From IMG/VR virus record IMGVR_UViG_3300045988_087270, positions 1-64,000 of that record: 64,000 nucleotides of DNA; one strand, 5' to 3'. Below are positions 1 through 64,000 of the stretch, in pieces. Numbering within the stretch: the first letter of the stretch is position 1; the number at the start of each line of letters is the position of its first letter. The translations under genes were made by a program, and so were the position numbers. Below the pieces are notes generated by a model. The model ran no database searches, was not told where the DNA came from, and saw only the letters and a list, made by a program, of their open reading frames with translations. This stretch comes from a virus.

Positions 1-33
1 GCTTTTGAAAAAGCTAAGACTAAGGAATAAAAT

Positions 34-258
34 ATGAATGGATTATTATCAATGATTGGCATGCAAACTGAATTGGACTATCTAATAGGCGATTTTCCTG
101 CGTGCTTTGGAGATACATCATTAGCTATTCCTAAAGGTAACATTTCTTCTGATAAGCAGAAGTGTCAGCAAAAGGAGCAGCATGAGTACACCATCAAGGA
201 TATTAAGATTATGGAAGCTTCTAAGAAGGATGCTATTAAAAAAGTACAATCATCGTAA
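34..258 (+). CDS. hypothetical protein
   Basis: ATG ORF of 74 aa on the coding strand; no recognisable motif. Confidence 0.4.
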   Translation: MNGLLSMIGMQTELDYLIGDFPACFGDTSLAIPKGNISSDKQKCQQKEQHEYTIKDIKIMEASKKDAIKKVQSS

Positions 259-270
259 AAAGTAAAGCGT

Positions 271-444
271 ATGGCGCAAGAAGGATGGATATGCCCTAGA
301 TGCGGAAAGGTAAACGCACCTTGGGTAATGCAATGTTCCTGCAATAGGAACACTCAGATATTACCTAAAGTAGGTGCCCCTTATTATGAAGGAGACCAAG
401 CAACGTGTAACATAGAGGATTTGATAGGATTATATTTGGAATAA
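271..444 (+). CDS. small zinc-ribbon protein (57 aa)
   Basis: ATG ORF below the track cutoff; CPRCG...CSCNR cysteine pairs; tightly packed after the upstream gene. Confidence 0.35.
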   Translation: MAQEGWICPRCGKVNAPWVMQCSCNRNTQILPKVGAPYYEGDQATCNIEDLIGLYLE

Positions 445-463
445 AAATAGGGGAGGGTTAAAT

Positions 464-685
464 ATGGCATTTCTTTGTTGTAATCCAGATGGAAAAGAGT
501 TCGTCTTTGCTCAAAAGCCTTATCGTGAAGACATTGGTGATGGTAAGCCTTATTGGGAAATGGATGCAGTTGACTATTGGTGTGAACTGCCCAAAGGACG
601 AATAAAACAATTAATAGGTCATTCTCTTACATGGGAGGATGAACCTGTTGAAAAGAACATTGAAGGTTTAGAGATATGGGTATAA
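464..685 (+). CDS. hypothetical protein, paralog of 2030-2209
   Basis: 73 aa; shares DG-E(F/Y)...AQ(K)P and C-x-(L/I)PKG-IK-LIG--L(T/S)W-DEPVE with the downstream copy. Confidence 0.45.
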   Translation: MAFLCCNPDGKEFVFAQKPYREDIGDGKPYWEMDAVDYWCELPKGRIKQLIGHSLTWEDEPVEKNIEGLEIWV

Positions 686-694
686 AAATAGAAT

Positions 695-856
695 ATGAAT
701 ATAGATGTTTTTGAACTTGTACCAGATAATGACAGACCAAGAAAAGATTGCTATGATTGTTTGGGTTGCCCACATTTAGTTGCTATTAGTGTAGATAGCA
801 AACATAATGCACCTATTGAATGTGATATTGATAGTGAGGATATATTAGAAATATAG
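695..856 (+). CDS. small Cys-rich hypothetical protein (53 aa)
   Basis: ATG ORF with CYDCLGCPH...C motif; ends TAG followed by in-frame TAA TAA. Confidence 0.3.
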   Translation: MNIDVFELVPDNDRPRKDCYDCLGCPHLVAISVDSKHNAPIECDIDSEDILEI

Positions 857-874
857 TAATAAGGAGAATAAGTA

Positions 875-1051
875 ATGAGCAAAGAAAAAGCTATCGAGAA
901 AATACAATATGCTAAAATGCAAGTTGCTTCTGTATATGCATGTTCTGCTATCTTTGATGAAAAGACAAAGGTAATAGAAGGCAGACAGAAAGAACTTGAA
1001 AAAGCGGTTGTCAATTTGCATGATGCACTTAAAGAATTGGAGGATGAATAA
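875..1051 (+). CDS. small hypothetical protein (58 aa)
   Basis: ATG preceded by AAGGAG at 861-866; stop overlaps next start (TAATG). The track minus ORF 751-1014 is probably spurious. Confidence 0.4.
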   Translation: MSKEKAIEKIQYAKMQVASVYACSAIFDEKTKVIEGRQKELEKAVVNLHDALKELEDE

Positions 1052-1383
1052 TGTATAAAATAAATATTAAAGAGTCAATTCTAGAGATTGTCGAAAAGAA
1101 TAATCTAGAAATACTCAAAATAGACTTAATGAATGATGAAGAATCTTTTGTTAGGTCTTATAATAAAGAAAGAAACAAATTTTGTAAAGCTTATACTACC
1201 CTAGAGGACTTAGATTTTGAAGTAGAATCTATCTTTATGAATGATGAGGTTCGTGGTGCAGTATATTGTAGAGATAAAAATACTAAAGAACCAGTATGGA
1301 TAGTATCTTGTGGGGATAAAGGAGGTTCTTGGTGGGAAGTTAATAGAGTTCCGGACTTTTATAAAAATAATTTAAATGGTTAG
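1051..1383 (+). CDS. hypothetical protein
   Basis: 110 aa ORF; ends TAG and is in frame with the next ORF. Confidence 0.45.
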   Translation: MYKINIKESILEIVEKNNLEILKIDLMNDEESFVRSYNKERNKFCKAYTTLEDLDFEVESIFMNDEVRGAVYCRDKNTKEPVWIVSCGDKGGSWWEVNRVPDFYKNNLNG

Positions 1384-1386
1384 AGT

Positions 1387-1797
1387 ATGCAAAAAATTTA
1401 TAAAAAAGATATTAATAAATTAATGCCTATTCTTCAAGCATTAGAAAGAGGCAAGACTATTCAGTTTGCAGTTACTGATAAAGAGTGGGTAGATCTAGAT
1501 TGTAATAAAGATGGGTTATCTCTTGAAACTCTTATAAATAATCCTCAATCTTACCGCATTAAACCAGAAATAAAGTATTATCCATTTGCTAGTGCAAAAG
1601 AATGTTGGCAAGAGATGCTGAAGCATCATCCGTTTGGATGGGTAAAAGACATGGATGGTAATAAATTTATAATTGATACTGTAAATTCAGACGGCAGTAT
1701 TTATGTTGGTGAGGAAGGAACCTATTATTTTAGTGAAGCGCTTGAAAATTATACTTTTGATGATGGTATTCCTTTTGGTGTAAAAAAGGAGAAATAG
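1387..1797 (+). CDS. hypothetical protein
   Basis: 136 aa ORF in the same frame as 1051-1383, separated by a single TAG. Confidence 0.45.
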   Translation: MQKIYKKDINKLMPILQALERGKTIQFAVTDKEWVDLDCNKDGLSLETLINNPQSYRIKPEIKYYPFASAKECWQEMLKHHPFGWVKDMDGNKFIIDTVNSDGSIYVGEEGTYYFSEALENYTFDDGIPFGVKKEK

Positions 1798-1799
1798 TT

Positions 1800-2027
1800 A
1801 TGACAGAAAAAGAATGGGAAAAAGTTCATCTTGGAAGTATAGTCGAGTACAATACAATTAATTGGGAAAGATTACTTTTTGGAGGTTTAATCTATGGTGG
1901 GTATCACGATTTATATAGAACAGAAGTCTTAGGAATACGTGCTGACAAAAAGATATATTGCAAGTTAGATGGTAAGAAAAAGCCAAGATGGTACAACATT
2001 AATAGATTTAAGTTAATAGAGGAATAG
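1800..2027 (+). CDS. hypothetical protein
   Basis: 75 aa ORF. Confidence 0.4.
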   Translation: MTEKEWEKVHLGSIVEYNTINWERLLFGGLIYGGYHDLYRTEVLGIRADKKIYCKLDGKKKPRWYNINRFKLIEE

Positions 2028-2029
2028 TT

Positions 2030-2209
2030 ATGGCATGGGTAGTAGTTGATATGGATGGTACAGAGTATATTTATAATGCACAACCTTCTAGATAAGAAAC
2101 TCGTTTTATGTCGTGCTTTGATTGTATACATATTCCAAAAGGTAGCATCAAGAAGCTCATCGGAAAAGAGTTGTCTTGGAATGATGAGCCAGTAGAACTT
2201 AAAGAATAA
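2030..2209 (+). pseudogene. interrupted paralog of 464-685 (in-frame TAA at 2093-2095)
   Basis: Reads MAWVVVDMDGTEYIYNAQPSR*ETRFMSCFDCIHIPKGSIKKLIGKELSWNDEPVELKE, homologous to the 464-685 product on both sides of the stop. Confidence 0.4.
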
Positions 2210-2210
2210 T

Positions 2211-2510
2211 ATGATATTCTATAGATTTGGTGAAATTCCTGAAGATGAATACTCATCTATATGGAATAATAATGATGAAGTAATAGGTAAAGAAAGTGGT
2301 GTATCTGTTTATGAAGCCCATAAAAATATAAATGGAACATATTCTCCTATTCTTCCATTTCCAACAAATGAGATAGCATTTAATAGTTTTATATATTATA
2401 TAAAATACTTTACTGGCAATAAATATTTAGTAACAGGTGATTTGTTAGATGAAACTGGTACTGATGGTGAACCGTTAATTAAAAATGTAAAAATATTAAA
2501 GAAATTATAG
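2211..2510 (+). CDS. hypothetical protein
   Basis: 99 aa ORF. Confidence 0.45.
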   Translation: MIFYRFGEIPEDEYSSIWNNNDEVIGKESGVSVYEAHKNINGTYSPILPFPTNEIAFNSFIYYIKYFTGNKYLVTGDLLDETGTDGEPLIKNVKILKKL

Positions 2511-2512
2511 TT

Positions 2513-2917
2513 ATGGAAATAGAAAATATAAATAATTATTCAGAAATGTCTATTGAAGACTTAGAAAAGCTTAAAATAAAGCTTTTAAGTCAAAGAGATA
2601 ATTTAGAGAATACTATAGGAGAAATAATAAATAACATAAGAGCTAAAAAACTGCAAGTTAGTAATCACGCTCTTAGAGAACATCCTTACTATAAAAATAA
2701 CACATCTTATCTAAAAGTTGTTATCAATGATGGTACTGGATATACTATAACTAAAATTACTCCTAGTGGTAAATGTATGGGGGTATATCAGTTTAATGCA
2801 GACACTATCGACTTTTTAAAATATTATAAAATCTGCTCTCAGTCTGAGTGGGATAGTGCCATAGATAGACTTAATGTATGGTTTAAAGATACTAGTTTAA
2901 AAATTAAAAAGCTATGA
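2513..2917 (+). CDS. hypothetical protein
   Basis: 134 aa ORF; stop overlaps next start (ATGA). Confidence 0.5.
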   Translation: MEIENINNYSEMSIEDLEKLKIKLLSQRDNLENTIGEIINNIRAKKLQVSNHALREHPYYKNNTSYLKVVINDGTGYTITKITPSGKCMGVYQFNADTIDFLKYYKICSQSEWDSAIDRLNVWFKDTSLKIKKL

Positions 2918-3093
2918 CAGCAGAAGAATGTATGCAACTTATGGTACATGACTTAGTAAAAGGTCATTTATCTGTAGCTGAAATAGCTGATAAATATTGT
3001 GATTGTGCTTCTTCAGAGTTAAGAGATTCATTAATCTCTCAATTAGAAGAACTCAGACGTTTATATAACTATAAAAGAATACTAAGTAAATGA
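2914..3093 (+). CDS. small hypothetical protein (59 aa)
   Basis: ATG ORF below the track cutoff filling the gap; ATGA overlaps with both neighbours. Confidence 0.4.
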   Translation: MTAEECMQLMVHDLVKGHLSVAEIADKYCDCASSELRDSLISQLEELRRLYNYKRILSK

Positions 3094-3329
3094 TTAAAGC
3101 AAAAGACGCAAAAGCTATATCTAGGTCTGCCGTATTAGACCTACATATATTAGATCAAATAAACTTTGCTATAATTAAAGAAGCTAGTAAAGGTAATTAT
3201 GCAGCTTGGATTGGTTCCATACTTCCAACAACTAATGTTGACAAATATTATGATTACCTTAAAGAGTTAGGATTTGAGATTAGTCTTCTTTATAAAGGTG
3301 AACATGGAGTTTATGTAGTTTGGAAATAA
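3090..3329 (+). CDS. hypothetical protein
   Basis: 79 aa ORF. Confidence 0.45.
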   Translation: MIKAKDAKAISRSAVLDLHILDQINFAIIKEASKGNYAAWIGSILPTTNVDKYYDYLKELGFEISLLYKGEHGVYVVWK

Positions 3330-3550
3330 AAATAAAAGATATGGATAGATTTTGGAAATTAGCAACATTTGCATTACTAGTATTTAGTATTAGTATGGTT
3401 ATTGGCAGTAATAACCTTTCGAATCAAATTGAAGAGTTACAAACAACTGTAGATAGACAGGCAAACGCTATTCAGCAACTTGAAAGAGAAAAGAATAATA
3501 CTGAAGTAACTATTCCTCAGTATTTGGATAGTTTGCCTGGTGGTGATTAA
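3320..3550 (+). CDS. small membrane protein
   Basis: 76 aa; hydrophobic helix WKLATFALLVFSISMVIGS then a coiled-coil-like tail. Confidence 0.45.
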   Translation: MEIKIKDMDRFWKLATFALLVFSISMVIGSNNLSNQIEELQTTVDRQANAIQQLEREKNNTEVTIPQYLDSLPGGD

Positions 3551-3658
3551 ATACTATAATATGAATGCAGATATTCAATTTGTAATTCTATTTTTTATTA
3601 TAATAGGAATATTAATTGTTTCTATGACTTTTTTATTATATTATATAAGTTAATTATT

Positions 3659-4282
3659 ATGTATTTAGAAGATAATAGATGGAAAAATTGGCACACCAGA
3701 TGTTCTGATACAGCCATTAAAGAGAACAAAAAAGAAGATACTAAAATAAATACAATATCAGTATCTAAGTTACTTGATTATGCTCATACTGCATTACGTA
3801 ATTGTGAGAATAATAATCTAGATCCTGATAAAGTTCCAGTATTTCTTTCTTTAGGTCGTGATGAAAACTTATATTCTAATGTAAGTTTAGCTATATGTTG
3901 TAGTAGTCAATTAGGTACTTATGTAACTTTAGGCTCTTCAGACTATTATAGAATGTTCTATGTTGCTCCAGATTCTAAACCTGAAGTAGGTGAGTATTGG
4001 AGAAGTAGAGGCATAGGTTATGATTTATCTGGTTTTGTAGTATCTAAACTAGCAGGTGAACGATTAACTAGGTTAGTTAAATATGTACTTAACACAGATG
4101 AACCTCTGTCTCATCTAGATTACAGAGAATATGAACCTAATTGGATTCAATTTAAGTTTCAAAAAGAAGAATTTAATTTAGAGTTGTTGGATAAACTTGC
4201 AAGAGAAAATGAGAATATAGTTAATGAAGCTATATTAAGACAATGTATGATTAATGATTCCGAAAAAGAAACAGATTTATAA
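3659..4282 (+). CDS. hypothetical protein
   Basis: 207 aa ORF. Confidence 0.5.
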   Translation: MYLEDNRWKNWHTRCSDTAIKENKKEDTKINTISVSKLLDYAHTALRNCENNNLDPDKVPVFLSLGRDENLYSNVSLAICCSSQLGTYVTLGSSDYYRMFYVAPDSKPEVGEYWRSRGIGYDLSGFVVSKLAGERLTRLVKYVLNTDEPLSHLDYREYEPNWIQFKFQKEEFNLELLDKLARENENIVNEAILRQCMINDSEKETDL

Positions 4283-4583
4283 TTTCTTTGATGACGGTAA
4301 ATGTTCATCAAGTAGATTATATAAAGCTTATGTAAAGAAAGTAATTCCTTTTAATAAGGCTGATATACATCTAAAAATACATTTAGTAAATAGTGCTCTT
4401 GATTATGATTGGATATGGAATGGAGATACTGATTATTTCGTTGGTTGTTATATTCCTAAGTACGACAATCATCTTATTTGGTTTGCAAGAACTAAATATA
4501 ATACATGGTTTAGTATGGATATTCAATCTAATTGGCAAGGAGGACTATTAGACGTCAATAGAGATGTTCAATTTAGTTTTTAA
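4254..4583 (+). CDS. hypothetical protein
   Basis: 109 aa ORF. Confidence 0.45.
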   Translation: MIPKKKQIYNFFDDGKCSSSRLYKAYVKKVIPFNKADIHLKIHLVNSALDYDWIWNGDTDYFVGCYIPKYDNHLIWFARTKYNTWFSMDIQSNWQGGLLDVNRDVQFSF

Positions 4584-4920
4584 CATTGTAGATCCAATAA
4601 TATTTCAATATTGCTCTTTTAGAGTATTGATATATACTATGTGGGGAAAAGAAGCTGAAGATAAAGTATTTGAAGAATATAAAAAGTTAAGAGCTATAAA
4701 ATAAATATGGAAGAACATATTGATAACTCTATTAAAATAATTGATGATATGTTACACAACATAGACATTCTTATAAATTTATTAAAGTAATTATTAAACA
4801 TTTATTAAAATAAGTAAACAAATTTGGTTGCAAGACGGCAACACTTTTAGTCAAGGTAGTTCTACAACAGTATCTCATCCTGAAGGATTACCGAAAGGTA
4901 TTTATGAAGTAAAACTCTCA

Positions 4921-5076
4921 ATGGCTGGATTTTATTTAAGTAAAATCGCTGAGTCTTTTACGTTTGATTACAAACTGTATGGTCTAAATCAAAAATTTAT
5001 TGATTATGTCTTAAAGACATATGAGAACACTACAGGAAATTTAGGTATTTTGCTTGATGGAATCAAAGGATCTGGT
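4921..5076 (+). CDS. AAA+ ATPase, exon 1 (ends in Walker A ...DGIKGSG)
   Basis: ORF ends ...LDGIKGSGK then stop. Joining GGT(5076) to AAA(6388) gives GIKGSGKTVTAKKL, a complete P-loop. Start uncertain: ATG 4921 or TTG 4828. Confidence 0.6.
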
Positions 5077-5184
5077 AAAATTTAAGCAATTTCAGTAAGC
5101 TTAAATTTTTAAAAATTTTATATTTATTTGGATTTAATAAAATTTCATATATATTATAGTAATATTAATTTTAACTATATAAAT

Positions 5185-6237
5185 ATGAAATTTGTAATTA
5201 ATGAAGAATTAGGAGAAAAAATTAAGACTTTGTACTTAATAGATGGATTAAGCTGTACTAAGATTGGTAAAGAAGTAGGATTATCTACTTCTACTATAAG
5301 TTCATTTCTAAAAAGAAATGGGATTGAAGTAGTTAATAAACAAAACAAATTATTATTTGATCTAGATAAAGATATTATTCCTAAATATGAGCAAGGAATA
5401 AGTTTATCTAAATTAGCTAAAGAGTATCATACTTCTATCCAAACTTTGTCTAGAAAATTAAAAGCTAGAGGAATTGAAATAATTAATCATCAAAATGAAA
5501 CTAAGTTTAATGAACATATCTTCGATGTTATAGATACAGAGGAGAAGGCTTATTGGCTAGGATTTATATTTGCTGATGGTTATATTTCATCAAGAGATAA
5601 TGGTTTTGAACTATCTTTAAAAGGCTCTGATATTGAACACTTACATAAATTTAATAAGTTTATGGAGCATAATAAAGATAATGTCAAATTAGGGGAAGTT
5701 AAGTATAAAGATAAAACTTTTTTAAGGTGTCGCTGGGGAATAGTTAATAAGCACTTATGGAATACTCTAAATAATTTAGGATGTACTCCAAGAAAAAGTT
5801 TAACTCTTCAATTTCCTAATATTTCTGAAGAATTAGAAATTCCTTTTATTAGAGGGTACTTCGACGGAGATGGCTGTTTAAGTTACTATTAGAAGACAAA
5901 AATTATACCAAAAGCTTCATTTTTAGGAACTAGACAATTTTTAGTAAAGATACAAGCAATATTAAATAATTTTAATATAAAAAGTTCTTTAGTAAAAGAT
6001 CCCAGAATGGAAAGTACATTAATATTAAATATATCTTCAACAAATTCTTTAGATTTTTTAGACTTAGTATATAGTAATAGTTCCATTTATTTAGACAGAA
6101 AATATAAAAGATATAAAATTTTTAAAACTTGCCGTTCTAAACAGGAATGTTTAGAATTATTAGCGGGTGAAAACGGGGAAGGCTGTGATGCTAATCCCGT
6201 GGTAAATGAAGATAGTAACGAATCTTCATCACTGTAA
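5185..6237 (+). CDS. LAGLIDADG homing endonuclease (intron-encoded) with in-frame TAG at 5890-5892
   Basis: YWLGFIFADGYISS and RGYFDGDGCLSYY motifs. The product aligns full-length to the HE at 33854-34906 across the TAG; the track splits it into 5128-5892 and 6007-6237 in the same frame. Confidence 0.65.
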
Positions 6238-6344
6238 CGCGTAGAAGTTGAAACTCTTATAAGAGAATATAATACTTCCAAGAGCGCCCGCTCTCCCAAT
6301 CATTTGAATGGAGAAAAAGGTACGCTGAGCTATAACAAATAAGA

Positions 6345-6387
6345 AGTTATAGAAATATAGATAAAAAGCTATATGATAACAATACTG
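6345..6387 (+). repeat. conserved intron 3' terminal element, copy 1 of 3
   Basis: tatagaaatatagataaaaagctatatgataacaatactg; copies at 35016-35058 and 22660-22702 with covarying stem positions. Confidence 0.7.
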
Positions 6388-7275
6388 AAAACAGTCACCG
6401 CAAAGAAACTTTGTAATCATTTACAGCTTCCTGTAATCTTAGTACAATCAATGGGCAATGATACTAATGATAAATTAATAAAATATTTATCTACAGCCAT
6501 TGATTTTGACTGTATCTTCTTCTTTGATGAATATGAGAAAGAATTTAAAGATTCTTCTGATGTTCTTTCTTTTATGGATGGCACTTATAACTCTATTTAC
6601 CGTAAGATATTTTTACTTACTACTAATGAGTTGAATGTAGATTCAAATCTTCTTGGAAGACCTTCTAGAATAAGGTATAAAAAGTCTTTCGGTAATCTTT
6701 CAGAGGAAGTTACTAGAGAATTTCTTAATGACATCTTGGAAGATAAAACTGCTATAGAAAAGGTTATAAAATTAACTCATTCTATGAATATTATTACTAT
6801 AGATTTGATTAAAGCTATAGCAACTGAAATTAATATTCATGGAATAGAGTCTCTTCCTGATATTAAAGAAACCTTTAATATTGAGTTTTCTAGTTTCGCT
6901 TATTTATATAGGGAAATACAACTTAGACATTGTGATTTAAAGTTTACTCCTGAAAATATAGATAATATATTGAAAACTTATAATAAGTATAAGGAACTTA
7001 AAAAGAAAGGTTGGGAGAAGTATTCTGATGAAGAAAAAATGTTCGATGCTAAATGGTCTGCCATATTTAGTGAGGATTATGGTTCTACTATTGAAGATAA
7101 AGAGTTAAAATATCTGAAACCTGGAGACTATTTTGATGATCAGCGTATATTAATGGTAAATGTTAAAGAAAAGTATATAGTAACTATGACTGATTATGGA
7201 TATATTATAATATATTTAATTAATAGTTGCTATTCTGCAAGTAAAGCTACAGGTCTTATAAATTATAAATTATAA
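6388..7275 (+). CDS. AAA+ ATPase, exon 2
   Basis: Begins KTVTAKKL; Walker B FFFDEYE, sensor-1 LLTTN, GRPSRIRY arginine-finger region. Confidence 0.6.
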   Translation, partial: KTVTAKKLCNHLQLPVILVQSMGNDTNDKLIKYLSTAIDFDCIFFFDEYEKEFKDSSDVLSFMDGTYNSIYRKIFLLTTNELNVDSNLLGRPSRIRYKKSFGNLSEEVTREFLNDILEDKTAIEKVIKLTHSMNIITIDLIKAIATEINIHGIESLPDIKETFNIEFSSFAYLYREIQLRHCDLKFTPENIDNILKTYNKYKELKKKGWEKYSDEEKMFDAKWSAIFSEDYGSTIEDKELKYLKPGDYFDDQRILMVNVKEKYIVTMTDYGYIIIYLINSCYSASKATGLINYKL

Positions 7276-7287
7276 AAATAAACACCC

Positions 7288-7330
7288 TTTGGAATTAACA
7301 TCAGTTAATTCTTAGATATTTAATTTTTAT
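7288..7330 (+). terminator. possible intrinsic terminator
   Basis: Hairpin gaattaac-atcag-gttaattc followed by a T-rich tract. Confidence 0.3.
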
Positions 7331-7352
7331 TATTTTAAACATTTACAAATTT

Positions 7353-8906
7353 ATGGAACATTTAGTTCTTATTGGTGTTATTGCAGTTGCTATTATTGTA
7401 CTGCTTGTTATTATTGCTATAATGTATGTTAAGGCTCCTCCTTCGATGGCTTACATTCTTTCAGGTTTTCGTAAGGAGCCACGAGTACTTATCGGGGGTG
7501 GTGGAGTAAAAATTCCTGTACTTGAACGATTGGATAAAGTATATCTTGGTCAAGTAACAGTTGATGTTAAGACTTCACAGCCAGTTCCTACTCATGATTT
7601 CTTAGATGTAATGGTAGATGCTGTATGTAAAGTTAGGGTAAAACCTGATACAGAAGGCACTAGACTTGCAGCTAAGAACTTCTTAAATATGAATTCTGCT
7701 CAGATTGCCGCTCAGGTGAAAGACTCTTTGGAGGGTAATATGCGTGAAGTAGTAGGTTCTCTCGACTTAATTAAGATTAACACTGATAGAGATGCATTCT
7801 CTGATGAAATTCAGAAGAAGGCAGCTCCTGATATGGCTAAGTTAGGTCTTGAAATTTTGTCTTGCAATATTCAGAATATTACTGATGAGAAGGGTTTGAT
7901 ACGTGACTTGGGTGCTGATAATACAGCAGCTATTCAGAAAAATGCTAAGATTACTCGTGCTAATGCTGACAGAGATGTAGCTAAGGCTCAGGCTGAGGCT
8001 GATAATGAGGCTAATGAAGCACGAGTAAAAGCTGATACCATTATTGCTGAACGTAATAATGAATTAGCTATTAAGAAAGCTGAACTGAAGAGATTGTCTG
8101 ATATTAAGAAGGCTGAATCTGATGCTGCATATAAGATTCAGCAGCAGGAGCAGCAGAAGACTATTAATATCAAGACTGTAGATGCTGATATTGAAAAGAC
8201 TCGTAAGGAGCAGATCTTGTCTGAGGAGAAGATTAAGATTAAGCAGAATGAGTATCTTGCAGATGTAAATGCTAAGGCTGATGCTGATAAGTATCAGACA
8301 GAGATTGATGCTCAAGCTGCTTTGGAGAAGCAGAAGCGTGAAGCTGAAGCTGAGGCTTATAAGGCAGAGCAGATTGCTAAAGCTGTAAAGGCTAAGGCTG
8401 AAGCTAGTCGTTATTCTCAGGAGCAAGAAGCAGCAGGTATTCGTGCTAAGGGTGAAGCTGAAGCATACGCTACTCAGCAGACTTTAACTGCTGAAGCTGA
8501 AGGTACTAAGGCTAAACTTTTGGCAGAAGCTGAAGGTGTAAAGGCTAAGGGTCTTGCAGAAGCTGAGGCTATGCAGAAGAAGGCTGAAGCATACAGTAAG
8601 TATGGTTCTATTGCTGTAATTGACATGCTTTCTAAACTTAATGAGAAAGTTCTTCCTGATATGGCTAAGTATATTGCTGAGCCTATGAGTAAGATTGGTA
8701 ATATGACAGTTTATGGAACTAATGGTTCTGAAGCTTCTGGCATTTCTGGTAATGTACCTGCTATTATTAAGCAGACTCGTGACATTGTAAAAGATGCCAC
8801 GGGTGTAGATATGGCAGACATTATGAAGGCTAACACTATTGATGCTAAGGTTAACAAGAATGTTAACGTTAATGGTGACGTAGAGAACACCAATGTAAAT
8901 GTATAA
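7353..8906 (+). CDS. SPFH/band-7 (flotillin-like) membrane protein
   Basis: N-terminal TM helix, SPFH core (GGGVKIPVLERLDKV...VDVKT..), then a long Ala/Glu/Lys-rich coiled-coil region typical of flotillin/YqiK. Confidence 0.75.
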   Translation: MEHLVLIGVIAVAIIVLLVIIAIMYVKAPPSMAYILSGFRKEPRVLIGGGGVKIPVLERLDKVYLGQVTVDVKTSQPVPTHDFLDVMVDAVCKVRVKPDTEGTRLAAKNFLNMNSAQIAAQVKDSLEGNMREVVGSLDLIKINTDRDAFSDEIQKKAAPDMAKLGLEILSCNIQNITDEKGLIRDLGADNTAAIQKNAKITRANADRDVAKAQAEADNEANEARVKADTIIAERNNELAIKKAELKRLSDIKKAESDAAYKIQQQEQQKTINIKTVDADIEKTRKEQILSEEKIKIKQNEYLADVNAKADADKYQTEIDAQAALEKQKREAEAEAYKAEQIAKAVKAKAEASRYSQEQEAAGIRAKGEAEAYATQQTLTAEAEGTKAKLLAEAEGVKAKGLAEAEAMQKKAEAYSKYGSIAVIDMLSKLNEKVLPDMAKYIAEPMSKIGNMTVYGTNGSEASGISGNVPAIIKQTRDIVKDATGVDMADIMKANTIDAKVNKNVNVNGDVENTNVNV

Positions 8907-8920
8907 ACATTAAGTATCGC

Positions 8921-8950
8921 AGAGGGAGGGATAATCTCTCCCTCTTTTTC
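8921..8950 (+). terminator. intrinsic terminator
   Basis: agagggag...ctccctct 8-bp stem followed by TTTTT. Confidence 0.6.
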
Positions 8951-8967
8951 TAACTTTTAAAAATTTT

Positions 8968-11001
8968 ATGGAATACTTAGATTTTAGAAATCTTGTTACA
9001 GAAGCATGTAATAAGATGATTAGAGAGAACAAACATCTTTTCATTCTTGACACTCAAAAAGAGTTTTTATGGATGGCTTATATGGAATCTTTCCCTGAAG
9101 GAGCTGTACGTCAAGAATTTAACTGTGTAAATTGTAAACATTTCATTACTCGCTATGGAGCATTAGTCTCTATAGATGAGAATTATAAAATACATTCTTA
9201 CTGGGAGGATGTTCATGCTGAGGGAATATTTGCTAAAGTTGTAGACAATATGTTACAAGTGCTTAAAAATACTAGAATTAGAAATGCATTTGTTACAGAA
9301 GAGACTACAATGGGTTGTAAATGTAATCAGCAGATACTACCTTCTAAAGAAGTAATTACTTGGAATCATTTTTATGCTACTCCTACAAGTAATTTAATTA
9401 TGGATAAGTCTCAGACTCCAACATTTCGTGCAGGTGCTAAATCTTCACATGATGTATGGGTAAGAACTTTATCTGAAATTAATTATAATTCTGTACAAGC
9501 AGTATTAGACTTAATTGCAGATGATAATCTCTATAGAGGTGATACTTATCTGCGCCAAGTAAGTGCTTTAAAGACTGCTCTTGATATAATAGAGAATAAA
9601 CATTTGGAAGGTTTTGAGTTAGATAATTATGCTTGGATATCCTCTTGTATACTTCCTGATGCTGTAACACATATACTTAATAGTGCTATAGGTCAGCTTC
9701 TTAAAGATATAACTGATACTAACAACATTGAAAGTTCAGTTAAGAAATTTGAAGCTATGGTTGCTCCTTATAATTATAAGAGACCTAAAGGTATTATCGC
9801 CAAAACTCAGGTAGAAAATGCTTATAAAACTGTAGTAGAACTTGGTTATGAAGATTCTTTAGAGAGACGTCATGCTAAAGTAGAAGATATATCTATTGAA
9901 GATGTTATCTTTGTAAATAGAGAAACTCGTAAGAGAATGTTAGGAGGATTTGATTCTCTTATGAACGAAACTTCTAATACTAGCAAAGCTGCTACAGACT
10001 TTGAGAAAACTGCTATTCCAACAACTATGGAAGAGTTTCTTAATAATATTGTTTCTAATGCTAGTAAGCTTGAATTATTCTTTGACAATAAGTTAAATAA
10101 TAATTTAGTAACTCTTACTGCTCCAGTTAATAAAGAAGCTCCTTCTATGTTTAAATGGAATAATGGTTTTGCTTGGGCATATGATGGTAATATCTCTGAT
10201 GCTATTAAACAACGTGTTAAAGAAGTAGGAGGTAAAGTAGATGGTTATATGAGAATTTCTCTCCATTGGTATAATTACGATGATTTGGATTTGCATATGG
10301 AAAGTCCTTATGGACACATTCATTATGGTTATAAAGCAAATCTTCTTGATGTAGATATGAATGCCTGTGGAGGTAGCGTTTCTGCAGAACGTGAGCTTCC
10401 TAAGAAGTTCTCTCGTAATGCTGTAGAAAATATTATTTTCTCAGGAATTCCTAAAGCAGGTAAATATAAAGTATTTGTTAACAACTTCGCTAAAGTTGAG
10501 AATATTGATTTAGGATTTGAAGTAGAGGTAGAACTCAATGGAATTATTCATACTTATGTGTACGATAAAGATGTTCCTGGTAGAGCCAATGTCCCAGTAT
10601 TAGACTTTACTTCTAATGGACGTGAGGTTATCTTTACTAAGGAGTATTTAGGTAGTACTACAGCATCTAAAGAAGTTTGGGGAGTAAAGACTCAGAATTC
10701 TGTTGAAGTATCTGCTATATGCTTATCTCCAAATTACTGGGGAAATAATAAAGTAGGTGCTAAGCACTATTTCTTTATGCTGAAGGATTGTAAGAATCCA
10801 GATGCTGTTCGTGGGTATTTTAATGAGTATCTTAAAGACGAACTCACTAAGAATCATAAGAGAGTATTTGAAGTATTAGCATCTAAGGCTTTAACTCCTT
10901 ATAATGATAATCAGATGAGCGGTCTAGGATTTATAGCTACATCTCGTAACCAAATTATGGTTAGAGTAGATTCAGGTAAAATTTATAAAGTAAACATTTA
11001 A
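8968..11001 (+). CDS. large hypothetical protein (677 aa)
   Basis: Long ORF immediately after the SPFH gene; N-terminal Cys cluster (CVNCKHF...CKC); no family recognised. Confidence 0.55.
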   Translation: MEYLDFRNLVTEACNKMIRENKHLFILDTQKEFLWMAYMESFPEGAVRQEFNCVNCKHFITRYGALVSIDENYKIHSYWEDVHAEGIFAKVVDNMLQVLKNTRIRNAFVTEETTMGCKCNQQILPSKEVITWNHFYATPTSNLIMDKSQTPTFRAGAKSSHDVWVRTLSEINYNSVQAVLDLIADDNLYRGDTYLRQVSALKTALDIIENKHLEGFELDNYAWISSCILPDAVTHILNSAIGQLLKDITDTNNIESSVKKFEAMVAPYNYKRPKGIIAKTQVENAYKTVVELGYEDSLERRHAKVEDISIEDVIFVNRETRKRMLGGFDSLMNETSNTSKAATDFEKTAIPTTMEEFLNNIVSNASKLELFFDNKLNNNLVTLTAPVNKEAPSMFKWNNGFAWAYDGNISDAIKQRVKEVGGKVDGYMRISLHWYNYDDLDLHMESPYGHIHYGYKANLLDVDMNACGGSVSAERELPKKFSRNAVENIIFSGIPKAGKYKVFVNNFAKVENIDLGFEVEVELNGIIHTYVYDKDVPGRANVPVLDFTSNGREVIFTKEYLGSTTASKEVWGVKTQNSVEVSAICLSPNYWGNNKVGAKHYFFMLKDCKNPDAVRGYFNEYLKDELTKNHKRVFEVLASKALTPYNDNQMSGLGFIATSRNQIMVRVDSGKIYKVNI

Positions 11002-11013
11002 TAATTAACAACA

Positions 11014-11382
11014 ATGTACAAAGAAGCATTACAGAAAAAATTACGTTTTAAGACAAACAAGGGTATGATTTCTACAGAAGATTTGTTCGACTTATCTCTG
11101 CAGAATCTTAACACTTTAGCTATTATGCTGGATAAAAAGATCAGTGAGGCTCCTAAGAAGTCTTTCATTGAAGAGCTTTCAGCTGAAGAAAATGATGATG
11201 AACTTTGTTTCAGCATTGTAAAAGATGTAATTAATATTAAATTAAAGGCTCGTAAGGATAACATTGACAAAGCACAGGTTAATGCCCGTAACAAGCGTAT
11301 TGCTGAGCTTATTGCGAAGAAAGAGGATGAAGCTCTTGAGAGTAAATCTATTGAAGAACTTCGCGCTATGATTCAGAATTAA
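11014..11382 (+). CDS. hypothetical protein
   Basis: 122 aa ORF, acidic. Confidence 0.5.
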   Translation: MYKEALQKKLRFKTNKGMISTEDLFDLSLQNLNTLAIMLDKKISEAPKKSFIEELSAEENDDELCFSIVKDVINIKLKARKDNIDKAQVNARNKRIAELIAKKEDEALESKSIEELRAMIQN

Positions 11383-11506
11383 AATTTTTAAGATTTTATT
11401 TTTAGAAAAAAAATTCACAACTATAATAACCTCAGTAATAAGGAATACTTATTGAACGTTGTGAAACGTGAATTATAGTCGTGATTTAAAAGGAAACTCA
11501 ATCTTT

Positions 11507-11542
11507 GAGGGGACTCTACTGGGGAGTTCCCTCTTTTGTTTT
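11507..11542 (+). terminator. intrinsic terminator
   Basis: gaggg...ccctc stem followed by TTTTGTTTT. Confidence 0.5.
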
Positions 11543-11545
11543 ATT

Positions 11546-11767
11546 ATGACTAGCAAATTTAAATTGTATGAAAGAATTGTCTTAGACAATATCGAATTTA
11601 CAATTACTAATATTAGTGTAATTCCACAATGTGCTCAATATATAGATAAAAAATTTGTCTATTTATTTGATTTTAATTATTCTTTAAGTTATGGGGATTA
11701 CAAGATGGAACTTACAGAGACAGAAATAAATAATTTAATTAAAAACAATAAAGTAAACAAAAATTAA
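11546..11767 (+). CDS. hypothetical protein
   Basis: Internal ATG (MTSKFKLYERIV...) of track ORF 11468-11767; the upstream part overlaps the terminator hairpin. Confidence 0.35.
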   Translation: MTSKFKLYERIVLDNIEFTITNISVIPQCAQYIDKKFVYLFDFNYSLSYGDYKMELTETEINNLIKNNKVNKN

Positions 11768-11937
11768 CTTTTATAATTTTATAATTAAATTATATTTATA
11801 ATACAAACGGGTTAGGACTGTTATAGTTACGAATTTCACGATTAACCTGATTCCCAGATGTATATATCTATAAATATACTGACTTTTTTGAAGATTTCAA
11901 CATGAAATTGGAAGGGTCGTACTTACCTTAGTACACA

Positions 11938-11971
11938 GAACCGAGAATTGGGAAGTTCTCGGTTCATTTTT
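11938..11971 (+). terminator. intrinsic terminator
   Basis: gaaccgaga...tctcggttc stem followed by TTTTT. Confidence 0.55.
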
Positions 11972-12046
11972 AAATTTTATTAAAATTATATTTTGAATAA
12001 TAAAATTTAGATTTATAATAGTCAATACGATAAAAAAGAATAAAAA

Positions 12047-12202
12047 ATGAAGAAATTACTTGTACTTAGTGTATTATTTACACTCTTAAGTTGTTCTACT
12101 GGTTCAAATAATTCAGTAAATTCAACTTCAAATGATTCTATTAATGTTGATACTACAGTAGTTGATACTACTGAAGTTGATTCAACTGTATGTCCTGATT
12201 AA
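12047..12202 (+). CDS. small lipoprotein (51 aa)
   Basis: MKKLLVLSVLFTLLSCS signal peptide with lipobox; Ser/Thr/Asp-rich tail; the stop lies inside hairpin gtcctgattaatcaggac. Confidence 0.4.
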   Translation: MKKLLVLSVLFTLLSCSTGSNNSVNSTSNDSINVDTTVVDTTEVDSTVCPD

Positions 12203-12213
12203 TCAGGACTTCC

Positions 12214-12294
12214 GTCTAGATAGCCAAGTGGTCAACGGCAGCAAGCTGTTAACTTGCCCCGAAAGGTTCCTAGGTTCGAATCCTAGTCTAGGCG
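12214..12294 (+). tRNA. type-II tRNA (Ser-like body, G73) with anticodon loop cuGUUaa
   Basis: Acceptor gtctaga/tctaggc, T-arm ctagg-ttcgaat-cctag, 3-bp D-stem with 11-nt D-loop, 12-nt variable arm, anticodon stem gcaag/cttgc; positions 34-36 read GUU. Confidence 0.55.
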
Positions 12295-12302
12295 CAATGA
12301 TA

Positions 12303-12365
12303 TATGCCTCTTATTTCTAAGGTTCATTACCTTCTCGAAAAGAAATGTGTACACAAGAGGCGCCT
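12303..12365 (+). other. structured RNA-like element (7-bp closing stem gcctctt/aagaggc, internal hairpins)
   Basis: Nested stems atttct/agaaat, aagg-ttcatta-cctt (T-arm-like) and palindrome gtgtacac, immediately 5' of the next tRNA. Confidence 0.3.
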
Positions 12366-12442
12366 GGAGTATTAAGCCCTGTTGGTAAGGGAACTAGACT
12401 GTCACTCTAGTAAAACTAAGGGTTCGAGTCCCTTATATTCCG
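12366..12442 (+). tRNA. tRNA-Asp(GUC), non-canonical D-arm
   Basis: Acceptor ggagtat/atattcc (one G-U), anticodon stem ctaga/tctag with loop cuGUCac, T-arm aaggg-ttcgagt-ccctt; the D-stem pairs only ccc/ggg. Confidence 0.5.
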
Positions 12443-12587
12443 CAAATAATGGAGAGCACCTAGCGTTTAACTGGGTAGTTGTTAGAGGTAGCGGTGGCAA
12501 TCCACGAGTATGCCTGATAGCTCAATATATTATTAGAATATGGTCACGATAGTTTGCCCGTCTAATGCCATATTTGCCTTTATTTAA

Positions 12588-12659
12588 GCTTCAATAGCAC
12601 AGTGGTAGTGCAGCATTCTTGTAAAATGCAGGTCGTAGGTTCAAATCCTACTTGAAGCT
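12588..12659 (+). tRNA. tRNA-Thr(UGU)
   Basis: Canonical cloverleaf: acceptor gcttcaa/ttgaagc, D-stem gcac/gtgc, anticodon stem gcatt/aatgc with loop cuUGUaa, T-arm gtagg-ttcaaat-cctac. Confidence 0.8.
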
Positions 12660-12668
12660 CTCTAATAT

Positions 12669-12740
12669 CGTGGGTTGTAGCAGTGGTAGCTTGTTTGTCT
12701 CATAAGCAAACGGTCATCGGTTCGAGTCCGATACCCACAA
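12669..12740 (+). tRNA. tRNA-Met or Ile2 (CAU)
   Basis: Acceptor cgtgggt/acccaca (1:72 C-A mismatch), anticodon loop cuCAUaa, T-arm atcgg-ttcgagt-ccgat. Confidence 0.65.
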
Positions 12741-12746
12741 CAAAAT

Positions 12747-12830
12747 TGTCTAGTATGTGAAGTGGTCAAACATGACTGACTGTAAATCAGCTGCTATTTA
12801 GCTTCGGGAGTTCGAATCTCTCCTAGACAA
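12747..12830 (+). tRNA. tRNA-Tyr(GUA), type II
   Basis: Acceptor tgtctag/ctagaca, anticodon loop cuGUAaa, long variable arm gctatttagc, T-arm gggag-ttcgaat-ctctc. Confidence 0.7.
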
Positions 12831-12850
12831 CTAATTAAAAAATAAATAAT

Positions 12851-13327
12851 ATGGAAAAAACTTTTAATTATCAATCTGATGCAAATTTCTATGATAAAAA
12901 GGATTTTATTATAGCTGTTTTAAAAAGAAAAATAAATAGTTTTAAAGAGTATGATGCTAAAAGAAAAAAGCATTATGCTGGACTAGAACAAAAAATTGGA
13001 GAATTAGAATCCTATATAGATGAATTAGAGAACGGACTTAGTATAGAATCTTTAAGTAATAAAATTCAATCTTTAGAAAATGAGATTGAGAAACAGAATC
13101 TTAAAATTAGAGAGTTAAGAGCTAAAGTTAATATATCTTTATTTGATGATACTAAGTCTTTTAGAGAATTAGAATCTATGGCAAATAATTTAAAAGACTT
13201 TAATAGCATGAAATTAGCTATTAAAGATCTTAGAAAACGGCTTAAAGATAACAAAAAAACTATATCTGATTTAATATATGAATTAACACAAGCTAAACTT
13301 AAAATAAAACAATTAACTGGAGAGTAA
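12851..13327 (+). CDS. coiled-coil hypothetical protein
   Basis: 158 aa; heptad-rich LENE/IEKQNLKIRELRAK. Confidence 0.5.
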   Translation: MEKTFNYQSDANFYDKKDFIIAVLKRKINSFKEYDAKRKKHYAGLEQKIGELESYIDELENGLSIESLSNKIQSLENEIEKQNLKIRELRAKVNISLFDDTKSFRELESMANNLKDFNSMKLAIKDLRKRLKDNKKTISDLIYELTQAKLKIKQLTGE

Positions 13328-13337
13328 TCTCCAATTT

Positions 13338-13411
13338 GGGGCGTCGGCTCAAGTGGTCAGCACCTGCTTTGCACGCAGGCATTCTTAGGAGTTCGAATCT
13401 CCTACGCTCCA
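13338..13411 (+). tRNA. tRNA-Ala(UGC)
   Basis: Acceptor ggggcgt/acgctcc with the G3:U70 identity pair, anticodon stem cctgc/gcagg with loop uuUGCac, T-arm aggag-ttcgaat-ctcct. Confidence 0.8.
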
Positions 13412-13431
13412 CTATTAAATTAAATATTTTT

Positions 13432-13770
13432 ATGAAAATAACTATTGATACAGACAATTTAGAAACATTAAAGTATAAAACTGAAGATGTTCCTATTTTA
13501 ATGAAGACTTTCCAGCAGTTAATGAATAAATTAATGTATGAAGTAATAGGAAATTATTATTCTGTAGATGATGTTCCTAAGGATGCTCCAAAATGGGTAA
13601 AAGAAGAACTACTTAATGTAGGAAAAACCTGTTATGTGGATGGACATATGGATAAAGAATATGTTTTTAAAGGTATCCAAGAAACATTTGAGGATTATTA
13701 TTATATATTAGAAAATAATAATAAAAAAATTTCTTATTCTTCATGCGTTGGAAAGATATCTTATAAATAA
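13432..13770 (+). CDS. hypothetical protein
   Basis: Track ORF 13336-13770 begins inside tRNA-Ala; the real start is probably the internal ATG (MKITIDTDNL...). Confidence 0.5.
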   Translation: MKITIDTDNLETLKYKTEDVPILMKTFQQLMNKLMYEVIGNYYSVDDVPKDAPKWVKEELLNVGKTCYVDGHMDKEYVFKGIQETFEDYYYILENNNKKISYSSCVGKISYK

Positions 13771-13825
13771 TGTAATGATATTTCATATAACATAAAAAGC
13801 TAAATCAGAGTAATTACCTGACTAT

Positions 13826-13853
13826 GGGAGTTTTACTGTTCTCCCGCTTTTTA
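13826..13853 (+). terminator. possible intrinsic terminator
   Basis: gggag...ctccc stem followed by GCTTTTT. Confidence 0.35.
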
Positions 13854-13888
13854 TGTAAATTTTAAACAGTAATTAAAAATAGTACAAT

Positions 13889-14605
13889 ATGAAGAAATTT
13901 AAAGAATGCACCAATGAAGAAATTAAATTAGCTATATCAAATAGCGAAAATTTAAATTAGGTTTGTAAGTAGTTATTATGTACCGATAATACTTACAATA
14001 GAAATAAAATAAGAGATTTTATTAAATCAAATAATTTAAGTATAGCACATTTTAAAACTAGATATTCTAAGGAATCTTACGATAAAAATCCTAAAGTATG
14101 TAAATACTGTGGAAAAATTATTCCTTATGAAAAGCGAGTTAATGATTTTTGCAATCATTCTTGTGCAACTAGTTATAATAATATTGGAGTAGTACGCAAT
14201 AAACCATCTTTACCTACTTATTCACTCTGTTTGAACTGTGGAAAAGAAATTACTAAAGGAAATAAATATTGTAATAATACGTGTAAAGCAGAATATGAAA
14301 GAAAGGAATATATTAAAAGATGGAAAGCAGGGGAAGAATCAGGTATTATTGGAAAAGATAAAATAGCTACAGCAGTAAAAATATATTTGAGAGAAAAATT
14401 TAATAATTCTTGCCAAAAATGTGGGTGGAATTAGGTAAATTATTTCACAGGTTTAGTACCACTGCAAATTCATCATATTGATGGTAACTGTTTAAATAAT
14501 CAAGAATTCAATCTTTAGCTGCTATGTCCTAATTGTCATGCCTTAACGGAAAATTTTGGCTCTAGAAATAAAAATTGTACTAGAATTGATAAAAGAAAAC
14601 GATAA
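13889..14605 (+). CDS. HNH homing endonuclease with four in-frame TAG codons (13958, 13970, 14432, 14516)
   Basis: Single frame from ATG 13889 to TAA 14603-14605. Zn-ribbon pairs (CKYCG, CLNCG, CQKCG) and an intact HNH motif (HHIDGN...NLxLLCPNCHA) lie downstream of the third TAG. The only internal stops are TAG. Confidence 0.55.
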
Positions 14606-15007
14606 TAACAAAGCTCTAAAATACTAGTTACAGGAGCAACGTAACTTATAGGGTGCCTCTCAACGATGCATACTCGCCTATTAGGTGTCGTAGAACCTAC
14701 GAACTGGAATGGTTCGATGTTTTTTGCATTCCTACAGAATCCTAAATAATAAAAATAGAGACCATAAGATTGTCTCTAACAGGGGCAATTTACCTGGGAT
14801 TCTTAATTTTTTAAACTCTCCTCCTAGATACTTTATAAGTTAAACTTTAAATTTGATTTATTATGATGAAAATTTTAAAAAAAACTTTAAAAGCCATTAA
14901 GAAGGGTTGGATTTGGTATGCTAATCAGTATTGTAGATTATACATGCCTCCAATTATTTAATCTTATTATTTAATTTGTAAGTACCAAAGGGGTACTTAC
15001 TGATGTT

Positions 15008-15036
15008 GGGTCGGGCAATAAGCTCGACTTTTTTTG
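15008..15036 (+). terminator. intrinsic terminator
   Basis: ggtcg...cgact stem followed by TTTTTTT; preceded by a perfect 9-bp hairpin at 14978-15000. Confidence 0.5.
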
Positions 15037-15037
15037 T

Positions 15038-15451
15038 TTGTATATATTTTTAAAAATTTTATATATTATGAAAAAATTTAAATTTATATTAATATTATTA
15101 TGTTTTTTATGTACTAAAAGTATTGCTCAAACTATAACTCACGTAACTCTTACTTGTTATCAGCCAGTAAAGAGTCAGTGTAATAAAGAACCATTAGTTA
15201 CAGCTGATGGTTCTAAAATTAACTTGCACCATTTAAAAAGAGGTAGTATTAAGTGGTGTGCAATTTCTCGTGATTTACTCTATTTATTTCCAAAGAATAA
15301 ACCTAAAAAAGTATTTATAGAAGGTTTTGGAATATATGAAGTTAAAGATGTTATGAATAAAAGACATAAACATCGTATTGATATATTAATACATCCAAAG
15401 AACTCTAAACGAATTAGTATAGAACATGTAAAAGTTAAAATTCTTAAATAA
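15038..15451 (+). CDS. secreted protein, possible 3D/DPBB-type lytic transglycosylase
   Basis: Signal peptide MKKFKFILILLCFLCTKSIAQ; VTLTCYQP...TADGSKI...AISRDLL...IEGFGIYEVKDVM resembles the RlpA/3D fold. The family assignment is tentative. Confidence 0.45.
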   Translation: MYIFLKILYIMKKFKFILILLCFLCTKSIAQTITHVTLTCYQPVKSQCNKEPLVTADGSKINLHHLKRGSIKWCAISRDLLYLFPKNKPKKVFIEGFGIYEVKDVMNKRHKHRIDILIHPKNSKRISIEHVKVKILK

Positions 15452-15873
15452 TGTGTTTATATTTACGAGATAAAGTAGAACGCATAGCTACTTCTAATAT
15501 ATATGTATGGAAAGCCCTAATAAGTTATGATGGGCACGGCTATTATTCACCAGTATTTAATTATAGGTACGACTTAGGAGAAACTTATAGATCATACTTA
15601 GATGGAAATAAGAATAGTATATGTGTATCTATGGGACTCCATTCTTTTGGATATAATATAAGTATATTAAGTTCTTATGCTGGAGAATATGAATGTTATG
15701 GAAGTTCATATAATCGTTTTGATATTAAAGAACCTATTGATACTATAGGATTATTCATAATTCCTGAAGGAAGTTATTATTATACTGATGGATATTTTTA
15801 TGCAAGTGATACTTTAAAATTATTAAGAACTCTTCCAATAAATGAATTTTTTAATTATATGATGAACAGATGA
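15451..15873 (+). CDS. hypothetical protein
   Basis: 140 aa, Tyr/Gly-rich. Confidence 0.45.
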   Translation: MCLYLRDKVERIATSNIYVWKALISYDGHGYYSPVFNYRYDLGETYRSYLDGNKNSICVSMGLHSFGYNISILSSYAGEYECYGSSYNRFDIKEPIDTIGLFIIPEGSYYYTDGYFYASDTLKLLRTLPINEFFNYMMNR

Positions 15874-15981
15874 CATTAAAAGAAACTGTAGAATCCTTTG
15901 ATGGTAAAAAGAAAGGGGCTAGTAAGTTAATCTTATTAGTCCCTATTTTTGTATTAGCATTACTAATATTTATTAATTTAA

Positions 15982-16182
15982 ATGGTTAAGTATAAAAAGT
16001 GTGGAGCATTACGAATTAGAATAGATGGTAGTAAATGTATTGTAGTAAATCTTAAATTACCATCTATTACTAGTCGTAGTACTTCATATTTAGATTTTTT
16101 AAGAGAAACTATTTTAGATAGTAATAAGCAAGAGTTTAATAATGCTGTAGAAACAATCTGTACTAGGATTAAATCTTTATAG
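15982..16182 (+). CDS. hypothetical protein
   Basis: 66 aa ORF. Confidence 0.35.
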   Translation: MVKYKKCGALRIRIDGSKCIVVNLKLPSITSRSTSYLDFLRETILDSNKQEFNNAVETICTRIKSL

Positions 16183-16212
16183 TATTATATTATCTTACTT
16201 ATCATAACGCAG

Positions 16213-16431
16213 ATGATTATTAGTAGAAAATTATTAATATTATTAAACATGTTTATTGATTTAACATTAGACAATAACAATATTAATAGAAGATATTTAA
16301 TAGCCGTAGATGATATTTCCTTAATAGAAGAGGTTGGTGAAAGCTCTTATGTTATATTAAAAGGTGGAAGCTGCTTATCTGTGAAGGAATCTATTGATTA
16401 TATAAAATCTTTATTAGACAATGTCAAATGA
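16213..16431 (+). CDS. hypothetical protein
   Basis: 72 aa ORF. Confidence 0.4.
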   Translation: MIISRKLLILLNMFIDLTLDNNNINRRYLIAVDDISLIEEVGESSYVILKGGSCLSVKESIDYIKSLLDNVK

Positions 16432-16645
16432 AAAAGTAAAAATTGATTTTGGATGTGGAACTTCACTTATTCCAGGATCTTTCCTGATTTTATTGATAGC
16501 TAAAGTTCTTTTACATTCAGATATCTCGTGGTGGATTGTTTTTAGTCCACTCTTAATAGGAATAGGACTTATAATTATATTATGTATTATATGGTTAATT
16601 TTATATTGTATGACTGATGGAAGATATAACAGATATCATAAGTGA
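16421..16645 (+). CDS. small membrane protein
   Basis: Two hydrophobic helices. Confidence 0.4.
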   Translation: MSNEKVKIDFGCGTSLIPGSFLILLIAKVLLHSDISWWIVFSPLLIGIGLIIILCIIWLILYCMTDGRYNRYHK

Positions 16646-16681
16646 CCTAGATGATTATTGGAATGATCTAGAAGCAGACTA

Positions 16682-16867
16682 TTGGAATTCTTTAGAAAAA
16701 GAAGGACTATGAATACAGATATTTTTGAGATAAAAGCAGATAAAGCCTGGGAAACATTAATTACAGAATCTCCTATATATCTATTAATGTCTAGTAGAGA
16801 GTTAGAAAAATGTAAAAACTTTTTTATCCTAGGATATTATACAGCAATTAGAGATTCTCACTTATGA
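16682..16867 (+). CDS. hypothetical protein
   Basis: 61 aa ORF. Confidence 0.35.
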   Translation: MEFFRKRRTMNTDIFEIKADKAWETLITESPIYLLMSSRELEKCKNFFILGYYTAIRDSHL

Positions 16868-17091
16868 ATTATCAAAAAGCTAGTCAAGTATCTTTATTAG
16901 TAGAATTAATTAACTCTTCTGAAATAGTGTCTAAAGAATATTCTGAAGCACGTATACCAGAAGATTTAATTTCTAATATAAAGATATTATGTATAAAAGA
17001 TAGTAGTTTTAGAAGAAGTTTCTATAATATAATGCAGAAACTTGGAAAGAAATATTTAGATATTTATATAAATACATTATCAGAGTTATGA
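16864..17091 (+). CDS. hypothetical protein
   Basis: 75 aa; ATGA overlap. Confidence 0.4.
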   Translation: MNYQKASQVSLLVELINSSEIVSKEYSEARIPEDLISNIKILCIKDSSFRRSFYNIMQKLGKKYLDIYINTLSEL

Positions 17092-17585
17092 ACTTAATTT
17101 GGTTAAAATTAATAAAGCGAATCTTAACTCATAAGTATTATGTTGCTAAATATTGCTTTCAAATAGGACTATATTGGCAAGGTATTACTCATGATTTATC
17201 TAAATTTAGTTTCACAGAATTTTCAGGAGCTAAAGAAAGATATGATTTCCAATATAATAAAACCGCACTTACTTGTAGTAAAGTCCGAGACTTAACTACA
17301 GGAAAAATTTTAGAAATTAAGATAGATAATCCTGAAGTAATTAGTGATAAACCTCTATTAATTCTTGATGATTTATGTGATGGTGGAGGGACCTTCTGCG
17401 GTATTGCTAAAGCATTTAATGCTTTAGGTGTTCCTAAAGAACGCTTAAATATTGCAGTTACTCATATGGTAAATCCTAAAGGTATAGAAAATCTATCTAA
17501 CAATTTTAATAAAGTTTGGTTTACTAATTCTTACAAAGATTGGGATAATCTTCCTAAGAATGTTACAATGATTAAGGTTGTCTAA
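17088..17585 (+). CDS. phosphoribosyltransferase (type I PRTase)
   Basis: PRPP-binding motif PLLILDDLCDGGGT. Confidence 0.6.
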   Translation: MNLIWLKLIKRILTHKYYVAKYCFQIGLYWQGITHDLSKFSFTEFSGAKERYDFQYNKTALTCSKVRDLTTGKILEIKIDNPEVISDKPLLILDDLCDGGGTFCGIAKAFNALGVPKERLNIAVTHMVNPKGIENLSNNFNKVWFTNSYKDWDNLPKNVTMIKVV

Positions 17586-17726
17586 TGTATATTTTAGGAC
17601 TTATTATAACTATTGTTTTGGTAATAATTATAATTGATCCAAGATTAGATATTACAGATAATCAATGTATATTATGGTATTCAAATTTTGAAGGTGAACG
17701 TTGTTATTTAATACTTTGGAATAAAA

Positions 17727-18053
17727 ATGATCATTATAAATAAAGATGAATTAAATTCCGACCTAGTTCATGATATCAATTTAGAGTTAGAAGCATTATT
17801 TACAGATAATAGAACTTGGGAAATTAGTTCTAGTACTGGAAATTTAGACGATGCTTCAGATGTACGAATTGTTATTAAAGGTGTGGGACATTGTTATATT
17901 TCCACAATAGGTGATACTGAAGAGTATGTTAGAGATTTATTAAATAGCTATAGAAAAGCTCATAATTTTGATACTTTTTGTATGTCTACAACGTATTTTG
18001 ATCCTGAAAAGAACGGAATAGTATTTGAATATGCGGATTACATATCTTTATAA
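17727..18053 (+). CDS. hypothetical protein
   Basis: 108 aa ORF. Confidence 0.45.
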   Translation: MIIINKDELNSDLVHDINLELEALFTDNRTWEISSSTGNLDDASDVRIVIKGVGHCYISTIGDTEEYVRDLLNSYRKAHNFDTFCMSTTYFDPEKNGIVFEYADYISL

Positions 18054-18055
18054 TC

Positions 18056-18469
18056 ATGTTACAGATTTATACTGACGGTGCTTATAAATCTTCTATTGAC
18101 CAAGGAGGTATTGGAATAGTGTGGATGAAAGATGATAAAGTATTTAAAAAATACTCCAAAGGCTTTAAACATACTACTAATAATAAAATGGAATTAATTG
18201 CAATGTTATGTGCTTTTAAATCTATTAAAACCCCAATGGATGAAATAGAATTTATAAGTGATAGTCAATATGTATTAGGATGTCTTACTATGGGTTGGAA
18301 GAAAAAGAAAAATGTAGAACTCTGGAATATTTTAGATAAAGAATATGAGAGAGTTAAATCTTTAGTAAAAAATATTAAATTTACCCACGTTAGAGGACAT
18401 CAAGATTGTTTTGGTAATAATTTAGCGGATGAGTTAGCTAGTAATGCTAGCTTAGAATTATTAGAGTGA
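18056..18469 (+). CDS. rnhA: ribonuclease H (type 1)
   Basis: IYTDGA...NNKMELIA...SDSQYV...HVRGHQ...NNLADELA catalytic residues in order. Confidence 0.7.
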   Translation: MLQIYTDGAYKSSIDQGGIGIVWMKDDKVFKKYSKGFKHTTNNKMELIAMLCAFKSIKTPMDEIEFISDSQYVLGCLTMGWKKKKNVELWNILDKEYERVKSLVKNIKFTHVRGHQDCFGNNLADELASNASLELLE

Positions 18470-18687
18470 TGCATTTAGTTTTATCAATAATAATTGTTTT
18501 TGCTTGTATAGCTATTTATGTTGGATCTGCATTTGCTGTTATAGATAAATGGACTAAAAATGATGTTTCTTTTAATATAGTATCAATATTAATATTAGTA
18601 TGTCCAATTATAAATACATTATTAGCGTTGTATTATGGTTATCCTGAGTTTAAAGAAACTTTAAGTAAAATTTTTAAAAATAATTAA
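18466..18687 (+). CDS. small membrane protein
   Basis: Two TM helices. Confidence 0.4.
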   Translation: MMHLVLSIIIVFACIAIYVGSAFAVIDKWTKNDVSFNIVSILILVCPIINTLLALYYGYPEFKETLSKIFKNN

Positions 18688-18689
18688 TT

Positions 18690-18869
18690 ATGGCTAAAGA
18701 AATTGTAAAAGTAACAGTAGACACTATTACTATTTATCGTACTACTGGAGGTAAAATTGCGGTAAAACGTAGTGATAGATTAAAACCAAGTAGATATTTC
18801 GATGATATTAAAGCTGCTCGTAAGTATGCTGACGAGCACTTTGAAGGTAATGTCTCAGAGTCTCTCTAA
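18690..18869 (+). CDS. small hypothetical protein (59 aa)
   Basis: ATG ORF below the track cutoff immediately after the previous stop. Confidence 0.35.
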   Translation: MAKEIVKVTVDTITIYRTTGGKIAVKRSDRLKPSRYFDDIKAARKYADEHFEGNVSESL

Positions 18870-19145
18870 GACATTTTCATTTCTAGAGTGATAAATTACT
18901 CATGATTCTATATTTAGAAGTTTGTAGGCTATTCTAGACATGTCTATGACTAAATTATGGTATTTACTTAGATAATTTTAATATTACACAGATGATAAAT
19001 TTTCTTTTAATTTTCAATTCTAGTTAAAATGAAGTATAAAGCAAAGCTTGAAAGACTTCGTCAGAAGCAGGTATGGTGGGATAAGCTTCCTCAATCAGTA
19101 AAGAATGCAACAACAAGACCTGGTGGTATTGGATCAAAGTAATCT

Positions 19146-19463
19146 ATGATAATCAAAGAATCTGATTTTGAATTAAAATCTTCAACAAGTGATGAAAGTT
19201 GCCCTCATTGGGATTTATATATTATAAAGACCATTAATGCTAAATCTAAAACTAGAGAGTCTAGAGAGGAACTTACCTTAGTAGGATATGGATTAACCTT
19301 ATCTGGAGCTATGGCATCAATTGCTAGATATAGAGTAGCTAAAGCTAATCCTGAAAAGGCTTTAACTATGCAGCAATATTTAGATTCCTATACAAAAGAA
19401 CTTCATAGATTATACGACATTGTAGGGGAAACTCCTAACAATACTACTTTGATGGAGGAATGA
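19146..19463 (+). CDS. hypothetical protein
   Basis: 105 aa. Confidence 0.45.
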   Translation: MIIKESDFELKSSTSDESCPHWDLYIIKTINAKSKTRESREELTLVGYGLTLSGAMASIARYRVAKANPEKALTMQQYLDSYTKELHRLYDIVGETPNNTTLMEE

Positions 19464-19729
19464 TTAAATCAATTCCTATAACTACTTGGAGAGACGAACA
19501 TCATAGAGACGTTACAGTTTCTAAGATGTTCGTCTATGAACTTACAGCATATGCTCACTATAAAGATAGAAAAGAGTTGTTAGGTAGTAAGTTTATATCT
19601 TCGAGTAACCCTCTTAAAGAGAGAGTACAAGTTACTAAAAAGATTGGGTATAGAATTATAAAATCCATTGATTTAGTATCAGCTCCTCTAGATTATATTA
19701 TTAATAATTCTAAATTTAAAAAATTATGA
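19460..19729 (+). CDS. hypothetical protein
   Basis: 89 aa; ATGA overlap. Confidence 0.45.
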   Translation: MIKSIPITTWRDEHHRDVTVSKMFVYELTAYAHYKDRKELLGSKFISSSNPLKERVQVTKKIGYRIIKSIDLVSAPLDYIINNSKFKKL

Positions 19730-20148
19730 CAAACGCTAAGCAGAAATTCGTAGATTACAGAGAAGGTAGTTTTATAGACTTTGAAGGTAAAGATCATTAC
19801 TTTGTAGTATGTGCTGTTCTTAAAGAGAATACTATACTTGGAAATCTTACTAGAATTCTTAGTTTTGGAGTATCTTTCTGTAATCCGGTAGATAAACATA
19901 ATAATGAACTTGGTAAGAAGATTGCTTATGGTAAGAGTGTTAGTGATAGAAATACTAATGTATTAATGGGCAGAGCAGGACTTCTAAATATTGATACTGT
20001 AAAATACATACTCGATAATGAAGTTAATCATGTAAAACAATATCCTGAGCAGTATAGTGTGGCATATGCTAAAGCTAAAGAAAAATATGAAAAAACTAAA
20101 GCTTTAGTCCAAAAAACAGCTTTATATAATAAAGTAGTAGCAGATTAA
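19726..20148 (+). CDS. hypothetical protein
   Basis: 140 aa. Confidence 0.5.
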   Translation: MTNAKQKFVDYREGSFIDFEGKDHYFVVCAVLKENTILGNLTRILSFGVSFCNPVDKHNNELGKKIAYGKSVSDRNTNVLMGRAGLLNIDTVKYILDNEVNHVKQYPEQYSVAYAKAKEKYEKTKALVQKTALYNKVVAD

Positions 20149-20480
20149 TGAAACTTTTAGATAGAATAATTTTAATATTAATTCTAATTACTATAATAGG
20201 GGCTACTATCTTTTTATATAGAGGATTTAAACCTACTACTGTAATGCCTACAGATACGTTAGAAAGAAAAATAGACTCATTAAATAGTAAGAAAGATTCT
20301 ATTAAAGTTAATATCAATAAGTGTGATACTGCTATCTACTATAATAAAACTATCTATGTTAAAGAGAAGGACAATATTATTAGGCAGTCTCCTGATAGCG
20401 ACATGCAGTTTTTCACAAACTACATTCGAGAAGTCGGGAGAAAACTTCTTATTGACACCGTATCAATTAAAAATAACTAA
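20148..20480 (+). CDS. membrane-anchored hypothetical protein
   Basis: N-terminal TM helix LLDRIILILILITIIGATIFLY. Confidence 0.4.
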   Translation: MKLLDRIILILILITIIGATIFLYRGFKPTTVMPTDTLERKIDSLNSKKDSIKVNINKCDTAIYYNKTIYVKEKDNIIRQSPDSDMQFFTNYIREVGRKLLIDTVSIKNN

Positions 20481-20721
20481 TCTTATTTTTAATGAGCATA
20501 AATATTTACTAGTAAATGATAGTCTACAAAAAATTCAAATAAATAACTACAAATCTTTAGTAAATACATTGGATAGTACACTAACATATAAAGATTATCA
20601 AATAAAAATTCAATCTGATAAAAATAAAGAATTGTATATACAAAATAAAAAATTATCAAAATTGAATTATTTATTTGGAGGTATAAGTATATTATCTATA
20701 ATATGTGCTCTAATACATTAG
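20356..20721 (+). CDS. putative lipoprotein / membrane protein
   Basis: MLKRRTILLGSLLIATCSFSQ signal with lipobox, C-terminal TM helix. Overlaps the previous ORF by ~125 nt in another frame. Confidence 0.35.
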   Translation: MLKRRTILLGSLLIATCSFSQTTFEKSGENFLLTPYQLKITNLIFNEHKYLLVNDSLQKIQINNYKSLVNTLDSTLTYKDYQIKIQSDKNKELYIQNKKLSKLNYLFGGISILSIICALIH

Positions 20722-20929
20722 ATACCTACATAAAGGATACTGATGGCAAGAAATTTAAATTTCCAGATAGAGATTGTAAGAATTGTAAAAGATATAAATG
20801 CTTAGTAAATATGGACATGCTTAAATGTAATTTTGCTAAGTATGGATGCAGAAATTATAATCCTAGATAACTAAAATTACTAAAAATTGATAAATAATAT
20901 TTACGCCTTGAAAAAGGATTACCATATTA

Positions 20930-21268
20930 TTGCGGAAATTTATTTATCAATTAATGGTTGTTTATAGTAAATTACTTGAGAAATTTAATGATAGCTTAGG
21001 CTATGTAATATATGTATTCGAATTGTTAGATAATGAGGATAAGCTTAGAGAAAAAACTAAATATCTTATGTGTACTCAACCTCCTAATTGGAGTGCTGCT
21101 ACTATAAATTATGGGGATATTGGTTATCTTGAAGTGAAGCCTGTAATAGCAGGAATAGATGAATGGTACGATGGGGACACACAACAGAAATACAGATATA
21201 ATAATGTCTGGTTTATTAAGTTTGTCCCTCAAAGACCTAAAAACGTAGATGATATAATAATACAATAA
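20930..21268 (+). CDS. hypothetical protein
   Basis: 112 aa. Confidence 0.45.
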   Translation: MRKFIYQLMVVYSKLLEKFNDSLGYVIYVFELLDNEDKLREKTKYLMCTQPPNWSAATINYGDIGYLEVKPVIAGIDEWYDGDTQQKYRYNNVWFIKFVPQRPKNVDDIIIQ

Positions 21269-21284
21269 ATAATCTTTAAGATTT

Positions 21285-22271
21285 ATGACAACAGTTTTAG
21301 GTGATAAACTCAATAAAGCTTTTGAAGCTAAGAATAATGATGTAGAAACATTTCTCTGGAAAGGTTCCAGAAAAATTGTAAATGGTGAACGCGTTCAGTC
21401 TTCTATGAAAATGGTAGATATGACTGAGGAAGAATTACGTAATGCATATAAACATTGTGAATCAATGCTTTATAGTGACAACTATGAAAATCCTGGACGA
21501 CGAGTTTTGTTGGAACAGATTGAAGACCAAAGAACTCGCTGCAACGCTGAGTTATTTTTGATTTGGTTATTATATCCAGGTGAAGGTAGTACTAGACAAG
21601 GTATTGTAAGAACTAGTTTCTTTAATATGCTTAATCAACAAATTACTGCTCAAGCAGAACAGTTTGCTAAAGAGAATGCAGAAAGTGGAGAAGGCGAAAC
21701 AAATGTTAGTGCTATTGCAGAAACTCTTTTTAAAGAGTGGACTCTTAATGATATTATGAATAGTGATGAAGATTCATTTACTATGTTTGCTTCGTTGCCT
21801 TTATATATCGTTAGAGAAGCTTGTTTGTCTGCTTTAGGTAAATGTGTTCGTAAACACATTACTCTTACATTTATTACTGAGCTTGGATTGTGGTTTACAC
21901 GTTCTGAGTTATTGGAATTAAACAAGAAAGACGAGAATGGGCGTTTAGTAGATAGAATTAAGCAAGTTGCTGAACTTCTAAATATTAAACTGAGAGATCC
22001 TAAGAATCCTGAAGACAAGAAAGGTCTTGTTTTAAAAATTGATGATAGAAAAGGCTTAACTCTAAAAGAGTTTAGTGCAATGCTTACATTCCGTAAGGAT
22101 AAATATGATAAGCGTTATAATGATCTGACTAAAGTACAATTAGAAACCTTAAGAGATAAAGTTTTACTGCATCTTGAAAATAAGGTTAGATGGCAAGCTT
22201 CAGAATGGGAGAAGCGTATTAAACAAATTAAAGCAGTAGCTAAATATAATGGCTACAAACTCTCTGATTGA
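21285..22271 (+). CDS. hypothetical protein
   Basis: 328 aa, no motif recognised. Confidence 0.5.
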   Translation: MTTVLGDKLNKAFEAKNNDVETFLWKGSRKIVNGERVQSSMKMVDMTEEELRNAYKHCESMLYSDNYENPGRRVLLEQIEDQRTRCNAELFLIWLLYPGEGSTRQGIVRTSFFNMLNQQITAQAEQFAKENAESGEGETNVSAIAETLFKEWTLNDIMNSDEDSFTMFASLPLYIVREACLSALGKCVRKHITLTFITELGLWFTRSELLELNKKDENGRLVDRIKQVAELLNIKLRDPKNPEDKKGLVLKIDDRKGLTLKEFSAMLTFRKDKYDKRYNDLTKVQLETLRDKVLLHLENKVRWQASEWEKRIKQIKAVAKYNGYKLSD

Positions 22272-22380
22272 GGGAGAATTATTTCATAAAATCACTAGAG
22301 ATGAGCGACAAGAAGAGTGTCGTAGAAAATGGATAAAAAATCGTTGCGTTGGAACAATAGTTGCATCCACGGGATTTGGT
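22249..22380 (+). CDS. SF2 DEAH-box helicase, exon 1 (ends ...VASTGFG)
   Basis: The reading frame ends in the first half of Walker A. Joining GGT(22380) to AAA(22703) gives STGFGKS followed by motif Ia IIVPTETLQKQW. Confidence 0.6.
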
Positions 22381-22702
22381 ACTGTAAAAGCGGGTCATAT
22401 ACCCGTTAATTACGATGCCGTTCCGATAGAGGAATCTTCGGAATTATTATCGAGCAAAATCGGTGGAAGCCCTATAGAGGGTAATACCGAGGTAATAGAA
22501 GAAATTAAAGAATCTTCTACACCGTACAGCATAGAGAATGAACCTAATGAATAGTCTAGTTATTAACTAGACTATTTTTATTAGAATATAATTTCTCCAC
22601 GAGTGTTCGATGCCCCAACTGAAATAAGTGGGTAAAAATTTATGCGGGGCTTATTAGTAATAGTAAGAAGTATAGATAAAAAGCTATACGATAACAAGAC
22701 CG
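22381..22702 (+). mobile_element. ORF-less self-splicing intron (probable group I) at GGT^AAA of the helicase P-loop
   Basis: 322 nt; exon ends in U and intron ends in G; 3' ~45 nt homologous to the other two introns of this family; internal palindromic hairpin tagtctagtt/aactagacta. Confidence 0.6.
22660..22702 (+). repeat. conserved intron 3' terminal element, copy 3 of 3
   Basis: agtatagataaaaagctatacgataacaagaccg; stem gtatag/ctatac covaries with the other copies. Confidence 0.7.
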
Positions 22703-23860
22703 AAATCCAGAATAGGACTAAACTGTATTAAAACAGTGCTAAAACATTTTCCACAATATCGAGTACTAATAATTGTACCAACAGAAACTTTACAAAAGCA
22801 ATGGTATGGACATATAGACTCTAATGGATTAGGATTAAATTGTGATGTACAAATAATAAACACTGTAATAAAACATCCTGCCAAATATGATCTTTTAGTA
22901 CTGGATGAAGCTCATAGATATGCAGCTGAGACTTTTGTAAGATTATTTGAAGTAGTAAAATACCAATTTATCTTAGGTCTTACAGCTACTTTTGAGCGTC
23001 TTGATGGTAGGGATAAAATATTAGCACAATATTGTCCAGTAATTGATACTATTGATATTAATACTTGTCTTGCAAATGGTTGGGTTAGTCCATATAAAGA
23101 ATATCTAGTCTTAGTAAATGTTGATAATTTAGAAGAATATGAAAAAATAAATAAAGAATTCATTTCTCATTTTGAATTCTTCGGATTCTCTTGGGAGTTA
23201 GTTAATAAATTAGCTGGTCCTATGGGTTGGCGAAATAAACTACTCCTAAGAGATTCTATGTGTAGTGACCCTAACAAAAAATCTGAAGTATTACAAAGTA
23301 TAAATTATCATGCTATCAGATTTTGGGCTACTATGCACGAAAAGAAAGCTTTCATAAATAATCACCCAAAGAAAATTGAAATAGTAAAGAAAATTATAGA
23401 AGCTAGGAAGGATAAAAAAATAATAACTTTTGCCAATAATATTAAAATGGCAGAAAAAATTCCTAATGCTACTGTATATTCCAGTAGAACTTCTAAAAAA
23501 AGAAGTGCTACAGCTATTGAAGATTTTAACTCTGGAAAAATAACTTTATTATCTACAGTAAAAAAAGCTGATGAAGGGCTTGATGTGAAAGGTCTTTCTG
23601 TAGCTATTATATTTGGATTAGATAGCTCGACTACTAGAGCTTGTCAACGAAGAGGAAGATCGATTCGATTTGAACAAGGTAAGACAGCAGAAATATTCAA
23701 TATAGTATTGAATAGGACTCAAGAAACTAAGTGGTTTTATGATTCTCATAAAGGAGATTCTTTTATAACTATAGACGAATCAGAATTGGATAAAGTGTTA
23801 CAAGGTAAAGACTTTACTCCAGGTGAAAAGATAGTTCCTAAATTTGATTTTAGATTCTGA
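22703..23860 (+). CDS. SF2 DEAH-box helicase, exon 2
   Basis: Motif Ia PTETL, motif II LVLDEAH, motif III LTATFER, motif VI QRRGRSIR. Confidence 0.65.
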   Translation, partial: KSRIGLNCIKTVLKHFPQYRVLIIVPTETLQKQWYGHIDSNGLGLNCDVQIINTVIKHPAKYDLLVLDEAHRYAAETFVRLFEVVKYQFILGLTATFERLDGRDKILAQYCPVIDTIDINTCLANGWVSPYKEYLVLVNVDNLEEYEKINKEFISHFEFFGFSWELVNKLAGPMGWRNKLLLRDSMCSDPNKKSEVLQSINYHAIRFWATMHEKKAFINNHPKKIEIVKKIIEARKDKKIITFANNIKMAEKIPNATVYSSRTSKKRSATAIEDFNSGKITLLSTVKKADEGLDVKGLSVAIIFGLDSSTTRACQRRGRSIRFEQGKTAEIFNIVLNRTQETKWFYDSHKGDSFITIDESELDKVLQGKDFTPGEKIVPKFDFRF

Positions 23861-23938
23861 ATCTATGTATTAATATCGCTCTGAAAAGAGATTAGCTTAA
23901 TTACAGTATGGAAGATTTTTAATTATCCGAATTACTGT

Positions 23939-24550
23939 ATGTTTGATTTAAACATTGATGAAGAAATAACAATTTTAGAAAAATATAATATTACTCCTAC
24001 TGAATTATTTGTTGTTAAAGCTATAAATGCTTATATAGAAGATTATTCAGAAGATTATCTTCGTAGATATTTAGCTATTGATAAAAAATATGTAGGAAGT
24101 CTTATAGATGTACTTAAATCTTTACAAGATAAGGGTCTTATCCTTAAAAGCTATAAAATTATTCCAGGAATGAAACTAGTTCCTGAAGAGATACCATTTA
24201 ATAAGAACTTTCTAAAATGTTTAGCTAAGAGTTCCTTTGAAATGGGAAAAGAACTTAGAGAACATTATCCTAGATTTAGAAACATTAATGGATGCTTAAC
24301 TAGTATGCTAGGTGTTTCTAAAAAGTTTAATAGTCTTGAAGATGCTTATAGAACTTATGGAAAGAAAATCCATTGGAATGAAGAACTTCATAAAAAGATT
24401 ATTGATTTACTAGATTGGGAAGCTAATACTGATAATGGTATTATTAATTACAGCTTAGCTACATTTATTGTAGATGAAAAATGGGAAGATCTTGAAGCTT
24501 TAAAGAATGGAGACACTGGAATGGATTGTAATACTGTTACAACTTTGTGA
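23939..24550 (+). CDS. hypothetical protein
   Basis: 203 aa. Confidence 0.5.
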   Translation: MFDLNIDEEITILEKYNITPTELFVVKAINAYIEDYSEDYLRRYLAIDKKYVGSLIDVLKSLQDKGLILKSYKIIPGMKLVPEEIPFNKNFLKCLAKSSFEMGKELREHYPRFRNINGCLTSMLGVSKKFNSLEDAYRTYGKKIHWNEELHKKIIDLLDWEANTDNGIINYSLATFIVDEKWEDLEALKNGDTGMDCNTVTTL

Positions 24551-25617
24551 GTTTAGAAAGTTTTAAGAAAGAAGTAGAAAACGGTAGATTAGGAAGAAAC
24601 CATGGATTGAGCATAGGCTTATCTAAACTAGAAGAAATAACTGGAGGACTTACTAAAAGTACCTTTACATTGTTGTTTGCTAGTTCAGGAATTGGTAAAA
24701 GTTCTGCAGCATTATATTCATATGTTTATATTCCATTAAAAGAGCATCTAGAAGATGGTAAAATTAAGATTATTTTCTTTGCTCTTGAGATGAAAGAATC
24801 CTTTATTATAGCTAAACTATTAAGTACGTATTTGTATGATACTTATCATATTAGAATATCTGCTAAACAGATACTTTCTATAGGTAAAGATTATACCTTA
24901 CCAGATGATATATATGAATATGTAAAATTAGGATATGAATGGCTAGAAAAAGTATATAAAAATTTAATTATATTTGATGGTGCTCATACTTCTGATAAGG
25001 TAATATCTGAAATTATGCAGGTTCTTAAAGAAGAGGGCACTTTTGAAGATGGTCATTATACTCCTAATAATCCTGAACAAACTGTTTTAGCTGTAATTGA
25101 CCATGCAGGACTTTTAGTACCTGCTAATGGACGCACTAAAAAAGGAGAGATTGATGAATGTGCTAATAAACTTGTAGTTGTTAGAAATAAAACTGATTTG
25201 TCTATTCTTTTCATTATGCAATCTAATAGAAGTGTAGCTAATATGGAAAGAAAGAAAAATGAAGCATTCATGGAACCAATGGTTGAGGATATCAAAGAAA
25301 CTGGTACTCCAAGTGAAGCAGCAGAATTGATTCTAGCTGTCTATAATCCTCAAGTTGATAAACGTTCTTCTTATAGAGGATATCAAGTAAAAGAAATGGG
25401 TTATAGATTCAGAAGTATTCTTGTATTAAAATCAAGATATGGAGAAAATCAAGTAGCTGATTGTTGTTTCTTTGATGGCATGGTAAATAAATGGGTAGAA
25501 TTACCTCCACCTTCCGAGATTTATGATTATTCTAAATACCGAGCTACAGATAATAATAATTTAACAGATAATATTGAAGATGAAAAAGTAAAAAGTAAAT
25601 TAGACTATAGTTTATGA
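24547..25617 (+). CDS. DnaB-like replicative helicase (RecA-fold C-terminal domain)
   Basis: Walker A SSGIGKSS, Walker B AVIDHAGLL, QSNR motif. Confidence 0.55.
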   Translation: MSLESFKKEVENGRLGRNHGLSIGLSKLEEITGGLTKSTFTLLFASSGIGKSSAALYSYVYIPLKEHLEDGKIKIIFFALEMKESFIIAKLLSTYLYDTYHIRISAKQILSIGKDYTLPDDIYEYVKLGYEWLEKVYKNLIIFDGAHTSDKVISEIMQVLKEEGTFEDGHYTPNNPEQTVLAVIDHAGLLVPANGRTKKGEIDECANKLVVVRNKTDLSILFIMQSNRSVANMERKKNEAFMEPMVEDIKETGTPSEAAELILAVYNPQVDKRSSYRGYQVKEMGYRFRSILVLKSRYGENQVADCCFFDGMVNKWVELPPPSEIYDYSKYRATDNNNLTDNIEDEKVKSKLDYSL

Positions 25618-26369
25618 TTATTGGTTTAGCAGGTTTGAGTGGTACCGGAAAAAGCACTTCTTTGCGTTATTTAGATTATAAATCAACATTTATTATTAGT
25701 TGTACTAATAAGCAACTTCAAATTCCTGGATTTAGACGTAAGTACAAGAAAGCTGAAGTTGTAAATAAAAAGCCAGTTGGAAATTGGCTCGTATCTAATG
25801 ATTATACTACTATTGGTAAGTGGTTGAAAATTATTGATAAATTACGCCCTGATATTAAGACAGTAGTTGTAGATGATGCTAACTATTGTCTTTCAAATAA
25901 TATAATGGATTCTGCACTTGAAAAAGGTTGGGATAAACACGTTGTGTTTGCTAAGAATTACTATGATTTAATCATGGAAGCTAGTGAACTGCGTGAAGAT
26001 CTTAATGTAGTATTCATTAGTCATATTATTAATGCTGGTACTGATCTCGATGAACATTGGCAGTTATATTCTAGTGGTAAAATGTTGGATAGAACCGTAA
26101 ATATTGATGGTTTATTTTCTTATATTTTATATACTGAACGCCAGGTTGATGATGATGGCAATATTAGTTATTTCTTTAGAACTAAAACCAACGGTAATGA
26201 TACTTGCCGTAGTGTTGATGGATGTTTTAAAGATAAATTGATTGAACCTAATATGCAAAAGGTTTTAGATACTATCCATAACTTTGAGTATGGTGAGGAA
26301 GAAGAAGAAATCGCAGATGACAATAATGAAACCAATAATGATGACAATATTTTAAATGAAGCTAATTAA
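25614..26369 (+). CDS. P-loop ATPase (RecA/Sak4-like), acidic C-terminus
   Basis: GLAGLSGTGKST Walker A, VVVDDANY Walker B. Confidence 0.5.
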   Translation: MIIGLAGLSGTGKSTSLRYLDYKSTFIISCTNKQLQIPGFRRKYKKAEVVNKKPVGNWLVSNDYTTIGKWLKIIDKLRPDIKTVVVDDANYCLSNNIMDSALEKGWDKHVVFAKNYYDLIMEASELREDLNVVFISHIINAGTDLDEHWQLYSSGKMLDRTVNIDGLFSYILYTERQVDDDGNISYFFRTKTNGNDTCRSVDGCFKDKLIEPNMQKVLDTIHNFEYGEEEEEIADDNNETNNDDNILNEAN

Positions 26370-26961
26370 AATGACAATTAAGTCCGAGTGGCTTAATGAA
26401 GAAACTGGAGAAGTTTTTACTGATACACGTGAATTGAAGGATGATTCTGTAAAGAAGCCGTCTACTCGTAAATCTTCTTCTAAAAAGAAAGATTCAGAAG
26501 TAGATGATACAAATCCTAATCCACTATTAATTCTTGAGGAGAATAAGTATATTCTTAATAGGGCTGCTGTTGAGGCTCTTGGTGTAGAACCAGGAGATAA
26601 GGTAGACATTAAACAGCAGAAACTTAATAAAAAGGAATGCTTAGTTATCGGAGCTGCTGAAACATTTGGTACGCAGTCAGGTAATAAATTAACTCAGAAG
26701 AATGCAGTTTCATATAGAGGAAAGAATAACCAGAACCTTGCTGAGCATGGTAATGAGTTTACTTTTACTCCACATCCTAAAATTGATGGATTGTTTATAT
26801 TAACAGGTAATCGAGAGCCTGAGATTAAAGAAGATGTGGTTCCTGAAGCAGAGGATATTGCATCAGAAGATGAATTAGATGACGAAATGGCTAGTCTTAT
26901 TGACGGCAACGCAGATGATACAGAAATCTCAGATAATGATTTTAATTTCGATAATCTTTAA
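26356..26961 (+). CDS. acidic hypothetical protein
   Basis: 201 aa, Asp/Glu-rich C-terminus. Confidence 0.45.
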   Translation: MKLIKMTIKSEWLNEETGEVFTDTRELKDDSVKKPSTRKSSSKKKDSEVDDTNPNPLLILEENKYILNRAAVEALGVEPGDKVDIKQQKLNKKECLVIGAAETFGTQSGNKLTQKNAVSYRGKNNQNLAEHGNEFTFTPHPKIDGLFILTGNREPEIKEDVVPEAEDIASEDELDDEMASLIDGNADDTEISDNDFNFDNL

Positions 26962-26973
26962 TAATATAGCAAT

Positions 26974-27744
26974 ATGAATTTGAATTTTGGTGGTCTTGGT
27001 GATATTAATCCTACAAGTAAGAAAGGTCTTCGTCCTTATGGAATTTATCTCGTTCAGTTAAAAAATGTAGAAGTTAAGGAAGGTCAAGGTAAGCAAGACC
27101 CTACTACAACTTGGAAATCTCTCGTACTTCATTTTGAAGGAGAAAAAGGAACTTATCAAGAATCATTGTTTTATCCTAATGAAAATTCTGCTAAAAGATA
27201 TGAGGGTAAGAGAAAGGATTCTAAGGGTGTAGAATTTCCTTATGTACTTCCTTCAGCGTTTGAACAGCTTAAGGGTTTTATGCTTCATATTATAACAGTA
27301 GTAGGAGGTGATAAGGCTAAAGAATTGTTTGTGACTAAAGCTCCTACTTGTAAGAGTACTGACCAATTTATGCAACTTTTCCAGGCAGTATTGACTAAGT
27401 ATTGTATGAAAAAAGATTTCTACTTAAAGCTTAGTGGTCGTAAGGAAAAGAAAAAGGATGAAAAGGGAGTAATGAAGGAGACTGGTAATGTATTTGCTAA
27501 GATTCCTGATATTGGAGCTATTAATAGTGATGGACAGTTCTATATCCGTGATAATTTTGCTAGTTTAGAGGAAGATAAATTGTCATTCTCTAGTTATGAA
27601 ATTAAACAGAAAGAGGATATGGAGAAGCGTAAGCCTACTACTCCTGTGCCAGCAGCTGATTCAGAAGAGGCTAAATCTATCGACTCTACTGAGGGCAAGG
27701 AGGCTCAAGATGAAGACTTCGACGCTATGCTGGCAGATATGTAG
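26974..27744 (+). CDS. putative ssDNA-binding protein
   Basis: Position in the replication module; acidic C-terminal tail EDFDAMLADM like phage SSBs. The call rests on little evidence. Confidence 0.35.
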   Translation: MNLNFGGLGDINPTSKKGLRPYGIYLVQLKNVEVKEGQGKQDPTTTWKSLVLHFEGEKGTYQESLFYPNENSAKRYEGKRKDSKGVEFPYVLPSAFEQLKGFMLHIITVVGGDKAKELFVTKAPTCKSTDQFMQLFQAVLTKYCMKKDFYLKLSGRKEKKKDEKGVMKETGNVFAKIPDIGAINSDGQFYIRDNFASLEEDKLSFSSYEIKQKEDMEKRKPTTPVPAADSEEAKSIDSTEGKEAQDEDFDAMLADM

Positions 27745-27767
27745 TAATTACAAAGTAAGTAGTTTTT

Positions 27768-28778
27768 ATGGAATTAGATTTTTCTTATAAACCAGACATT
27801 ACTAAGGACTACTTACTTAAATATAACACAGAGGAAGCCTATATGGAATATTATCTTGGAGTAAAAGTTTCAAAAAAATTAATTTGTAATCCTTTACGTA
27901 AAGATAAAAATCCTACGGCTTCCTTTTTTCGTAACTCTAAAGGAGAACTTATATTCCATGATTTTAATGGAAGCTTTTATGGAAACTTTATATCTGTAGT
28001 TATGACTAAATATGCTTGTAAATACCATCAAGCATTAGACATTATAGCTAAAGATTTTGGCTTATTAAAAGGACCAAATAATTATCATTCTGTAATACAA
28101 TCAAGTATTTCGTTCGTTAAAACTAATGAGCCAGCAGATATACGAGTAGAAATAAAAGATTTTTCAGAAGATGAATTAAAATGGTGGGGTAAGCAAGGAG
28201 TTTCTTTAGAATTACTAAATAAATATAAAGTATATTCTTGTCGTACTGTATTTTTAAATGGTAATATTCAAACTATAAAGACCAAAGATAACTTTATCTT
28301 CGGGTATTATGGTGGAACAATGAAAGGTAAAGAATTGTGGAGAATTTATTATCCTAAACGTAAGGAATATAGATTTCTAACAAATTGGCCCTCTAAAAAG
28401 GTTCAAGGTTATAGTCAGTTACCTAAAAAAGGTAATTTATTAGTTATAACTAAAAGTATGAAGGATACTATGTGTTTAAGAGGTTTAGGTGTAACAGCTT
28501 GTGCTCCAAATAGTGAGACACAATGGTTATCTGAAAATATGTTAAGTGATTTAAAAGGAAGATTTACTTATATAGTAACTTTTTATGATAATGATAGACC
28601 TGGAATGTTTAATATGGCTAAGATAAGAAGAAATCATCCAGAATTACTTTATTTCTTTATACCTCATAAATTCAAAGTAAAAGATATAAGTGATTTTTAT
28701 AAAAAATATGGTCGACAGAATACTTTAAAATTTATAAAGTATTATATAAAAAAATTAAGTAACTATGTCAAAAAGTAA
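27768..28778 (+). CDS. DNA primase (TOPRIM domain)
   Basis: LLVITKSMKDTMCLRGLGV...TFYDNDRPG TOPRIM acidic motifs. Confidence 0.55.
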   Translation: MELDFSYKPDITKDYLLKYNTEEAYMEYYLGVKVSKKLICNPLRKDKNPTASFFRNSKGELIFHDFNGSFYGNFISVVMTKYACKYHQALDIIAKDFGLLKGPNNYHSVIQSSISFVKTNEPADIRVEIKDFSEDELKWWGKQGVSLELLNKYKVYSCRTVFLNGNIQTIKTKDNFIFGYYGGTMKGKELWRIYYPKRKEYRFLTNWPSKKVQGYSQLPKKGNLLVITKSMKDTMCLRGLGVTACAPNSETQWLSENMLSDLKGRFTYIVTFYDNDRPGMFNMAKIRRNHPELLYFFIPHKFKVKDISDFYKKYGRQNTLKFIKYYIKKLSNYVKK

Positions 28779-28824
28779 TTAGAATCTGAATACTGCTATT
28801 AGGATAACATATAAGAACGGCGAT

Positions 28825-29334
28825 GTGCACGATTATTCATCTATAGAAGAATGCTCTGAAAAAACTAAGATAAGTCAAGCAGCTCTTAAAATTAGATGTA
28901 ATAAATCTGGAAAAATGGCTGATGGCACTTTATATGAATGGATAGATAGTCATACTAAGAAAAGTTATCAAGCTAAAAAGTCTAGAAATAAAGGAAGTGC
29001 ATGGGAAGCAGATATAATTCATCATCTTAGAGATATGGGATATACTGAGTGCGTAAGTGCTAGAGGAGAAAGTAAGTTTACAGACAATAATAAAGTTGAT
29101 ATAATTGATAGGTCTGGAAAATTACCTATAAATATTCAAGCAAAACATACTGCTAATACTCCAGCATATTTTAAGATAGAAGATGCTTGTCCATATAAGG
29201 ATAAGTCATTTGTATTATGCTGGAAGAAAGCTCCGACAGAAGGTAGTGTTAGTCCAGGAGCAATAGCAATGGTTCCTATGGATTTCTTTTATACCTTATT
29301 AGAATGTTATTCTAAAAGTAATAATTTAATATGA
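28825..29334 (+). CDS. hypothetical protein
   Basis: 169 aa. Confidence 0.5.
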   Translation: MHDYSSIEECSEKTKISQAALKIRCNKSGKMADGTLYEWIDSHTKKSYQAKKSRNKGSAWEADIIHHLRDMGYTECVSARGESKFTDNNKVDIIDRSGKLPINIQAKHTANTPAYFKIEDACPYKDKSFVLCWKKAPTEGSVSPGAIAMVPMDFFYTLLECYSKSNNLI

Positions 29335-29519
29335 GAGAGCTATTAATCTTAGGAGTAATAGATTTTATAATAAGTACAATATTAATTTTACTTAAGATTT
29401 TTGGAATATTATTATGGAGTTGGGTAACATTAGCAGTGATAATATTTTTATCACTTCCAATCGCCATGATGATAATATTTATTATTATAATGATAATTAT
29501 ATACAACAATACCAAATGA
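29331..29519 (+). CDS. small membrane protein
   Basis: Two long hydrophobic helices. Confidence 0.4.
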   Translation: MRELLILGVIDFIISTILILLKIFGILLWSWVTLAVIIFLSLPIAMMIIFIIIMIIIYNNTK

Positions 29520-29761
29520 ATAATTATATTTTTGCAATTTGTCAGAGTAACAAAAATAAACTTCATAAGTTAACTGCCTCTTCATATGAAGAAGCTGTTG
29601 AAAAGGCTAAAGAAGAAATTGATAAGTACTTAAATTTAGATGATGATACATATGCTATTCTTGATAATAATGATAGCTGGATAAATATCAGAGCTGAATT
29701 GGCTAAGAAAGGTATTGGGATAACATATATAAGAGACATTGAAGAATTATTTAATCTATGA
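29516..29761 (+). CDS. hypothetical protein
   Basis: Internal ATG (MNNYIFAICQ...) of track ORF 29414-29761 avoids the overlap with the membrane-protein ORF. Confidence 0.4.
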   Translation: MNNYIFAICQSNKNKLHKLTASSYEEAVEKAKEEIDKYLNLDDDTYAILDNNDSWINIRAELAKKGIGITYIRDIEELFNL

Positions 29762-30294
29762 AATTAAGAATTGGTCTAGATTTAGATGATACATTAAATG
29801 AGTTTATGAATCCGTATTTAAAAAGATTTGGGTATCCTAAGTCTGATGGAGAAATAACAAAAAATGTACAACGAGTTTTAATAAAAGACAGAGAATGGTG
29901 GATAAATCTTCCAATAAAAAATAAAATAAACTTTATACCTGAATTATATTGTACTAAAAGAGTATGTAATAAAGATTATAGTAAAACATGGTTAAAGAAT
30001 AATGGGTATCCCAATAGACCTATCTATCAAATTTTGTATCAGCGTGCTAATAAAGCTCGATATATAAAAGGTAGAGTTGATATTTTTATTGACGATTCTG
30101 TTAGTAATTTTATTCAGATGAATTTAGCAGGATTACCTTGCTTATTAATAGCTTCTGAGTCTAATGAGAAATGGGGTCCTTATGGTAAGATTTATAGTTT
30201 AGATAAAGAAGAGATAGAATATGGGTATGAATGTATAAAAGAGTCGGAAGACTTTAATAATTATTTACGTGAAATTAAGTCAAATTTCTATTAA
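29758..30294 (+). CDS. HAD-family phosphatase (5'-nucleotidase-like)
   Basis: N-terminal DxDxT motif GLDLDDTL. Confidence 0.5.
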   Translation: MKLRIGLDLDDTLNEFMNPYLKRFGYPKSDGEITKNVQRVLIKDREWWINLPIKNKINFIPELYCTKRVCNKDYSKTWLKNNGYPNRPIYQILYQRANKARYIKGRVDIFIDDSVSNFIQMNLAGLPCLLIASESNEKWGPYGKIYSLDKEEIEYGYECIKESEDFNNYLREIKSNFY

Positions 30295-31315
30295 ACCTCT
30301 AATAGAGACTTTAAGAGTTGAAGATATTGATGACAATACTTATTTCTCAGAAAAGTATAATAATTATATCTCAAACTCTAGATTATCTAAGATAAATCCA
30401 GATCAAGATGGTTCTCCAACAGAGTTCTTTGATAATTGGGGTAAGACTAAGTTAAATACAACTAGCTTGGAATTTGGTAGTTGGTTACATACTCTAGTTT
30501 TACAACCTAATGACTTCTTTCTAACAAACGTTAGCAGACCTACTGCTAAAATGGGGTCAATGGCAGATTATATTTATAAGAAAACACAAGGTGTCAATGT
30601 TACTAATGATATTATATTAGAAGCATCTGATAAATGTGATTATTATAAAGATAAAATGTCAGATAAAAAAATAGAAAAAGTATTAGCAGACTGCACTCAG
30701 TACTGGTATGATAGAAAAGCTTTTGAAAAAGAAAATAATGATACTAGAACACCAATATTTACAGATCCTAAAAATCATGCTAAACTGAAAGTCTGTCTAG
30801 AATCTTTAGATAGTGATACACAAATTCAATCTTTACTAAACCCTGAAGGATTACTAGAACAACCAATTATTGGTAATGAGATAGCTTTCCTTATAGATGT
30901 TTTAGTAGAGGCTCCAGAGCATAAACCTTTTATACTAAAAATTAAGTCAAAACTTGATAATTATAGTATAGATAAAGAAGAAGGAATAATCACTGTAAAT
31001 GATTTAAAAACCACAGGAGATTTGATAAATAATTTTGCTAAAGGAGCTCTTATTAAATATCACTATTATAGAGAAATGGCTTTATATAGTTGGTTATTAA
31101 CTATGGCTGCTAAGAAGAATTATAACATTGAGAATCCTAAAATTAGAAGTAATTTCTTAGTAGTAGAAACTATTCCAAATTTTAATACTAAAGTAGTTCC
31201 TATGACTAGAGAACTTTTTAATAAAGGATTTAAAGAGTTTACTTATCTTCTTAAATTAGTAGCATTCTATTGTATGCATGGTTATGAGGGATTCGGAATT
31301 ACTCAAGAGACCTGA
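30269..31315 (+). CDS. hypothetical protein (possible nuclease)
   Basis: 348 aa; no firm motif. Confidence 0.45.
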   Translation: MKLSQISIKPLIETLRVEDIDDNTYFSEKYNNYISNSRLSKINPDQDGSPTEFFDNWGKTKLNTTSLEFGSWLHTLVLQPNDFFLTNVSRPTAKMGSMADYIYKKTQGVNVTNDIILEASDKCDYYKDKMSDKKIEKVLADCTQYWYDRKAFEKENNDTRTPIFTDPKNHAKLKVCLESLDSDTQIQSLLNPEGLLEQPIIGNEIAFLIDVLVEAPEHKPFILKIKSKLDNYSIDKEEGIITVNDLKTTGDLINNFAKGALIKYHYYREMALYSWLLTMAAKKNYNIENPKIRSNFLVVETIPNFNTKVVPMTRELFNKGFKEFTYLLKLVAFYCMHGYEGFGITQET

Positions 31316-31637
31316 TTATACTAAACTTTCTGATTTATATCGTAAATACTTTAGTTTAGGGTCTTTAGGGGAAAGTATAAATTTAAAATTTGCACTTATA
31401 TCATTACTTGGATATATGGTAAATTCTATGAAGAAGAAAAAACCTGGAACTACTTATTATGAAGTAACTGCTAAATTAGCAGAAAAAACAGGTCTTGATG
31501 AAGATACAATACAAGCTATTGCTATTATCACTGAGGATTTTTCATATGGATGTACTGATTTTCCAACATTTGGTGTGCAACCAAAAGATATGCCAACAAA
31601 AATAAGAGAATTAATGGGAAAATTTCTTCCATTCTAA
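31278..31637 (+). CDS. hypothetical protein
   Basis: 119 aa. Confidence 0.45.
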   Translation: MVMRDSELLKRPDYTKLSDLYRKYFSLGSLGESINLKFALISLLGYMVNSMKKKKPGTTYYEVTAKLAEKTGLDEDTIQAIAIITEDFSYGCTDFPTFGVQPKDMPTKIRELMGKFLPF

Positions 31638-31745
31638 AAAAATTAATTTTTTTATAATTTTCTTTTTGGAGGCAAGAAATATAGATTATATTAGCATTAC
31701 AAAGATTAAGAGAAATATCGCAGATGATTTTGATAATAAGAATTA

Positions 31746-32411
31746 ATGTTAATATATTTTTTGAAAATGAGTGAAATTTTTAATTTTAAGAGTTTTGAAG
31801 TAAGTGCAGAAACAAAGGAAGCAGCAGTAGCACAGGTAGAGAAAGAGAATTTCCATATTAATGGTGATGCAACACAGGCATGGAAGAAGTTCCATGAGAA
31901 GAATGCTAAAGTAACTTCTAATGATGAGAAGGAATTTAAGCTGGAGTATTTGAAGAAAAAGACTAAGAATGCTCCTGGTAGTGGTTTTATTGTAACTCTT
32001 TCTAGTGCTGTTGTAAGTACACGTGAGCGTCCTTGGAAGGTTGTTGATATTAAGACTGAGGGTAAGCGTGATACTCAGAAGAAGTTTGATTTGGTAGACC
32101 ACGATACAAAGGAAGTACTGAAGACTTTGAAGTCTGAGCGTGTAAAGAACGAAAAGGCTGGTGAGCCAATTCTTGATAAGGATGGTAACGATACTGGTCG
32201 TGTTGAACCAGATACAAAGGTTATTCGTCCTACTAAGACCGCAGCTAAGGAAATGGCTAAGGAACTTATTAAGAAGGGCTTTAAAGGTCAGATCGATATC
32301 GTTCAGGGTAAGGAGTCTATTGGTTCTGACCCAGTAGTAGCTACTGTAACTTATACTCCATCTAAGAGTACTAAGAATGGTCGCTATATGTTCTTTGGTT
32401 TGGAATTTTAA
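31746..32411 (+). CDS. Lys/Glu-rich hypothetical protein
   Basis: 221 aa; followed by a tandem 17-nt repeat and a terminator. Confidence 0.5.
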   Translation: MLIYFLKMSEIFNFKSFEVSAETKEAAVAQVEKENFHINGDATQAWKKFHEKNAKVTSNDEKEFKLEYLKKKTKNAPGSGFIVTLSSAVVSTRERPWKVVDIKTEGKRDTQKKFDLVDHDTKEVLKTLKSERVKNEKAGEPILDKDGNDTGRVEPDTKVIRPTKTAAKEMAKELIKKGFKGQIDIVQGKESIGSDPVVATVTYTPSKSTKNGRYMFFGLEF

Positions 32412-32446
32412 TTACATTCATAATTTTAATTACATTCATAATTTTT
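32408..32446 (+). repeat. tandem direct repeat (2 x aattacattcataattt)
   Basis: Exact duplication straddling the stop codon. Confidence 0.5.
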
Positions 32447-32452
32447 AAAGTA

Positions 32453-32486
32453 AGGCAGGTGCTCGTGAGAGTATCTGCCTTTTTTA
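32453..32486 (+). terminator. intrinsic terminator
   Basis: aggcag...ctgcct stem followed by TTTTTT. Confidence 0.55.
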
Positions 32487-32559
32487 ATTTTAGATATCTT
32501 TATTTTACTAGATACTTTTATTTATAAAGGCGTAACAGCTATCTAATTTTTAAAAAAGT

Positions 32560-33786
32560 ATGAAACAAACAACAAAATCTTCTTATATTAAGTTCTTCAA
32601 TGATGCAATTAATAATAATCGTTCTTTAAAAGATCAATGTATTATATCAGAAAAAAATATAAATACTGTATATATGACAATGAAAAATCTTAGAAAGAAA
32701 GAAAATAAAGATGAAGATGATAAGAAGATATTGGAATTATATGACAGACTAAAGAATACTAAGAAAAAAGAAGTAAAAAAAGATACAGATAATGCTTCTA
32801 ATACTTGGGAAATAAGAGACGAAGAGACTGGTAAAATTACTGGATATAAGTTTGAGATTTTCAGAAGAAATAAGCCCGCAATCACAGGAGTCTTTACTAG
32901 AAACGAAATGAATAGTGTATATAGAATGTATACCTATTACGGTTCTGGTTTAACCCAGCAGATTGTCAGCAGATATTTCCCAGACTATTCTCTTATTGAC
33001 TTTAAAAGAATTTTACGAGCTTTTAATATTACTAAAGCATCCTCTCCATTTGCTCCTCATATGTATGAAGAATATACTGAGGATGAATTAAAAGAAATGC
33101 ATCTTAGAGAAAAAGAAAATGATTTCTTAAAAAGAATAGAGAAAGATGAAGTAAAGGATTTAAGAGCTTTAGTTACTAAGTTGACTAAGAAAACTTCTAA
33201 GTCTTTAAATAAGGAACTTATAGAAACTACTATTAAAAATACAGTAAAGGATTATAAAGAACTTCCAGTAAATATTAATAATAAAGAAACAAAATATCCT
33301 GATTTAATTATATGGTTATCTGATTTACATATCGGAGCTTATAATGCTAAGTATAGTAGTTTTGTACAGTTACCTTCTTATGATGTTCCAGAAATTAAAT
33401 CTAGATTATCTAGAATTGTAGAATCTTTTGTTGGACAAGAATATCATTCTGTATATGTAGTTAATCTTGGAGATTCTATTGATGGGTTCAATAAAGAAAC
33501 TACTAGAGGAGGTCATGAACTTCCTGAGATTCTTGATAATAAAGAAATTAGTGAAGCATTTATAGAATGTATGATGGAGTTCTTTGCTACTCTTACAGTA
33601 AAAGTAAAAAGCAAAGATTTTAATTATCTTTCTATAGGAGAATCTAATCATGGTGGGGATTTTGAATGGTTAAATCAAAAACTTTTAGCTGCGTATTTAA
33701 CTAAATATAATGTTAAGAGTTATATTAGTAATTATCCTATTGATAACTTTATTATTGGAGATCATCAATTCCTGTATGCTCACGGT
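32560..33786 (+). CDS. calcineurin-like metallophosphoesterase, exon 1 (ends ...FLYAHG)
   Basis: DLHIG, LGDSIDG and ESNHG motifs. The frame stops right after GGT(33786). Joining to AAA(35059) continues KDNNSQ... with the downstream GDLH and GHTK motifs. Confidence 0.55.
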
Positions 33787-33853
33787 AGAGTTTTGTAATA
33801 AATTTTAACATATTTTAATTATTATATTTCCGTGGAAGAGTTATAATACTCTC

Positions 33854-34906
33854 ATGGAAATATTAAATAATTTTTTAAATTCAGAATTAAAGCTAACTGC
33901 TTTTTGTAAAGCTAATAAAGTTAGCCGAGATTATTTAGAGCAATTATTAAAAGATAATAGCTATTCTTATAGTGTATATTTAACGGGTATAACTATTAAG
34001 AATTTAAATTTAGCTATAAAAGATTATATTAATTCTGATGCAGGATTACGTGCTTCCGCTATAAAATATAATATTGGAACACAAACTTTAAAAGCTCATT
34101 TAGTAACTTTAAATCTTTATAATCCTAATAAAAAGGGTAAAAAAGAAAAATCTTACAATGAACATTTTTTTGACAGTATAGACACTGAAGAAAAAGCTTA
34201 TTGGTTAGGATTTATATTTGCTGATGGTTATATTTATAGTTCCCCTCTAGATACATCCAAAGAAAGGATAGATTGGAACTTTGAACTATGTGCTAAAGGG
34301 GATGACAAAGAACATATGGAAAAATTTGCAAAAGCTATTGGATACAATAAAGAATTACATGTTACTAAAGCTGATAAATATGGACATACTAGATGTAGAG
34401 TATGTTTATCCAGTGAAATTTTATGGAAACAACTAAATTCTTTAGGATGTACTCCTAGAAAGAGTTTAACATTAAAATTTCCTGATGAAAGTATTTTTAA
34501 ATCCAAAGATTTAATTAGACATTTCATTAGAGGTTATTTTGATGGTGATGGATGTATTAGCTATGCTAATAAAGAACATACTATTCCAGTATATCAAATA
34601 CTTGGAACTAAAGAGTTTTTAAAGGTTATTATAAGTTATTTAAATATAGAAGAAACTTTATTTCATAATCATAATAATAAAAAAGAAGTTACTATGTATA
34701 TACAGGCTTCTAATAGAAAGGCTATGTATGTATTACATAAATTATATGATAATTGCTCAATCTATTTAAATAGAAAATATGAAAGATTTATTTATTTTTG
34801 CCGTATATTTGAGAAATCAAATATGTTAAAACAAACCAATATCGGTGAAAGCTGTGATGCTAATACCGAGATAACTACAGAAACTAAAGAGTCTGCAGCA
34901 TCGTAG
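33854..34906 (+). CDS. LAGLIDADG homing endonuclease (intron-encoded, intact)
   Basis: YWLGFIFADGYIYSS and RGYFDGDGCISYA motifs; full-length homolog of the HE at 5185-6237. Confidence 0.7.
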   Translation: MEILNNFLNSELKLTAFCKANKVSRDYLEQLLKDNSYSYSVYLTGITIKNLNLAIKDYINSDAGLRASAIKYNIGTQTLKAHLVTLNLYNPNKKGKKEKSYNEHFFDSIDTEEKAYWLGFIFADGYIYSSPLDTSKERIDWNFELCAKGDDKEHMEKFAKAIGYNKELHVTKADKYGHTRCRVCLSSEILWKQLNSLGCTPRKSLTLKFPDESIFKSKDLIRHFIRGYFDGDGCISYANKEHTIPVYQILGTKEFLKVIISYLNIEETLFHNHNNKKEVTMYIQASNRKAMYVLHKLYDNCSIYLNRKYERFIYFCRIFEKSNMLKQTNIGESCDANTEITTETKESAAS

Positions 34907-35015
34907 AGCGTAGAACTTGAACCTGAGAAATCAGAATAAAATAGTTCCAAGAGTGGTTTGCCCTCAGCACGTAAAGGTGGAGGTGAATATGTACGCCGAG
35001 CTATAGTAAATAAGA

Positions 35016-35058
35016 AACTATAGAAATACAGATAAAAAGCTGTATGATAACAAAACTG
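35016..35058 (+). repeat. conserved intron 3' terminal element, copy 2 of 3
   Basis: ctatagaaatacagataaaaagctgtatgataacaaaactg. Confidence 0.7.
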
Positions 35059-35358
35059 AAAGATAATAATTCTCAAACTAGACAATTTCCTCTTACTTTA
35101 AATCCTCAGACTGAATTATTCTTTGCTAATTATATAGCAGAAAAAGGTATATGTAGTCCTCATATTTATGTAGTAAAAGGTGATTTACATAATTATGCTT
35201 ATACTACTGGTAAACAGTTTGATTATATTTCAGTAGGTAGTATGTATGGTAGTAGTAATTATATTACAGCTAACTTTGGACATACTAAATGGAGTATTAA
35301 TTATACTATTGTAAAAGATAAAGATATTTTGATGGGAACTATTAAAGGAAATAATTAA
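35059..35358 (+). CDS. calcineurin-like metallophosphoesterase, exon 2
   Basis: Begins KDNNSQ...; carries the VVKGDLH and FGHTKW phosphoesterase motifs. The track ORF 35044 includes 15 nt of intron. Confidence 0.55.
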   Translation, partial: KDNNSQTRQFPLTLNPQTELFFANYIAEKGICSPHIYVVKGDLHNYAYTTGKQFDYISVGSMYGSSNYITANFGHTKWSINYTIVKDKDILMGTIKGNN

Positions 35359-35627
35359 TGAGAGACATAAGACTCCCAGAAACATCTGATAAATTTATAG
35401 ATGTTTCTGATATAACTGAGAATATTTCTGGTATTATTTTAGCATATAAATATAATAAACCAGTTGGATTCATTGCGTATGATGATGAAAATAAAGAATG
35501 GGAATATTTTGATGATATCACTATAGATTGTAGTTATAAATGTAATGAAAATTTAACAAAATTACTAAAAGCTATAATGTCAAGTAATTATGCAGATAGT
35601 TTTAAATTAGTCGATTTTGGAAAATGA
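35358..35627 (+). CDS. hypothetical protein, tandem paralog family member 1
   Basis: Shares ID..ITxN..GIIxAYK...VG.I.Y.....W.YF.D with 35624-35908 and 36515-36751. Confidence 0.5.
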   Translation: MRDIRLPETSDKFIDVSDITENISGIILAYKYNKPVGFIAYDDENKEWEYFDDITIDCSYKCNENLTKLLKAIMSSNYADSFKLVDFGK

Positions 35628-35908
35628 AATATATTACTATTCCTAAAAGTAGTGAACTCACTATAGACTTAGCAGCTATTACTAATAATTATAAAGGTAT
35701 AATTATCGCTTATAAAGAAGGTATGGCTGTAGGAAGCATTTCATATTGTTCAGATACCGATCTGTGGTATTTTTGTGACAATATAGATTATGAGCAATTT
35801 GAAACATGTAAAGGTACATTATTAGAATTAATCAATGAATTAATAGATACTAAACATATAGCAGATAATTTTAGATTATTAGAATTTTATACTAACGACA
35901 ATGATTAG
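35624..35908 (+). CDS. hypothetical protein, tandem paralog family member 2
   Basis: See previous entry. Confidence 0.5.
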   Translation: MKYITIPKSSELTIDLAAITNNYKGIIIAYKEGMAVGSISYCSDTDLWYFCDNIDYEQFETCKGTLLELINELIDTKHIADNFRLLEFYTNDND

Positions 35909-36521
35909 CAGAGAAGACGTTTTACAGGAAGCTTTACATAAGTGTTTTGTAGAAATGTATAAATGGGCACAGCCTTCTATAGATTTGGATGAGCTTATTA
36001 AGAATGGATTTAAAGACACTAAAGAAGATCCATTATATGCTAGACATTATTTATCTCAAGATAATTTTAAATATATCAGAGATACTTATATGTATGCATA
36101 TGGTATTAAAGATACTTGGGATGATACTTTTGAATTATTAATTAAGCAACTCTTAGAAGGAGGTATAGAAGATGACTATAAAGAAGCTACTCCTGATAGA
36201 CCTGCTTATAGAGATTATAAGAAAGTTCTTCCATTAAAAGAAGTTATTTCTTGTCCAGGAGAAGTTAATACTATTATTGATTATATAAAGAAATGTCAAA
36301 ACTTTTATAAAGGACATTGTTATGAAACTAATCAGTTCTCTTGTAGTATTGCATTAGGTCCTAGTCCTAATTGTAATGCAAAACATGTTACAGAATATTG
36401 GCATAGCCATGGAAAGCCAGAGTTTAAAATAGTAGAATATAATCTCTCAGATGTTATTTACAGAGATGGAGACTTTGAAGAAGTATCTGATGAAGAATTT
36501 CTCGCTACATTAAAATGGTAA
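35901..36521 (+). CDS. hypothetical protein
   Basis: 206 aa. Confidence 0.5.
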   Translation: MISREDVLQEALHKCFVEMYKWAQPSIDLDELIKNGFKDTKEDPLYARHYLSQDNFKYIRDTYMYAYGIKDTWDDTFELLIKQLLEGGIEDDYKEATPDRPAYRDYKKVLPLKEVISCPGEVNTIIDYIKKCQNFYKGHCYETNQFSCSIALGPSPNCNAKHVTEYWHSHGKPEFKIVEYNLSDVIYRDGDFEEVSDEEFLATLKW

Positions 36522-36751
36522 CTAATGACATTACTAAAGATAACAAAACACTACTTATCTGCTATAAAAATTCATATCCCTGTGGGCAAATATTATATAA
36601 CGGGAGTAAGTGGATATATATTACTAGTGTAGATATAAATAAAATTAATTATGCGGAAGATACTCCTCATAATTTAGTACAAAAATTATTAGATAAAGAA
36701 ATTATTGATAACATAATGTTTTTCACATACAATGGAGAGAATGCCAACTGA
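36515..36751 (+). CDS. hypothetical protein, paralog family member 3
   Basis: ITKDNKTLLICYKNSYPCGQILYNGSKWIY matches the family pattern. Confidence 0.45.
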   Translation: MVTNDITKDNKTLLICYKNSYPCGQILYNGSKWIYITSVDINKINYAEDTPHNLVQKLLDKEIIDNIMFFTYNGENAN

Positions 36752-37526
36752 ATTTACTTTAGAAGAAGTATTAGAAGGAAAAGCTACTAGTATTAAAGGT
36801 AAAGATTATCTTCCTACTAGGGGATATATTGAGCCTTTCTTAGAAAGAGTTCAAAAATTAACTTCTGATATTAGAGTACATGTAAAATTACCTGATCAAA
36901 TCACTTATAATAAAAATGGTGATATAGATACTGCTGATTTAACTTTTAATAGAGTATGGTTGGAAGCAGTATTACCAAACGAATATCAATATGCTAATCA
37001 TCAGCAAGTAATTGGTATGGTATATGGTCTAGATACTAGAAAAGCTGTTGTAAAAATGTATTCAGGTGCTTTAAATTCTGCATGTACGAACCTTTGTGTG
37101 TTTAATCCAGATAGTTTAGTAGTTAATGAAATAGAACCAGAGACTCCTATTGACTTTAAACCAATTATAAGACTTGTAGAGCAAACCACAGAGATAGGAG
37201 TTACTCTCAGACGTTTTGCAGAAACAGATTTTGACTATACCAATAAAAGTTTTGTAAACGAACATTTGGGTAGATGGATTCGTAACTGTATGTCTGAATC
37301 TGTTGATAATGGTTTTGGTAAAGTAAAATTAGCTACATCAACTCCTATTGATGCTTATAAATTATTATTTGATAAAAAAGATAGCCCATATCTTATATCA
37401 GATGATAACGCAAATATGTTTACTGTATACAATGCATTCACTCAAATTATAACTGATTCTATGAAAAAGGATATTATGAATCAGGTTGAGAAAACTTTAT
37501 TAGTAAACAGCATTTTAACTTTGTAA
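36732..37526 (+). CDS. hypothetical protein
   Basis: 264 aa. Confidence 0.5.
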   Translation: MERMPTEFTLEEVLEGKATSIKGKDYLPTRGYIEPFLERVQKLTSDIRVHVKLPDQITYNKNGDIDTADLTFNRVWLEAVLPNEYQYANHQQVIGMVYGLDTRKAVVKMYSGALNSACTNLCVFNPDSLVVNEIEPETPIDFKPIIRLVEQTTEIGVTLRRFAETDFDYTNKSFVNEHLGRWIRNCMSESVDNGFGKVKLATSTPIDAYKLLFDKKDSPYLISDDNANMFTVYNAFTQIITDSMKKDIMNQVEKTLLVNSILTL

Positions 37527-37623
37527 ATAATATTTTGAAATAACTATATAAGCACTATATTATTAGTTCAGTACTAGTATTATAGTGCTTATTTCGTAGA
37601 TGATTTAAAATGTTAATTTATAA

Positions 37624-39363
37624 ATGTTATTTATGGTAATAAAGAGAGACGGAAGTAAAGAAGAGTTTAACAGAAACAAAATTAGAGATGCTGTATTAAA
37701 AGCTTTTGGAGTTACCCAAAATTCTAATAAGACAATGGACGAAGATATTTACAGAGCAGTTACTGAAATAACTAATTCTGTAGTAGAGACTGAAGATCAA
37801 TCTATTGAAGATATTCAAGACCAAATTGAAGAACTTTTAATGGATTTAGGATATCACGACGTAGCTAAAAAATATATTCTATATCGTAAAGAACGTGAAG
37901 ATATTAGGAATCATGCTACTAGAGATATTGAATTTATTCATAATTTTGTAAAATCTGATAATACTGCTAATGCTACTATTGACGACAATAGTAATGTAGG
38001 AACTAAAGGTATTGGAGTATTAAACGCTGAAATACATAAAGTCGATAATAAACTTACTAATACAGAATGGTGGGAAAGTTTTGTAAAGAAGAGAGACCCT
38101 AACTTTAATATAAAAGTTATGAGGAATGATTTTAAAACTATTTTATATCCTCATGATTCATCTTCTCAAGTAGGAGAACCATATTGTATGGCAGCTTCTA
38201 TGTATCCTTTCTTGTTGTCTGGATTAGAGAAATTAGGAGGTAAATCAGCAGTTCCAAAGAACCTTGATTCACTCTGTGGTATTTATGTAAATCTAAACTT
38301 TGCATTAGCTTCTGAAATTAAAGGAGCAGTAGCTACTCCTGAGTTTCTGATGTATATGGATTATTTCTGTAGAAAAGAATGGGGAAATAATTATTATCTT
38401 AAACCAAGTGTAAGAATAACTACAGATTACTGTATAAAACAGAAAACTATTGGTAGTCAAATTGATCAATATTTCCAACAAGTAACTTATTCTATTAATC
38501 AAATAGCTGGAGCTAGAGGAATGCAGTCTCCATTTACAAATTTTTCATTCTTCGATAAATATTTCTTTGAAGGTATGTTTGGAGAATTTGTATTTCCAGA
38601 TGGAACAAAGCCAGAATGGAATTCTACTAATTGGTTACAAAGACGTTATTTACATTGGTTAAACCAAGAAAGATTAAAATGTATTTTAACATACCCTGTA
38701 TGTAGCTATGCTTGCTTAACAGATAAGGAAGGTAATTTTAAAGATTTAGATACTTTCCATTTTATATGCAATGAATATGCTCAAGGAAATTCTTTCTTTA
38801 CTTATTTATCTCGTAGCGTAGATAGTTTAAGTTCATGTTGTCGTTTACAGAATGCAGTACAGGAAAATACATTTAATACTACTAATGGTCAAATAGGTGT
38901 AATGACTGGTAGTAAGAATGTCATCACTCTTAATTTAAATAGAATTATTCAGGATTGGCAGCATACTTGGTCTGATTATAAAGACCATATTGATGTTAAT
39001 ACCAATAGATGCTGTTTCCCAGTAGATTGGATTACACATAAAGATTTCCAAGAAGGAATTAAGAAATATATAGAAAATATTCTTGAAAGAGTTTATTTGT
39101 ATCAATATGCTTATAACGACTTAATGCATTGGTGCAAAGACCATCATTTATATGCTGCTTATGATGCTGGTTTTATTAATCTTGATAAGCAGTATTTAAC
39201 TATTGGAATTAATGGCTTAAATCAGGCTGCTGAATACTTAGGAATGGAATGTAATAATAATATTTATTATAAGACATTCTGTAGATTAATATTCAGTACC
39301 ATAAAAGAGCAGAATAAGAAACATAAAACTAAAACAGCTCAATTTAATACTGAACAAGTGCCT
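37624..39363 (+). CDS. nrdD: anaerobic ribonucleoside-triphosphate reductase NrdD, exon 1
   Basis: N-terminal ATP-cone (VIKRDGSKEEFNRNKIRDAVLKAF); large class III RNR body; ends ...FNTEQVP. The ORF continues only 10 codons into the intron before a stop. Confidence 0.7.
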
Positions 39364-40625
39364 AGACGTGTGGGCACTATAAATCTCTTTTAATTGACTC
39401 GAAACTCCTTAAATTAAGGACAACGAGGGGCAAGCAATAATTATTATAATTATGGGCAGCCTGAGAGACTAAATAAAGAGAATTTTAAATAAATTTATTT
39501 AAAGTATATAATAGTCCGAACTCTATGGTAACATAGAGAGAGAAAATCGAAGAATTTTCTCCGTTAATAATATAATATACAAAATAATTTTGATTCCCGA
39601 GGATGAGGGTCTATAATTGTTCTATAACAGTAAATATAAAAATTATAGTTTATGGAACAAAAATTAGACATTTTAAAAGTAAGAAATTTAGTAAAAGAAA
39701 AAAGAGTAAGAAAAAGAATACCAGATGAATGTACCTGTGAAGTATGCGGAAGTACTAAAGGAGAAGGGAAACTTAGAAGATTCAATGATTATATAGTTTG
39801 TGAAAAACACTATGACCAATTAAATAAATATGGTAAAATCACCGATACTTCTAAAAGAAAACACAAAAAGCCTTTAGAAAAATGTAGTATTTGTGGAGGT
39901 TTAAAAATGGCTTCTTTTGAAGGAACCCCATATTGTCGTAAACATTATATCCAAATAACTAGGCATGGGGTTATTAGAGATAGAACTATCTATGATGCTA
40001 ACGAATATGTTATTCATGAAGATTATGTAGAAGTAAAATGTTTTGATAAAAATGGTAATTATAAAGCTAGCACCAAAGTTGACTTAGAATTTTTACCTGA
40101 TATTAAAAAACATAAAATCTATATAAGAAAAAGTGGTATTAAAGAATATGCAGCATTTTCAGGAATAGAAAATGAAGAAGGTTCTGGTAAAAAATACTTT
40201 GTACATAGATATATAATGCATCTTCACGATAAAAAATATAATATTGATGAAGTAGTAGACCATATCAATGGGGATTCTTTAGATAATAGGATTTCAAATC
40301 TTAGAGTTTGTACTCAAAAAGAAAATTCTTATAATAACAGAGGAACAAAATTAAATCAAAAAATTAAAGGAGTAAACTGGCTTAAAGTAAATAAAAAATG
40401 GACGGCTAGAATAATGTACAATTATAAAAGTATACATCTTGGAAATTATTTTACTTATGCTGAAGCTGTATTAGCTAGAATAAAAAAAGAACAAGAATTA
40501 TTTGGTGAATATGGTCCTAACAAAGATTTATATTATATTATTAATCATCCTTCGCCAATAGAGGAATTAAATAAAATATTAGAAATTCCTTCTATAGAAG
40601 GAGCGTAACAGAATGGCAGAAAGCG
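39364..40625 (+). mobile_element. group I intron 1 of nrdD with HNH-AP2 endonuclease ORF
   Basis: P1: exon gtgcct pairs with IGS gggcac at 39373-39378. R-like gagagacta, S-like aagtatataatagtccgaac, P9 hairpin ctatggtaacatagag. Ends ...gtaacagaatG. Splicing gives FNTEQVP|AESASVKLY. Confidence 0.7.
39652..40608 (+). CDS. HNH-AP2 homing endonuclease (intron-encoded)
   Basis: HNH_3 motif VDHINGDSLDNRISNLRVCTQKEN, AP2-like KGVNWLKVNKKWTARI...; paralog of 42035-42805. Confidence 0.65.
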   Translation: MEQKLDILKVRNLVKEKRVRKRIPDECTCEVCGSTKGEGKLRRFNDYIVCEKHYDQLNKYGKITDTSKRKHKKPLEKCSICGGLKMASFEGTPYCRKHYIQITRHGVIRDRTIYDANEYVIHEDYVEVKCFDKNGNYKASTKVDLEFLPDIKKHKIYIRKSGIKEYAAFSGIENEEGSGKKYFVHRYIMHLHDKKYNIDEVVDHINGDSLDNRISNLRVCTQKENSYNNRGTKLNQKIKGVNWLKVNKKWTARIMYNYKSIHLGNYFTYAEAVLARIKKEQELFGEYGPNKDLYYIINHPSPIEELNKILEIPSIEGA

Positions 40626-40674
40626 CTTCAGTAAAACTTTATAATAGAGATAAGAAGGATGGGTAGACTCAATG
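40626..40674 (+). CDS. nrdD: NrdD exon 2 (49-nt mini-exon, AESASVKLYNRDKKDG)
   Basis: Matches the conserved class III RNR segment AES.S..(F/L)...DK; flanked by intron ends ...cagaatG and 5' exon-end U with IGS gcccat at 40684-40689. Confidence 0.6.
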
Positions 40675-41406
40675 CCCATGTAAAACTCTTACTGATTGAC
40701 TTGGAAGTCCGGTGTGGCGACAGGGCGCAAGCTGTAGCATTTTATATGTTACTTGCAGCGTGAACGACTGAGTGTAAGAGACTTATAAGGATAATATGTG
40801 AATATTGCTACTTATAGGTATGCGACAGTCTGAACTATACAAAGTATAGAGAGAATTCGAAGAAATTCTCCATTTATTTAGTGGGACAATTTTTTATTTT
40901 GACCCAGGGATAAAAATGGTTATATTAGTACCAGATAATAAAATATTAATTTAAACTAATTTTAATTGTATGGATACTAAAATTTGTAGCAAATGTGGAA
41001 GAGAACTTCCACTAGACCGTTTTGAATCTGGAAGAAATCAATGTAGAGATTGTCGTAATGCTAGACGCAGAAAATTAAGACAGGAGCATCCTGAAAAACA
41101 TAGATAGGAAGCTTCTAAAAGGCAAGAAGAGCAAACTAAATGGTTATATTCTCTAAAAAAGAAATGTTTAATATGTGGTGAAACTGAACCAGTATGTTTG
41201 GATTTTCATCATAAAGATCCTAATGAAAAAGATTTTACTATAGGTAAACATAGAAATAAAAGTAAAGAGAATTTAATGAAAGAGATAGAAAAATGTGTTT
41301 GTGTTTGCGCTAATTGTCATAGAAAAATTCATGCTGGTATTATTAATCTAGAAGATTACCTGAATAAATCATTTCCTCAAAGCCCAGAGGAAAGCGTAAC
41401 AGAATG
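40675..41406 (+). mobile_element. group I intron 2 of nrdD with HNH endonuclease ORF
   Basis: P1: exon atgggt pairs with gcccat. R-like gtgaacgactgag, S-like gcgacagtctgaac, P9-like hairpin ctatacaaagtatag. The 3' end gcgtaacagaatG is identical to intron 1. Confidence 0.65.
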
Positions 41407-41407
41407 A
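40970..41407 (+). CDS. HNH endonuclease with in-frame TAG at 41105-41107
   Basis: CSKCGRELPLDRF...CRDC zinc ribbon, then TAG, then CLICGE...CANCHRKIH HNH motif in the same frame. The terminal TGA uses the first nucleotide of exon 3. Confidence 0.55.
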
Positions 41408-41745
41408 CTGGGTTCCTACAGACACTAATCTGTATGCTAGTTATATATTTAAACCTAATGATACACATATAAGTATACTTGATAAAATTATACTTCATAG
41501 TTCTGAGTTCGCTGCTGATGAATTAGATGGAGGTTCTGCTTGTCATCTTAATTTATCTGAACATTTGAGTCAGAAACAATATGAGTATTTACTTAAATTT
41601 ATGGCTAAAGTAGGTTGTAAATATGCTACTTTTAATATTCCTAATTGTGAATGTGAAGAGTGCCATTTTATAGCAAAACAGCCGTTTAGTAAATGTCCTA
41701 AATGTGGCAGTACTCATGTAAGTCTATGGGATAGAATTATTGGGT
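41407..41745 (+). CDS. nrdD: NrdD exon 3 (Zn ribbon plus start of glycyl-radical motif, ends ...WDRIIG)
   Basis: YWVPTDTNLYASYIFKPND...CECEECHF...CPKCGSTHV..RIIG matches the NrdD C-terminus (T4-like CPKCGST...RITGY). Confidence 0.65.
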
Positions 41746-42809
41746 GAACGTAAACGCCCCACATAATAGTAATATTATGTAGTAAACGCAGAATATGCTG
41801 GAAACCCCTTAGAGCCTAAGTATACTTGAAATATTTTCAAGGATGAACAAGTCTTAGGATTGGGCAATCAGCAGACATATAAATTGTTAATTTATGTTAA
41901 AGTGTTAAGATTTATACAAGTCTTGTATATACTTAACATATATAAAATTTATGGGTCTCAGAGACTACCAATGCGCAACCTATGGGTTGATAGTATAGTC
42001 CACTCCCTTATTATTAACATAATTATTTAACAATATGAGAAAAATAACAGAAGAACGCTTTTGTGAAGTATGTGGAGTATCATCAAAATTTAAAAAAGTT
42101 AGTTTTAATAAACTTTCTGGAAAAATACTATGTGAAAAACATATGGGACAATTTAGAAGATTTGGGGAATTTAAAGATACTAATTCAAGAGGAGTATTTG
42201 ATGATAATGAAATTAGATTAAAAGATAATTTTGCGGAAATAGATACTTATGATTCTCATGGAAATATTATGGAGACATTTATTCTAGATATAGATGATGT
42301 TCCAAAATTAAAGGGTCATAAATGGAGAACTGTTTATAAAAATAATAAACCTTATTTATTTACAGGAAACCAGAAAAAAGAACGTATCTATTTTCATAGA
42401 TTGGTACTTCCTACTGATAAACAAGTTGACCATATTAGTGGAGATACTCATGATAATAGAAAATGTAATCTTAGAGAAGTAACTATCCAAGAAAATATGT
42501 TAAACCTACAAAAGAAATCTAATAATACTTCGGGTATTCGGGGGGTATCTTTTGATAAAAAACGAAATAGATGGAAAACTGATTTTACTTTTCAAAAACA
42601 ACGTTATTATTTAATGGATAGGAACCTAAAAGAAGAAGCCGTTTATCAAAGGTATCTTTGTGAGAAATTAGTATTAAAAAATTTTCGGAATGAAGCTAAT
42701 GATGCTCTGTATAATTCTTATATTGATAAAATTTCAGAGGAACGTAAAGCTGAAATAAAAAAGTATGTTATTAATAAATTAAATATCTCGAAAGAGAGGG
42801 TATAAAAGG
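41746..42809 (+). mobile_element. group I intron 3 of nrdD with HNH-AP2 endonuclease ORF
   Basis: R ctcagagactacc and S gatagtatagtcc boxes at ~41960-42000; intron ends in G. Splicing restores RIIG|YLTKISNWSAARQLE, the glycyl-radical consensus. Confidence 0.65.
42035..42805 (+). CDS. HNH-AP2 homing endonuclease (intron-encoded)
   Basis: VDHISGDTHDNRKCNLREVTIQENM HNH motif, GIRGVSFDKKRNRWKT AP2-like; paralog of 39652-40608. Confidence 0.65.
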   Translation: MRKITEERFCEVCGVSSKFKKVSFNKLSGKILCEKHMGQFRRFGEFKDTNSRGVFDDNEIRLKDNFAEIDTYDSHGNIMETFILDIDDVPKLKGHKWRTVYKNNKPYLFTGNQKKERIYFHRLVLPTDKQVDHISGDTHDNRKCNLREVTIQENMLNLQKKSNNTSGIRGVSFDKKRNRWKTDFTFQKQRYYLMDRNLKEEAVYQRYLCEKLVLKNFRNEANDALYNSYIDKISEERKAEIKKYVINKLNISKERV

Positions 42810-42910
42810 ATTTAACAAAGATTTCTAATTGGAGTGCTGCTAGACAACTAGAAGGTAGTACTAGAAGTAGAAAGAATAAATTAGAAATTAATATAGAATT
42901 AGCACAATGA
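42810..42910 (+). CDS. nrdD: NrdD exon 4 (C-terminal glycyl-radical tail)
   Basis: (G)YLTKISNWSAARQLEGSTRSRKNK...; the stop overlaps the thioredoxin start. Confidence 0.6.
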
Positions 42911-43170
42911 AAAAAATATTAAAATTTGAAGCAGAATGGTGTGGACAATGTAAAGCTTTAGCACCTATTTTAAAAAGAGTATTAGAAAATCATACTGATA
43001 TTACTTTAACTACAGTAGACATAGAAATTGAAGAGGAAACTACTCTTAGATATAATATTAGAAATCTTCCAACTCTTGTGTTTATAAAAGATGATATAGA
43101 AGTAGGAAGAACTTCTGGAGTTTTAACTACTGATATGCTTGAGAACAAAATTAAAGAGTTCTATGCTTAA
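42907..43170 (+). CDS. thioredoxin/glutaredoxin-like redoxin
   Basis: WCGQC active site; sits between nrdD and nrdG. Confidence 0.65.
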   Translation: MKKILKFEAEWCGQCKALAPILKRVLENHTDITLTTVDIEIEEETTLRYNIRNLPTLVFIKDDIEVGRTSGVLTTDMLENKIKEFYA

Positions 43171-43639
43171 ATATGTTGATACAGCTGTTACTTTTGCAGA
43201 ATTTCCTAATGAAGTTTCTCTGTGTATTAACATCAGTGGTTGCCCTTGTTGCTGCGATGGCTGCCACTCACCTTATTTGTCAAAAGATATTGGAGAAGTA
43301 CTATCATTGGAACGACTTCAAGAATTAATTGAATCTAATAAAGGAATTACATTAGTAGGATTTATGGGAGGGGATTCTGACCCAAAAGAAATAAATAAAT
43401 TAGCTAAATGGGTTAGAGAAAATTACCCTGAATTACATATCGGATGGTATAGTGGTAAACAATTACTAGCTGATAATGATATAGATATTGATAATTTTGA
43501 TTATATTAAACTTGGTCCTTATATGAAACAATTTGGACCATTAAATAATCCAAATACTAATCAAAAATTTTATAAGATAGATAGAAATGCCCATATAATG
43601 ATATGGTGTACTGATATATTTTGGAAGGAGGCTGAATAA
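43139..43639 (+). CDS. nrdG: anaerobic RNR activating protein NrdG (radical SAM)
   Basis: NISGCPCCCDGCHSP cysteine cluster; adjacent to nrdD. The real start may be the ATG at 43163. Confidence 0.6.
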   Translation: MRTKLKSSMLKYVDTAVTFAEFPNEVSLCINISGCPCCCDGCHSPYLSKDIGEVLSLERLQELIESNKGITLVGFMGGDSDPKEINKLAKWVRENYPELHIGWYSGKQLLADNDIDIDNFDYIKLGPYMKQFGPLNNPNTNQKFYKIDRNAHIMIWCTDIFWKEAE

Positions 43640-43651
43640 GCCTCCTTTTTT
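43626..43651 (+). terminator. intrinsic terminator
   Basis: ggaggc-tgaataa-gcctcc followed by TTTTTT, spanning the nrdG stop. Confidence 0.6.
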
Positions 43652-43815
43652 AGTTTTTATGGAATGTGCAATTTTAAATTACGGTGTAGGAAGTGTTGAT
43701 TTAGTGACAGTTCCAGATGATATTGATGATGTAGAAGTTTATTTATATGATGTTTTTGGTTATAGAGAAGATGAAATAGAATTTATGATTAAAGAAGGTA
43801 AAATTAATGTAAAAG

Positions 43816-44211
43816 ATGATAGAACCTAAACGAATAAATAATTTAGAATTTAAGGTCGCTACCTATCTTTTAAAAAATCCTCCTGAAATTAAAGCTTATC
43901 ATATAAATAGATACATGCCTAATTGTTATTATGGTCACGAATCTGATTTTATAAAAATAGATAATGATTGGTATAGAGACCCAAACTTTTCTTGGCATAA
44001 ATTACATAAGAGTTGCTTTAAAAATTCAGAAACTTGTTATGCCATAGCTAGTTTTGAATATAATAAACATGAAGGAGTTTATGAATTTACGTGGATAGGT
44101 GAAAGACCTTTAGATTTAACAGAACAAGAAGAAAAAGATTTTAAAGAATTGATTATTTATGGTTTTAATAAATTAAATCATGGAAGTGACGAAAGTAAGC
44201 CAGATTACTGA
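43816..44211 (+). CDS. hypothetical protein
   Basis: 131 aa. Confidence 0.45.
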   Translation: MIEPKRINNLEFKVATYLLKNPPEIKAYHINRYMPNCYYGHESDFIKIDNDWYRDPNFSWHKLHKSCFKNSETCYAIASFEYNKHEGVYEFTWIGERPLDLTEQEEKDFKELIIYGFNKLNHGSDESKPDY

Positions 44212-44395
44212 CAGTCTTAAAAAATACACATATAGTGGTAAAGACTCTGACTATATAACCATTACAGAATGGACTAATGGAGAAGGATATGATATTGATA
44301 TTAATGGTAAATTAATAACTTTATCTGATGATGAACTAGAAGCTATTAACTATTTAACATTAGTAATGCGCTTCGAAAACAAAAATAATGGATGA
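44180..44395 (+). CDS. hypothetical protein
   Basis: 71 aa. Confidence 0.35.
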   Translation: MEVTKVSQITDSLKKYTYSGKDSDYITITEWTNGEGYDIDINGKLITLSDDELEAINYLTLVMRFENKNNG

Positions 44396-44547
44396 TATAA
44401 TTGTATTAGACTATTCCAATGGTGAGGTTTATATTTATACCTTACCTAGATTAAATATGTATGATAGTGAGATAGAGACTTGGCTAGGTTATATGGATTT
44501 TAACCTAGACGATATAAGTTGGATGGTTAATAAAAATATCACAATTA

Positions 44548-44988
44548 ATGATGAAAGAAAGTAAGACAGAGTTAGAACAAAAAATTGATACCGCTATTGA
44601 ATTATTTAGAAAAGATTCTAATATTACTTTTTTGGAAATAGCTAAATTAGTTAAAGCAGCAATACTTAATAATAAACATTCCGAGAACCCAGTTTCTGAA
44701 CTAGAAGTTTTACAGAAAATGGCTAAAGAGCGTGAAAAAGCTATAGCTATCTATGATAAAGCAGGTCGGAATGATTTAGCTCTTAAAGAAACTAAAGAAC
44801 TTGGCTATATTCGAGGAATGATACCTAAAGAACCTTCAGAGCAAGAGATTGAAGAACTTATTGCTGAATTAATGGAAGCAACAACTCTTACTATTAAAGA
44901 TACTAAAGATGTTATTGCAGATGTTCAACGTACATTCCCTACTGCTCAGAAGAGTACTATTGTTAAAATATTTAAATCTTTATTGTAA
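44548..44988 (+). CDS. GatB/YqeY-domain protein
   Basis: 146 aa with the characteristic pattern (KD.NITFLEIAKLVKAAILN...KER..AI.IY.KAGR.DLA..E..EL..I....P). Confidence 0.55.
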   Translation: MMKESKTELEQKIDTAIELFRKDSNITFLEIAKLVKAAILNNKHSENPVSELEVLQKMAKEREKAIAIYDKAGRNDLALKETKELGYIRGMIPKEPSEQEIEELIAELMEATTLTIKDTKDVIADVQRTFPTAQKSTIVKIFKSLL

Positions 44989-45305
44989 TGAAGTTATACG
45001 GAAAATTTGATGGTGAAGCTATTACTGACATTTCTTATAATTTGAAAGCTTTTGAAGAGTATGATGATGTTTATTATACTACTAAAGAAGCTGTATCAAT
45101 GTATAATGTTTATACATCTTGGGAAGAAAATTTAGATGCAGATTGGCTTCCTTATAATTGTACTATCGTAGAAGATGAAATATTTTTCAAAGATGGTGAA
45201 TATTATTATGAAGGAGAGGAGCCTGATAATTGGTCAGCAAGAGGTGAACGAACATTTGAATATAAAGAAGGTAAGTTAGTAAAACAACAGTTTAAACCAT
45301 ATTAA
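44988..45305 (+). CDS. hypothetical protein
   Basis: 105 aa. Confidence 0.45.
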   Translation: MKLYGKFDGEAITDISYNLKAFEEYDDVYYTTKEAVSMYNVYTSWEENLDADWLPYNCTIVEDEIFFKDGEYYYEGEEPDNWSARGERTFEYKEGKLVKQQFKPY

Positions 45306-45306
45306 T

Positions 45307-45636
45307 ATGTATTTTGTATATCAGAAACAAATAAATGTAGCTAGTAAACAGAACTACGATGTAGATTCTATAGTAGAATGGTTTAAGGAGCTTATAGATC
45401 AAGATGATATTAAAGAAAATTATGGAGAAGATGTTACTGCATCAGACATAGTATATGATATTTTCTGCGAATCTGATTCTTGGTATGATGAGTTCATACA
45501 ACATTTTGAGCTAGAAGAAGAAGTAACAGACAATATGACTATTGACGATTTATCTGAACAAATAAGAGAAGTAGCAGAAGATAAATTAATAGATTACTAT
45601 ACTAAATATTTAGAAGAATTAAAATTAGCAAAATGA
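45307..45636 (+). CDS. acidic hypothetical protein
   Basis: 109 aa. Confidence 0.45.
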   Translation: MYFVYQKQINVASKQNYDVDSIVEWFKELIDQDDIKENYGEDVTASDIVYDIFCESDSWYDEFIQHFELEEEVTDNMTIDDLSEQIREVAEDKLIDYYTKYLEELKLAK

Positions 45637-45920
45637 TAGATTTAACATGGCGTGAAATTCGACAGGTATTTGTCGAAGAAGATACTCTTTACTCAGCTTT
45701 ACTTTATGTATATCGTACTTATATAGGAAATGAAGACGATGACATAAATGAAATTATTGAAGGCATTCAAGACCATATAGAAAATTATATAGAGGAATTA
45801 ATTAAAGAAGCTTCTCCTTATGATTATTCTAATGGTGATATAGATTATGAAGATATTACAGAGTTAATTATCAAAGATGAATTCTTAGAGAAATTTAAAG
45901 AGTGGTATTTGAATGACTAA
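45633..45920 (+). CDS. acidic hypothetical protein
   Basis: 95 aa. Confidence 0.45.
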   Translation: MIDLTWREIRQVFVEEDTLYSALLYVYRTYIGNEDDDINEIIEGIQDHIENYIEELIKEASPYDYSNGDIDYEDITELIIKDEFLEKFKEWYLND

Positions 45921-46614
45921 AATATTAATAATCCCGGATTTGCATGGAAGAACATTTTGGAAAGAACCATGCGATAATTGGGAAGGTAAAATTATATTCT
46001 TAGGAGATTATCACGATCCTTATGGAGAATATGTAGATGGAGAACCTGATAAATCAGAATCTTTAACTAATCTTAGAGAATTAGCTGCTTTTGTAGAGAC
46101 TAGACGTAAGATTTCTGATGTTATATGCCTATTAGGTAATCACGATCTTGCTTATTTCAATGGAAACGGTAAATGTAGATTTGATTACTGGCAACAGAAA
46201 AAAGTAAAAAAATTAATTAGGAGTTTAAGTCCACAATTATATTACATATATGAAGATTTAACTACGCAAGAGCCTTATAAATACTTATTTTCTCATGCAG
46301 GTATTACTCAAGATTGGCTAGATTATAATAATCTGGAATTAAAAGACTTAGACAATATAGATATAACTAATCTTAGTCCATTAGACCAAATTCCGTATTC
46401 TAGAGGAGGTCATAATAAATATGGTTCTTGTGTTTGGAATGATTTAAATGATTTTCAATTACAAGCTCCATATAAAGATTATTATCAAATATTCGGACAT
46501 ACTTGGGGAGGTAGAACTAAACCTCTAATTACAGATAAGTATGCTATGTTAGATTGTTGTAAACCATTTGTATTAAATACAGAAACTAAACAAATTGTAC
46601 CATGGATATTATAA
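45913..46614 (+). CDS. metallophosphoesterase (Ser/Thr phosphatase-like)
   Basis: IPDLHGR, GDYHDPYG and LLGNHD motifs. Confidence 0.6.
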   Translation: MTKILIIPDLHGRTFWKEPCDNWEGKIIFLGDYHDPYGEYVDGEPDKSESLTNLRELAAFVETRRKISDVICLLGNHDLAYFNGNGKCRFDYWQQKKVKKLIRSLSPQLYYIYEDLTTQEPYKYLFSHAGITQDWLDYNNLELKDLDNIDITNLSPLDQIPYSRGGHNKYGSCVWNDLNDFQLQAPYKDYYQIFGHTWGGRTKPLITDKYAMLDCCKPFVLNTETKQIVPWIL

Positions 46615-46853
46615 AACTTCCATATACTTCTTATCTTGAACTTAGTGTAAAAGATTTTTCAGAGTTTATACAAAATGAACTCTTAGAGGAAAATGTTCCT
46701 AAAGATAGTTGGCATGATGACATAGGTGATAATATTTATTATTACTTAGAAAGATACTTTATAAAAAAAGATATAAAATATGATGAGCATATTAATGAAG
46801 AGTTGCTAGATTTATTATGTGAAAGTATTTGGGAATATTTAAATTTGCTCTAA
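46602..46853 (+). CDS. hypothetical protein
   Basis: 83 aa. Confidence 0.4.
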   Translation: MDIIKLPYTSYLELSVKDFSEFIQNELLEENVPKDSWHDDIGDNIYYYLERYFIKKDIKYDEHINEELLDLLCESIWEYLNLL

Positions 46854-46856
46854 AGA

Positions 46857-47105
46857 ATGGAAATTAAATTCATAGAAACTTTAAAGATAGATACTTCTGA
46901 ATATTGGAATTGGATTAAAAGTTTATTTCCTTCAACATTATCTAATGAAGAAGTATTTGATAAATGGATGCCAGAGGCTCGCATTTATACTTACAGATTT
47001 TTAAAATTACGAGGTTATAAAAATAATAATCCTTTAGATTCTGGTTTAAAAGAAGTTATAGACGATGTAGCACAATATATAACTAAATTATCTTTAAAAT
47101 CATGA
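46857..47105 (+). CDS. hypothetical protein
   Basis: 82 aa. Confidence 0.4.
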   Translation: MEIKFIETLKIDTSEYWNWIKSLFPSTLSNEEVFDKWMPEARIYTYRFLKLRGYKNNNPLDSGLKEVIDDVAQYITKLSLKS

Positions 47106-47371
47106 AAATTTCATATCAATATCTCACAACAGATGAACTAGATGTAAGTATTAAAGACATATTTGATTATATTAAATTCTTACATACTGATTCAGATATG
47201 TCTATTAAGTCTCCTCTATCTTATGTAGAAGAATGGGAGTTAAATAAAGAAGAAATTATTCAAGCTTTATATGGTACTCAAGTATATGAGGAAATTTGTC
47301 CACGTTTTTATAGAACACTAGAAGAAAAATTATTACCTTATTTAAGACGTGCTGATGGAGAACCCTCTTAG
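47102..47371 (+). CDS. hypothetical protein
   Basis: 89 aa. Confidence 0.4.
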   Translation: MKISYQYLTTDELDVSIKDIFDYIKFLHTDSDMSIKSPLSYVEEWELNKEEIIQALYGTQVYEEICPRFYRTLEEKLLPYLRRADGEPS

Positions 47372-47765
47372 AACATGGTGGAAGGTTAGGAAATGGTTTA
47401 GAATTCCTAAACCTTCCATTTATTTTGGACCTATAATATCAGGGCTACCTTGTAGACTTCCTAATAAATGGATTGAGTTACATAGTTATGACGTTACTTG
47501 GAAAGATAAATATGATAGTCCTAGATTTGAATTTACTCCTCAAATAAATTTAGAATTATTTAAGAAATATCAATTATTATTAACTTTTCAAACTAATAAT
47601 AACGATGTATATTGGGAGACAATCTTAGATATAATTTATTATAATAAATCTCTTAAAGAAGCTATAAATAAAAATACTTGGGAAAATTGTAATAAAGAAA
47701 AGATAAACGCTTTTACTAAAGGGTTTCTTACTCCAAAAGGAGAAAAGTTATATTTATATGGGTAG
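47349..47765 (+). CDS. hypothetical protein
   Basis: 138 aa. Confidence 0.45.
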   Translation: MLMENPLRTWWKVRKWFRIPKPSIYFGPIISGLPCRLPNKWIELHSYDVTWKDKYDSPRFEFTPQINLELFKKYQLLLTFQTNNNDVYWETILDIIYYNKSLKEAINKNTWENCNKEKINAFTKGFLTPKGEKLYLYG

Positions 47766-49227
47766 TGATTTCGTTTGTATAGATAATTTCGATGGGTCTC
47801 TAGAAAGACCTAATATGATAGATAATCCTTTTGTAAAAGGAAATAATTGGTTAAGATTTATTGAAGAAGAAAAACAAATAACATTAGGAGAAGAACAATT
47901 ACAAGTATTGCACGATATAATTGATATTATATTAGATAATTTCAAACAAAAAGACTTTTTAAATCCTATAAATTTAGGAGGAGCTGCTGGTTGTGGTAAG
48001 TCGCTTTGCACTAGCTTTCTCTTAGAGTGGATAAACACTAAAGGATTCCCTGTAAAATTATGTGCTCCCACTCATAAAGCAGCTCTAGTACTTAAAAAGT
48101 ATAATGATTATGATGCAACTACTCTACATAGTATGTTAGCATTATCTCCTAAAGTAGATATTCTTAAACTGGATATCAGAGAATTAAGATTCTTTGCTAC
48201 TAATGATAAAAAAATGTCTATACCATATGATGGGATTATCATCTGTGATGAAGCATCTATGGTAAGTAGCGATTTATATGATTTATTAGTAGAAAAATGT
48301 AGCTTAATGGGTACTATGATTATCTTTTGTGATGATTATGCTCAGTTAAATCCAGTAAAAGAAGATAAACAATCAAAAGTCTTTAGATGTAAACATCAAT
48401 TTAGATTGACTAAAATATACAGACAATCTGAAAAAAGTGGTCTTAAAGACATTTTACAGACACTTAGAGAGTCTCCAATACATCAATGGGATAACTGTGA
48501 AGGTGAGGATGGAAGTCTCTTTGTAGAGTCTAATTTAGAAAATTTTTGTAGAAAAGCAGTTTCGGAATTTAAATATGAGATAGAAGCTAAAGATATATTA
48601 CATACAAAAATTCTAGCTTATACTAATAATCGTGTAAATAACTATAATAAAGCTATTCATAAACTTTTATGGAATGATGATAATTTTCTTCATAAAGGAG
48701 AAATTTTAATGGCTTATGAGAATTTCAAAAAAGATGGTTATGAAGTAACTAATTCTATGGATTATATAGTGGAAGAATTTATTCCTACTATTATTAAAGT
48801 TCCATACTATACTAGTTGTAAAGGATATTTAGTTAAACTATATGATGAATATAGCAATACCTCTTTTGAAATTCCACTATTAGCTCCAGAAGAATGTAAT
48901 GAAGATTTAGCTATAGTTATAGAAACTATAAGAACTGAAGCAATAAATTCTCAAGGATACGATAGAAAAAAGAAATGGGGAATATATTATGATTTAATGG
49001 GAAGTTTTTGTACATCTAAAGATCTATTTACTGATGGTAGATGTATAAGAAAAGCTACTTTTAAATACGGGTATGCTATTACTACTCACCGTTCTCAAGG
49101 GTCTTCTTATGATAATGTATTTATAGATATGAAAGATATCTTTAGAGCTAAAGATAAAGAGACTCTTAGACAATTACAATATGTAAGTATGTCTAGAACT
49201 AGAAATGATATAACTATGCTATTATGA
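47758..49227 (+). CDS. Dda/RecD-like SF1 DNA helicase
   Basis: Walker A GGAAGCGKS, motif II IICDEASMV, motif VI ITTHRSQGSSYD. Confidence 0.65.
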   Translation: MGSDFVCIDNFDGSLERPNMIDNPFVKGNNWLRFIEEEKQITLGEEQLQVLHDIIDIILDNFKQKDFLNPINLGGAAGCGKSLCTSFLLEWINTKGFPVKLCAPTHKAALVLKKYNDYDATTLHSMLALSPKVDILKLDIRELRFFATNDKKMSIPYDGIIICDEASMVSSDLYDLLVEKCSLMGTMIIFCDDYAQLNPVKEDKQSKVFRCKHQFRLTKIYRQSEKSGLKDILQTLRESPIHQWDNCEGEDGSLFVESNLENFCRKAVSEFKYEIEAKDILHTKILAYTNNRVNNYNKAIHKLLWNDDNFLHKGEILMAYENFKKDGYEVTNSMDYIVEEFIPTIIKVPYYTSCKGYLVKLYDEYSNTSFEIPLLAPEECNEDLAIVIETIRTEAINSQGYDRKKKWGIYYDLMGSFCTSKDLFTDGRCIRKATFKYGYAITTHRSQGSSYDNVFIDMKDIFRAKDKETLRQLQYVSMSRTRNDITMLL

Positions 49228-49493
49228 TTGATGTATTATTGATTCATAATAATCCAGCATTAGTAGAATTGTTTAAAAACTCCTATAATGGAGAAGCTTT
49301 TTTACAATTCTTAGATAGAGGTTCTAAAGTAGAACGTAGTAAAGCTTATAAGATACAACAAGAATGGGGTAGTAATCAAACTCCATTTGCATTAGTTAAA
49401 AAAGATGATAAGGTTATTAAAGCCTTTTATGCAGAAGATAAAGATAATGTAATTTCTAAATTAATATCTTATTTAAATGAGCACAACTATTAA
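49224..49493 (+). CDS. hypothetical protein
   Basis: 89 aa. Confidence 0.4.
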   Translation: MIDVLLIHNNPALVELFKNSYNGEAFLQFLDRGSKVERSKAYKIQQEWGSNQTPFALVKKDDKVIKAFYAEDKDNVISKLISYLNEHNY

Positions 49494-49971
49494 TATTCCA
49501 GTAATTAATAAATCTAGTAATGAACTTCCTAAGTATGCACATAAAGGTGATGCAGGTTTTGATCTCAGAGCTAATGTAGAAGAAATTAAAAATGATAATT
49601 ATTTGTTTAATGCTATTAAATTTAATGCTACTACAATAATTCTTAATCCTGGAGGTAGAGTACTTATTCCAACAGGTTTATATATGGCAATTCCTGAAGG
49701 TTATGAGCTTCAAATTCGTCCTCGTAGTGGTTTGGCTTTGAAATACGGTATTACCGTAGTAAATACTCCAGGAACAATCGATTCAACTTATAGAGGTAAT
49801 ATTGGAGTTATTCTTAAAAATGATGGTACTGAGCCTTTTATAATTGAACAAGGTGATAGAATTGCACAAGGAGTACTTAATAAAGTAGAAGAGGCTAATC
49901 TTATAGAAACAGATTCTTTGGATGAGACAGATAGATCTGATAGTGGTTATGGTAAGTCTGGAGTAAAGTGA
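49477..49971 (+). CDS. dut: dUTP pyrophosphatase
   Basis: GDAGFDL, RPRSGLALKYG, GTIDSTYRG and the C-terminal SDSGYG motif. Confidence 0.75.
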   Translation: MSTTINIPVINKSSNELPKYAHKGDAGFDLRANVEEIKNDNYLFNAIKFNATTIILNPGGRVLIPTGLYMAIPEGYELQIRPRSGLALKYGITVVNTPGTIDSTYRGNIGVILKNDGTEPFIIEQGDRIAQGVLNKVEEANLIETDSLDETDRSDSGYGKSGVK

Positions 49972-50270
49972 TAAGTAAAGAAAGATTTTGTGATTCCTTG
50001 AGAGATATTTTACATTACCAAAGAGAACTAGATAAACTCGAAAATACTTTAGGTTGTGTAATATGTGAATCATCTATATGTGAATCTGTAACTTTTATTA
50101 TAACTAGTTTAATAAGAACTTTAGCTAATGATGATTCTGAAACTAGAGATGATATTGAATGGTGGCTATATGAAGATGTAGAAAAAGAATGGGTTATAGA
50201 TGGAGAACTTATAAAAGTAAAAACTCCTGAACAATTTTATGATGCTTTAAAGAAATTGAATCGTGTCTGA
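49968..50270 (+). CDS. hypothetical protein
   Basis: 100 aa. Confidence 0.45.
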   Translation: MISKERFCDSLRDILHYQRELDKLENTLGCVICESSICESVTFIITSLIRTLANDDSETRDDIEWWLYEDVEKEWVIDGELIKVKTPEQFYDALKKLNRV

Positions 50271-51504
50271 CTTATTTGAAAAAGAATTTCAAACAAATGC
50301 TTATTTAGTATCTAAAGATGCTAAAGGTAAAGTTAGATGTGTAAGACTATGGTATGAGTGGAGTGATTCCGCTCATGCCTATCTTATTAAAAGACAGTCT
50401 TGGCAATTAAATGGTAAAAGACTGGACCATCCAGATATTCCTATAAAGAAAGGATTAGTCAGTAGAACTCTTAGGGAACAAACTCAACTTCAGTTTAACT
50501 CTAAACTTAAAGAATATAAAGATAAAGGTTATAAAGAAGTTGAAGAAGATCCTGATAATAAAGATGAAAAAATAATTTTAAATTTTCTTCCTGAGTATAA
50601 TACTGACTCTTATAACCATATTAAACCTATGTTGGCTAAACAAGAGAAAAAAGTTATTAAACGAGAAATATTTGATAATGAATGGTTAGCTAGTAGGAAA
50701 ATTAATGGATTAAGATGTTGCTTTTATTGGGATGGTAAGCATATTAAAACTTACTCAAGAGGTGGGGAAAATTATGATTTATCTACCCAACATTTAACTA
50801 AACATCCAATTTTAATAGAAATTTTTAAAAAATTTCCAACATTAGTATTAGATTCAGAATTATATAAACATGGAAAATCTTTGCAACAAATATCTGGAGC
50901 AGCCAGATTAGAAAGAAATGTAGTAGATTGTGATTGGTTAGAAATTTATTGTTATGATTGTTTCTTTACCAATAAAATGGGAGTTCCTGCAAAACAACGT
51001 GAGTTATTTCTTATAAAACTATTTAAAAGTTATAACATATATGGGTTTAATCCTATTAGAGAATGGAAACAAGGAGAACTTCAAATACAATTAGTACCTC
51101 AAGTAAAAGTATCAGGTTGGGAAAACATTGAAAAATTACATAATAAATATGTTTCTGAAGGATTTGAGGGTGTTGTATTAAGAGATCCTGATAAGCCTTA
51201 TAAGCCAAATTCTAGAGGTAATCAAATGATAAAAGTAAAACATTACTTAGATGCTACTTATAAAGTTATCGACTATGAATTAGGATTACGAGGTTCAGAG
51301 GATATGACTTTTATTTTACAAATGCCTAATGGGAAAACTTTTAAAGCAAGTCCAATGGGAGATAGAGCTATAAAAGCTGATTATGTCGAAAATTTTGATA
51401 AAAAATATAAAAATCATTTAGGGGATTGTAAATATTTTGAAATATCCGATAGTGGAATTCCTTGTCAGCCAAAATTCACAGTATTTAGGTTTGATTTAGA
51501 ATAA
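50263..51504 (+). CDS. ATP-dependent DNA ligase
   Basis: Motif I KINGLR, LDSELY, EGVVLR and MIKVK motifs in order. Confidence 0.65.
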   Translation: MSDLFEKEFQTNAYLVSKDAKGKVRCVRLWYEWSDSAHAYLIKRQSWQLNGKRLDHPDIPIKKGLVSRTLREQTQLQFNSKLKEYKDKGYKEVEEDPDNKDEKIILNFLPEYNTDSYNHIKPMLAKQEKKVIKREIFDNEWLASRKINGLRCCFYWDGKHIKTYSRGGENYDLSTQHLTKHPILIEIFKKFPTLVLDSELYKHGKSLQQISGAARLERNVVDCDWLEIYCYDCFFTNKMGVPAKQRELFLIKLFKSYNIYGFNPIREWKQGELQIQLVPQVKVSGWENIEKLHNKYVSEGFEGVVLRDPDKPYKPNSRGNQMIKVKHYLDATYKVIDYELGLRGSEDMTFILQMPNGKTFKASPMGDRAIKADYVENFDKKYKNHLGDCKYFEISDSGIPCQPKFTVFRFDLE

Positions 51505-51593
51505 TACTAAAATTTTACTAAAAATATCTAGACTAATTATTTTTAATAGACTATATTGATACTATTAATTAAAATGTTAAAATATTTTTAGTA

Positions 51594-52799
51594 ATGACAA
51601 AAAAGGAAAAATTTATTACTCAAGCAATTGAAAAATTTGGTGGCAAATTTGATTATTCTAAAGTAACAGATATTAATAATAAAGAAATAGATAAAATTAC
51701 AATTATATGTCCTATACATGGTGAATTTGAGACTACTCCTAAGTCATTTTTAATATCTAAATATGGTTGTAAAAAATGTGCTAATCAACAAAAAGGAAAA
51801 CATTATCGAACAGATAAAAATAATTTAAGTTCTGTTGATACACATATTCCACATATAGAAAATCCTATTATATCAAAATCTTTAGTCGTGGGTACTGTAT
51901 ACTGTTTTATTAATAGTATTAATGGTAAAAAATATATTGGAGAAACAGTAAAAAAAGATTATACTGATAGATTTAATGAACATAGAAGTAAAAGTGAAAG
52001 AGGAGTAGTAACTTATTTCTATAATGCTATCAGAAAATATGGATGGGATGCTTTTAATAAATATATCCTATACCAAACTGAACCATATAAAGATACTGAA
52101 GAGAATAGAAAAAAATTAAATGATATTGTAAATAAAAAAGAGATTGAATTTATTAATAAATACAACACTACAAATCCTAATTTTGGCTATAATTTAACAA
52201 AAGGAGGAGACGGAGTTTTAGGTTACCATTTTTCTAAAGAAACCAGAGAAAAAATGAGTAAATCTCATCAAGGGGAAAAACATTGGAATTATGGTAAAAG
52301 AAATAAAGGTAAATCTAGAACAATTTTACAATTTGATTTAGATGGAAATTATATAGCAGAGTTTCCATCTATGGCAGAAATTACACGACAATTAGGATAT
52401 AGAGCTAATAATGTATGTAGATGTTGTAATAATTTAATAGATTCTTATATGGGATATATTTGGGTACGAAAAGATGATTATTATGAAGGCTATATTCAAA
52501 AATACAAATCAAGAGCAAAATGTAAATCTAATGATAAAGAAGTTTTACAATATACTTTTTTAGGAGATTATGTAGCTTCCTATATAAGTTGTGCAGAAGC
52601 AAAAAGAACTTTAAAAATGGGATATAGCCCTTCAGGAGCTGCTTCTGGAACTGATTTTTCAGCAGGAGGTTATATATGGATATATAAAAAAGATTTTACA
52701 GAAGATTTATTAAAAGAAAAATTAGAGCTTGTAAAAAGTAGCCGCAGTTATAAAAAAATTGTGAGTAATCTTAAACAATCTTGCTCTAATATACAATAA
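51594..52799 (+). CDS. GIY-YIG homing endonuclease (free-standing, Seg/I-TevI-like)
   Basis: GTVYCF...KKYIGET...RFNEH GIY-YIG core followed by NUMOD-like repeats (ETREKMSKSHQGEKHWNYGK). Confidence 0.6.
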   Translation: MTKKEKFITQAIEKFGGKFDYSKVTDINNKEIDKITIICPIHGEFETTPKSFLISKYGCKKCANQQKGKHYRTDKNNLSSVDTHIPHIENPIISKSLVVGTVYCFINSINGKKYIGETVKKDYTDRFNEHRSKSERGVVTYFYNAIRKYGWDAFNKYILYQTEPYKDTEENRKKLNDIVNKKEIEFINKYNTTNPNFGYNLTKGGDGVLGYHFSKETREKMSKSHQGEKHWNYGKRNKGKSRTILQFDLDGNYIAEFPSMAEITRQLGYRANNVCRCCNNLIDSYMGYIWVRKDDYYEGYIQKYKSRAKCKSNDKEVLQYTFLGDYVASYISCAEAKRTLKMGYSPSGAASGTDFSAGGYIWIYKKDFTEDLLKEKLELVKSSRSYKKIVSNLKQSCSNIQ

Positions 52800-52810
52800 T
52801 TTAATTATAT

Positions 52811-53500
52811 ATGACGAAAATTTGTGCACTAAGTGACCTACATGGTCATCTACCAAAAATTGAACCTTGTGAGTTAGTATTAATAGCAGGAGATATTGTT
52901 CCTTTAAATATTCAATTTGATAATACTGCATCTACCTTATGGTTTTTAGATGAGTTTACAAAATGGATTGATTCTCTTTCTTGTGATGAAGTTATTATGA
53001 TTGCAGGTAATCACGATAAACTTATAGAAAGAGCTTCTTTTATAATTCATGCAGTAGAATCTAAAACTGATTTTAAACTTACATATTTGTCAGGAACTAC
53101 TTATGAATATGTGGCTAGGAATCTTGAACATTATAAAATATATGGCTCTCCTTTCTGTCATAAGTTTGGTAACTGGGCATTTATGCAAAATGAAGAATGG
53201 TTAAAAGGTTATTATGATAATATTCCAGAAGATACTGATATAATTTTAACTCACGATACTCCAATGTTAGGAGATTTAGATTTATTACCTCCTAGTCAAT
53301 GGAATCCAAAAGCTATTCATGCTGGAGGTAGATCTTTAGCAAATGCTATTTGTAGAGTGCAGCCTAGATATGTATTTTGTGGGCATTTACATACTTGTAA
53401 AGATAAATATTTAAAATTAGATAATACAGAGATATATAACGTATCTATATTAGATAATGAATATAAAGAGATTTATAAACCATTATATTTAGACATCTAA
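52811..53500 (+). CDS. metallophosphoesterase
   Basis: SDLHGH, AGDIV, GNHD and GHLH motifs. Confidence 0.6.
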   Translation: MTKICALSDLHGHLPKIEPCELVLIAGDIVPLNIQFDNTASTLWFLDEFTKWIDSLSCDEVIMIAGNHDKLIERASFIIHAVESKTDFKLTYLSGTTYEYVARNLEHYKIYGSPFCHKFGNWAFMQNEEWLKGYYDNIPEDTDIILTHDTPMLGDLDLLPPSQWNPKAIHAGGRSLANAICRVQPRYVFCGHLHTCKDKYLKLDNTEIYNVSILDNEYKEIYKPLYLDI

Positions 53501-53501
53501 A

Positions 53502-53837
53502 ATGAAAGACGTAATAGCTAATGAAAAATTACCATACATTCCGGAGACCTTTACTCTTGGGTGTCATACCTTCAAAGTACAATTATATAAAGAATTATAC
53601 GACGATAATGACCCATTATATGGACAATTTGATTATGATGAACAGGTCATTAGAATCAGAATATTTAAAGATAATGGTAAGCCTTTATCAAGAGAATGTA
53701 TTCTTAATACATATTATCATGAACTTTTCCACACCTTTAACTATCTGTGGAATACTGGAAGCGATGAATCGCTTGCTAGTACTTTTGCAATATTAATGTG
53801 TGAATATGAAACAACTAGAAAATATGCCAAAAAGTAA
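53502..53837 (+). CDS. hypothetical protein with HExxH motif
   Basis: YYHELFH suggests a small metallopeptidase-like fold. The overlapping track ORF 53521-53796 in another frame is rejected. Confidence 0.4.
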   Translation: MKDVIANEKLPYIPETFTLGCHTFKVQLYKELYDDNDPLYGQFDYDEQVIRIRIFKDNGKPLSRECILNTYYHELFHTFNYLWNTGSDESLASTFAILMCEYETTRKYAKK

Positions 53838-54141
53838 AATACAAGTTCCAAAAGTAGTAACAGAGAGAAAACCTAAAACAAAATATGTTTCCCCTCTTAA
53901 AGATTATACAGTATCTTATGATGCGGTAATTAAGATTAAACAAACTAGTCTTCAGCCAATAATACCTTCTAAGGTTAGAGCAGATAAAAGAAAATTTGTA
54001 GGAAAACTTCCTGAAGAAGTTTCCAAACAATTAGCAAAACTTATATCAGAAGCTATTAAATTTTCATGTTCTTTTTGTACTGAAGTAATTTCTGTAGATA
54101 ATATAAAATTTGACCAAACTTTAATAAAAGAAGACCAATGA
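53800..54141 (+). CDS. hypothetical protein
   Basis: 113 aa. Confidence 0.4.
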   Translation: MNMKQLENMPKSKIQVPKVVTERKPKTKYVSPLKDYTVSYDAVIKIKQTSLQPIIPSKVRADKRKFVGKLPEEVSKQLAKLISEAIKFSCSFCTEVISVDNIKFDQTLIKEDQ

Positions 54142-54482
54142 TTTATTTTATTATAGCGGATACTAATTTCGGCTCTCATGTAGAACAAATATCTACTGAT
54201 TTTAATAAATTAAGAGAAAATTTTCCTGATGAGGTAATCTATACTACAGATTATATGAATGTAGATGATACTTTGTATAATATAATAGATTATTCCAATA
54301 TGCCATATAAACCTTATGATGGTACTGAGATAACTAATTGCTACTTATATCGTGATAAATTTTATGAGTGCGATGAAGATTTGCCAGAAGAATTAGATCC
54401 AGATGAATATATGTGTACCTATTATAGAACTTATACAAAAGGTATTCTAACTTCAACATGGCATAAAGATGGCTGGGTATAA
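54138..54482 (+). CDS. hypothetical protein
   Basis: 114 aa. Confidence 0.45.
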   Translation: MIYFIIADTNFGSHVEQISTDFNKLRENFPDEVIYTTDYMNVDDTLYNIIDYSNMPYKPYDGTEITNCYLYRDKFYECDEDLPEELDPDEYMCTYYRTYTKGILTSTWHKDGWV

Positions 54483-55293
54483 TTTAATCACAGACGATAG
54501 TGAAGCATTACAAGCTTATTTAAATAACATTACTCATTCTACTCCACTATCTTTAGAAGAAGAAAAAGAATGTGCTGATACTGGAAATTGGGAGAAATTA
54601 GTAAATGCTAATTTAAAGTTTGTAGTAACTGTAGCTAAAAAGTTTCAGAATAAAGGACTACCTTTATCTGATCTAATAGCTGAAGGAAATGTAGGTCTTA
54701 TTCATGCTAGCCACTTATATAAAAGTGAATATAATGTTAAATTTATAACTTATGCTGTATGGCATATAAATGAAGCTATTCGTAGAGCTATTCATTATAA
54801 AGCAGATACTGTTAGAGTTCCTGTAAGTCAAAAACTTACTTATAACAAAGCTGCTAAAGTTATAAATAAATATTGGCAAACTGAAGATAGACCTCCATCA
54901 GATGAAGAGTTAGAAGAAGCTACTGGTAAAACTATGAAACAAATTAATGGAGCTATAAATGCTAAAAAAATATGTATGTCTTTAGACACTCCATTAGGTA
55001 GTAATGATGATGACGGAGATTCTACTTTAGTAGATATTGTTAAAAATAATAATAGTCCTTTAGCTGACAATGATATAGAACAGTCTTATAAAACAAAAGT
55101 TATAAATAAAGTTTTAAATGGATTATCCAATAAGGAACATGATATAATAATGTTATGTTATGGATTTACTGGTCAGGAATATACTCCTGAGCTTATATCT
55201 CCTTTATTTGGATGTACGCCAGAACGTATAAGACAAATTAGAAAAGAGGCAATTAAAAAATTAAGAAAGAAAAAAATTCTTAAAAATGTTTAA
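54469..55293 (+). CDS. sigma-70 family RNA polymerase sigma factor
   Basis: Region 2 (KFQNKGLPLSDLIAEGNVGLIHA...FITYAVWHINEAIRRAI) and region 4 HTH (ISPLFGCTPERIRQIRKEAIKKLR). Confidence 0.65.
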   Translation: MAGYNLITDDSEALQAYLNNITHSTPLSLEEEKECADTGNWEKLVNANLKFVVTVAKKFQNKGLPLSDLIAEGNVGLIHASHLYKSEYNVKFITYAVWHINEAIRRAIHYKADTVRVPVSQKLTYNKAAKVINKYWQTEDRPPSDEELEEATGKTMKQINGAINAKKICMSLDTPLGSNDDDGDSTLVDIVKNNNSPLADNDIEQSYKTKVINKVLNGLSNKEHDIIMLCYGFTGQEYTPELISPLFGCTPERIRQIRKEAIKKLRKKKILKNV

Positions 55294-56711
55294 ATGATTT
55301 ATTTAGTTACCAAAGCTAAAACTTTATTTAAATCTTCTAAATATGAATGTATTTCCATAGAGAAAAGTAAAGAAATTATTAATTCTATGGGAAAAATTAG
55401 AGGGTTAGATACTGAAACTAGGGGATTAAATCCTCATACTAAAGCATTATTAACTGTTCAGATAGGTACTAAAGAAAATCAAGTAGTAATTGATTGTACT
55501 ACTATAAATATTTTGGAATATAAAAATATATTAGAAGATTCCGATATTTTATACATCTTAGCTAATGCTAAATTTGATACCCAATTCTTCTTTAAACATA
55601 ATATTATATTATCTAAAGTATGGGATGTAATGTTAGCTGAAAAAGTTAGATATTTGGGATATCCTAAAGGTAGTTTTCATGCTGACTTACAGACCCTTGA
55701 ATATAAGTATCTTAATAAACATATGGATAAAACTGTTAGGGGTAAAATTACTAAAGTTGGTCTAATTGAAGAAGTAATAGTTTATGCAGCTAATGATGTA
55801 GTAGATTTGGAAGATTTAATGAATGCTCAAATAAAAGCTTTAGAAAAAGAAGATTTGGTAAAGGCAGTACAATTAGAGAATAGATTTGTTATTCCATTGG
55901 CTTATATGGAATGGTGCGGAGTAAAATTAAACGTAGAAAAATGGAAAGCTAAAATGGTAAAAGATGCTAAACGTTTAAAAATTGCTCTAAATAAATTAAA
56001 TGATTGGGTAATAGAACATTATGGAAATGACTCTAGATTTACTAAGGTAGATTTACAAGGAGATTTATTTTCAGGATTTAATACTGACCCACAGTGTACT
56101 ATAAATTGGAATAGTGGAACTCAAGTAATTCCATTATTTAAAGCTATTGGAATAAATACTTCTACTATAGATAGTAAAACAAAGAAATTAAAAGATTCTG
56201 TAGATGCTAAATTATTAAAGCCTCAAGCTAAGGATTTTGAAATTCTTCCTATTTATCTAGATTATAAGGAAGCTCAAAAAGTATGTTCTACTTATGGACA
56301 AAACTGGTTAGACCAAATAAATCCAGAAACTGGTAGAGTATATACTAAGTTTAATCAGTTAGGTACTAATACTGCTAGAATATCTAGTGGCGGAAAAGAT
56401 AAAAATGCTAAAATAGAATATGTAAATTTTCTCAATCTTCCAGCAGACCCAGAAACTAGAAGTTGTTTTATTGCAGAGAAAGGTAATTCTTGGATTTCAA
56501 TAGACTACTCAGGGCAAGAAAGTTTCATTATGGCTTCTATTTCTAATGATAAAGCTTTAATACATGAATTAATGGAGGGAAGTGGGGATTTACACTCTCT
56601 AACTGCTTATATGAGTTATCCTGATCAAATACCAAGAGATACAAAAATAACAGAAATTAAAGAAAAATATCACCATCTTAGACAAGAAGCTAAAGGCATA
56701 GAATTTGCCAT
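55294..56711 (+). CDS. family A DNA polymerase, exon 1
   Basis: 3'-5' exo motifs (LDTETRGL, YAANDV), pol motif A IDYSGQESF, DLHSLTA, motif B start RQEAKGIEFAI; the ORF stops 2 codons into the intron. Confidence 0.7.
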
Positions 56712-56983
56712 TAATCCTTAAATTATTACAATTTTGTGGCACTCTATGGAAACATAGAGAATAAAAAATTGGGTGAATTGCAGGAACTTAAGGAAAATCT
56801 GCAGCCAAGCCAACCTTTAACAAAGTTGGAAGGTTCAACGACTAACTCTTGAAACTTCGTAAGAAGAATATAATAGAGACACGAGCGCCCAACACCTAAA
56901 CTATAAAGTAAGGTGATGAAATAGTCTAGCCTATATGGTAACATATAGAGCCTTGGATAAAGAGCCAAGGGTTAATACACGCG
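56712..56983 (+). mobile_element. ORF-less group I intron (td/IA2-like) in polA
   Basis: P1: exon gccat pairs with IGS gtggc at 56736-56740. P gaattgcagg, Q aatctgcagccaag, R gttcaacgactaac, S aaatagtctagcc, P9 hairpin ctatatggtaacatatag. Ends in G. Splicing gives AKGIEFAI|NYGGDF. Confidence 0.75.
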
Positions 56984-57452
56984 AAATTATGGTGGTGATT
57001 TTAATACTATTCACCGAAACAAAGGCATCTCTATAGAGGAAGCTAAAAAGATATATGAAAATTATATGTCAGGTTTCTCAGGATTAGCTAAATATCAAGA
57101 ATATTGTAGGAAAATAGTCATGGAAAAAGGCTATATACTTCTAAATCCTATAAGCAAATATAGAGCACATATATATGATTTTGAGTCTCTACGTTCAATG
57201 CAAGAAAAAATGCAAGATAGAGAATTTTGGAAGTATTATAGAGAAATGAAACGAGAATCTCCTAATTGTGATACAGTACAAGAAGTACGAGATTTCTTTA
57301 AGAAAAAAGGTGAGTGTGAAAGGAATAGTATAAATTATAGAATACAGCATACTGGAGCTTTATGTTATAAAGTAAGTATGATTTATTTCTTTAGATGGAT
57401 AGTAGAAAATAATCTTTTTAATAAGGTTTTAATTACTATTACCCCCTACGAT
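56984..57452 (+). CDS. family A DNA polymerase, exon 2
   Basis: Completes motif B (NYGG...EEAKKIYENYMSGFSGLAKY) and continues to ...KVLITITPYD. Confidence 0.65.
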
Positions 57453-58317
57453 AAATAATCTTGTCGTAGTAAAACGATGTTAATTGCTTGGAACTCCTAA
57501 AGATTTAATTACTAAATTATTGAAATAATAAACCAGTAAAAATATTAAATATGATTTTACCTCAGTTAAAAGAAATGGACAATAAGCAGCTTTATAATTT
57601 TACAAGAGAACAAACTCAAGTATTTCTAACAGGACTGCTAGGTGATGGATGTATATCTACTACAAATAGTGGTAGTTATATTTATACTACAAATTGTAAG
57701 CATCTTGAATATTTAGAATTTAAAAAGAAATTATTAGGTAAAGGAAATATTAGACTCCAAGAAAGAAATGGCTATAGTCAAACTCCTATATATACTATGT
57801 ATGGGGGAGCTTACCCAGAATTATTTGAGTTTAAAGAATTTACTGTTCAAGATGTTATTGAAAACTTAGATTTACTTGGGTTAGCATTATGGTTTTACGA
57901 TGATGGTAGCCTTCATAAAAGAGATTTACATTATAATTTAAATACTCAAAAGTTCCCAAAGTATATACAAGAAGGAATTTTTATTCCATGGTTTGATTCC
58001 TTAGGCATTAAAGCTAATTTAAGACATGATACAAAAAGAGGAAAAGAATTGTATTATTTAGGAATTAATAAATATGAAGGAGCTAATATTATTAGTGAAA
58101 TACTATCACGTTATCCATTAGATTGTTACTCTTATAAATTATGGAGTTCAGAGACTATCCTGAAATGGAGTAAGCTGCAAGAGCAGGTGAAAAGCATCGA
58201 TGAAAATCTTACTAATAGGCAATTAGCTTATAAGTGGAGGTTTTTATAAGATATAGTCCGAACCTATATGAAAGTATAGGAGAATATATGGAATCGATAT
58301 ATTCGTAACAATATATG
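57453..58317 (+). mobile_element. group I intron in polA with LAGLIDADG ORF
   Basis: P1: exon acgat pairs with IGS gtcgt at 57464-57468. 3' S box aagatatagtccgaacc and P9 hairpin cctatatgaaagtatagg (GAAA loop). Ends ...tatatG. Splicing gives ...TPYD|EINCEAP.... Confidence 0.65.
57551..58249 (+). CDS. LAGLIDADG homing endonuclease (intron-encoded)
   Basis: LTGLLGDGCIS and LALWFYDDGSL dodecapeptide motifs. Confidence 0.7.
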   Translation: MILPQLKEMDNKQLYNFTREQTQVFLTGLLGDGCISTTNSGSYIYTTNCKHLEYLEFKKKLLGKGNIRLQERNGYSQTPIYTMYGGAYPELFEFKEFTVQDVIENLDLLGLALWFYDDGSLHKRDLHYNLNTQKFPKYIQEGIFIPWFDSLGIKANLRHDTKRGKELYYLGINKYEGANIISEILSRYPLDCYSYKLWSSETILKWSKLQEQVKSIDENLTNRQLAYKWRFL

Positions 58318-58479
58318 GAGATTAATTGCGAAGCACCTATAGAAATAGCTGAAAAAGTAGCTACTAGACTTCACGCTATCATGGTTAGAGCTGGAGAGAT
58401 ATTCTGTACTAGATGTAAGTTAGATGCAGATATTTCTAGATGTAAAGATGGAACACTACCTAATTACTGGATTCATTAA
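58318..58479 (+). CDS. family A DNA polymerase, exon 3 (C-terminus)
   Basis: EINCEAPIEIAEKVATRLHAIMVRAGE...GTLPNYWIH* aligns to the PolI/T7 C-terminal region ending in the conserved His. Confidence 0.6.
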   Translation, partial: EINCEAPIEIAEKVATRLHAIMVRAGEIFCTRCKLDADISRCKDGTLPNYWIH

Positions 58480-58480
58480 A

Positions 58481-58714
58481 ATGGAAATAACTTACATTGG
58501 TAACGACTATTCACTATATATCGACGGCAAAGAATTCGTTGATATAGATTACGACAAACAAAAAGAAATTTGTCATAAATTAGTAGATAAAGTTTCCGAA
58601 GGAGTTTTACAAAGATTTGTAGAAATTGCTTGCACTGGAATGGGTGAGTATGAACAATTAGATTATTGTGAAACTCATGGAGAATTTGTTGATAAATATG
58701 TAATAAACATATGA
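58481..58714 (+). CDS. hypothetical protein
   Basis: Internal ATG (MEITYIGNDY...) of track ORF 58424-58714, which otherwise overlaps polA exon 3. Confidence 0.4.
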   Translation: MEITYIGNDYSLYIDGKEFVDIDYDKQKEICHKLVDKVSEGVLQRFVEIACTGMGEYEQLDYCETHGEFVDKYVINI

Positions 58715-58856
58715 CATTTATTATAACTAATAAAGATGGTTCTAGAACTCAATATTCTAACCATTATGAAGAAGATGACGAAATGGAAGTAGATGCTGCA
58801 TGGGATGATGTATATGCAACATTCCCTGAAGCTGATTATATTGAGCGATTTTAATT

Positions 58857-59072
58857 ATGACTAGTAATTCACCAACGTTGATGCAATCTGAAGAGAGATT
58901 TTTAGATAATCTTAACACAGATATTCCTTTGGAAGAAAAAGATTATACAATATGTTTTTGTATAAGTAAACAAATTTCTACAACTGATATTGAAGATATT
59001 TGTAGATCTTTACAAAATCAATTTTTAGATGAAGGGTGGAGCATTGATGATTTTGATTTAGAAGAAGAATGA
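58857..59072 (+). CDS. acidic hypothetical protein
   Basis: 71 aa. Confidence 0.4.
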   Translation: MTSNSPTLMQSEERFLDNLNTDIPLEEKDYTICFCISKQISTTDIEDICRSLQNQFLDEGWSIDDFDLEEE

Positions 59073-59151
59073 GTAAATTAATTATATGTATAAGTATACC
59101 TACATTAGGTATCCAATAATTTTATAATAATTATAAAGATATATCCTTTAT

Positions 59152-59946
59152 ATGGTAGATAATTTTAATATATTTGCTCCTTGGTTTGATAATCTCTCAG
59201 ACCAAGGAGATTTTTACTTTGTACAAGTAATACAAAGAAAAAAAGAATGTAATATAGGTAGTAATAATAATGTAATTAAAGATTATCATTTCTTTGATAA
59301 AAAATCTTTTTTAAATAAGAAAGAAGAAATAATTACATTATGTAAAACTTTTAATGCTAGAGCATATTTTTGGATAAACCCTAGAAATTGTAAACAAGTA
59401 CAATACGAGATAATTAGAGAGGCTCTAGAAGCTATAGAATGTAATTCTAAAAAGTTATTTAAATGTGTCTCTAAATCAATAGGTCAGAGAAGAAATACTG
59501 ATTATAAATCTAAATGGATATTAGATTTTGATACTAAAGATTGGAATCTTATAAATAACTATTTAGATTTAGTTAGGGAATGTAGACCTTACACAAATAT
59601 AATATTATACTATGTTCCTACAGTAAATGGCATTCATGTAATTACTCTGGGATTTGACTTAGAGCAATTTAAACAAAAAGTAGCTATAGCTAAACTAGAT
59701 AATATAGATATACACAAAGATAATCCATCAGTATTATATTATGATGATATTACAAGAGCTTCTGATAATTTAAATAATACTGTAAAAATTGATAAGGATA
59801 CTCTTTTAAAGTTAATTAGAAACTCTGAGAAATTATCAACATTAGAAGAGTGGGGAGTAGATAATTGGATAAATTATGGTGAAGCCATGCAATATTTGGA
59901 TGATTCACCTGATGAAGTGTTACTTAAACAATATTTAGATGATTGA
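59152..59946 (+). CDS. hypothetical protein
   Basis: 264 aa. Confidence 0.5.
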   Translation: MVDNFNIFAPWFDNLSDQGDFYFVQVIQRKKECNIGSNNNVIKDYHFFDKKSFLNKKEEIITLCKTFNARAYFWINPRNCKQVQYEIIREALEAIECNSKKLFKCVSKSIGQRRNTDYKSKWILDFDTKDWNLINNYLDLVRECRPYTNIILYYVPTVNGIHVITLGFDLEQFKQKVAIAKLDNIDIHKDNPSVLYYDDITRASDNLNNTVKIDKDTLLKLIRNSEKLSTLEEWGVDNWINYGEAMQYLDDSPDEVLLKQYLDD

Positions 59947-60454
59947 TTTTGAAACTAAAAAAGTACTGTTCATTGATTTGGACAGTACTTTAATTAAGAC
60001 TATCTCAGGTAAAACATTTCCTGAAGACATTAGTGATTTTAGAATACAACTTCCTGTATTAAATAAAATAATAGAGAAGATGCCTAATCTTAAAAGATTC
60101 CTTATAGTAACTAATCAAGGTGGTTTAAAAAGTACTACAGCCGAGTGGGATTTTAAAGCTAAATTATATTCTATAGAGTATTTTTGTAATACGTATTTAG
60201 ATAATAGGCTTTCTAATTATAGCTGTTCTGATAGTATGTATTGTTCTTCTATGGACAAAACAAATCCCTATAGAAAACCCAATACTGCAATGCTAGAAAG
60301 TTTATCTGGAGAATGGAATATAAAATCTAAAGATGAATGTATTATGATAGGAGATGCTTCTGGCAAACCTGGAGATTTTTCAGATTCAGATAAGAAGTGT
60401 GCTGAGAATTTTGGCATAGACTATATTGATATTAGAGACTTTTTAGAATTATGA
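59939..60454 (+). CDS. HAD-family phosphatase (polynucleotide 3'-phosphatase-like)
   Basis: DxDxT motif FIDLDSTLIKT, VTNQGG, MIGDASGKPGD. Confidence 0.55.
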   Translation: MIDFETKKVLFIDLDSTLIKTISGKTFPEDISDFRIQLPVLNKIIEKMPNLKRFLIVTNQGGLKSTTAEWDFKAKLYSIEYFCNTYLDNRLSNYSCSDSMYCSSMDKTNPYRKPNTAMLESLSGEWNIKSKDECIMIGDASGKPGDFSDSDKKCAENFGIDYIDIRDFLEL

Positions 60455-60825
60455 AATTAAGATTAGACGAATATTATTATATACTTAATGCTGATTATGG
60501 ATTAGAAGAAATAGAAGACTATATGCCTGAGGATATAGCAGACAAATATTTAGAATTTTGTAAATCCCATAATTCAGATGAAGTAGATGATTATTTAAAA
60601 AGATTATATTCGTATATACAGGTAATAAATCTAGAATATACTATTCTTGATATTGATTCAGAAAAAGGTTATACTGAATACAAGGCAATTATAAAAGTTA
60701 ATAATAAGTATTATTCTTTTAATTATTATCAAAGTCCATATTGGAATTTTGAAGACGAGGTAGATGCAGATAAAGATTTAATAGAAGTATTTCCAAAAGA
60801 AGTAACTACAGTTATATATGTATAA
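60451..60825 (+). CDS. hypothetical protein
   Basis: 124 aa. Confidence 0.45.
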   Translation: MKLRLDEYYYILNADYGLEEIEDYMPEDIADKYLEFCKSHNSDEVDDYLKRLYSYIQVINLEYTILDIDSEKGYTEYKAIIKVNNKYYSFNYYQSPYWNFEDEVDADKDLIEVFPKEVTTVIYV

Positions 60826-60867
60826 GAGATAAAAATATTGTTAGACAATTTTTTAAAACGACAAAAA

Positions 60868-61314
60868 ATGAAGAAAATTTTTATTTTTCTAGTAGCTATG
60901 GCGTGCTTAACGTCTTGTAAAGAACAGTTTTCTAATGGAGAACGTGTTGGTACTGTAACTAAGTTTAGTAAAGCAGGAGTTTTCTGGGATTCATGGGATG
61001 GGTTACTTAATGTTACCCAAACTGGTATGAATTCTAGTGGAGAACCATTTGCTTTTTCAATGGATAATGATCGTAATGACCAACAAAAACTTATTAATAC
61101 TTTAATTAAAGCTCAGGTAGAAGGTTGGAAAGTTAAGATTAAATATCACCAAGTTTGGGGATGCAAAAATGTGTTTAAAAATAGAGGAGAGAGTGATTAC
61201 TTTGTAGATGATGTAATTATTCTTGATAAGAACTTCTCAAAAATTGGAGATATTGTAAAGGGAACTAATAAAACAGCTCCTCATGACACATTATATGTAA
61301 AAATAGTTAAGTAA
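60868..61314 (+). CDS. lipoprotein
   Basis: MKKIFIFLVAMACLTSC signal with lipobox; the track ORF starts 30 nt upstream. Confidence 0.5.
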   Translation: MKKIFIFLVAMACLTSCKEQFSNGERVGTVTKFSKAGVFWDSWDGLLNVTQTGMNSSGEPFAFSMDNDRNDQQKLINTLIKAQVEGWKVKIKYHQVWGCKNVFKNRGESDYFVDDVIILDKNFSKIGDIVKGTNKTAPHDTLYVKIVK

Positions 61315-61315
61315 T

Positions 61316-62191
61316 ATGAAATTAATTAAACAAAGTTTTCAACTTGTAGACCAAAAAGGTTTTACTTTAAGAGACATTTATAAACATATTGAGTATTGTG
61401 CCCGTATTAGTTACAAGAGTCAAGAAAAGATTACAGATACCTCTTATAAGAAGTTTGTAATTATGTTAAAATCTAGAGGGCACGATAGACCTCTTGAGTT
61501 TGGAACTGTGCATCTTAAAATGAGCAGTCCCCAATTTGATGCTTTACAAATGCTTCTTATTAAAAATAAAGTTTATAATGATTGCTGGATTAAATATAAC
61601 GTTATAGATACAGAGAAGGAAAGCATTTGTTATATAACTACTAATTATAGATACTATATGGAATTATGTAGATATGACAGGGGAGTTTCTGAATACTTAG
61701 ATCCCTCTGATAATCCACTCTATCCTAGGAGATATACAGTTCACATGATTCTTGATCGTGGAGTTATGGATGAGTTCAGAACTCACGTAGGATTGTCTCA
61801 CTTAGCTGAAAGCACGCGGTATTGCAACTATTCTAAAGACAAGTTTAATAATGAGGTTACTTTTGTTATTCCAAGTTGGTGTAACTCTCTCATAGAGGGG
61901 TCTAAACAAGAATACTCTCCATTTGAAATAAATGGGGATGAAGTGGAATTTATGAATGCGTTACAAAACGCCCAAAATTCCTACTTATCTCTTTTAAAGA
62001 TGGGTTGGACTCCTCAGCAAGCTCGTTCTGTACTTCCTCTAGGAATTAAGTCTGAACTTATTTCCTGTGGATTTGAAGACGCATGGAAGAATTTCTTCTA
62101 TCGTAGAGATGCCCCTGATGCCCATCCTATGGCACAAGAAATAGCTAAACCAATGCACCAAAAATTCATTGAATTAATTAAAATGGGATGA
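61316..62191 (+). CDS. thyX: flavin-dependent thymidylate synthase ThyX
   Basis: ThyX motif RTHVGLSHLAESTRY (RHRxxSxxxxSxR). Confidence 0.7.
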   Translation: MKLIKQSFQLVDQKGFTLRDIYKHIEYCARISYKSQEKITDTSYKKFVIMLKSRGHDRPLEFGTVHLKMSSPQFDALQMLLIKNKVYNDCWIKYNVIDTEKESICYITTNYRYYMELCRYDRGVSEYLDPSDNPLYPRRYTVHMILDRGVMDEFRTHVGLSHLAESTRYCNYSKDKFNNEVTFVIPSWCNSLIEGSKQEYSPFEINGDEVEFMNALQNAQNSYLSLLKMGWTPQQARSVLPLGIKSELISCGFEDAWKNFFYRRDAPDAHPMAQEIAKPMHQKFIELIKMG

Positions 62192-62430
62192 TTATCTTAA
62201 TTATAATATACATAGCATCAATTATAGGGGCTATAATAAGTATTAGATACGATGATATCATATTTAATAAGAAACCTTGGACATTATTTTTAGTATTTTT
62301 TCCAGGAGCTAATACAGGTCTATTTATATTAGAATTATTTTTCCAATTATCATTATTGTTTGATATGATTACACAATTAGATTTAGATGAAAAATTTTAT
62401 AAATTAATTAGATTAGGACGAAAAGAATGA
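62188..62430 (+). CDS. small membrane protein
   Basis: Two TM helices. Confidence 0.4.
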   Translation: MIILIIIYIASIIGAIISIRYDDIIFNKKPWTLFLVFFPGANTGLFILELFFQLSLLFDMITQLDLDEKFYKLIRLGRKE

Positions 62431-62636
62431 ACCAATTAATTCCTGTTAGTTTATCATATAAAATAAGACCTTTTGATGCCATGGATGGACTATCTTCGGA
62501 CGCATCCTATAACATTCTGCCAGAATTCAATGGAGTTACTGCGGTATATTCTAATAGAAAAACTAATATAGATATTTTAGGAGCTAATAAAAATAGCTTC
62601 GATAAATCTTTAACAATATTTTATATTAATGTATAG
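62427..62636 (+). CDS. hypothetical protein
   Basis: 69 aa. Confidence 0.35.
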   Translation: MNQLIPVSLSYKIRPFDAMDGLSSDASYNILPEFNGVTAVYSNRKTNIDILGANKNSFDKSLTIFYINV

Positions 62637-63711
62637 TAATACAATACAAGCTAGAATAGAAGCAACATTAAAAGAATTATATAAAGTACATGATACTGTA
62701 TTTAAACCAGCAGTTATGTATGCTATGTATAGTAATATACGTGCTTATTTTATAATATTAGATAAGAATAATAAAGCACAACTTTTAAATGCTTTTAATC
62801 CTAGAGTAGTAAAACATAAAGATAAATTAGAATTAGACAATGTAACTGAAAGTCCTCGTATTTATCAAGAATATTTTATAAAAGAATTTTCTGATAATGT
62901 AGATTATGGTATTTATATTGACGAAGATGAAATAGGTCATTATTTTACAGCATATGGAGAAGTTCAAATATTCAGTACTTATATTCAAGTAAATTATAAC
63001 GATTATAAGCAGGCTGAAAAACTTTTAGAATTTGTAAAACCATTACCTGAGGATACTGATAAAATTGTAACTTACGATTTAGTGGTATCTACTAATACAG
63101 GATTTAGTACTACAGAATGTACAAGTTCTAGAAATATTGATATTGATGTAAAAAAGAACTACAATGATGATTTACCTTATGATAAATATAAAGAATTCTG
63201 TGAAAAAGACGGTTCTGGTTTAGCTCTAATGTACGGAATTGCTGGAAGTGGAAAGACGAGCCTCATAAAAAAGCTTATTTATGACTGTTCTGATACTAAT
63301 TTCTATATAATGGATTTTTCTATGTTACAAAATATAGTTTCAGGACAATTTTTATCTTTTCTTTTAGGATTAAAGAATGCTGTAATCATAATGGAAGATT
63401 GTGAGTATATATTAAAACGTAGAGATACTCATGAGAATCCGCTGATTAATTCTCTTTTAAATATTACAGATGGATTAGTTGGTGATGCTTTAAATATACG
63501 ATTTTTATGTACTTTTAACGCAGCATTAACAGATATAGATGAGGCTTTATTAAGACCTGGAAGACTCAAAGTAAAATATGAGTTTAAAGCCTTAAATAAA
63601 GATAAAACTAAAGCTATATGTGGAGATGATAAAGCTGAAACTTTAGCAGAAATTTATAACAGAGATATAATAGATTTCAATAAAAAAGAAAAAAGAAAGA
63701 TTGGTTTTTAA
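62629..63711 (+). CDS. AAA ATPase
   Basis: Walker A GIAGSGKTS, Walker B IIMEDCEYIL, second region of homology ALLRPGRLKVKYEF. Confidence 0.6.
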   Translation: MYSNTIQARIEATLKELYKVHDTVFKPAVMYAMYSNIRAYFIILDKNNKAQLLNAFNPRVVKHKDKLELDNVTESPRIYQEYFIKEFSDNVDYGIYIDEDEIGHYFTAYGEVQIFSTYIQVNYNDYKQAEKLLEFVKPLPEDTDKIVTYDLVVSTNTGFSTTECTSSRNIDIDVKKNYNDDLPYDKYKEFCEKDGSGLALMYGIAGSGKTSLIKKLIYDCSDTNFYIMDFSMLQNIVSGQFLSFLLGLKNAVIIMEDCEYILKRRDTHENPLINSLLNITDGLVGDALNIRFLCTFNAALTDIDEALLRPGRLKVKYEFKALNKDKTKAICGDDKAETLAEIYNRDIIDFNKKEKRKIGF

Positions 63712-63910
63712 ATTATCAGATAAGGAGTGTCAAGCAGCTAAAGAGTTTATAAAAGAACATAATAAGCAGTGTGACACTCCTTATTCAGGAGCTAATGGTT
63801 GTCCAAAATTTAGTTATATATTTTCACCTTTTGGACTAGGTACTTTTGTAGGAATAAGATGTAATGTTTGTAAGAATGAAAAGGATATAACTGATATTGA
63901 TACATGGTAA
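63701..63910 (+). CDS. small Cys-rich hypothetical protein
   Basis: 69 aa with CxxC pairs. Confidence 0.4.
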   Translation: MVFKLSDKECQAAKEFIKEHNKQCDTPYSGANGCPKFSYIFSPFGLGTFVGIRCNVCKNEKDITDIDTW

Positions 63911-64000
63911 TAATAGGAATTTCTGGAAAAGCTACTTCAGGTAAAGACACTATAGCTAATTATTATAGTAGATTTAGTAAAGCGCATTGTACTACTTTAC

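Follow-up and report, generated by a model that had tools for sequence, protein, structure and literature searches.

The nrd genes of several phages are known to contain more than one intron. Among the SPO1-like phages, nrdE of Brochothrix phage A9 has three introns and an intein, and that of Twort has two introns (PMC3653736). In the Jug (jumbo gut) phages, nrdD is found in four fragments, with group I introns and endonuclease insertions (PMC12880540, 2026; preprint 2025); metatranscriptome reads confirmed splicing at some of the junctions, one gap was without RNA evidence, and the DNA polymerase and terL genes were split too (PMC12880540). The locus described here lies in the half of a gut phage genome that contains the early genes (IMG/VR record IMGVR_UViG_3300045988_087270, positions 1 to 64,000; the whole stretch of 64,000 nucleotides is called the window). 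Its nrdD gene comprises, with high confidence from the sequence data, four exons separated by three independent, mobile introns of group I with homing endonuclease genes (Table 1). Among annotated phage records, the nearest NrdD relatives below the near-identical MT835492 were crAss-like (cr116_1, 66%) and Lak phages.

Table 1. Coordinates of nrdD, its introns and the neighbouring genes (positions in the window)
Feature	Position	Strand	Length	Description
nrdD exon 1	37624..39363	+	1740 nt	ATP-cone and most of the NrdD barrel; ends ...FNTEQVP
Intron 1	39364..40615	+	1252 nt	Group I; core ~39364-39570; guide GGGCAC 39372-39377; 3' tail GCGUAACAGAAUG
HEG1	39652..40608	+	318 aa	Homing endonuclease ORF (HNH_3), 3' part of intron 1
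nrdD exon 2	40616..40664	+	49 nt	AESASVKLYNRDKKDG and first base of a Tyr codon
Intron 2	40665..41406	+	742 nt	Group I, family of intron 1; core 40665-40883; guide GCCCAU 40674-40679; 3' tail GCGUAACAGAAUG
HEG2	40970..41407	+	145 codons	Small HNH-type endonuclease ORF; in-frame TAG 41105-41107
nrdD exon 3	41407..41745	+	339 nt	DGGSACHLNL, Zn ribbon (CxxC...CxxC), ...WDRIIG
Intron 3	41746..42809	+	1064 nt	Group I, family other than that of introns 1 and 2; core 41746-42024
HEG3	42035..42805	+	256 aa	HNH_3 homing endonuclease ORF, weak AP2-like match; stops 4 nt short of the 3' splice site
nrdD exon 4	42810..42910	+	101 nt	(Y)LTKISNWSAARQLE... then stop
Thioredoxin	42907-43170	+		Pfam Thioredoxin 67.9 bits; downstream partner of nrdD
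NrdG-type radical-SAM activase	43139-43639	+		Pfam Fer4_12 29 bits; CxxxCxxC in translation; downstream partner of nrdD

The NrdD frame met a stop after ...FNTEQVP at 39363 and was resumed in downstream pieces of 49, 339 and 101 nt, which encode exactly the peptides quoted for them in the original prediction. Exon 1 was defined by its ORF, the exon map and Pfam matches to ATP-cone and NRDD, and is joined to the later exons in intron-less alleles. Conceptual splicing of the four pieces produced a 2229-nt CDS with a single terminal stop, encoding a NrdD of 742 aa with an ATP-cone and one continuous Pfam NRDD match (residues 162-729, 255.7 bits). The alignment of this protein to T. maritima NrdD (4COI) spanned all three junctions (for example, FNIEQVPAEKAAV and RIVGYL) and included CCRL, EQVPAE, the 4-Cys ribbon and RIIGY. 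The spliced product has the NRDD domain, RxxGY, Zn ribbon and active-site Cys of a class III ribonucleotide reductase (RNR) large subunit, the C-terminus of which is rebuilt as had been proposed, with RIIGY split across intron 3; the final G of WDRIIG, at the end of exon 3, is the glycyl-radical glycine.

Support for the division into four exons was provided by the ribozyme cores (see below) and by intron-less alleles. Exon 2 was unbroken with exons 1 and 3 in L001-L010, and the spliced CDS could be aligned without gaps to intron-less alleles from phages 95-99% identical (L002, L003, L004 and L007). The split-gene pattern is not due to chance, because these contiguous alleles match the predicted junctions base for base. 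The junctions are 39363/40616, 40664/41407 and 41745/42810; the positions 39363, 41407 and 41745/42810 had been predicted correctly, whereas the two predicted ends of exon 2 (40626 and 40674) were each 10 nt off. With the boundaries set independently by the intron-less alleles, all 5' exon ends were T (GCCT, GGGT and GGGT, respectively; U in the RNA) and all introns ended in G (AATG, AATG and AAGG, respectively), in agreement with the prediction. All three introns are located in the 3' quarter of nrdD: intron 1 after the Pro-580 codon in the conserved EQVP/AES motif, intron 2 a further 49 nt downstream, between the first and second bases of the Tyr-597 codon, and intron 3 between the first and second bases of the Tyr-710 codon, adjoining the glycyl-radical Gly-709. 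Compared with intron-less alleles, pN/pS was 0.05-0.08 for nrdD overall and ~0.1 for exons 2-4. A true intein was present elsewhere in NrdD in close relatives.

A P1 helix with a U.G wobble at the splice site was present in all three introns. In introns 1 and 2 it comprised 6 bp, in which the exon ends GUGCCU and AUGGGU pair with GGGCAC and GCCCAU, respectively, the two guides that had been predicted, while in intron 3 GGGU pairs with a short guide, GCCC (41756-41759), over only 4 bp. No obvious P7.1/P7.2 was seen in introns 1-3, and P8 directly follows P3'. The expectation of GNRA-capped P9 hairpins throughout held for intron 1 (GUAA) but not for the others: the P9 loop of intron 2 is AAA or CAAAG, its GNRA loop (GUGA) being located in P8, and the GUAA loop of intron 3 is located in P2. 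P5 was very short in intron 2, and P6 of intron 3 had a variable 58-nt hairpin insert (41896-41953). The covariation test of the intron 1/2 family used an alignment of 19 sequences (A3) and a structure drawn from intron 2 itself, with P5 poorly supported; the P3/P4/P6/P7/P8 core was 96.6% paired, against ~41% (40-48%) in slid controls, with compensatory change in 21 of the 28 pairs, and the observed values were reached in none of 500 shuffles. For intron 3 the helices were 98.4% paired (30-43% when slid), with all of the variation, including compensatory change in five base pairs, coming from one divergent, 75%-identical homolog (L028).

The family model R1 scored intron 1 at 115 bits and intron 2 at 131 bits, although the window copy of intron 2 was part of the training set, and found members outside its training at site 1 of L043 (122 bits) and at site 2 of Lak-B1 (99.5 bits). 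Introns 1 and 2, whose last 13 nt are also identical, are members of one widespread family, and intron 3 of another. Comparison with Rfam RF00028, the check originally suggested, was successful for intron 1 (51.9 bits at 39354-39538, above the gathering score of 50), while intron 3 scored 19 bits in the window (E=0.0096), below the gathering score, and intron 2 had no match at all. An ORF-less ortholog of intron 3 in MT835492 (L001) matched the full model with 40.6 bits (E=6.6e-9), also below the gathering score. None of the three introns was recovered in a whole-window RF00028 scan at the gathering threshold (50 bits); the scan also missed the polA intron, which scores 91.9 bits, so the model and its filters were insensitive here.

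Within each intron, the endonuclease ORF occupies the 3' peripheral region and reaches the last structural elements of the ribozyme: the last codons of HEG1 overlap the 3' hairpin and tail of the intron 1 ribozyme, and the TGA stop of HEG2 straddles the 3' splice site. An HNH endonuclease had been proposed for every intron. HEG1 and HEG3 matched Pfam PF13392 HNH_3 (40.2 and 31.2 bits, respectively; cut-off 24.8) and were 29% identical to each other (E=6e-22), whereas HEG2 gave no Pfam HNH match, even at E<=1. It shared ~42% identity with FelixO1-type ORFs, several of which carry an HNH endonuclease annotation (NC_005282, MK524176), and 59% with an ORF inside the nrdD intron of Lak-B; it also weakly matched the HNH enzyme PacI (E=0.014), and the motifs DFHH...N...CANCH could be seen by eye. 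Judged by its homology to annotated phage HNH endonucleases, HEG2 is probably an enzyme of this type.

The in-frame TAG raised the question of a HEG2 pseudogene, which was rejected, as the codon lies in a gene under purifying selection (pN/pS = 0.10 relative to the L081 copy, whose TAG occupies another codon) and in a lineage whose late genes use TAG as a sense codon. Two other endonuclease ORFs in the window had TAG inside their Pfam domain matches. The TAG of HEG2 is very probably read as an amino acid late in infection by this phage lineage, and translation of the endonuclease would be delayed as a result. A search for suppressor tRNAs in the window and in MT835492 found none; these tRNAs often went undetected in Zeta- and Delta-group crAss-like phages, too (PMC7886860; PMC12386605). 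In Agate phages, a group I intron endonuclease in an early gene has in-frame recoded stops, and recoding was proposed to block its translation until late infection (Borges et al., bioRxiv 10.1101/2021.08.26.457843). The recoded codon in Agate is TGA, read as Trp, whereas that of HEG2 is TAG, for which the case rests on the low pN/pS with TAG at different codons and on the two further TAG-bearing endonuclease ORFs.

In relatives 95-99% identical, each intron site was empty, ORF-less or full, and every mix of these states occurred. Bases 39582-40527, in the HEG1 region, were deleted in L018, L023 and L025, and bases 42025-42722, in the HEG3 region, in L001, L022, L023 and L025; intron 1 was absent, ORF-less or full in close relatives. 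The window nrdD was the most heavily loaded allele among ~20 close relatives. Sites 2 and 3 were also occupied in Lak-B1 (site 2 by a member of the intron 1/2 family), and equal sites were occupied in divergent phages. The divergent nrdD of L081 holds intron 2 at the equal site, with three compensatory pairs in P3, and the two intron copies are ~88-93% identical, while away from the insertion site the exons share only ~70% identity. Presence or absence at a fixed site was thus found together with an intron more conserved than its host gene across lineages and, on this comparative evidence, the three introns are mobile. The endonucleases presumably cut intron-less nrdD alleles in co-infection, whereupon repair would copy the intron in; such homing would explain both the mosaic of empty, ORF-less and full sites in near-identical phages and the shared intron site in divergent nrdD. 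The 'unusually high load' seen in the original prediction was an overstatement, as comparable loads are on record in gut phages (PMC12880540, PMC7886860) and in nrdE of Brochothrix A9 (PMC3653736).

In the proposed mechanism, the whole of nrdD would be transcribed as a single pre-mRNA, in which each ribozyme guide would pair with its exon end, the terminal U.G wobble of P1 marking the 5' splice site. Two transesterifications, started by guanosine and finishing at the terminal G, would then give the 2229-nt mRNA for the 742-aa NrdD. It is possible, though rather unlikely, that the introns splice but exon 2 is frequently skipped, the intron load acting as a throttle on NrdD output instead of being neutral. 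Exon 2 has 49 nt and lies between introns of one family with identical 3' ends, so skipping would shift the frame and could lower the yield. Exon skipping by group I ribozymes was reportedly described by Landthaler and Shub in 1999 for orf142 of phage Twort. However, the guides of introns 1 and 2 differ (GGGCAC and GCCCAU, respectively), and each matches its own upstream exon.

We regard it as very improbable that the insertions, while real mobile elements, include at least one that no longer splices, with degenerate ribozymes, a pseudogene allele and a phage relying on the host reductase. The poor Rfam results for introns 2 and 3, the heavy load of the window allele and the published Jug nrdD gap without splicing reads (PMC12880540) would fit such a loss. 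Against it, the four exons are intact, in frame and under strong purifying selection, including those that follow introns; every core helix of each intron is intact in the window copy, the intron 1 and intron 3 cores match copies from other contigs at 93-100% identity, and the partner genes nrdG and thioredoxin are intact. That the pieces are separate polypeptides assembling without RNA splicing, for which the working though mobE-split nrdA of Aeromonas phage Aeh1 is a precedent (PMC3653736), or that the insertions are inteins excised from the protein product, as the intein of close relatives might suggest, is almost certainly wrong and already contradicted by the sequence: the 49-nt exon 2 lacks its own start codon in the frame of NrdD, this frame meets stops a few codons past each 5' splice site, two junctions fall inside codons, and the insertions have ribozyme cores and no intein motifs.

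The four-exon, three-intron nrdD can be compared with several described systems. The T4 nrdD (sunY) intron with I-TevII likewise lies in a class III RNR large subunit gene, has its endonuclease ORF in the 3' part, pairs the 5' splice-site U with an internal guide and ends in G. T4 nrdD has one intron and the window nrdD three; the T4 site lies after nt 538 (~codon 179/605), whereas those in the window lie at codons 580, 596 and 709 of 742, the T4 endonuclease is of the GIY-YIG type and not HNH, and model R1 had no match in the T4 nrdD locus at E<=0.001. I-HmuI, the HNH homing endonuclease from the DNA polymerase intron of Bacillus phage SPO1 (PDB 1U3E), could be aligned with HEG1 over residues 134-239 (E=3.5e-4), but similarity was low, and both HEG1 and HEG3 bear additional Cys-rich repeats at the N terminus. 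The SPO1-like nrd genes likewise have several group I introns per RNR gene, at conserved functional residues and some with HNH endonucleases; these nrdE genes, however, are class Ib and come from Firmicutes phages, with sites and intron sequences unlike those of the window nrdD. Among the crAss-like phages (Zeta and Delta groups; Yutin et al. 2021, PMC7886860; PMC12386605), the multi-intron gene that has been published is MCP instead of nrdD. Jug genomes are 360-402 kb, compared with contigs of ~94-181 kb for the window lineage, and one gap in Jug nrdD was without splicing evidence, whereas all three gaps in the window have ribozyme cores, with junctions exact from intron-less alleles. Multi-intron phage nrd genes, including a gut-phage nrdD in four fragments, have thus been published already, and the window nrdD is a well-supported further example.

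The ORF that begins at 37624 encodes an ATP-cone domain and most of NrdD and runs into stop codons soon after ...FNTEQVP. Joining of four exons (E1 to E4, Table) gave a 2229-nt frame with one stop at its end, in which each of the three upstream exons ends in U and each of the three introns in G. The spliced protein produced a single unbroken match to Pfam NRDD (residues 162-729, 255.7 bits) in addition to the ATP-cone, and its alignment with T. maritima NrdD (PDB 4COI; E=2.7e-52) crosses all junctions: FNTEQVP/AESASV at the intron 1 junction (slash) is aligned with FNIEQVPAEKAAV, and DRIIG/YLTKIS at the intron 3 junction with MRIVGYLVPVS, the insertion point of intron 3 being one base past the glycyl-radical glycine codon. 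The division of nrdD into four exons by three interruptions, as given in the original prediction, was confirmed, and the peptides and piece lengths listed there were the same as those obtained by exon joining; the two coordinates bounding E2 (40626 and 40674) were 10 nt too high and are corrected in the table. Inteins or separately translated fragments were rejected as explanations of the interruptions. Gene callers would report a truncated NrdD of 589 amino acids plus fragments in place of the true product of 742 amino acids, which includes the glycyl-radical site.

Table. Features of the nrdD and polA loci and TAG-bearing ORFs of the window, and nrdD allele types among mapped relatives
Feature	Position or loci	Strand	Remarks
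nrdD exon E1	37624-39363	+	1740 nt
Intron 1	39364-40615	+	
HEG1 (endonuclease ORF, intron 1)	39652-40608	+	Pfam HNH_3 above threshold
nrdD exon E2	40616-40664	+	49 nt
Intron 2	40665-41406	+	
HEG2 (endonuclease ORF, intron 2)	40970-41407	+	Homology to ORFs annotated as HNH endonucleases
nrdD exon E3	41407-41745	+	339 nt
Intron 3	41746-42809	+	
HEG3 (endonuclease ORF, intron 3)	42035-42805	+	Pfam HNH_3 above threshold
nrdD exon E4	42810-42910	+	101 nt
polA intron A	56712-56983	+	272 nt, no ORF; RF00028 91.9 bits
polA intron B	about 57453-58317	+	LAGLIDADG_2 ORF 57551-58249
LAGLIDADG_3 ORF with HTH domains	5185-6237	+	TAG at 5890, inside Pfam domain match
HNH ORF	13973-14605	+	TAGs at 14432 and 14516, inside Pfam domain match
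nrdD without introns	L002-L004, L006-L009, L011		BLAST mapping
nrdD with intein only	L005, L010		BLAST mapping
nrdD with ORF-bearing intron 1 and ORF-less intron 3	L022		BLAST mapping
ORF-less intron 1 (39582-40527 deleted)	L018, L023, L025; L024 (deletion slightly different)		BLAST mapping
Intron 3 with ORF	L012, L013, L024		BLAST mapping
ORF-less intron 3 (42025-42722 deleted)	L001, L022, L023, L025, L027		BLAST mapping

That the interruptions are three group I introns carrying endonuclease genes was likewise supported by the analysis. Intron 1 matched the Rfam group I model RF00028 with 51.9 bits (gathering score 50; E=1.4e-12), covering the full model at 39354-39538, and its P1 consists of GUGCCU paired with GGGCAC. 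For intron 3 the window copy scored 19 bits (E=0.0096), and an ORF-less ortholog in L001 (the copy in phage record MT835492) matched the model over its full length with 40.6 bits (E=6.6e-9). The lower score of the window copy, 19 instead of about 40 bits, is due to an AT-rich hairpin of 58 nt inserted in P6 (41896-41953); L001 and L027 lack this insert, and in L013 it is shorter. A related intron with an endonuclease gene occupies the same site in L028, the nrdD of which is 75% identical; hand-drawn helices P1-P8 were 98.4% paired between the two (30-43% in a control with helices slid along the alignment), with five compensatory pairs, three of them in P3 (CGCA/UGCG to CCUC/GAGG), and the covariation support is limited because all of the variation comes from this one sequence.

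Intron 2 had no match in Rfam. Its sole near copy was found in phage locus L081, at exactly the same nrdD site, the introns being about 88-93% and the exons about 70% identical, with three compensatory changes in P3 (CUCUUAC/GUAAGAG to CCUCUAC/GUAGAGG). Viral contigs were scanned with the 14-mer GCGACAGTCTGAAC, which spans J8/7 and P7, and about 15-20 of the many matches were family members after BLAST and motif filtering, uncovering a widespread intron family to which intron 1 also belongs. Since Rfam recognised just one intron (L144, 35.3 bits) on nine family loci, a covariance model specific to the family was built from an alignment of 19 sequences. The core shared by the family reads ...CUGAUUGACUUGGAA...GACAGGGCGCAAGC...GCAGCGUGAACGACUGAGUG-P3'-P8-AUGCGACAGUCUGAAC-P9...GUAACAGAAUG, ending at the 3' splice site; introns 1 and 2 both finish with the conserved GUAACAGAAUG, which is independent support for their 3' splice sites. 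In the alignment, P3, P4, P5, P6, P7 (pseudoknot) and P8 were 96.6% paired versus 40-48% with helices slid, both sides had changed in 21 of 28 pairs, and the observed values were reached by none of 500 shuffles. The model gave 131 and 115 bits for introns 2 and 1, respectively (both copies were in the training set), and, for members outside the training set, 122 bits for an intron at site 1 (the insertion point of intron 1) in L043 and 99.5 bits for that of the Prevotella phage Lak-B1.

All three endonuclease ORFs lie 3' of the catalytic cores of their introns. HEG1 ends 7 nt short of the 3' splice site of its intron and HEG3 4 nt short, and HEG2 ends on it; the final codons of HEG1 and HEG2 therefore double as ribozyme terminal hairpin and tail. 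HEG1 and HEG3 are homologous (29% identity, E=6e-22), and HEG1 resembles I-HmuI (PDB 1U3E; E=3.5e-4). No Pfam match was obtained for HEG2, which shares about 42% identity with FelixO1-type ORFs, of which several are annotated as HNH endonuclease, and 59% with an ORF in the Lak-B nrdD intron.

Natural alleles were collected by scanning IMG/VR with the C-terminal 234 amino acids of NrdD, which gave 79 loci onto which the window was mapped by BLAST (Table). Exons of the relatives listed in the Table were 95-99% identical to those of the window, with the exception of L011 (about 88%). In MT835492, a 96% identical phage record from human faeces, nrdD is uninterrupted across E1-E2 and E2-E3, the protein reading ...FNTEQVPAESASVKLYNRDKADGYWIPTD..., and in none of the sampled relatives were all three introns present together. 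The spliced window CDS aligned without gaps to intron-less alleles, with pN/pS of 0.05-0.08 over the whole CDS and about 0.1 when exons 2-4 are taken by themselves, so that protein-level constraint 3' of the introns is the same as in uninterrupted genes. In the ORF-less introns of the relatives, the final 87-88 nt are kept, which fits a requirement for that segment in splicing. Four loci (L001, L005, L010 and L018) carry a 352-aa LAGLIDADG intein, absent from the window, at the catalytic SSCC/CRLQ of NrdD (2718-3773 in L001, equivalent to window position 38840); its first residue is Cys and its last two are His-Asn, the next residue after it being Cys, and it matches LAGLIDADG_3 as well as Intein_splicing, the latter with 33.8 bits, just below the cut-off of 35.8. 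With sites that are empty, hold an ORF-less intron or hold a full one, and with an intein at the catalytic Cys, the locus and its approximately 20 near-identical relatives constitute a natural series on homing intron gain, ORF loss and intron loss.

Several lineages of gut phages share these target sites in nrdD. Site 1 holds an intron in close relatives of the window and in the more divergent L043, site 2 (the intron 2 insertion point) in L081 and Lak-B1, and site 3 in close relatives, in L028 and, apparently, in Lak-B1, where similarity to the window runs past ...DRIIG into intron 3. In the Lak-B1 gene (MK250020.1, 158588-162951), an intron of the intron 1/2 family with a HEG2-like ORF separates ...EDG from WVPTD at site 2; the core of this intron and part of window intron 1 are 81% identical. 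In Lak-A and Lak-C, nrdD is uninterrupted. The L081 gene contains another insertion of approximately 1.1 kb (about 2192-3309) with a GIY-YIG ORF (2431-3213), which marks a fourth site in the exon 3 equivalent, between window positions 41501 and 41537.

Two further group I introns split the family A DNA polymerase gene (55294-58479, + strand), bringing the number in the window to at least five. In polA intron A, P1 pairs UGCCAU with GUGGCA and splicing restores FAI/NYGG; polA intron B, which ends in GUAACAAUAUAUG, forms P1 from CUACGAU and GUCGUAG, and its splicing restores ...TPYD/EINC. At the gathering threshold, Rfam applied to the window as a whole reported tRNAs only and no group I intron, missing the above-threshold intron 1 and polA intron A, and a scan of 39300-42950 in one piece gave no intron at E<=10. 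These misses are attributable to long ORF inserts and speed filters: short sub-range scans recovered both of these introns and intron 3, the two nrdD introns in ORF-free 5' sub-ranges. The absence of group I introns should not be concluded from an empty whole-window Rfam scan. The window has a cluster of six tRNA genes (12214-13412, + strand; Asn, Asp, Thr, Met, Tyr, Ala), the tRNA-Thr gene of which is missing in MT835492.

HEG2 contains an in-frame TAG at 41105, where the L081 copy has GAG, and the L081 copy has its own TAG at a codon that is CAG (Gln) in the window. Substitutions between the two (pS 0.31, pN 0.032, pN/pS 0.10) argue that the ORF is under purifying selection along its full length. 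In MT835492.1 (loci L228-L230), the closest relative, only 11-33% of the late half of the genome (about 60-121 kb) lies in ORFs of 100 codons or more under the standard code, and 90-100% when TAG is read as sense; coverage of the initial 60 kb does not depend on how TAG is read. Late genes of the lineage therefore use TAG as a sense codon, and on this recoding and the pN/pS value the possibility that HEG2 is a pseudogene was rejected. The window corresponds to the early half of that genome; standard-code plus-strand ORFs of at least 70 codons cover 89% of it, so that recoding is not needed for its ordinary genes, in which no such internal TAGs were seen, and several of its genes end in TAG with another stop close behind. 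ARAGORN found no suppressor tRNA in the window or MT835492, a tRNA that often goes undetected in such phages (PMC7886860).

Together with HEG2, the TAG-bearing LAGLIDADG and HNH ORFs (Table) fit a picture in which endonuclease genes in the early, standard-code half would give complete proteins only once TAG has been switched. TAG would become a sense codon late in infection and these endonucleases would be completed only then, the selfish nucleases remaining silent while host genes, nrdD among them, are expressed and spliced. Completion after late TAG decoding is the likeliest reading of these ORFs, and we attach about an even chance to the code switch acting as a timer on selfish nucleases. 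An ORF at 1048-1803 (TAG at 1381), without Pfam match, is a possible fourth case. This TAG-gated endonuclease hypothesis is the more interesting by-product of the nrdD analysis. The same idea has been proposed for a TGA-recoded intron endonuclease of Agate phages (bioRxiv 10.1101/2021.08.26.457843), and HEG2, being both TAG-bearing and selected, offers a concrete, testable case for the published notion that recoding delays selfish nucleases.

The nrdD intron finding stands, and natural alleles document it unusually well; the mechanism, judged from the sequences, is very probably self-splicing combined with endonuclease-driven homing. The window NrdD and the T4 gene were too divergent to align by tblastn, and the T4 splice site was placed instead by frame enumeration and a P1 check. 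In T4 the intron, undetected by the family model, follows nt 538 of nrdD (about codon 179), a site different from the three in the window, and carries the GIY-YIG enzyme I-TevII. In Jug gut phages, nrdD is fragmented in 95 of 104 genomes, one copy being in four fragments with some of its junctions spanned by metatranscriptome reads (PMC12880540). The splitting of phage nrdD by group I introns is thus already known, and the present locus is a further instance of that kind, which leaves the current understanding of such introns unchanged.

Follow-up and report, generated by a model that had tools for sequence, protein, structure and literature searches.

Two insertions in the nrdD gene of a virus end in the same sequence and leave only 49 nt between them. 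This raises the question of whether the short segment is a genuine exon, and whether one insertion is a copy of its neighbour or both arrived separately. We analysed a 64,000-nt stretch of DNA (positions 1 to 64,000 of the IMG/VR virus record IMGVR_UViG_3300045988_087270; hereafter the window) and conclude with considerable confidence that its nrdD contains a true 49-nt exon between paralogous group I introns, each of which was separately acquired at a recurrent insertion site.

Exon-intron layout of nrdD in the window

The large subunit of class III ribonucleotide reductase, NrdD, is encoded at 37624-42910 on the plus strand, to which its exons and introns belong. According to the sequence and the list of open reading frames (ORFs), the gene consists of four coding pieces with three insertions between them, and each insertion contains one ORF. 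Joining 37624-39363, 40616-40664, 41407-41745 and 42810-42910 resulted in a 742-aa protein without stops, which matches NrdD of Thermotoga maritima (PDB 4coi; residues 100-725, E=2.7e-52); the matched region takes in EQVPAE, the cysteines of the zinc ribbon and RI(V/I)GYL, the glycyl-radical motif.

Exon 1 (37624-39363; codons 1-580, ending in ...EQVP) was assigned from the ORF listing and the 4coi match and is unbroken in the related loci L002-L006, L008 and L009. It is followed by intron 1 (39364-40615; 1252 nt) at site 1 (VP|AES), the ends of which are set by intron-less alleles, and by the mini-exon (40616-40664), which encodes NrdD residues 581-596 and the first base of codon 597. Intron 2 (40665-41406; 742 nt) occupies site 2 (DG|Y, codon 597 phase 1), and exon 3 (41407-41745) supplies the remainder of codon 597 and runs up to base 1 of codon 710 (...WDRIIG). 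Intron 3 (41746-42809; 1064 nt), located directly before the Tyr codon of RIIG|YL, carries an HNH_3/AP2 ORF (42035-42805), and its core is unrelated to the cores of introns 1 and 2. The gene ends with exon 4 (42810-42910; YLTKISNWSAARQLEG...AQ) and its stop codon TGA at 42908-42910. An nrdG-like activase ORF (43139-43639), intact as judged from its translation, lies downstream. At some distance from nrdD, the window also contains a cluster of five tRNA genes (12214-12830, plus strand).

The 49-nt segment is a conserved part of NrdD

The mini-exon reads GCAGAAAGCGCTTCAGTAAAACTTTATAATAGAGATAAGAAGGATGGGT, which corresponds to 16 codons (AESASVKLYNRDKKDG) and a single further nt that begins a Tyr codon. 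A preliminary description of this DNA had already noticed 16 codons and 1 nt between two introns, and both our reading of the sequence and the intron-less alleles confirmed this. While the mini-exon and its two flanking introns thus exist, the coordinates given for it (40626-40674) have to be corrected, as they are shifted by +10 nt: that interval drops the first 10 exon bases and takes in the first 10 bases of intron 2. The position given for the core of intron 1 (39364-39651) was right, but intron 2 starts at 40665 and not at 40675.

The peptide aligns with EQVPAEKAAVTLAQKD of Thermotoga NrdD (PDB 4coi), which bears out the suggestion that it is a conserved NrdD segment, and none of the NrdD homologs examined, which range down to about 50% overall identity, lacks it. 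As the peptide is kept in all recovered homologs, we regard the segment as coding sequence that is indispensable.

Alleles with and without the introns

To survey related genes, IMG/VR was scanned with the C-terminal 215 aa of NrdD, which yielded 38 loci (cited by their L numbers), and insertions were mapped by tblastn. A phage contig from human faeces in GenBank (MT835492) is 96.6% identical across the gene but without introns 1 and 2, and reads straight through both sites as ...GAACAAGTACCC|GCAGAAAGC...GATGGTT|ATTGGATTCC.... Including MT835492 and 13 IMG/VR contigs, 14 close relatives have an uninterrupted mini-exon region, in which the 49 nt are contiguous with both neighbouring exons; five more alleles have only intron 1 of the two, and here the mini-exon is contiguous with exon 3. 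The segment is therefore exonic, as the preliminary description had assumed. Because these close relatives, with 96-99% NrdD identity, are either intron-less or contain intron 1 alone, both splice junctions are base-exact.

The close relatives (96-99% aa identity) differ in their set of insertions. No insertion was found in L002-L006, L008, L009 and L011, an insertion near codons 400-406 (site A) alone in L007 and L010, site A together with intron 3 in L001 and together with intron 1 in L014, introns 1 and 3 in L028, L029, L031 and L032, and intron 3 alone in L012, L013 and L035. Intron 1 includes its ORF in L028 and is present as ORF-deleted derivatives of about 305-355 nt in L014, L029, L031 and L032. 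Insertions at site 3 are either short (about 290 nt, an ORF-less size) or long (about 1 kb) in L001, L012, L013, L028-L032 and L035. Intron 2 was absent from all 19 close relatives. Within one population, nrdD alleles thus include none, A, 1, 3, A+1, A+3, 1+3 and, in the window, 1+2+3. Dated by this population series, intron 2 is a newcomer, and we infer that intron 1 circulates in the phage population of the window.

Two further observations were made on these loci. Site A adjoins the SSCCRLQ active-site cysteine region and is empty in the window; close as well as distant relatives carry an insertion of about 1 kb there, which was located at 2742-3797 in L001 and at 4579-5598 in L014 and was also found in L007, L010, L017-L019, L030 and L039. 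Moreover, the NrdD genes of two phage contigs of about 167 kb (L025 and L026; IMGVR_UViG_3300045988_163797 and _174569) show an in-frame TGA at positions where homologs have Trp (YN*DK, GY*IP), which suggests that these phages may read TGA as Trp.

One alternative is that 40616-40664 is itself intronic, either because a single composite intron (39364-41406) is removed or because the mini-exon is habitually skipped. Two similar introns with identical tails could indeed pair the 5' splice site of intron 1 with the 3' splice site of intron 2, and exon skipping has been reported for Twort orf142 and a Bastillevirinae polymerase gene. Loss of the 49 nt, however, shifts the frame and eliminates the C-terminal glycyl-radical domain, and the 16 residues, conserved in all homologs, align with the PAE segment of a solved NrdD. 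Since joining of exon 1 to exon 3 is a frameshift, a skipped product would at most be a by-product and cannot be the functional mRNA, and we find this explanation hardly credible. A twintron was rejected as well, because the 49 nt between the introns are conserved NrdD coding sequence and contiguous in intron-less alleles.

Introns 1 and 2 share a group I fold

Rfam gave no group I match (Intron_gpI, RF00028) at E≤1 over positions 37000-43500 and none at gathering score in the whole window. Since Rfam was silent, the fold was worked out by hand and then tested by covariation. A core pattern derived from introns 1 and 2 matched 38 stretches of viral contigs in IMG/VR, and 32 distinct cores, Lak-B1 included, were aligned. 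Helices P3, P4, P5, P6, P7, P8, P9 and P9.1 were 97.4% paired over 1296 cells in the 32 family members, compared to 38-48% in slid controls with the partners moved by 1-3 columns. P7 is pseudoknotted with P3, and P9 has a GNRA loop. Compensatory double changes occurred at 24 of the 41 pairs; for four of five measures none of 500 shuffles reached the observed value, and for the remaining one, further pair types, 7 of 500 did. Taken together, a group I core of P3-P8 with the P3/P7 pseudoknot was recovered and is supported by covariation.

The two introns of the window follow the same pattern, as their helices differ by compensatory changes: P3 is CUCUUU/AAAGAG in intron 1 (39384-39390 with 39475-39481) and CUCUUAC/GUAAGAG in intron 2, P4 is CUCG/CGAG and CUUG/CAGG, and P7 is GACUA/UAGUC (39467-39471 with 39512-39516) and GACUG/CAGUC, respectively, and P9.1 (39540-39561 in intron 1) behaves likewise. 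The 5' ribozyme core of intron 1 (39364-39576) further comprises P9 (39521-39538) and the 5' strand of P9.2 (39563-39576), whose 3' strand is located at 40532-40545.

The elements expected at the splice sites were found in both introns. P1 of intron 1 is formed by the last 6 nt of exon 1, GUGCCU (39358-39363), with the internal guide sequence GGGCAC (39372-39377), and P1 of intron 2 by the last 6 nt of the mini-exon, AUGGGU (40659-40664), with the guide part GCCCAU (40674-40679), in each case with a U.G pair at the 5' splice site. From site to site and among family members, the guides vary in compensatory fashion. G is the last base of both introns, the omega-G of intron 1 being position 40615 at the end of the 3' tail. 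For P10 of intron 1, a 3-bp pairing is possible between the first 3 nt of the mini-exon, GCA, and UGU of the guide. At site 2, the guide part CUCAAU (40668-40673 in the window) pairs over 6 bp with the 3' exon AUUGGG of other site-2 hosts; the 3' exon of the window is ACUGGG, which leaves five of the six P10 pairs and one mismatch.

The minimum free energy (MFE) fold of a natural ORF-less allele of intron 1 recovered P1, P3-P6, P8, P9, P9.1 and P9.2 (z=-6.3), and its 17-bp P9.2 stem closes exactly at the ORF-deletion point, which places the ORF in the P9.2 loop. P2 and P7.1/P7.2 are absent from the intron family. Subgroup IA2 (the type of T4 td, nrdB and sunY) was considered and rejected on account of the 3 nt (AAU or AGU) between P7 and P3'.

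On these sequence grounds, we assign introns 1 and 2 to one compact family of group I introns and predict that they are spliced. We read the silence of Rfam as limited model coverage and not as counter-evidence to the fold. Rfam misses a compact family with wide occurrence in viral metagenomes from the gut and elsewhere, and genes of this kind will as a consequence be mis-annotated as fragments.

A family A DNA polymerase gene in the window (55294-58300) is seemingly split by two more group I introns. The first insertion (...EFAIN / YGGDF..., roughly 56716-56990) is ORF-less and about 270 nt long, and its AUAGUCUAGCCUAUAUGGUAACAUAUAGAG resembles P7'/P9. The second starts at about 57455, where exon CUACGAU pairs with GUCGUAG, continues with GUAAAAC and UUAAUUGCUUGGAACUCC as in the nrdD intron family, and carries a LAGLIDADG ORF (57551-58249). 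Searched with an nhmmer profile of the nrdD intron family alignment, the polymerase insertions gave E-values of 1e-4 and 0.03.

Insertion sites and endonuclease genes

Site 1 (after codon 580, VP|AES; 1 nt further in L068) is occupied by an intron at 18 loci, 13 of which are divergent nrdD genes whose main pieces are about 34-53% identical in aa sequence. Site 2 (codon 597 phase 1) is occupied at eight loci besides the window (L049, L051, L053, L055, L060, L061, L071 and L075), and published Lak-B megaphages (Lak-B1) also carry an intron of the family there.

The ORF of intron 1 (39652-40608) is intact and encodes a putative homing endonuclease of 318 aa, looped out of P9.2. It matches Pfam HNH_3 (E=2.6e-10) and PHROG 99 (E=8e-36) and, weakly, the I-HmuI structure 1u3e (E=3.5e-4); presumably, it is a site-specific enzyme that drives homing. 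The ORF at site 2 is a different one, a small zinc-finger HNH gene of about 146 aa, whose intact homolog in L051 matches PHROG 2255 (E=1.4e-31). L051, L055 and L060 have an intact copy. In the window (40970-41407), an in-frame TAG at 41105-41107 results in HR*EA instead of HREEA as in L049 and L071, the site-2 ORFs of which bear other nonsense codons. Recoding of TAG was rejected, as the standard code yields a densely coding window, TAG ends 12 long ORFs and the nonsense positions of the homologs differ. In the absence of stop-codon recoding in the window, the endonuclease gene of intron 2 is most likely decaying and probably a pseudogene, and current mobility of intron 2 is doubtful. Both introns nevertheless have the characteristics of homing introns, namely ORFs with predicted endonuclease activity, intron-less cognate alleles and signs of co-conversion.

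The decayed endonuclease, like the silence of Rfam, would fit a scenario in which the insertions remain unspliced, so that nrdD is a fragmented pseudogene or gives separate polypeptides and the mini-exon is a relic; in Jug phages, splicing reads were lacking at one of the nrdD gaps (PMC12880540). Yet the four exons of the window are in frame, free of stops and 96-99% identical to intact alleles, the ribozyme helices, P1 and P10 have been kept by compensatory changes, and the downstream nrdG-like ORF appears intact in translation. We therefore consider unspliced insertions very unlikely and continue with spliced introns around a true exon.

The shared 3' tail is a family-wide element

The identical 3' ends recorded in the preliminary description are real and comprise 14 nt, AGCGTAACAGAATG, at 40602-40615 and 41393-41406. 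A 13-mer within this region, GCGTAACAGAATG, occurs only at these two places in the 64-kb window, even if one mismatch is allowed, where shuffles lead to an expectation of 0.01. Introns 1 and 2 also share their first four bases, AGAC.

The tail is not restricted to the window. Throughout the family, the introns end in (G/A)G(C/T)GTAA(C/T)AGA(A/G)T(0-1 nt)G, i.e. GYGUAAYAGARU(N)G in the RNA, the commonest form being AG(C/T)GTAACAGAATG, with the variants GTAATAGAATCG, GTAACAGAGTG and GTAACAGAATTG. It is conserved at both sites and in many unrelated phages and also ends compact ORF-less family members in other contexts. The stop codon TAA of the intron 1 ORF lies inside the tail, and the stop codon TGA of the intron 2 ORF straddles the 3' splice junction; the two ORFs pass through the tail in different reading frames (...E G A * and ...S V T E *, respectively), indicating that it is conserved as RNA. 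A covarying hairpin precedes the tail, with CCUUC/GAAGG in intron 1, UUUCCUC/GAGGAAA before the tail AGCGUAACAGAAUG of intron 2 and UCUCUUG/CAAGAGA in L049. Presumably, the tail is involved in how the terminal G is presented at the 3' splice site. A family-consistent Watson-Crick partner for GUAACAGAAUG was not found in J7/9, J6/7, J1/3, the P9.1 loop or the P1 loop.

Judged from the sequences across the family, the identical 3' ends are the conservation of a ribozyme element and not a mark of recent duplication. As to the details of the match, GCG stands in the tail of intron 2 in the window as it does in intron 1, whereas GTG is found in each of the other eight site-2 introns named above. 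The perfect 14/14 agreement is thus due to one synonymous T-to-C change in the window intron 2, which may have arisen by chance or by gene conversion from intron 1 over a very short patch.

Probable separate arrival of intron 2

From the identical 3' ends, it had been proposed that one intron is a local duplicate of the other or reached the adjacent site by retro-homing. Our data do not support this, as the tail is family-wide, the endonuclease genes are unrelated and the nearest relatives of intron 2 (87-92%) reside at DG|Y of distant nrdD genes. A comparison of the two cores, as the preliminary description had called for, indicated that they are homologous but not recent duplicates: they are 73% identical over pairwise-aligned columns and 55-60% in the family alignment. 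Intron 2 is 92% identical to the intron of L053, 91% to that of L071 and 87% to that of L049, with which it forms a clade of 100% bootstrap support, while the NrdD proteins of these loci are only 43-65% identical to that of the window. The closest relatives are thus 92% identical, and none is identical.

The exons around site 2 provide further information. At positions -11 to -8, -2 and +2, none of the 19 close relatives shares the bases of the window, and at +6 most of them deviate as well; the window reads AAGAAGGATGGGT|ACTGGG and the relatives AAAGCTGATGG(C/T)T|ATTGG(A/G). Positions -8 to -2 of the window (GGATGGG), GATGGGT and the protein sequence KKDG match donor-type exons. Such a cluster of exon changes at site 2 is the pattern expected of co-conversion during homing. 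At site 1, every allele with intron 1 has GTGCCT before the site, including the U needed for P1, and nearly all intron-less alleles end in C or A at this position.

An origin of intron 2 from intron 1, by a recent duplication within this genome or by reverse-splicing (retro-homing) into the adjacent site, could account for the common core architecture, the AGAC start and the identical 14-nt 3' end, and also for the GCG that sets the intron 2 tail of the window apart from the other eight site-2 introns. It conflicts with cores of 55-73% identity that differ in P5, P6 and P8, with unrelated endonuclease genes (PHROG 99 and PHROG 2255), with the 100% bootstrap support that groups intron 2 with site-2 introns of other phages, with the family-wide conservation of the tail and with exon changes that fit an import from a foreign nrdD. 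We consider such an origin highly improbable; a recent tandem or ectopic duplicate was rejected in view of the core identity, the different endonuclease families and the clustering with foreign site-2 introns. Separate acquisition of the two introns remains our preferred reading.

Likely exchange of cores in the history of the family

While retro-homing does not explain the origin of this locus, movement of cores between the adjacent sites does find support in the history of the family. In a simple neighbour-joining tree of about 245 gappy columns with 200 bootstraps, the site-2 cores were monophyletic in none of the 200 bootstraps. The site-2 introns of L051 and L061 group with the site-1 intron of L062 (99% support, 83% identity), and the site-2 core of L075 is 80% identical to intron 1 of the window and 62% to intron 2. 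The site-2 endonuclease ORF, in turn, is homologous in all site-2 clades translated (L049/L071, the L051 group and L075). Polyphyletic cores together with a homologous ORF imply either core exchange or a switch of site followed by gain of the resident endonuclease. In these introns, the ribozyme core and the module of endonuclease and site have separate histories.

We lean towards the view that site-1 and site-2 introns have swapped cores, through gene conversion between co-resident copies or through ectopic transposition, possibly also in double-intron alleles such as that of the window, so that the site lineages are not independent. The polyphyly of site-2 cores and the one endonuclease ORF across the translated site-2 clades speak for this; against it stand the simplicity of the tree and its gappy columns, the lack of a second double-intron locus as an intermediate, and the two cores of the window, which are clearly distinct, with homogenisation there of possibly 1 nt at most. 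A second locus with both sites occupied was not found in IMG/VR using the pattern of site-1 tail, about 49 nt and site-2 guide, and no other locus searched, Lak-B1 included, combines sites 1 and 2. The same pattern gave five matches in JGI metagenomes, which were rejected as chance since they have no NrdD homology. Searches of GenBank phages with the cores (megablast/blastn) returned only Lak-B for intron 1 and two weak partial matches for intron 2.

More tentatively, alleles with both introns might be the setting in which cores are swapped by gene conversion between copies 49 nt apart, and their near-identical tails might let the ribozymes cross-react and skip the mini-exon, with NrdD output set by folding kinetics; we regard this as a speculative possibility. 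If it held, core swaps in double-intron alleles would explain polyphyletic cores beside one conserved site-2 endonuclease.

A model for the split nrdD

Based on these findings, we propose that the pre-mRNA of this gut-phage nrdD would contain three ribozymes and four exons, and that the mini-exon would serve both as 3' exon of intron 1 and as 5' exon of intron 2. In intron 1, P1 would be formed with the 6 nt that end exon 1 and P10 with the 3 nt that open the mini-exon; in intron 2, P1 would draw on the final 6 nt of the mini-exon and P10 on the initial 6 nt of exon 3, A(U/C)UGGG. As 49 nt are long enough for non-overlapping contacts, the two ribozymes could act independently. Expression of NrdD would need correct splicing by both of them.

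Concerning the origin, intron 2 would be a separate acquisition: endonuclease-driven homing would have brought it in from a more distant phage and co-converted about 12 nt of the upstream exon, and the stop codon would have entered its endonuclease gene after acquisition. This direction of transfer is suggested by the donor-type exon sequence at site 2.

The locus offers a base-exact series of states before and after introns were gained in an essential phage gene, at two sites separated by 49 nt. It would also lend itself to studies of exon skipping and of how neighbouring, similar ribozymes interfere with each other and undergo exchange. It overturns nothing known about group I introns or homing.

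Comparison with known systems

Mobile group I introns in phage ribonucleotide reductase genes have been described before (PMC2988022), as have several introns in one phage gene (PMC3073962, PMC11878797). The closest counterpart with respect to the host gene is the T4 nrdD intron (sunY, I-TevII), which resides in the same gene family, the class III ribonucleotide reductase large subunit. Like the introns of the window, it has a core of about 235 nt followed by the endonuclease ORF and then about 20 nt before the 3' splice site, and its J8/7-P7'-J7/9-P9 segment (AUAGUCUGAACUGCAUGGUGACAUGCAG) is similar to that of the window family. In contrast, T4 nrdD has a single intron at codon 180 and the window introns lie at codons 580 and 597; the T4 intron (group IA in the T4 record) has P7.1/P7.2 typical of IA2, both of which the window family lacks; and I-TevII is a GIY-YIG enzyme, whereas the window's are HNH. 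The T4 NrdD clade is too distant for a phmmer match from the window NrdD.

With regard to the endonucleases, the HNH enzyme I-HmuI from the DNA polymerase introns of Bacillus phages SPO1/SP82 is related to the intron 1 ORF at the weak level given above (E=3.5e-4), and the intron 1 ORF has a longer, zinc-finger-rich N-terminal region.

For Twort orf142, three group I introns that resemble one another, together with exon skipping, are reported (Landthaler & Shub 1999, as cited in PMC3073962 and PMC11878797), and exon skipping is also described for a Bastillevirinae polymerase gene (PMC3073962, PMC11878797). Twort orf142 resembles the window in having related group I introns close together in one phage gene, which poses the same question as to whether ribozymes of such similarity mis-pair their splice sites and pass over the short exon between them. 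By analogy, exon skipping may be a possible cost at the nrdD of the window. The gene and the host are different, however, and the window introns bear different endonuclease genes and occur independently in the population.

Fragmented nrdD genes are known from gut megaphages. For Jug phages, group I introns and HNH endonuclease genes are reported to break up nrdD in 95 of 104 genomes, with as many as four pieces per gene, and splicing was observed in metatranscriptomes (PMC12880540). The nrdD of Prevotella phage Lak-B1 (MK250020) has at least five interruptions; site 2 is occupied by a member of the window's intron family, and site 3 is interrupted as well. In the record (L078, MK250020, 158500-165500), the gene is unannotated and consists of at least six pieces in the part compared, with some exons as short as about 25-40 codons. 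Jug and Lak are megaphages, whereas the window phage belongs to a lineage of contigs of about 95-180 kb. Particular to the window is the occupation of site 1 and site 2 together, which leaves a 49-nt exon and is an unusual combination of ordinary mobile introns.

Follow-up and report, generated by a model that had tools for sequence, protein, structure and literature searches.

The window analysed here, a stretch of 64,000 nucleotides of viral DNA, has 29% G+C and carries all its genes, which belong to replication and nucleotide metabolism, on the plus strand. An open reading frame for a predicted HNH (PacI-like) homing endonuclease lies at 40970–41407 (+) and comprises 145 codons plus a stop. 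On translation, the frame yields 145 sense positions, is interrupted once by an internal stop (TAG) and ends in TGA, and the gene is intact if TAG is read as glutamine. The TAG is codon 46 (41105–41107, +); translation confirmed these coordinates and the description of the reading frame, both given in an earlier note on this DNA. Four cysteines in a CxxC...CxxC arrangement near the N-terminus (C6, C9, C25 and C28) precede the TAG. Downstream of it follow C66 and C69, a DFHH motif with H80 and H81, and CANCHRKIH with C113, N115, C116, H117 and H121. Codon 46 itself falls in a predicted long helix (residues 41–62) that connects the HNH core with the first Cys4 site. The first in-frame ATG beyond it corresponds to residue 103, and an ORF initiating with TTG at 41198 would be without C66 and C69. 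A separate C-terminal protein is therefore implausible, and judged from its sequence ORF 40970–41407 is a single gene, not two. Upstream of it is a sigma-70-like site (TTGACC-16-TATATT, 40899–40926), which we rejected as a promoter signal because such sites are not enriched compared with shuffled sequence.

A mobile group I intron in nrdD

The endonuclease ORF fills the 3' part of the second of three introns in nrdD. Exon 1 (37624–39363, +) encodes the ATP-cone plus NRDD, and exon 2 (40616–40664, +) consists of the 49 nt between introns 1 and 2. Exon 3 (41407–41745, +) has the A of the endonuclease stop TGA as its first base, and exon 4 (42810–42910, +) completes the glycyl-radical end, ...DRIIG/YLTKISNW... 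(the slash marking the junction). Joined together, these four exons encode a NrdD of 742 aa without a stop, which carries the ATP-cone, a C-terminal CxxC...CxxC and the sequence ...DRIIGYL. Intron 1 (39364–40615, +) belongs to the same intron family as intron 2 and contains an HNH_3 endonuclease ORF (39652–40608), and the third intron (41746–42809, +) contains an HNH_3/AP2 endonuclease ORF (42035–42805); neither ORF has a TAG. Each of the three nrdD group I introns thus has its own HNH-type endonuclease, with introns 1 and 2 only 49 nt apart.

Intron 2 (40665–41406, +) measures 742 nt, and its ribozyme core (40665–40885, +) can be folded into P1 with a U.G pair, P3, P4–P6, a P7 pseudoknot, P8 and P9. 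Its junctions read GGGT/AGAC...AATG/ACTG, in keeping with all three introns, for which the preceding exon ends in T and the intron in G. Introns 1 and 2 of nrdD in the window were aligned with five homologous introns, and the aligned sequences have P1 (with the U.G pair), a long-range P3, P4–P6, the P7 pseudoknot, P8 and P9 in common. In this alignment 95.5% of the cells are paired, compared with 36–49% in slid-partner controls, and compensatory changes occur in 26 of the 46 pairs, the P7 pseudoknot included. P7 is found as GACUG/CAGUC, GACUA/UAGUC and GAGUA/UACUC, and P1 covaries between GGGU/GCCC and GGAU/GUCC. A search of the intron with the Rfam model RF00028 gave no match at the gathering threshold or at E <= 1, a miss that we put down to the weak coverage of phage-type introns by this model. 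On the strength of exon continuity and covariation, we identify 40665–41406 as a group I intron that is predicted to self-splice. A 125-nt portion of the intron 1 ribozyme core (39415–39539) shows 81% identity to sequence of Prevotella Lak megaphages.

The stop codon of the endonuclease (TGA, 41405–41407) straddles the 3' splice site, with TG intronic and A exonic. This arrangement is found family-wide, in that the proteins end in ...SVTE and are followed by the same exon sequence. Excised intron RNA would consequently carry an endonuclease ORF without a stop codon, and a ribosome translating that ORF to its end would cover the splice site.

Comparison with a close relative shows that the intron can be present or absent. 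MT835492, a 121.6-kb human-gut record, is collinear with the window and ~93% identical to it, and is without both 39364–40615 and 40665–41406, that is, introns 1 and 2 together with the endonuclease ORF. The intronless nrdD site in MT835492 reads ...GATAAAGCTGATGGTTATTGGATTCCTACAGAC..., and the same site is occupied in the sister contig L004 and in IMG/VR copies, where exon sequence ending in ...GG(G/A)T is followed by ACTGGGTT.... Presence and absence at one conserved nrdD site indicate that intron 2 and its endonuclease are mobile. From its sequence relatives, this intron and endonuclease family appears to be common to very different gut phages. MT835492 has a different insertion of ~1 kb further upstream, in nrdD exon 1.

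The endonuclease family and codon 46

The 145-residue translation is matched by 246 database proteins, many of them single proteins of 145 aa with 100% query coverage. When 48 and 70 family members were aligned, the Cys and HH...N...CxxCH...H residues proved to vary little or not at all, whether N- or C-terminal to codon 46; C66, C69, D78, H80, H81, C113, N115, C116 and H121 are invariant in the 70 sequences, and H117 is almost so. The best solved-structure match of the family profile is PacI (PDB 3LDY; E 3.9e-4, residues 4–90 against 2–87). This alignment crosses codon 46 and treats both halves of the protein as one fold. An AlphaFold model of P0001, a protein 94% identical to that of the window, has a pLDDT of 90.7 and places codon 46 within a continuous helix of residues 41–62. 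Foldseek searches against the PDB returned nothing significant, and PacI and other HNH enzymes ranked first (E 0.11, TM 0.27). The window protein has no Pfam match, and HNH_2 matched 14 of 48 homologues weakly (best E 4.5e-4, below the curated cutoff). Taken together, the profile and motif evidence makes the product of 40970–41407 a probable PacI-like HNH homing endonuclease, for which DNA cleavage is predicted. A C-terminal homologue of the endonuclease (P0056) is found on contigs of up to 552 kb.

In the closest database homologues, the gene caller had put Q at codon 46, where the underlying DNA reads TAG. Codon 46 is TAG in four separate assemblies, namely the window and the sister copies L004, L005 and L218. 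The first of these sisters is a 126-kb Logan contig with an endonuclease 94% identical to that of the window. In two further copies, L216 and L217, the codon is CAA and thus encodes glutamine. Extra TAGs occur at codons 38, 39, 52 and 65 in L005, L217 and L218, and at 24, 27, 95, 107 and 128 in L010 and L012. Several of these fall where other members have Q, with conserved Q positions at 24, 38 and 52. The close sister copies have no internal TAA or TGA. Across the matched regions of 76 distinct IMG/VR copies we counted 24 TAG, 4 TAA and 1 TGA, some of them close to where the match ends on the C-terminal side, so that they could be true stops; the distant family members L026 and L036 have TAA at Gln positions.

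The region downstream of the TAG has evolved as coding sequence. Over codons 47–145, the window and L005 differ by 17 synonymous and 8 non-synonymous changes (dN/dS 0.08), and L004 and L005 by 18 and 10 (dN/dS 0.10); both members of each pair carry TAG at codon 46. Among the four diverged copies with this TAG, dS is ~0.4. Since the TAG has been kept across copies and the sequence 3' of it is under purifying selection, neither a pseudogene nor an assembly error fits.

TAG in the early and late genes and the suppressor tRNA

Late genes of the same genome could be inspected in L006 (ENA ERZ27261028 k119_26407, 175,361 bp), which has 1 mismatch in 11,372 bases to window positions 52629–64000 and is therefore the same genome. 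Just past the end of the window, three minus-strand genes of 1551, 773 and >600 codons contain 46, 40 and 34 in-frame TAGs, next to 24+5, 17+3 and 7+2 CAA+CAG codons, respectively, and 0–1 TAA or TGA. TAG makes up 3–5.5% of the codons in the sampled late genes, which is more than CAA and CAG combined and amounts to about two thirds of the glutamine codons. The corresponding part of MT835492 has the same character: between 62 and 120 kb, ORF coverage collapses under code 11 and recovers when TAG is treated as sense, and ~25 minus-strand ORFs with ~600 TAGs are found at 62–121 kb. The sampled late genes have 116 TAGs in common with their orthologues in MT835492; of 11 TAGs that differ, 8 are exchanged for CAG or CAA. 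These codon patterns identify a block-wise TAG-to-Gln recoding (genetic code 15) of the phage's late genes. PHROG searches with the late proteins gave one weak major-head match only and no placement in Crassvirales, and one early protein matched many unrelated myoviruses.

In the early block, TAG is used very differently. We considered ~104 early ORFs with 18,424 codons, among them 363 CAA and 143 CAG, and a TAG flanked by coding sequence on both sides was found only in three homing endonuclease genes. Besides 40970–41407, these are a LAGLIDADG endonuclease gene (5128–6237, +) and a second HNH endonuclease gene (13889–14605, +). The former has one TAG (5890–5892), which lies within its Pfam LAGLIDADG_3 match and is conserved in MT835492. 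The latter adjoins the tRNA cluster, has four TAGs (13958, 13970, 14432 and 14516) and is absent from MT835492. All six internal stops of the three interrupted genes are TAG, with no internal TAA, TGA or frameshift, an outcome with P ~1.6e-5 under random nonsense mutation (3.6e-4 counting transitions only). The window's other five homing endonuclease genes, of eight in total, are without TAG. Further in-frame TAG candidates at 1048–1803, 1764–2531, 4390–4704 and 15982–16431 were rejected, since they represent neighbouring genes, or non-coding frames, that happen to be in the same frame. The tRNA cluster of MT835492 (our L001) holds an inserted GIY-YIG endonuclease gene (12551–13201) that the window lacks; it contains four TAGs, and its Pfam GIY-YIG match covers two of these. 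In the window, the gene for a family A DNA polymerase (55294–58714) appears to be fragmented into pieces of 475, 130 and 96 aa around a LAGLIDADG_2 endonuclease gene (57551–58249), and the sister contig L007 has a different LAGLIDADG insertion at the DNA polymerase locus as well as an intein in Thy1.

At least ten early genes use TAG as their true stop, which implies that TAG decoding is not fully efficient at all times. The early genes 1051–1383, 1800–2027 and 15982–16182 end in TAG, with a further 82–167 codons before a TAA or TGA is reached; late decoding of TAG, if it occurs, would lengthen their products or join them to that of the gene downstream. We also considered back-up stops near the early TAG stops and dismissed them, as the distance to the next TAA or TGA looks no shorter than after genes ending in TAA or TGA.

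Searches with ARAGORN and Rfam for a suppressor tRNA were negative both for the window and for the 121.6 kb of MT835492. A 'tRNA-Pyl(cta)' called by relaxed ARAGORN at MT835492 c88679–88765 falls within a long ORF and was discarded as false, and a tRNA that ARAGORN had missed at MT835492 12157–12221 is a tRNA-Thr and no suppressor. By walking through IMG/VR relatives with 90–98% identical late proteins, we reached a tRNA(CUA) gene of 72 nt. It is intergenic, is encoded on the same strand as the late genes and has a score of 63.6 bits with the tRNA model of Rfam. Among 15 loci in these relatives, the gene is intact in 8 (for example L186:1622–1693), holds an insert of ~220 nt in 5 (L188:~887–1109, L204, L207, L209 and L212) and one of ~1 kb in 2 (~1003 nt; L189:~184–1186 and L194). 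The inserts separate the tRNA halves GGTTAGCACAGAAGACTCT and AAATCTTTTAGYCNGGGTTCGAATCC between anticodon bases 35 and 36, follow a U and end in G. The 1-kb insert matches the nrdD-intron profile (E ~1e-10), and the ~220-nt insert gave no match to this profile. Split genes of this kind are missed by tRNA finders, and they may explain 'missing' suppressors in recoded phages. This intron in the anticodon of the suppressor tRNA, seen in relatives only, is a more unusual observation than the recoded endonuclease. Just 3' of the intact tRNA(CUA), the sequence L186:1694–1760 (GAATAGCGTAAGTAGAAACCTCCACGTGGTGCTATTCGG...) is conserved. It has no match in Rfam and may be an element for processing, of the kind of the theta/HDV-like ribozymes that have been reported beside phage suppressor tRNAs (PMC10879173). 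We infer that a suppressor is also present in the window's own genome and is switched on late.

The earlier note had held that an N-terminal zinc ribbon and the CANCHRKIH HNH motif lie in one frame with only a TAG between them, and that two other homing endonuclease genes repeat this pattern. The single frame is borne out by full-length homologues, by a TAG that is conserved and followed by sequence under purifying selection, and by the TAG-rich late genes, and the repetition holds as well, with one TAG in 5128–6237 and four in 13889–14605. The N-terminal motif is likewise present, though 'zinc ribbon' is a less apt name for it, since it is best seen as one part, the first Cys4 site, of a compact PacI-like HNH nuclease and less as a domain of its own.

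Proposed timing of the endonuclease and comparison with known systems

We consider it very probable that the window comes from a human-gut phage of ~175 kb with genetic code 15, whose nrdD group I intron carries an intact mobile HNH endonuclease with TAG as a glutamine codon at position 46, and that the full protein can be made once the suppressor is active. In this scheme the window would represent the early block, read in the standard code, and TAG would be read as glutamine in the late genes. As long as only host release factor 1 reads UAG, translation would stop after 45 residues and leave a Cys4 peptide without the nuclease core. The complete nuclease of 145 aa would be produced once a tRNA(CUA) acts as amber suppressor. 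Because TAG-46 lies inside the endonuclease gene, the full-length enzyme is possible only while TAG is decoded, and the best-supported reading of TAG-46 is a glutamine codon that is usable only while the phage's amber suppressor is active. Going by the layout of early and late genes and by published models, the full-length endonuclease is presumably made late in infection.

Other explanations for the TAG have to be weighed against this reading. The gene could be a decaying pseudogene that acquired a nonsense mutation after the intron had become fixed, with the endonuclease no longer made. Homing endonucleases do decay, and the TAA codons at Gln positions of the distant members L026 and L036 would agree with this, but the four copies sharing TAG-46 are diverged (dS ~0.4) and remain under selection downstream (dN/dS 0.08–0.10). 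Random decay is equally hard to reconcile with six out of six internal stops being TAG in three unrelated endonuclease genes without a single frameshift (P ~1.6e-5), and with hundreds of TAGs in the late genes of the same genome. We regard the pseudogene explanation as largely refuted and its probability as very small. A leaky stop without any code switch, in which host near-cognate tRNAs would read through UAG at a constant low rate and supply a trickle of nuclease, is improbable too, if somewhat less so. Low expression would suit a toxic nuclease, and neither the window nor MT835492 yielded a suppressor tRNA. However, late structural genes with 30–128 TAGs each cannot be made by leaky readthrough, so efficient TAG decoding must exist in this phage, and close relatives do encode a tRNA(CUA).

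The TAG might also separate two products by design. The 45-residue Cys4 peptide would then function early, for instance bound to the homing site or to the intron RNA, and the full nuclease would follow late. All four cysteines of the first zinc site lie 5' of the TAG, and TAG-46 is kept in four copies, as such a design would have it. Yet codon 46 is CAA in two close copies and other copies have their TAGs elsewhere (24, 27, 38, 39, 52, 65 and so on), so that a fixed point of truncation is not conserved. In the PacI-like match, moreover, the two halves make up a single fold. We give this explanation as little credence as the pseudogene.

If TAG-46 is a glutamine codon read by a late suppressor, its late timing may be useful to the intron or the phage, and could equally well be just tolerated. 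A delay might, for example, prevent ribosomes from covering the 3' splice site during the time in which nrdD has to be spliced. Taken further, the TAGs in the endonuclease genes would be a selected timing device superimposed on a second, intron-based switch: nucleases would appear only after the suppressor, the splice site would stay free of ribosomes, and the suppressor itself would depend on self-splicing. We think this extended model unlikely, though clearly less so than the three alternatives above. Since five of the eight endonuclease genes are without TAG and TAG positions vary between copies, TAG is not required for a homing endonuclease in this phage. The absent TAGs and the drifting positions favour a tolerated synonymous codon over a selected timer. 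Selfish nucleases in early genes carry a codon of the late phase, and the code switch therefore also controls when these nucleases can be made. For annotation, 40970–41407, 5128–6237 and 13889–14605 should be entered as intact genes under code 15 and not as pseudogenes or fragments, and nrdD as a four-exon gene.

The proposed timing is reminiscent of the T4 endonucleases I-TevI, I-TevII and I-TevIII, whose expression is delayed by late promoters and a sequestered ribosome-binding site. I-TevII is carried by T4 nrdD/sunY, and both there and here an intron ORF resides in a gene of nucleotide metabolism, with nuclease synthesis uncoupled from, and later than, that of the host gene, as we propose for the present case. 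Unlike in T4, the delay would stem from the genetic code and not from a promoter or RNA structure. On the protein level, the window endonuclease resembles PacI, an HNH restriction enzyme of 142 aa that has two Cys4 zinc sites, in its similar length and in the two CxxC...CxxC sites flanking the HH motif. In contrast to PacI, it is intron-encoded and mobile and lies outside any restriction system.

Block-wise recoding of late genes from TAG to glutamine is established for gut phages (Ivanova 2014; Yutin 2021, PMC7886860; Borges et al., 10.1101/2021.08.26.457843; Peters 2022, PMC9523058). The phage described here resembles these code-15 phages in its standard-code early block, its TAG-rich late block on the opposite strand and its origin from the human gut, as well as in the exchange of TAG with CAA/CAG and the tRNA(CUA) in its lineage. 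Endonucleases bearing the recoded codon have precedents among TGA-recoded phages. In the 'Agate' phages, as set out in section 8 of the preprint by Borges et al. (10.1101/2021.08.26.457843), the group I intron endonuclease of an early gene preferentially carries the recoded codon, and that section proposes that it is made only late. The polB of a Zeta crAss-like phage contains intron ORFs with TGA (Yutin 2021, Fig. 7c, PMC7886860). The endonuclease at 40970–41407 is the TAG counterpart of these TGA cases, and the kind of system is therefore already known. In all of them an intron endonuclease within an early, standard-code gene bears the stop codon that the phage has reassigned, with the proposed consequence that the nuclease appears only after the code switch. 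What differs is the codon, here TAG (Gln) and not TGA (Trp), and the host gene, which is nrdD. The directness of the evidence is unusual in the present case, with TAG and CAA found at the same codon and selection acting downstream of it. Moreover, the pattern extends over three homing endonuclease families (HNH, LAGLIDADG and the GIY-YIG of a relative), but within the window it is confined to three of the eight homing endonuclease genes.

Follow-up and report, generated by a model that had tools for sequence, protein, structure and literature searches.

The interrupted polymerase gene

The window analysed here, a stretch of 64,000 nucleotides of viral DNA, carries on its plus strand a polA gene that is divided into three exons by two insertions. 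Exon 1 (55294..56711) encodes the 3'-5' exonuclease domain, motif A and the start of motif B; it matches the Pfam families DNA_pol_A_exo1 (2.1e-18) and DNA_pol_A (1.8e-26), and ends with ...AKGIEFA followed by the AT of an Ile codon. Exon 2 (56984..57452) supplies the A completing this codon, then NYGGDF, which finishes motif B, followed by the NYRIQHTG motif and by motif C as far as ...ITPYD. It corresponds to positions 219-333 of the DNA_pol_A profile and is collinear with the polymerases of crAss001 and IAS virus. Exon 3 (58318..58479) opens with the E of motif C, continues through INCEAP...LPNYWIH to the stop codon, and is collinear with the C-termini of the same two polymerases. The insertion at motif B, intron 1 (56712..56983, plus strand), is 272 nt long and lacks an open reading frame. 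The insertion at motif C, intron 2 (57453..58317, plus strand), is 865 nt long and contains an ORF for a predicted LAGLIDADG homing endonuclease of 232 aa (57551..58249, plus strand).

In the ORF listing, the polA frame that begins at 55294 ends at an in-frame stop at 56719-21, and each intron carries such a stop within its first 2-3 codons. Joining 56711 to 56984 and 57452 to 58318 creates a 2049-nt frame of 682 codons and a stop, with 0 internal stops. Its product has the 3'-5' exonuclease and polymerase domains (PF01612 and PF00476) and motifs A, B and C, with the motif sequences DYSGQE, RQEAKGIEFAINYG and PYDE. The predicted ligated junction is TTTGCCAT|AAATTATGG across intron 1 and CCCTACGAT|GAGATTAAT across intron 2, the latter also written CCCCCTACGAT|GAGATTAATTG. 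When the spliced 682-aa protein is aligned with the uninterrupted PolA proteins of crAss001 and IAS virus, the identity is 55-57% and both junctions are gapless; precise removal of both introns restores a frame collinear with uninterrupted homologs. The original prediction, that polA is interrupted twice, by 272 and 865 nt, proves correct to the nucleotide, as established by intronless relatives and by the continuous 682-codon frame. The break of motif B after FAI with its resumption as NYGGDF at 56984, and the polymerase C-terminus ...LPNYWIH downstream of the second insertion, in exon 3 at 58318-58479, had also been described in it and are present as proposed.

A doubt had been raised about motif C, since its reconstructed form, ITPYD|E, has Tyr in place of the usual His and could have reflected a misplaced splice site. 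The junction is the correct one, and the Tyr is native to these polymerases. In the alignment with the spliced product, the uninterrupted crAss001 and IAS virus enzymes read TPYDEINCEAP at this position. No alternative start of exon 3 could yield HDE, since exon 2 holds the Tyr codon, which intronless alleles of the same lineage retain. Across 82 related loci, motif C contains Y-D in 48 and H-D-E in 34, and the same intron as intron 2 is found at VHD|E as well.

Ribozyme cores of the two introns

Intron 1 was recognised by the Rfam model RF00028 when a 2.1-kb region was scanned alone. The match covers model positions 1-253 at 56718-56948 and reaches 91.9 bits (E 9e-24), so that the covariance-model check suggested with the original prediction came out above the gathering score of 50 bits. 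Scans of the whole window, in both gathering and permissive modes, reported only tRNAs and missed both introns. This miss is a filter effect rather than absence, because the 2.1-kb scan found intron 1; standard whole-contig Rfam scans overlook these introns in AT-rich DNA.

The P, Q, R and S boxes proposed for the 272-nt intron are all present, at 56779-84, 56798-803, 56833-44 and 56916-26, as is its internal guide sequence (IGS). P1 is formed by the IGS GTGGC (56736-40) and the exon end GCCAT (56707-11), with a U.G pair at the splice site. It is followed by P2 (56742-59), P3 (56769-75/56886-92), P4 (56779-84/56798-803), P6 and P6a (56805-32), R/P7 (56833-44), and P7.1 (56846-49/56875-78), which encloses a hairpin at 56855-66. 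P8 (56893-915), S/P7' (56916-26), P9 (56931-48) and P9.1 (56951-70) complete the fold up to the terminal (omega) G at 56983. P10 is AAAUU/AAUUU. P5 is minimal in this intron. In an alignment of 12 family members, 95.8% of the cells of the core are paired, and 21 of 38 pairs show compensatory change. The P7.1 helix of intron 1 and the P7 helices of both introns are uninformative for covariation because they are nearly invariant.

In intron 2, the P10 strand (57457-62) precedes the IGS (57463-69), and these are followed by P3 (57475-79/58195-99), P4 (57484-90/57583-89), an extended P5 (57491-57582) and P6 (57590-600/58136-46), whose loop holds the body of the ORF. Downstream of the ORF body lie R/P7 (58147-57), P7.1 (58158-69), a GUAA linker, P7.2 (58174-87), P8 (58200-09/58238-47), S/P7' (58248-58), the GAAA-capped P9 (58263-80), P9.1 (58282-304) and the terminal (omega) G at 58317. 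An 865-nt intron with the guide sequence gtcgt, an S box and a GAAA-capped P9 at its 3' end had been anticipated, and the coordinates confirm each element. The IGS GTCGTAG pairs with the exon sequence CTACGAT (57446-52), again with a U.G pair at the 5' splice site. Across the window intron and seven other lineages (8 in total), this P1 is 97.9% paired, and in one lineage (L088) it has changed to GCACGAU/GUUGUGU. P10 is GAGAUU/AAUCUU, with two compensatory pairs.

Over P1, P3, P4, P6, P7, P7.1, P7.2, P8, P9, P9.1 and P10, 95.2% of the cells of intron 2 are paired in the same 8 lineages, and compensatory change is seen in 29 of the 74 pairs. None of 500 shuffles reached the observed covariation, and slid controls gave 2-8 compensatory pairs; in the core-pairing tests, slid controls were 31-44% paired. 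RNAalifold recovers the same helices, and P5 covaries too. RF00028 matches intron 2 only in part (28.5 bits at 58126-58280, against the gathering score of 50), since roughly 535 nt of ORF in the loop of P6, and some 90 nt in P5, are more than the model can span. A 234-nt ORF-less homolog at the identical site (L041) reaches 81.1 bits (E 3.3e-21). The assignment of intron 2 to group I rests on comparative structure; the complete covarying core, together with the Pfam LAGLIDADG_2 match of its ORF, bears out the earlier view of the second insertion as a group I intron with a LAGLIDADG gene. Since close relatives lack exactly these 272 or 865 nt, and since covariation lies far above the controls, both insertions are taken as real group I introns and not as chance resemblances.

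The subgroup labels of the two introns differ. In IA2 introns, P7.1 and P7.2 are adjacent hairpins linked by G-U-A between P7 and P3' (PMC3428280). Intron 2 has this arrangement at 58158-58187 (UCC-UGAAAU-GGA, GUAA, GCUGC-AAGA-GCAGG); both hairpins covary, and P2 is missing, as it is in the introns of PhiI, W31 and Pf-WMP3. Intron 1 had been called IA2-like, and this label is not upheld: it has a P2, and its covarying hairpin (56855-66) is nested inside CUCU (56846-49)/AGAG (56875-78), a topology resembling P7.1/P7.1a with a nearly invariant outer helix. Intron 1 thus belongs to subgroup IA without IA2 support by the P7.1/P7.2 arrangement, and the IA2 label suits intron 2 better.

Signatures of R, S and P9.1 were found nowhere else in the window. 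A candidate third intron near 63237 was rejected: its P-box-like sequence, AATTGCTGGAA, forms part of an intact 360-aa ORF, and scanning that region with Rfam gave no match.

Intron distribution, the endonuclease gene and predicted mobility

Comparison by blastn with genomes 92-96% identical reveals alleles with neither intron, with either one, or with both, and the breakpoints, at CDS nt 1418/1419 and 1887/1888, coincide with the predicted splice sites. Neither intron is present in L005 and L012, intron 1 alone in L009, intron 2 alone in L001, L006-8 and L042, and both in the window. Intron 1 is accordingly absent, with the frame intact, from L001, L005, L012 and others, and intron 2 is absent from L005, L012 and L009. 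The site of intron 2 (site D) is also occupied in polymerases only about 50-57% identical and in one of the VHDE type, and relatives bear introns at two further catalytic motifs, which makes four sites in four catalytic motifs in this lineage. Presence and absence at an identical site in near-identical genomes, together with occupancy of the same site in divergent hosts, form the pattern expected of mobile introns. Moreover, sibling genomes contain a 1229/1230-nt version of intron 1 (about 1.23 kb) with a gene for a LAGLIDADG protein of 339 aa; intron 1 of the window is its ORF-less form.

The sequences flanking the insertion points also vary with occupancy. Alleles with intron 2 all share one sequence between about -20 and +10 relative to the junction, and alleles without it carry clustered synonymous changes no more than 6 nt from the junction. 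Alleles without intron 1 form two haplotypes: one is divergent over about 27 nt upstream and about 45 nt downstream, and the other is near-identical, differing at nt -4 and -2 only, both in the Ala codon that adjoins the insertion point. These flanking patterns at both introns can be read as a signature of homing; ordinary recombination among strains could also give them.

The possibility that the insertions stay in the RNA, with polA being a disrupted pseudogene or a set of separate fragments and the insertions dead mobile-element remnants or free-standing endonuclease cassettes, is highly improbable. It agrees with the public annotation of cr128_1, a truncated polymerase followed by two hypothetical proteins, and with the in-frame stop that follows within 2-3 codons each exon lying 5' of an intron. 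However, the exons are in register, under clear purifying selection and 92-96% identical to intronless alleles, with all catalytic residues kept. Exon 3, which carries the motif-C Glu, starts 3 nt past the sole nearby ATG and would alone give a 54-aa peptide. Both insertions have a complete ribozyme core that covaries, with U and G at the boundaries, and they occur in many independent assemblies. The preferred reading is that the introns are removed from the transcript. Public records such as that of cr128_1 annotate the polA of this abundant lineage of gut phages incorrectly.

The ORF of intron 2 matches LAGLIDADG_2 (PF03161) over residues 28-174, with E 1.4e-8 and 35.3 bits against a cut-off of 25. 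It has two LAGLIDADG motifs, FLTGLLGDG (D32) and LALWFYDDG (D118), with both catalytic Asp residues kept, and it is intact in all 12 extracted copies of the window type and in cr128_1. A search against PDB sequences gave no significant match, and tblastn against annotated phages found matches only in the same lineage.

LAGLIDADG domains are common in inteins, and the insertion at site C of one relative (L038) is exactly 303 codons long and in the same frame. Protein splicing is nevertheless a practically negligible explanation, as is an assembly artefact. Protein splicing is already refuted by the polA-frame stops within 2-3 codons of both window insertions, and Pfam finds no Hint domain; an artefact is contradicted by identical insertions in more than 10 independent contigs. 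The site-C insertion itself, which has no Rfam match at E<=0.01, was rejected as an intein because it has 49 stops in frame as well as the S box of a group I intron.

Beyond short non-coding flanks, most of the catalytic core of intron 2 falls within the two terminal parts, 5' and 3', of its endonuclease ORF. The ORF begins in the extension of P5 and closes with a TAA (58247-49) that straddles the end of P8 and J8/7; P6'-P7-P7.1-P7.2-P3'-P8 supplies its final ~38 codons. The final 38-45 codons of the LAGLIDADG frame coincide with the catalytic core in both intron lineages. Ribosomes translating through P4', P6 and P6'-P8 would compete with folding of the ribozyme, and splicing of intron 2 may be inefficient or need help.

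One form of such help would be that intron 2 no longer self-splices and requires its own LAGLIDADG protein as a maturase, or a host chaperone, since the presence of the ORF has enlarged P5 and P6 and much of the core falls within it. The ORF indeed covers distal P5, P4', P6 and P6'-P7-P7.1-P7.2-P3'-P8, and its 38-residue C-terminal tail lies outside the Pfam match and is conserved only as ribozyme. Maturases of the LAGLIDADG type are also known from group I introns of bacteria, such as the 23S intron of Thermotoga (PMC3984707). Such dependence is still considered unlikely: all core helices are intact and kept by compensatory change, the core of the ORF-less homolog from this site is compact and ordinary, and the Pf-WMP3 polymerase intron, whose ORF spans P6a-P7.2, self-splices in vitro (PMC3428280).

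With a probability of about 93%, the locus is read as the polA gene of a crAss-like gut phage, encoding a family-A DNA polymerase and interrupted within the codons of catalytic motifs B and C by one mobile group I intron each. Once transcribed, each intron would fold as a group I ribozyme, its IGS and the last 5-7 nt of the exon forming P1 with the U.G wobble at the cut. An exogenous guanosine would attack the 5' splice site, and the freed 3'-OH of the exon would then attack past the terminal G, while P10 keeps the downstream exon aligned. Ligation would restore the continuous 682-codon mRNA, and translation of unspliced RNA would stop 2-3 codons into each intron. Intron 2 is predicted to encode a monomeric double-motif LAGLIDADG endonuclease, which presumably cuts intronless polA at YD|E (or HD|E) in a mixed infection; repair after the cut would copy intron 2 into the recipient, that is, homing. 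Intron 1, which has no endonuclease, would spread only by recombination or by an endonuclease acting in trans.

In addition, translation of the endonuclease and folding of the ribozyme would exclude each other on one transcript. Together with the four-site mosaic among strains, this raises the speculative and rather doubtful idea that the elements are not just passive parasites but could time polymerase expression, in the manner of a switch, or act as weapons between co-infecting crAss-like strains; an intron endonuclease acting as a weapon in phage competition is known from PhiPA3 (PMC11620839).

The lineage offers a natural series of unusual completeness, comprising four sites, ORF-plus and ORF-less forms of the same intron, and every occupancy combination among genomes about 5% apart. 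Such a series suits the study of the homing cycle, including gain, endonuclease loss, intron loss and resistant target alleles, in uncultured phages of the human gut. Two predicted LAGLIDADG enzymes with long, highly conserved natural targets come with it.

Relation to known introns

The td intron of phage T4, with its endonuclease I-TevI, is an IA2 intron whose ORF is looped out from P6 and which homes in mixed infections of intron-plus and intron-minus phages. Its ORF sits in the loop and encodes a GIY-YIG enzyme, whereas the ORF of intron 2 runs from P5 to J8/7 and shares about 160 nt with the ribozyme.

Within the same viral order as the window phage, the Delta and Zeta groups of crAss-like phages also have group I introns, some with LAGLIDADG genes, in core replication and structural genes (Yutin et al. 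2021, PMC7886860). PolB, MCP, primase and ATP_43b are the genes named there, and the introns were recognised by their endonuclease domains, an approach to which ORF-less introns such as intron 1 would have been invisible; the PolA of crAss001-type phages was not described there as intron-bearing (PMC7886860).

By blastn, both window introns weakly match Bastille-like Bacillus phages, Hakuna among them, in their DNA polymerase region. The introns of SPO1, SP82, Bastille and Pf-WMP3 self-splice, are of type IA2, lie in conserved polymerase motifs and have ORFs extending into core helices (P6a-P7.2 in Pf-WMP3); two or three introns per polymerase gene are common (PMC3428280, PMC11878797), with up to three each in Bastillevirinae (PMC11878797). 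One Nitunavirus polymerase intron carries a LAGLIDADG_2 gene (PMC3428280, PMC11878797). The SPO1, SP82, Bastille and Pf-WMP3 introns are located at positions 674/676 in the fingers, mostly encode HNH nickases and have been shown by experiment to splice, whereas the window introns lie at motif B (~764) and motif C (882/883), and their splicing is predicted from sequence.

In phages, group I introns of family-A polymerase genes are known at positions 674, 676 and 881 of the E. coli enzyme (PMC3428280). The PhiI and W31 introns, with accessions AY769989 and AY769990, share with intron 2 a family-A host gene and an insertion in motif C (position 881, the His of HDE), as well as type IA2, P7.1 and P7.2 linked by G-U-A, the lack of P2 and an endonuclease ORF in the P6 region. 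With intron 2, motif C is cut one codon further downstream, after the Asp (D|E); the PhiI/W31 enzyme is the HNH endonuclease I-TslI, whereas that of intron 2 is of the LAGLIDADG family and its host is a crAss-like phage of Bacteroidota. The current understanding of group I introns is unchanged: these are selfish elements of a well-known kind in phage polymerase genes, where multi-intron genes, including the motif-C site, are already documented.

Layout of polA and occupancy of its intron sites

The original prediction of two group I introns in polA is correct and solidly supported. In the ORF listing, the first polA frame runs on the plus strand from 55294 to a stop at 56719-56721. Its Pfam matches are the 3'-5' exonuclease and polymerase domains of family A, as far as profile position 217, and the polymerase profile picks up again at 56982-57455 (profile positions 219-333). 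A 232-aa LAGLIDADG_2 ORF (57551-58249, plus strand, Pfam) and a final 54-codon plus-strand frame, ending in ...LPNYWIH with its stop at 58479, follow. Splicing in silico at 56711/56984 and 57452/58318 yields 2049 nt, or 682 codons with no internal stop. The segments removed are intron 1 (56712-56983, 272 nt, 37% G+C) and intron 2 (57453-58317, 865 nt, with segments of 21-29% G+C; window, 29%), each presenting an in-frame stop within its first two to three codons. Spliced polA does not require stop-codon recoding, and the six tRNA genes clustered at 12214-13412 (Asn-GTT, Asp-GTC, Thr-TGT, Met-CAT, Tyr-GTA and Ala-TGC) include no suppressor.

This region is 95% identical to MT835492.1, an unannotated human-gut 'Bacteriophage sp.' scaffold which is without exactly the 272 nt and reads ...KIEFGFNYGGDF... 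uninterrupted. More remote kin belong to the Crassvirales family Steigviridae (cr128_1, IAS virus and crAss001). In crAss001 and IAS virus polA is uninterrupted, and the spliced protein aligns to crAss001 gp64 and IAS virus PolA with zero gaps at both junctions. A PolA-alignment scan of viral contigs provided 80 loci. Within the clade of 92-96% DNA identity, blastn with the spliced CDS breaks solely at CDS 1418/1419 and 1887/1888, and two loci run uninterrupted over both junctions. All occupancy states occur in this clade: none (L005, L012), intron 1 only (L009), intron 2 only (MT835492.1, L006-8, L042) and both (the window). In cr128_1 (MT774392.1; positions 1686-4832 of locus L002), the public annotation ends polA at the intron-2 stop and calls both the endonuclease and exon 3 hypothetical proteins.

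Directly upstream, a plus-strand gene at 54469-55293 encodes a 274-aa sigma-70 family protein with regions 2, 3 and 4. The stop codon of this gene adjoins the polA ATG. A search of annotated phages gave a close homolog only in MT835492.1, the next matches being rpoD/rpoS-like genes (~35% identical); other genes occupy this position in crAss001, IAS virus and cr128_1.

Ribozyme cores and their endonuclease ORFs

Scanned alone, 56718-56948 in intron 1 scores 91.9 bits (E 9e-24) on RF00028, the Rfam group I intron model (gathering score 50 bits). This match surfaces only when about 2 kb is scanned. A cmscan of the whole 64-kb window, in gathering and permissive modes, missed it, so routine scans likely under-call introns in AT-rich phage contigs. 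The structure comprises P1 (GCCAU/GUGGC), P2 capped by a GAAA loop, P3, P4, a minimal P5, P6/P6a, P7, P7.1 (a helix with a variable hairpin inside it), P8, P9 (GUAA loop), P9.1 and the terminal G56983. An 18-nt signature of the P7.1 block retrieved 27 viral contigs, all of them group I introns, which have the P7-P7.1 block in common and differ in peripheral helices and flanking genes. Across 12 distinct members, core pairs of P3, P4, P6, P6a, P7, P7.1, the inner hairpin and P8 are 95.8% paired (slid controls, 31-41%), with both sides changing in 21 of 38 pairs, a count reached by 0 of 500 shuffles. By blastn, the core also matches unannotated stretches of Flavobacterium, Clostridium, Staphylococcus, Bacillus and cultured crAss-like phages.

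In four sibling genomes (L010 at 4919-6147, L011, L049 and L061), the intron-1 site is filled by a 1229/1230-nt insertion that shares ~95% identity with intron 1 of the window over its first 24 nt and its last 254 nt. The additional ~957 nt sit in the P1 loop, flanked by the 5' splice site on one side and the intron's internal guide sequence (IGS) on the other; they specify a 339-aa protein that matches LAGLIDADG_3/_1 and HTH_23. The final ~45 codons of this ORF (VALYGNIENEKLGELQELKENLQPSQPL.KLEGSTTNS, then the stop) double as IGS, P2, P3, P4, P6 and P7 of the ribozyme, the stop being a UGA in P7.1. The tail of this ORF is still readable in frame in the window's intron. Intron 1 is the ORF-less form of the longer intron.

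For intron 2, RF00028 gives 28.5 bits, over the 3' part only. At the same D/E junction, L041, whose polymerase is ~50% identical, carries a 234-nt ORF-less intron that shares the 5' and 3' ends of intron 2 and scores 81.1 bits. Further lineages at this site were cr128_1 and L031, and a P9.1/tail pattern scan added L088, L095 and L125. The endonuclease ATG (57551) sits in a long P5 extension, and the Q box (P4 3' strand, 57583-57589) encodes its codons N-K-Q. The 11 nt after the Q box pair with 58136-58146 as P6, so that the body of the ORF makes up the P6 loop. The final ~38 codons span P6'-P7-P7.1-P7.2-P3'-P8, with the stop at 58247-58249. In trimmed sequences of eight lineages, the proposed helices (P1, P10, P3, P4, P6, P7, P7.1, P7.2, P8, P9 and P9.1) are 95.2% paired, and compensatory change is seen in 29 of 74 pairs, a level equalled by 0 of 500 shuffles (slid controls, 2-8 pairs). 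P3, for example, appears as CGAUG/CAUCG, CAGUG/CACUG, CUACG/CGUAG and CUAGG/CCUAG, and P5 is closed by UCC/GGA, UCU/AGA or CCC/GGG. RNAalifold recovered the same helices independently. P7.1 and P7.2 are neighbouring hairpins with a GUAA linker, and P2 is absent.

Family members with the P9.1 loop GGAAUCG and the ...UUCGUAAC tail were also seen in L098/L121, L122 and L124. Because these copies adjoin 3' flanks unrelated to polA, the intron-2 lineage seems to occupy other genes too.

Motif C, further insertion sites and mobility

A histidine is near-universal in motif C of family-A polymerases; here the motif (57446-57452, spliced residue 628) reads PYDE versus VHDE. The ITPYD/E junction, doubted in the original prediction, holds: the Tyr codon is exonic and kept in intronless alleles, crAss001 and IAS virus; Y-D occurs in 48 of 82 loci (H-D-E in 34); and in L088 the same intron family lies at ...VVHD/EIVLEA, with P1 altered to match. 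The His-to-Tyr replacement is a clade feature of this PolA.

Two additional sites are occupied in related polymerases. At motif A, after Glu (DYSGQE/S), introns are present in L061 (4728-5041; 40 bits on RF00028, under the gathering score), L017, L021, L023, L049 and L040 (~1.2-kb form), and L061 has three polA introns. At NYP(I)/Q.TG, insertions of ~0.9-1.0 kb lie in L038 (5268-6176), L066, L072, L074-76, L078-79 and L082. The L038 insertion spans exactly 303 codons, in frame but full of stops; it gave zero Rfam matches at E<=0.01. It and others carry a group I S box and P9.1 loop (GGATAAAGAGCC in L038) and drew no Rfam match. The four sites, which correspond to about E710, L764, Q849 and D882/E883 of E. 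coli Pol I, are all active-site motifs, classic targets of homing endonucleases (PMC3984707). Additionally, the major capsid gene region of cr128_1 (73913-74095 of the record) contains a related intron core beside an HNH endonuclease gene.

The endonuclease ORF is intact in 12 of 12 extracted window-type copies at the intron-2 site, and in cr128_1. Flanks from about -20 to +10 are identical in all intron-2-plus alleles. The three minus alleles show synonymous changes clustered at -9 to +3 (ACC>ACG, CCC>CCT/CCA, TAC>TAT, GAT>GAC, GAG>GAA). Intron-1-minus alleles form two haplotypes. In one, ~27 nt on the upstream side and ~45 nt on the downstream side diverge; the second equals the plus haplotype bar two substitutions (nt -4 and -2) in the Ala codon, which base-pairs in P1. 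This pattern is that expected if co-conversion and cleavage-resistant targets had shaped the flanks; ordinary recombination could also have produced such haplotypes.

Comparison with known introns

It has long been known that family-A polymerase genes of phages can harbour group I introns, at position 674 in SPO1, SP82, Bastille and Pf-WMP3, 676 in phiL7 and 881 in PhiI and W31 (PMC3428280). Polymerase genes of Bastillevirinae contain as many as three (PMC11878797). The P7.1/P7.2 pair and missing P2 of intron 2 fit the criterion for IA2 that is cited with the PhiI, W31 and Pf-WMP3 introns (PMC3428280). LAGLIDADG enzymes are a rarer cargo of phage introns (PMC3984707). One Nitunavirus polymerase intron encodes a LAGLIDADG_2 protein (PMC11878797). 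Overlap between ORFs and core helices is likewise recognised (PMC3984707 Figure 2b; Pf-WMP3, PMC3428280). Introns reported from crAss-like phages lie in PolB, MCP, primase and ATP_43b of the Delta and Zeta groups (PMC7886860, PMC10136315); our literature search turned up no account of introns in PolA for the crAss001-type group. The finding serves annotation and offers a natural homing series, but it is of a well-known kind and would not surprise a specialist.
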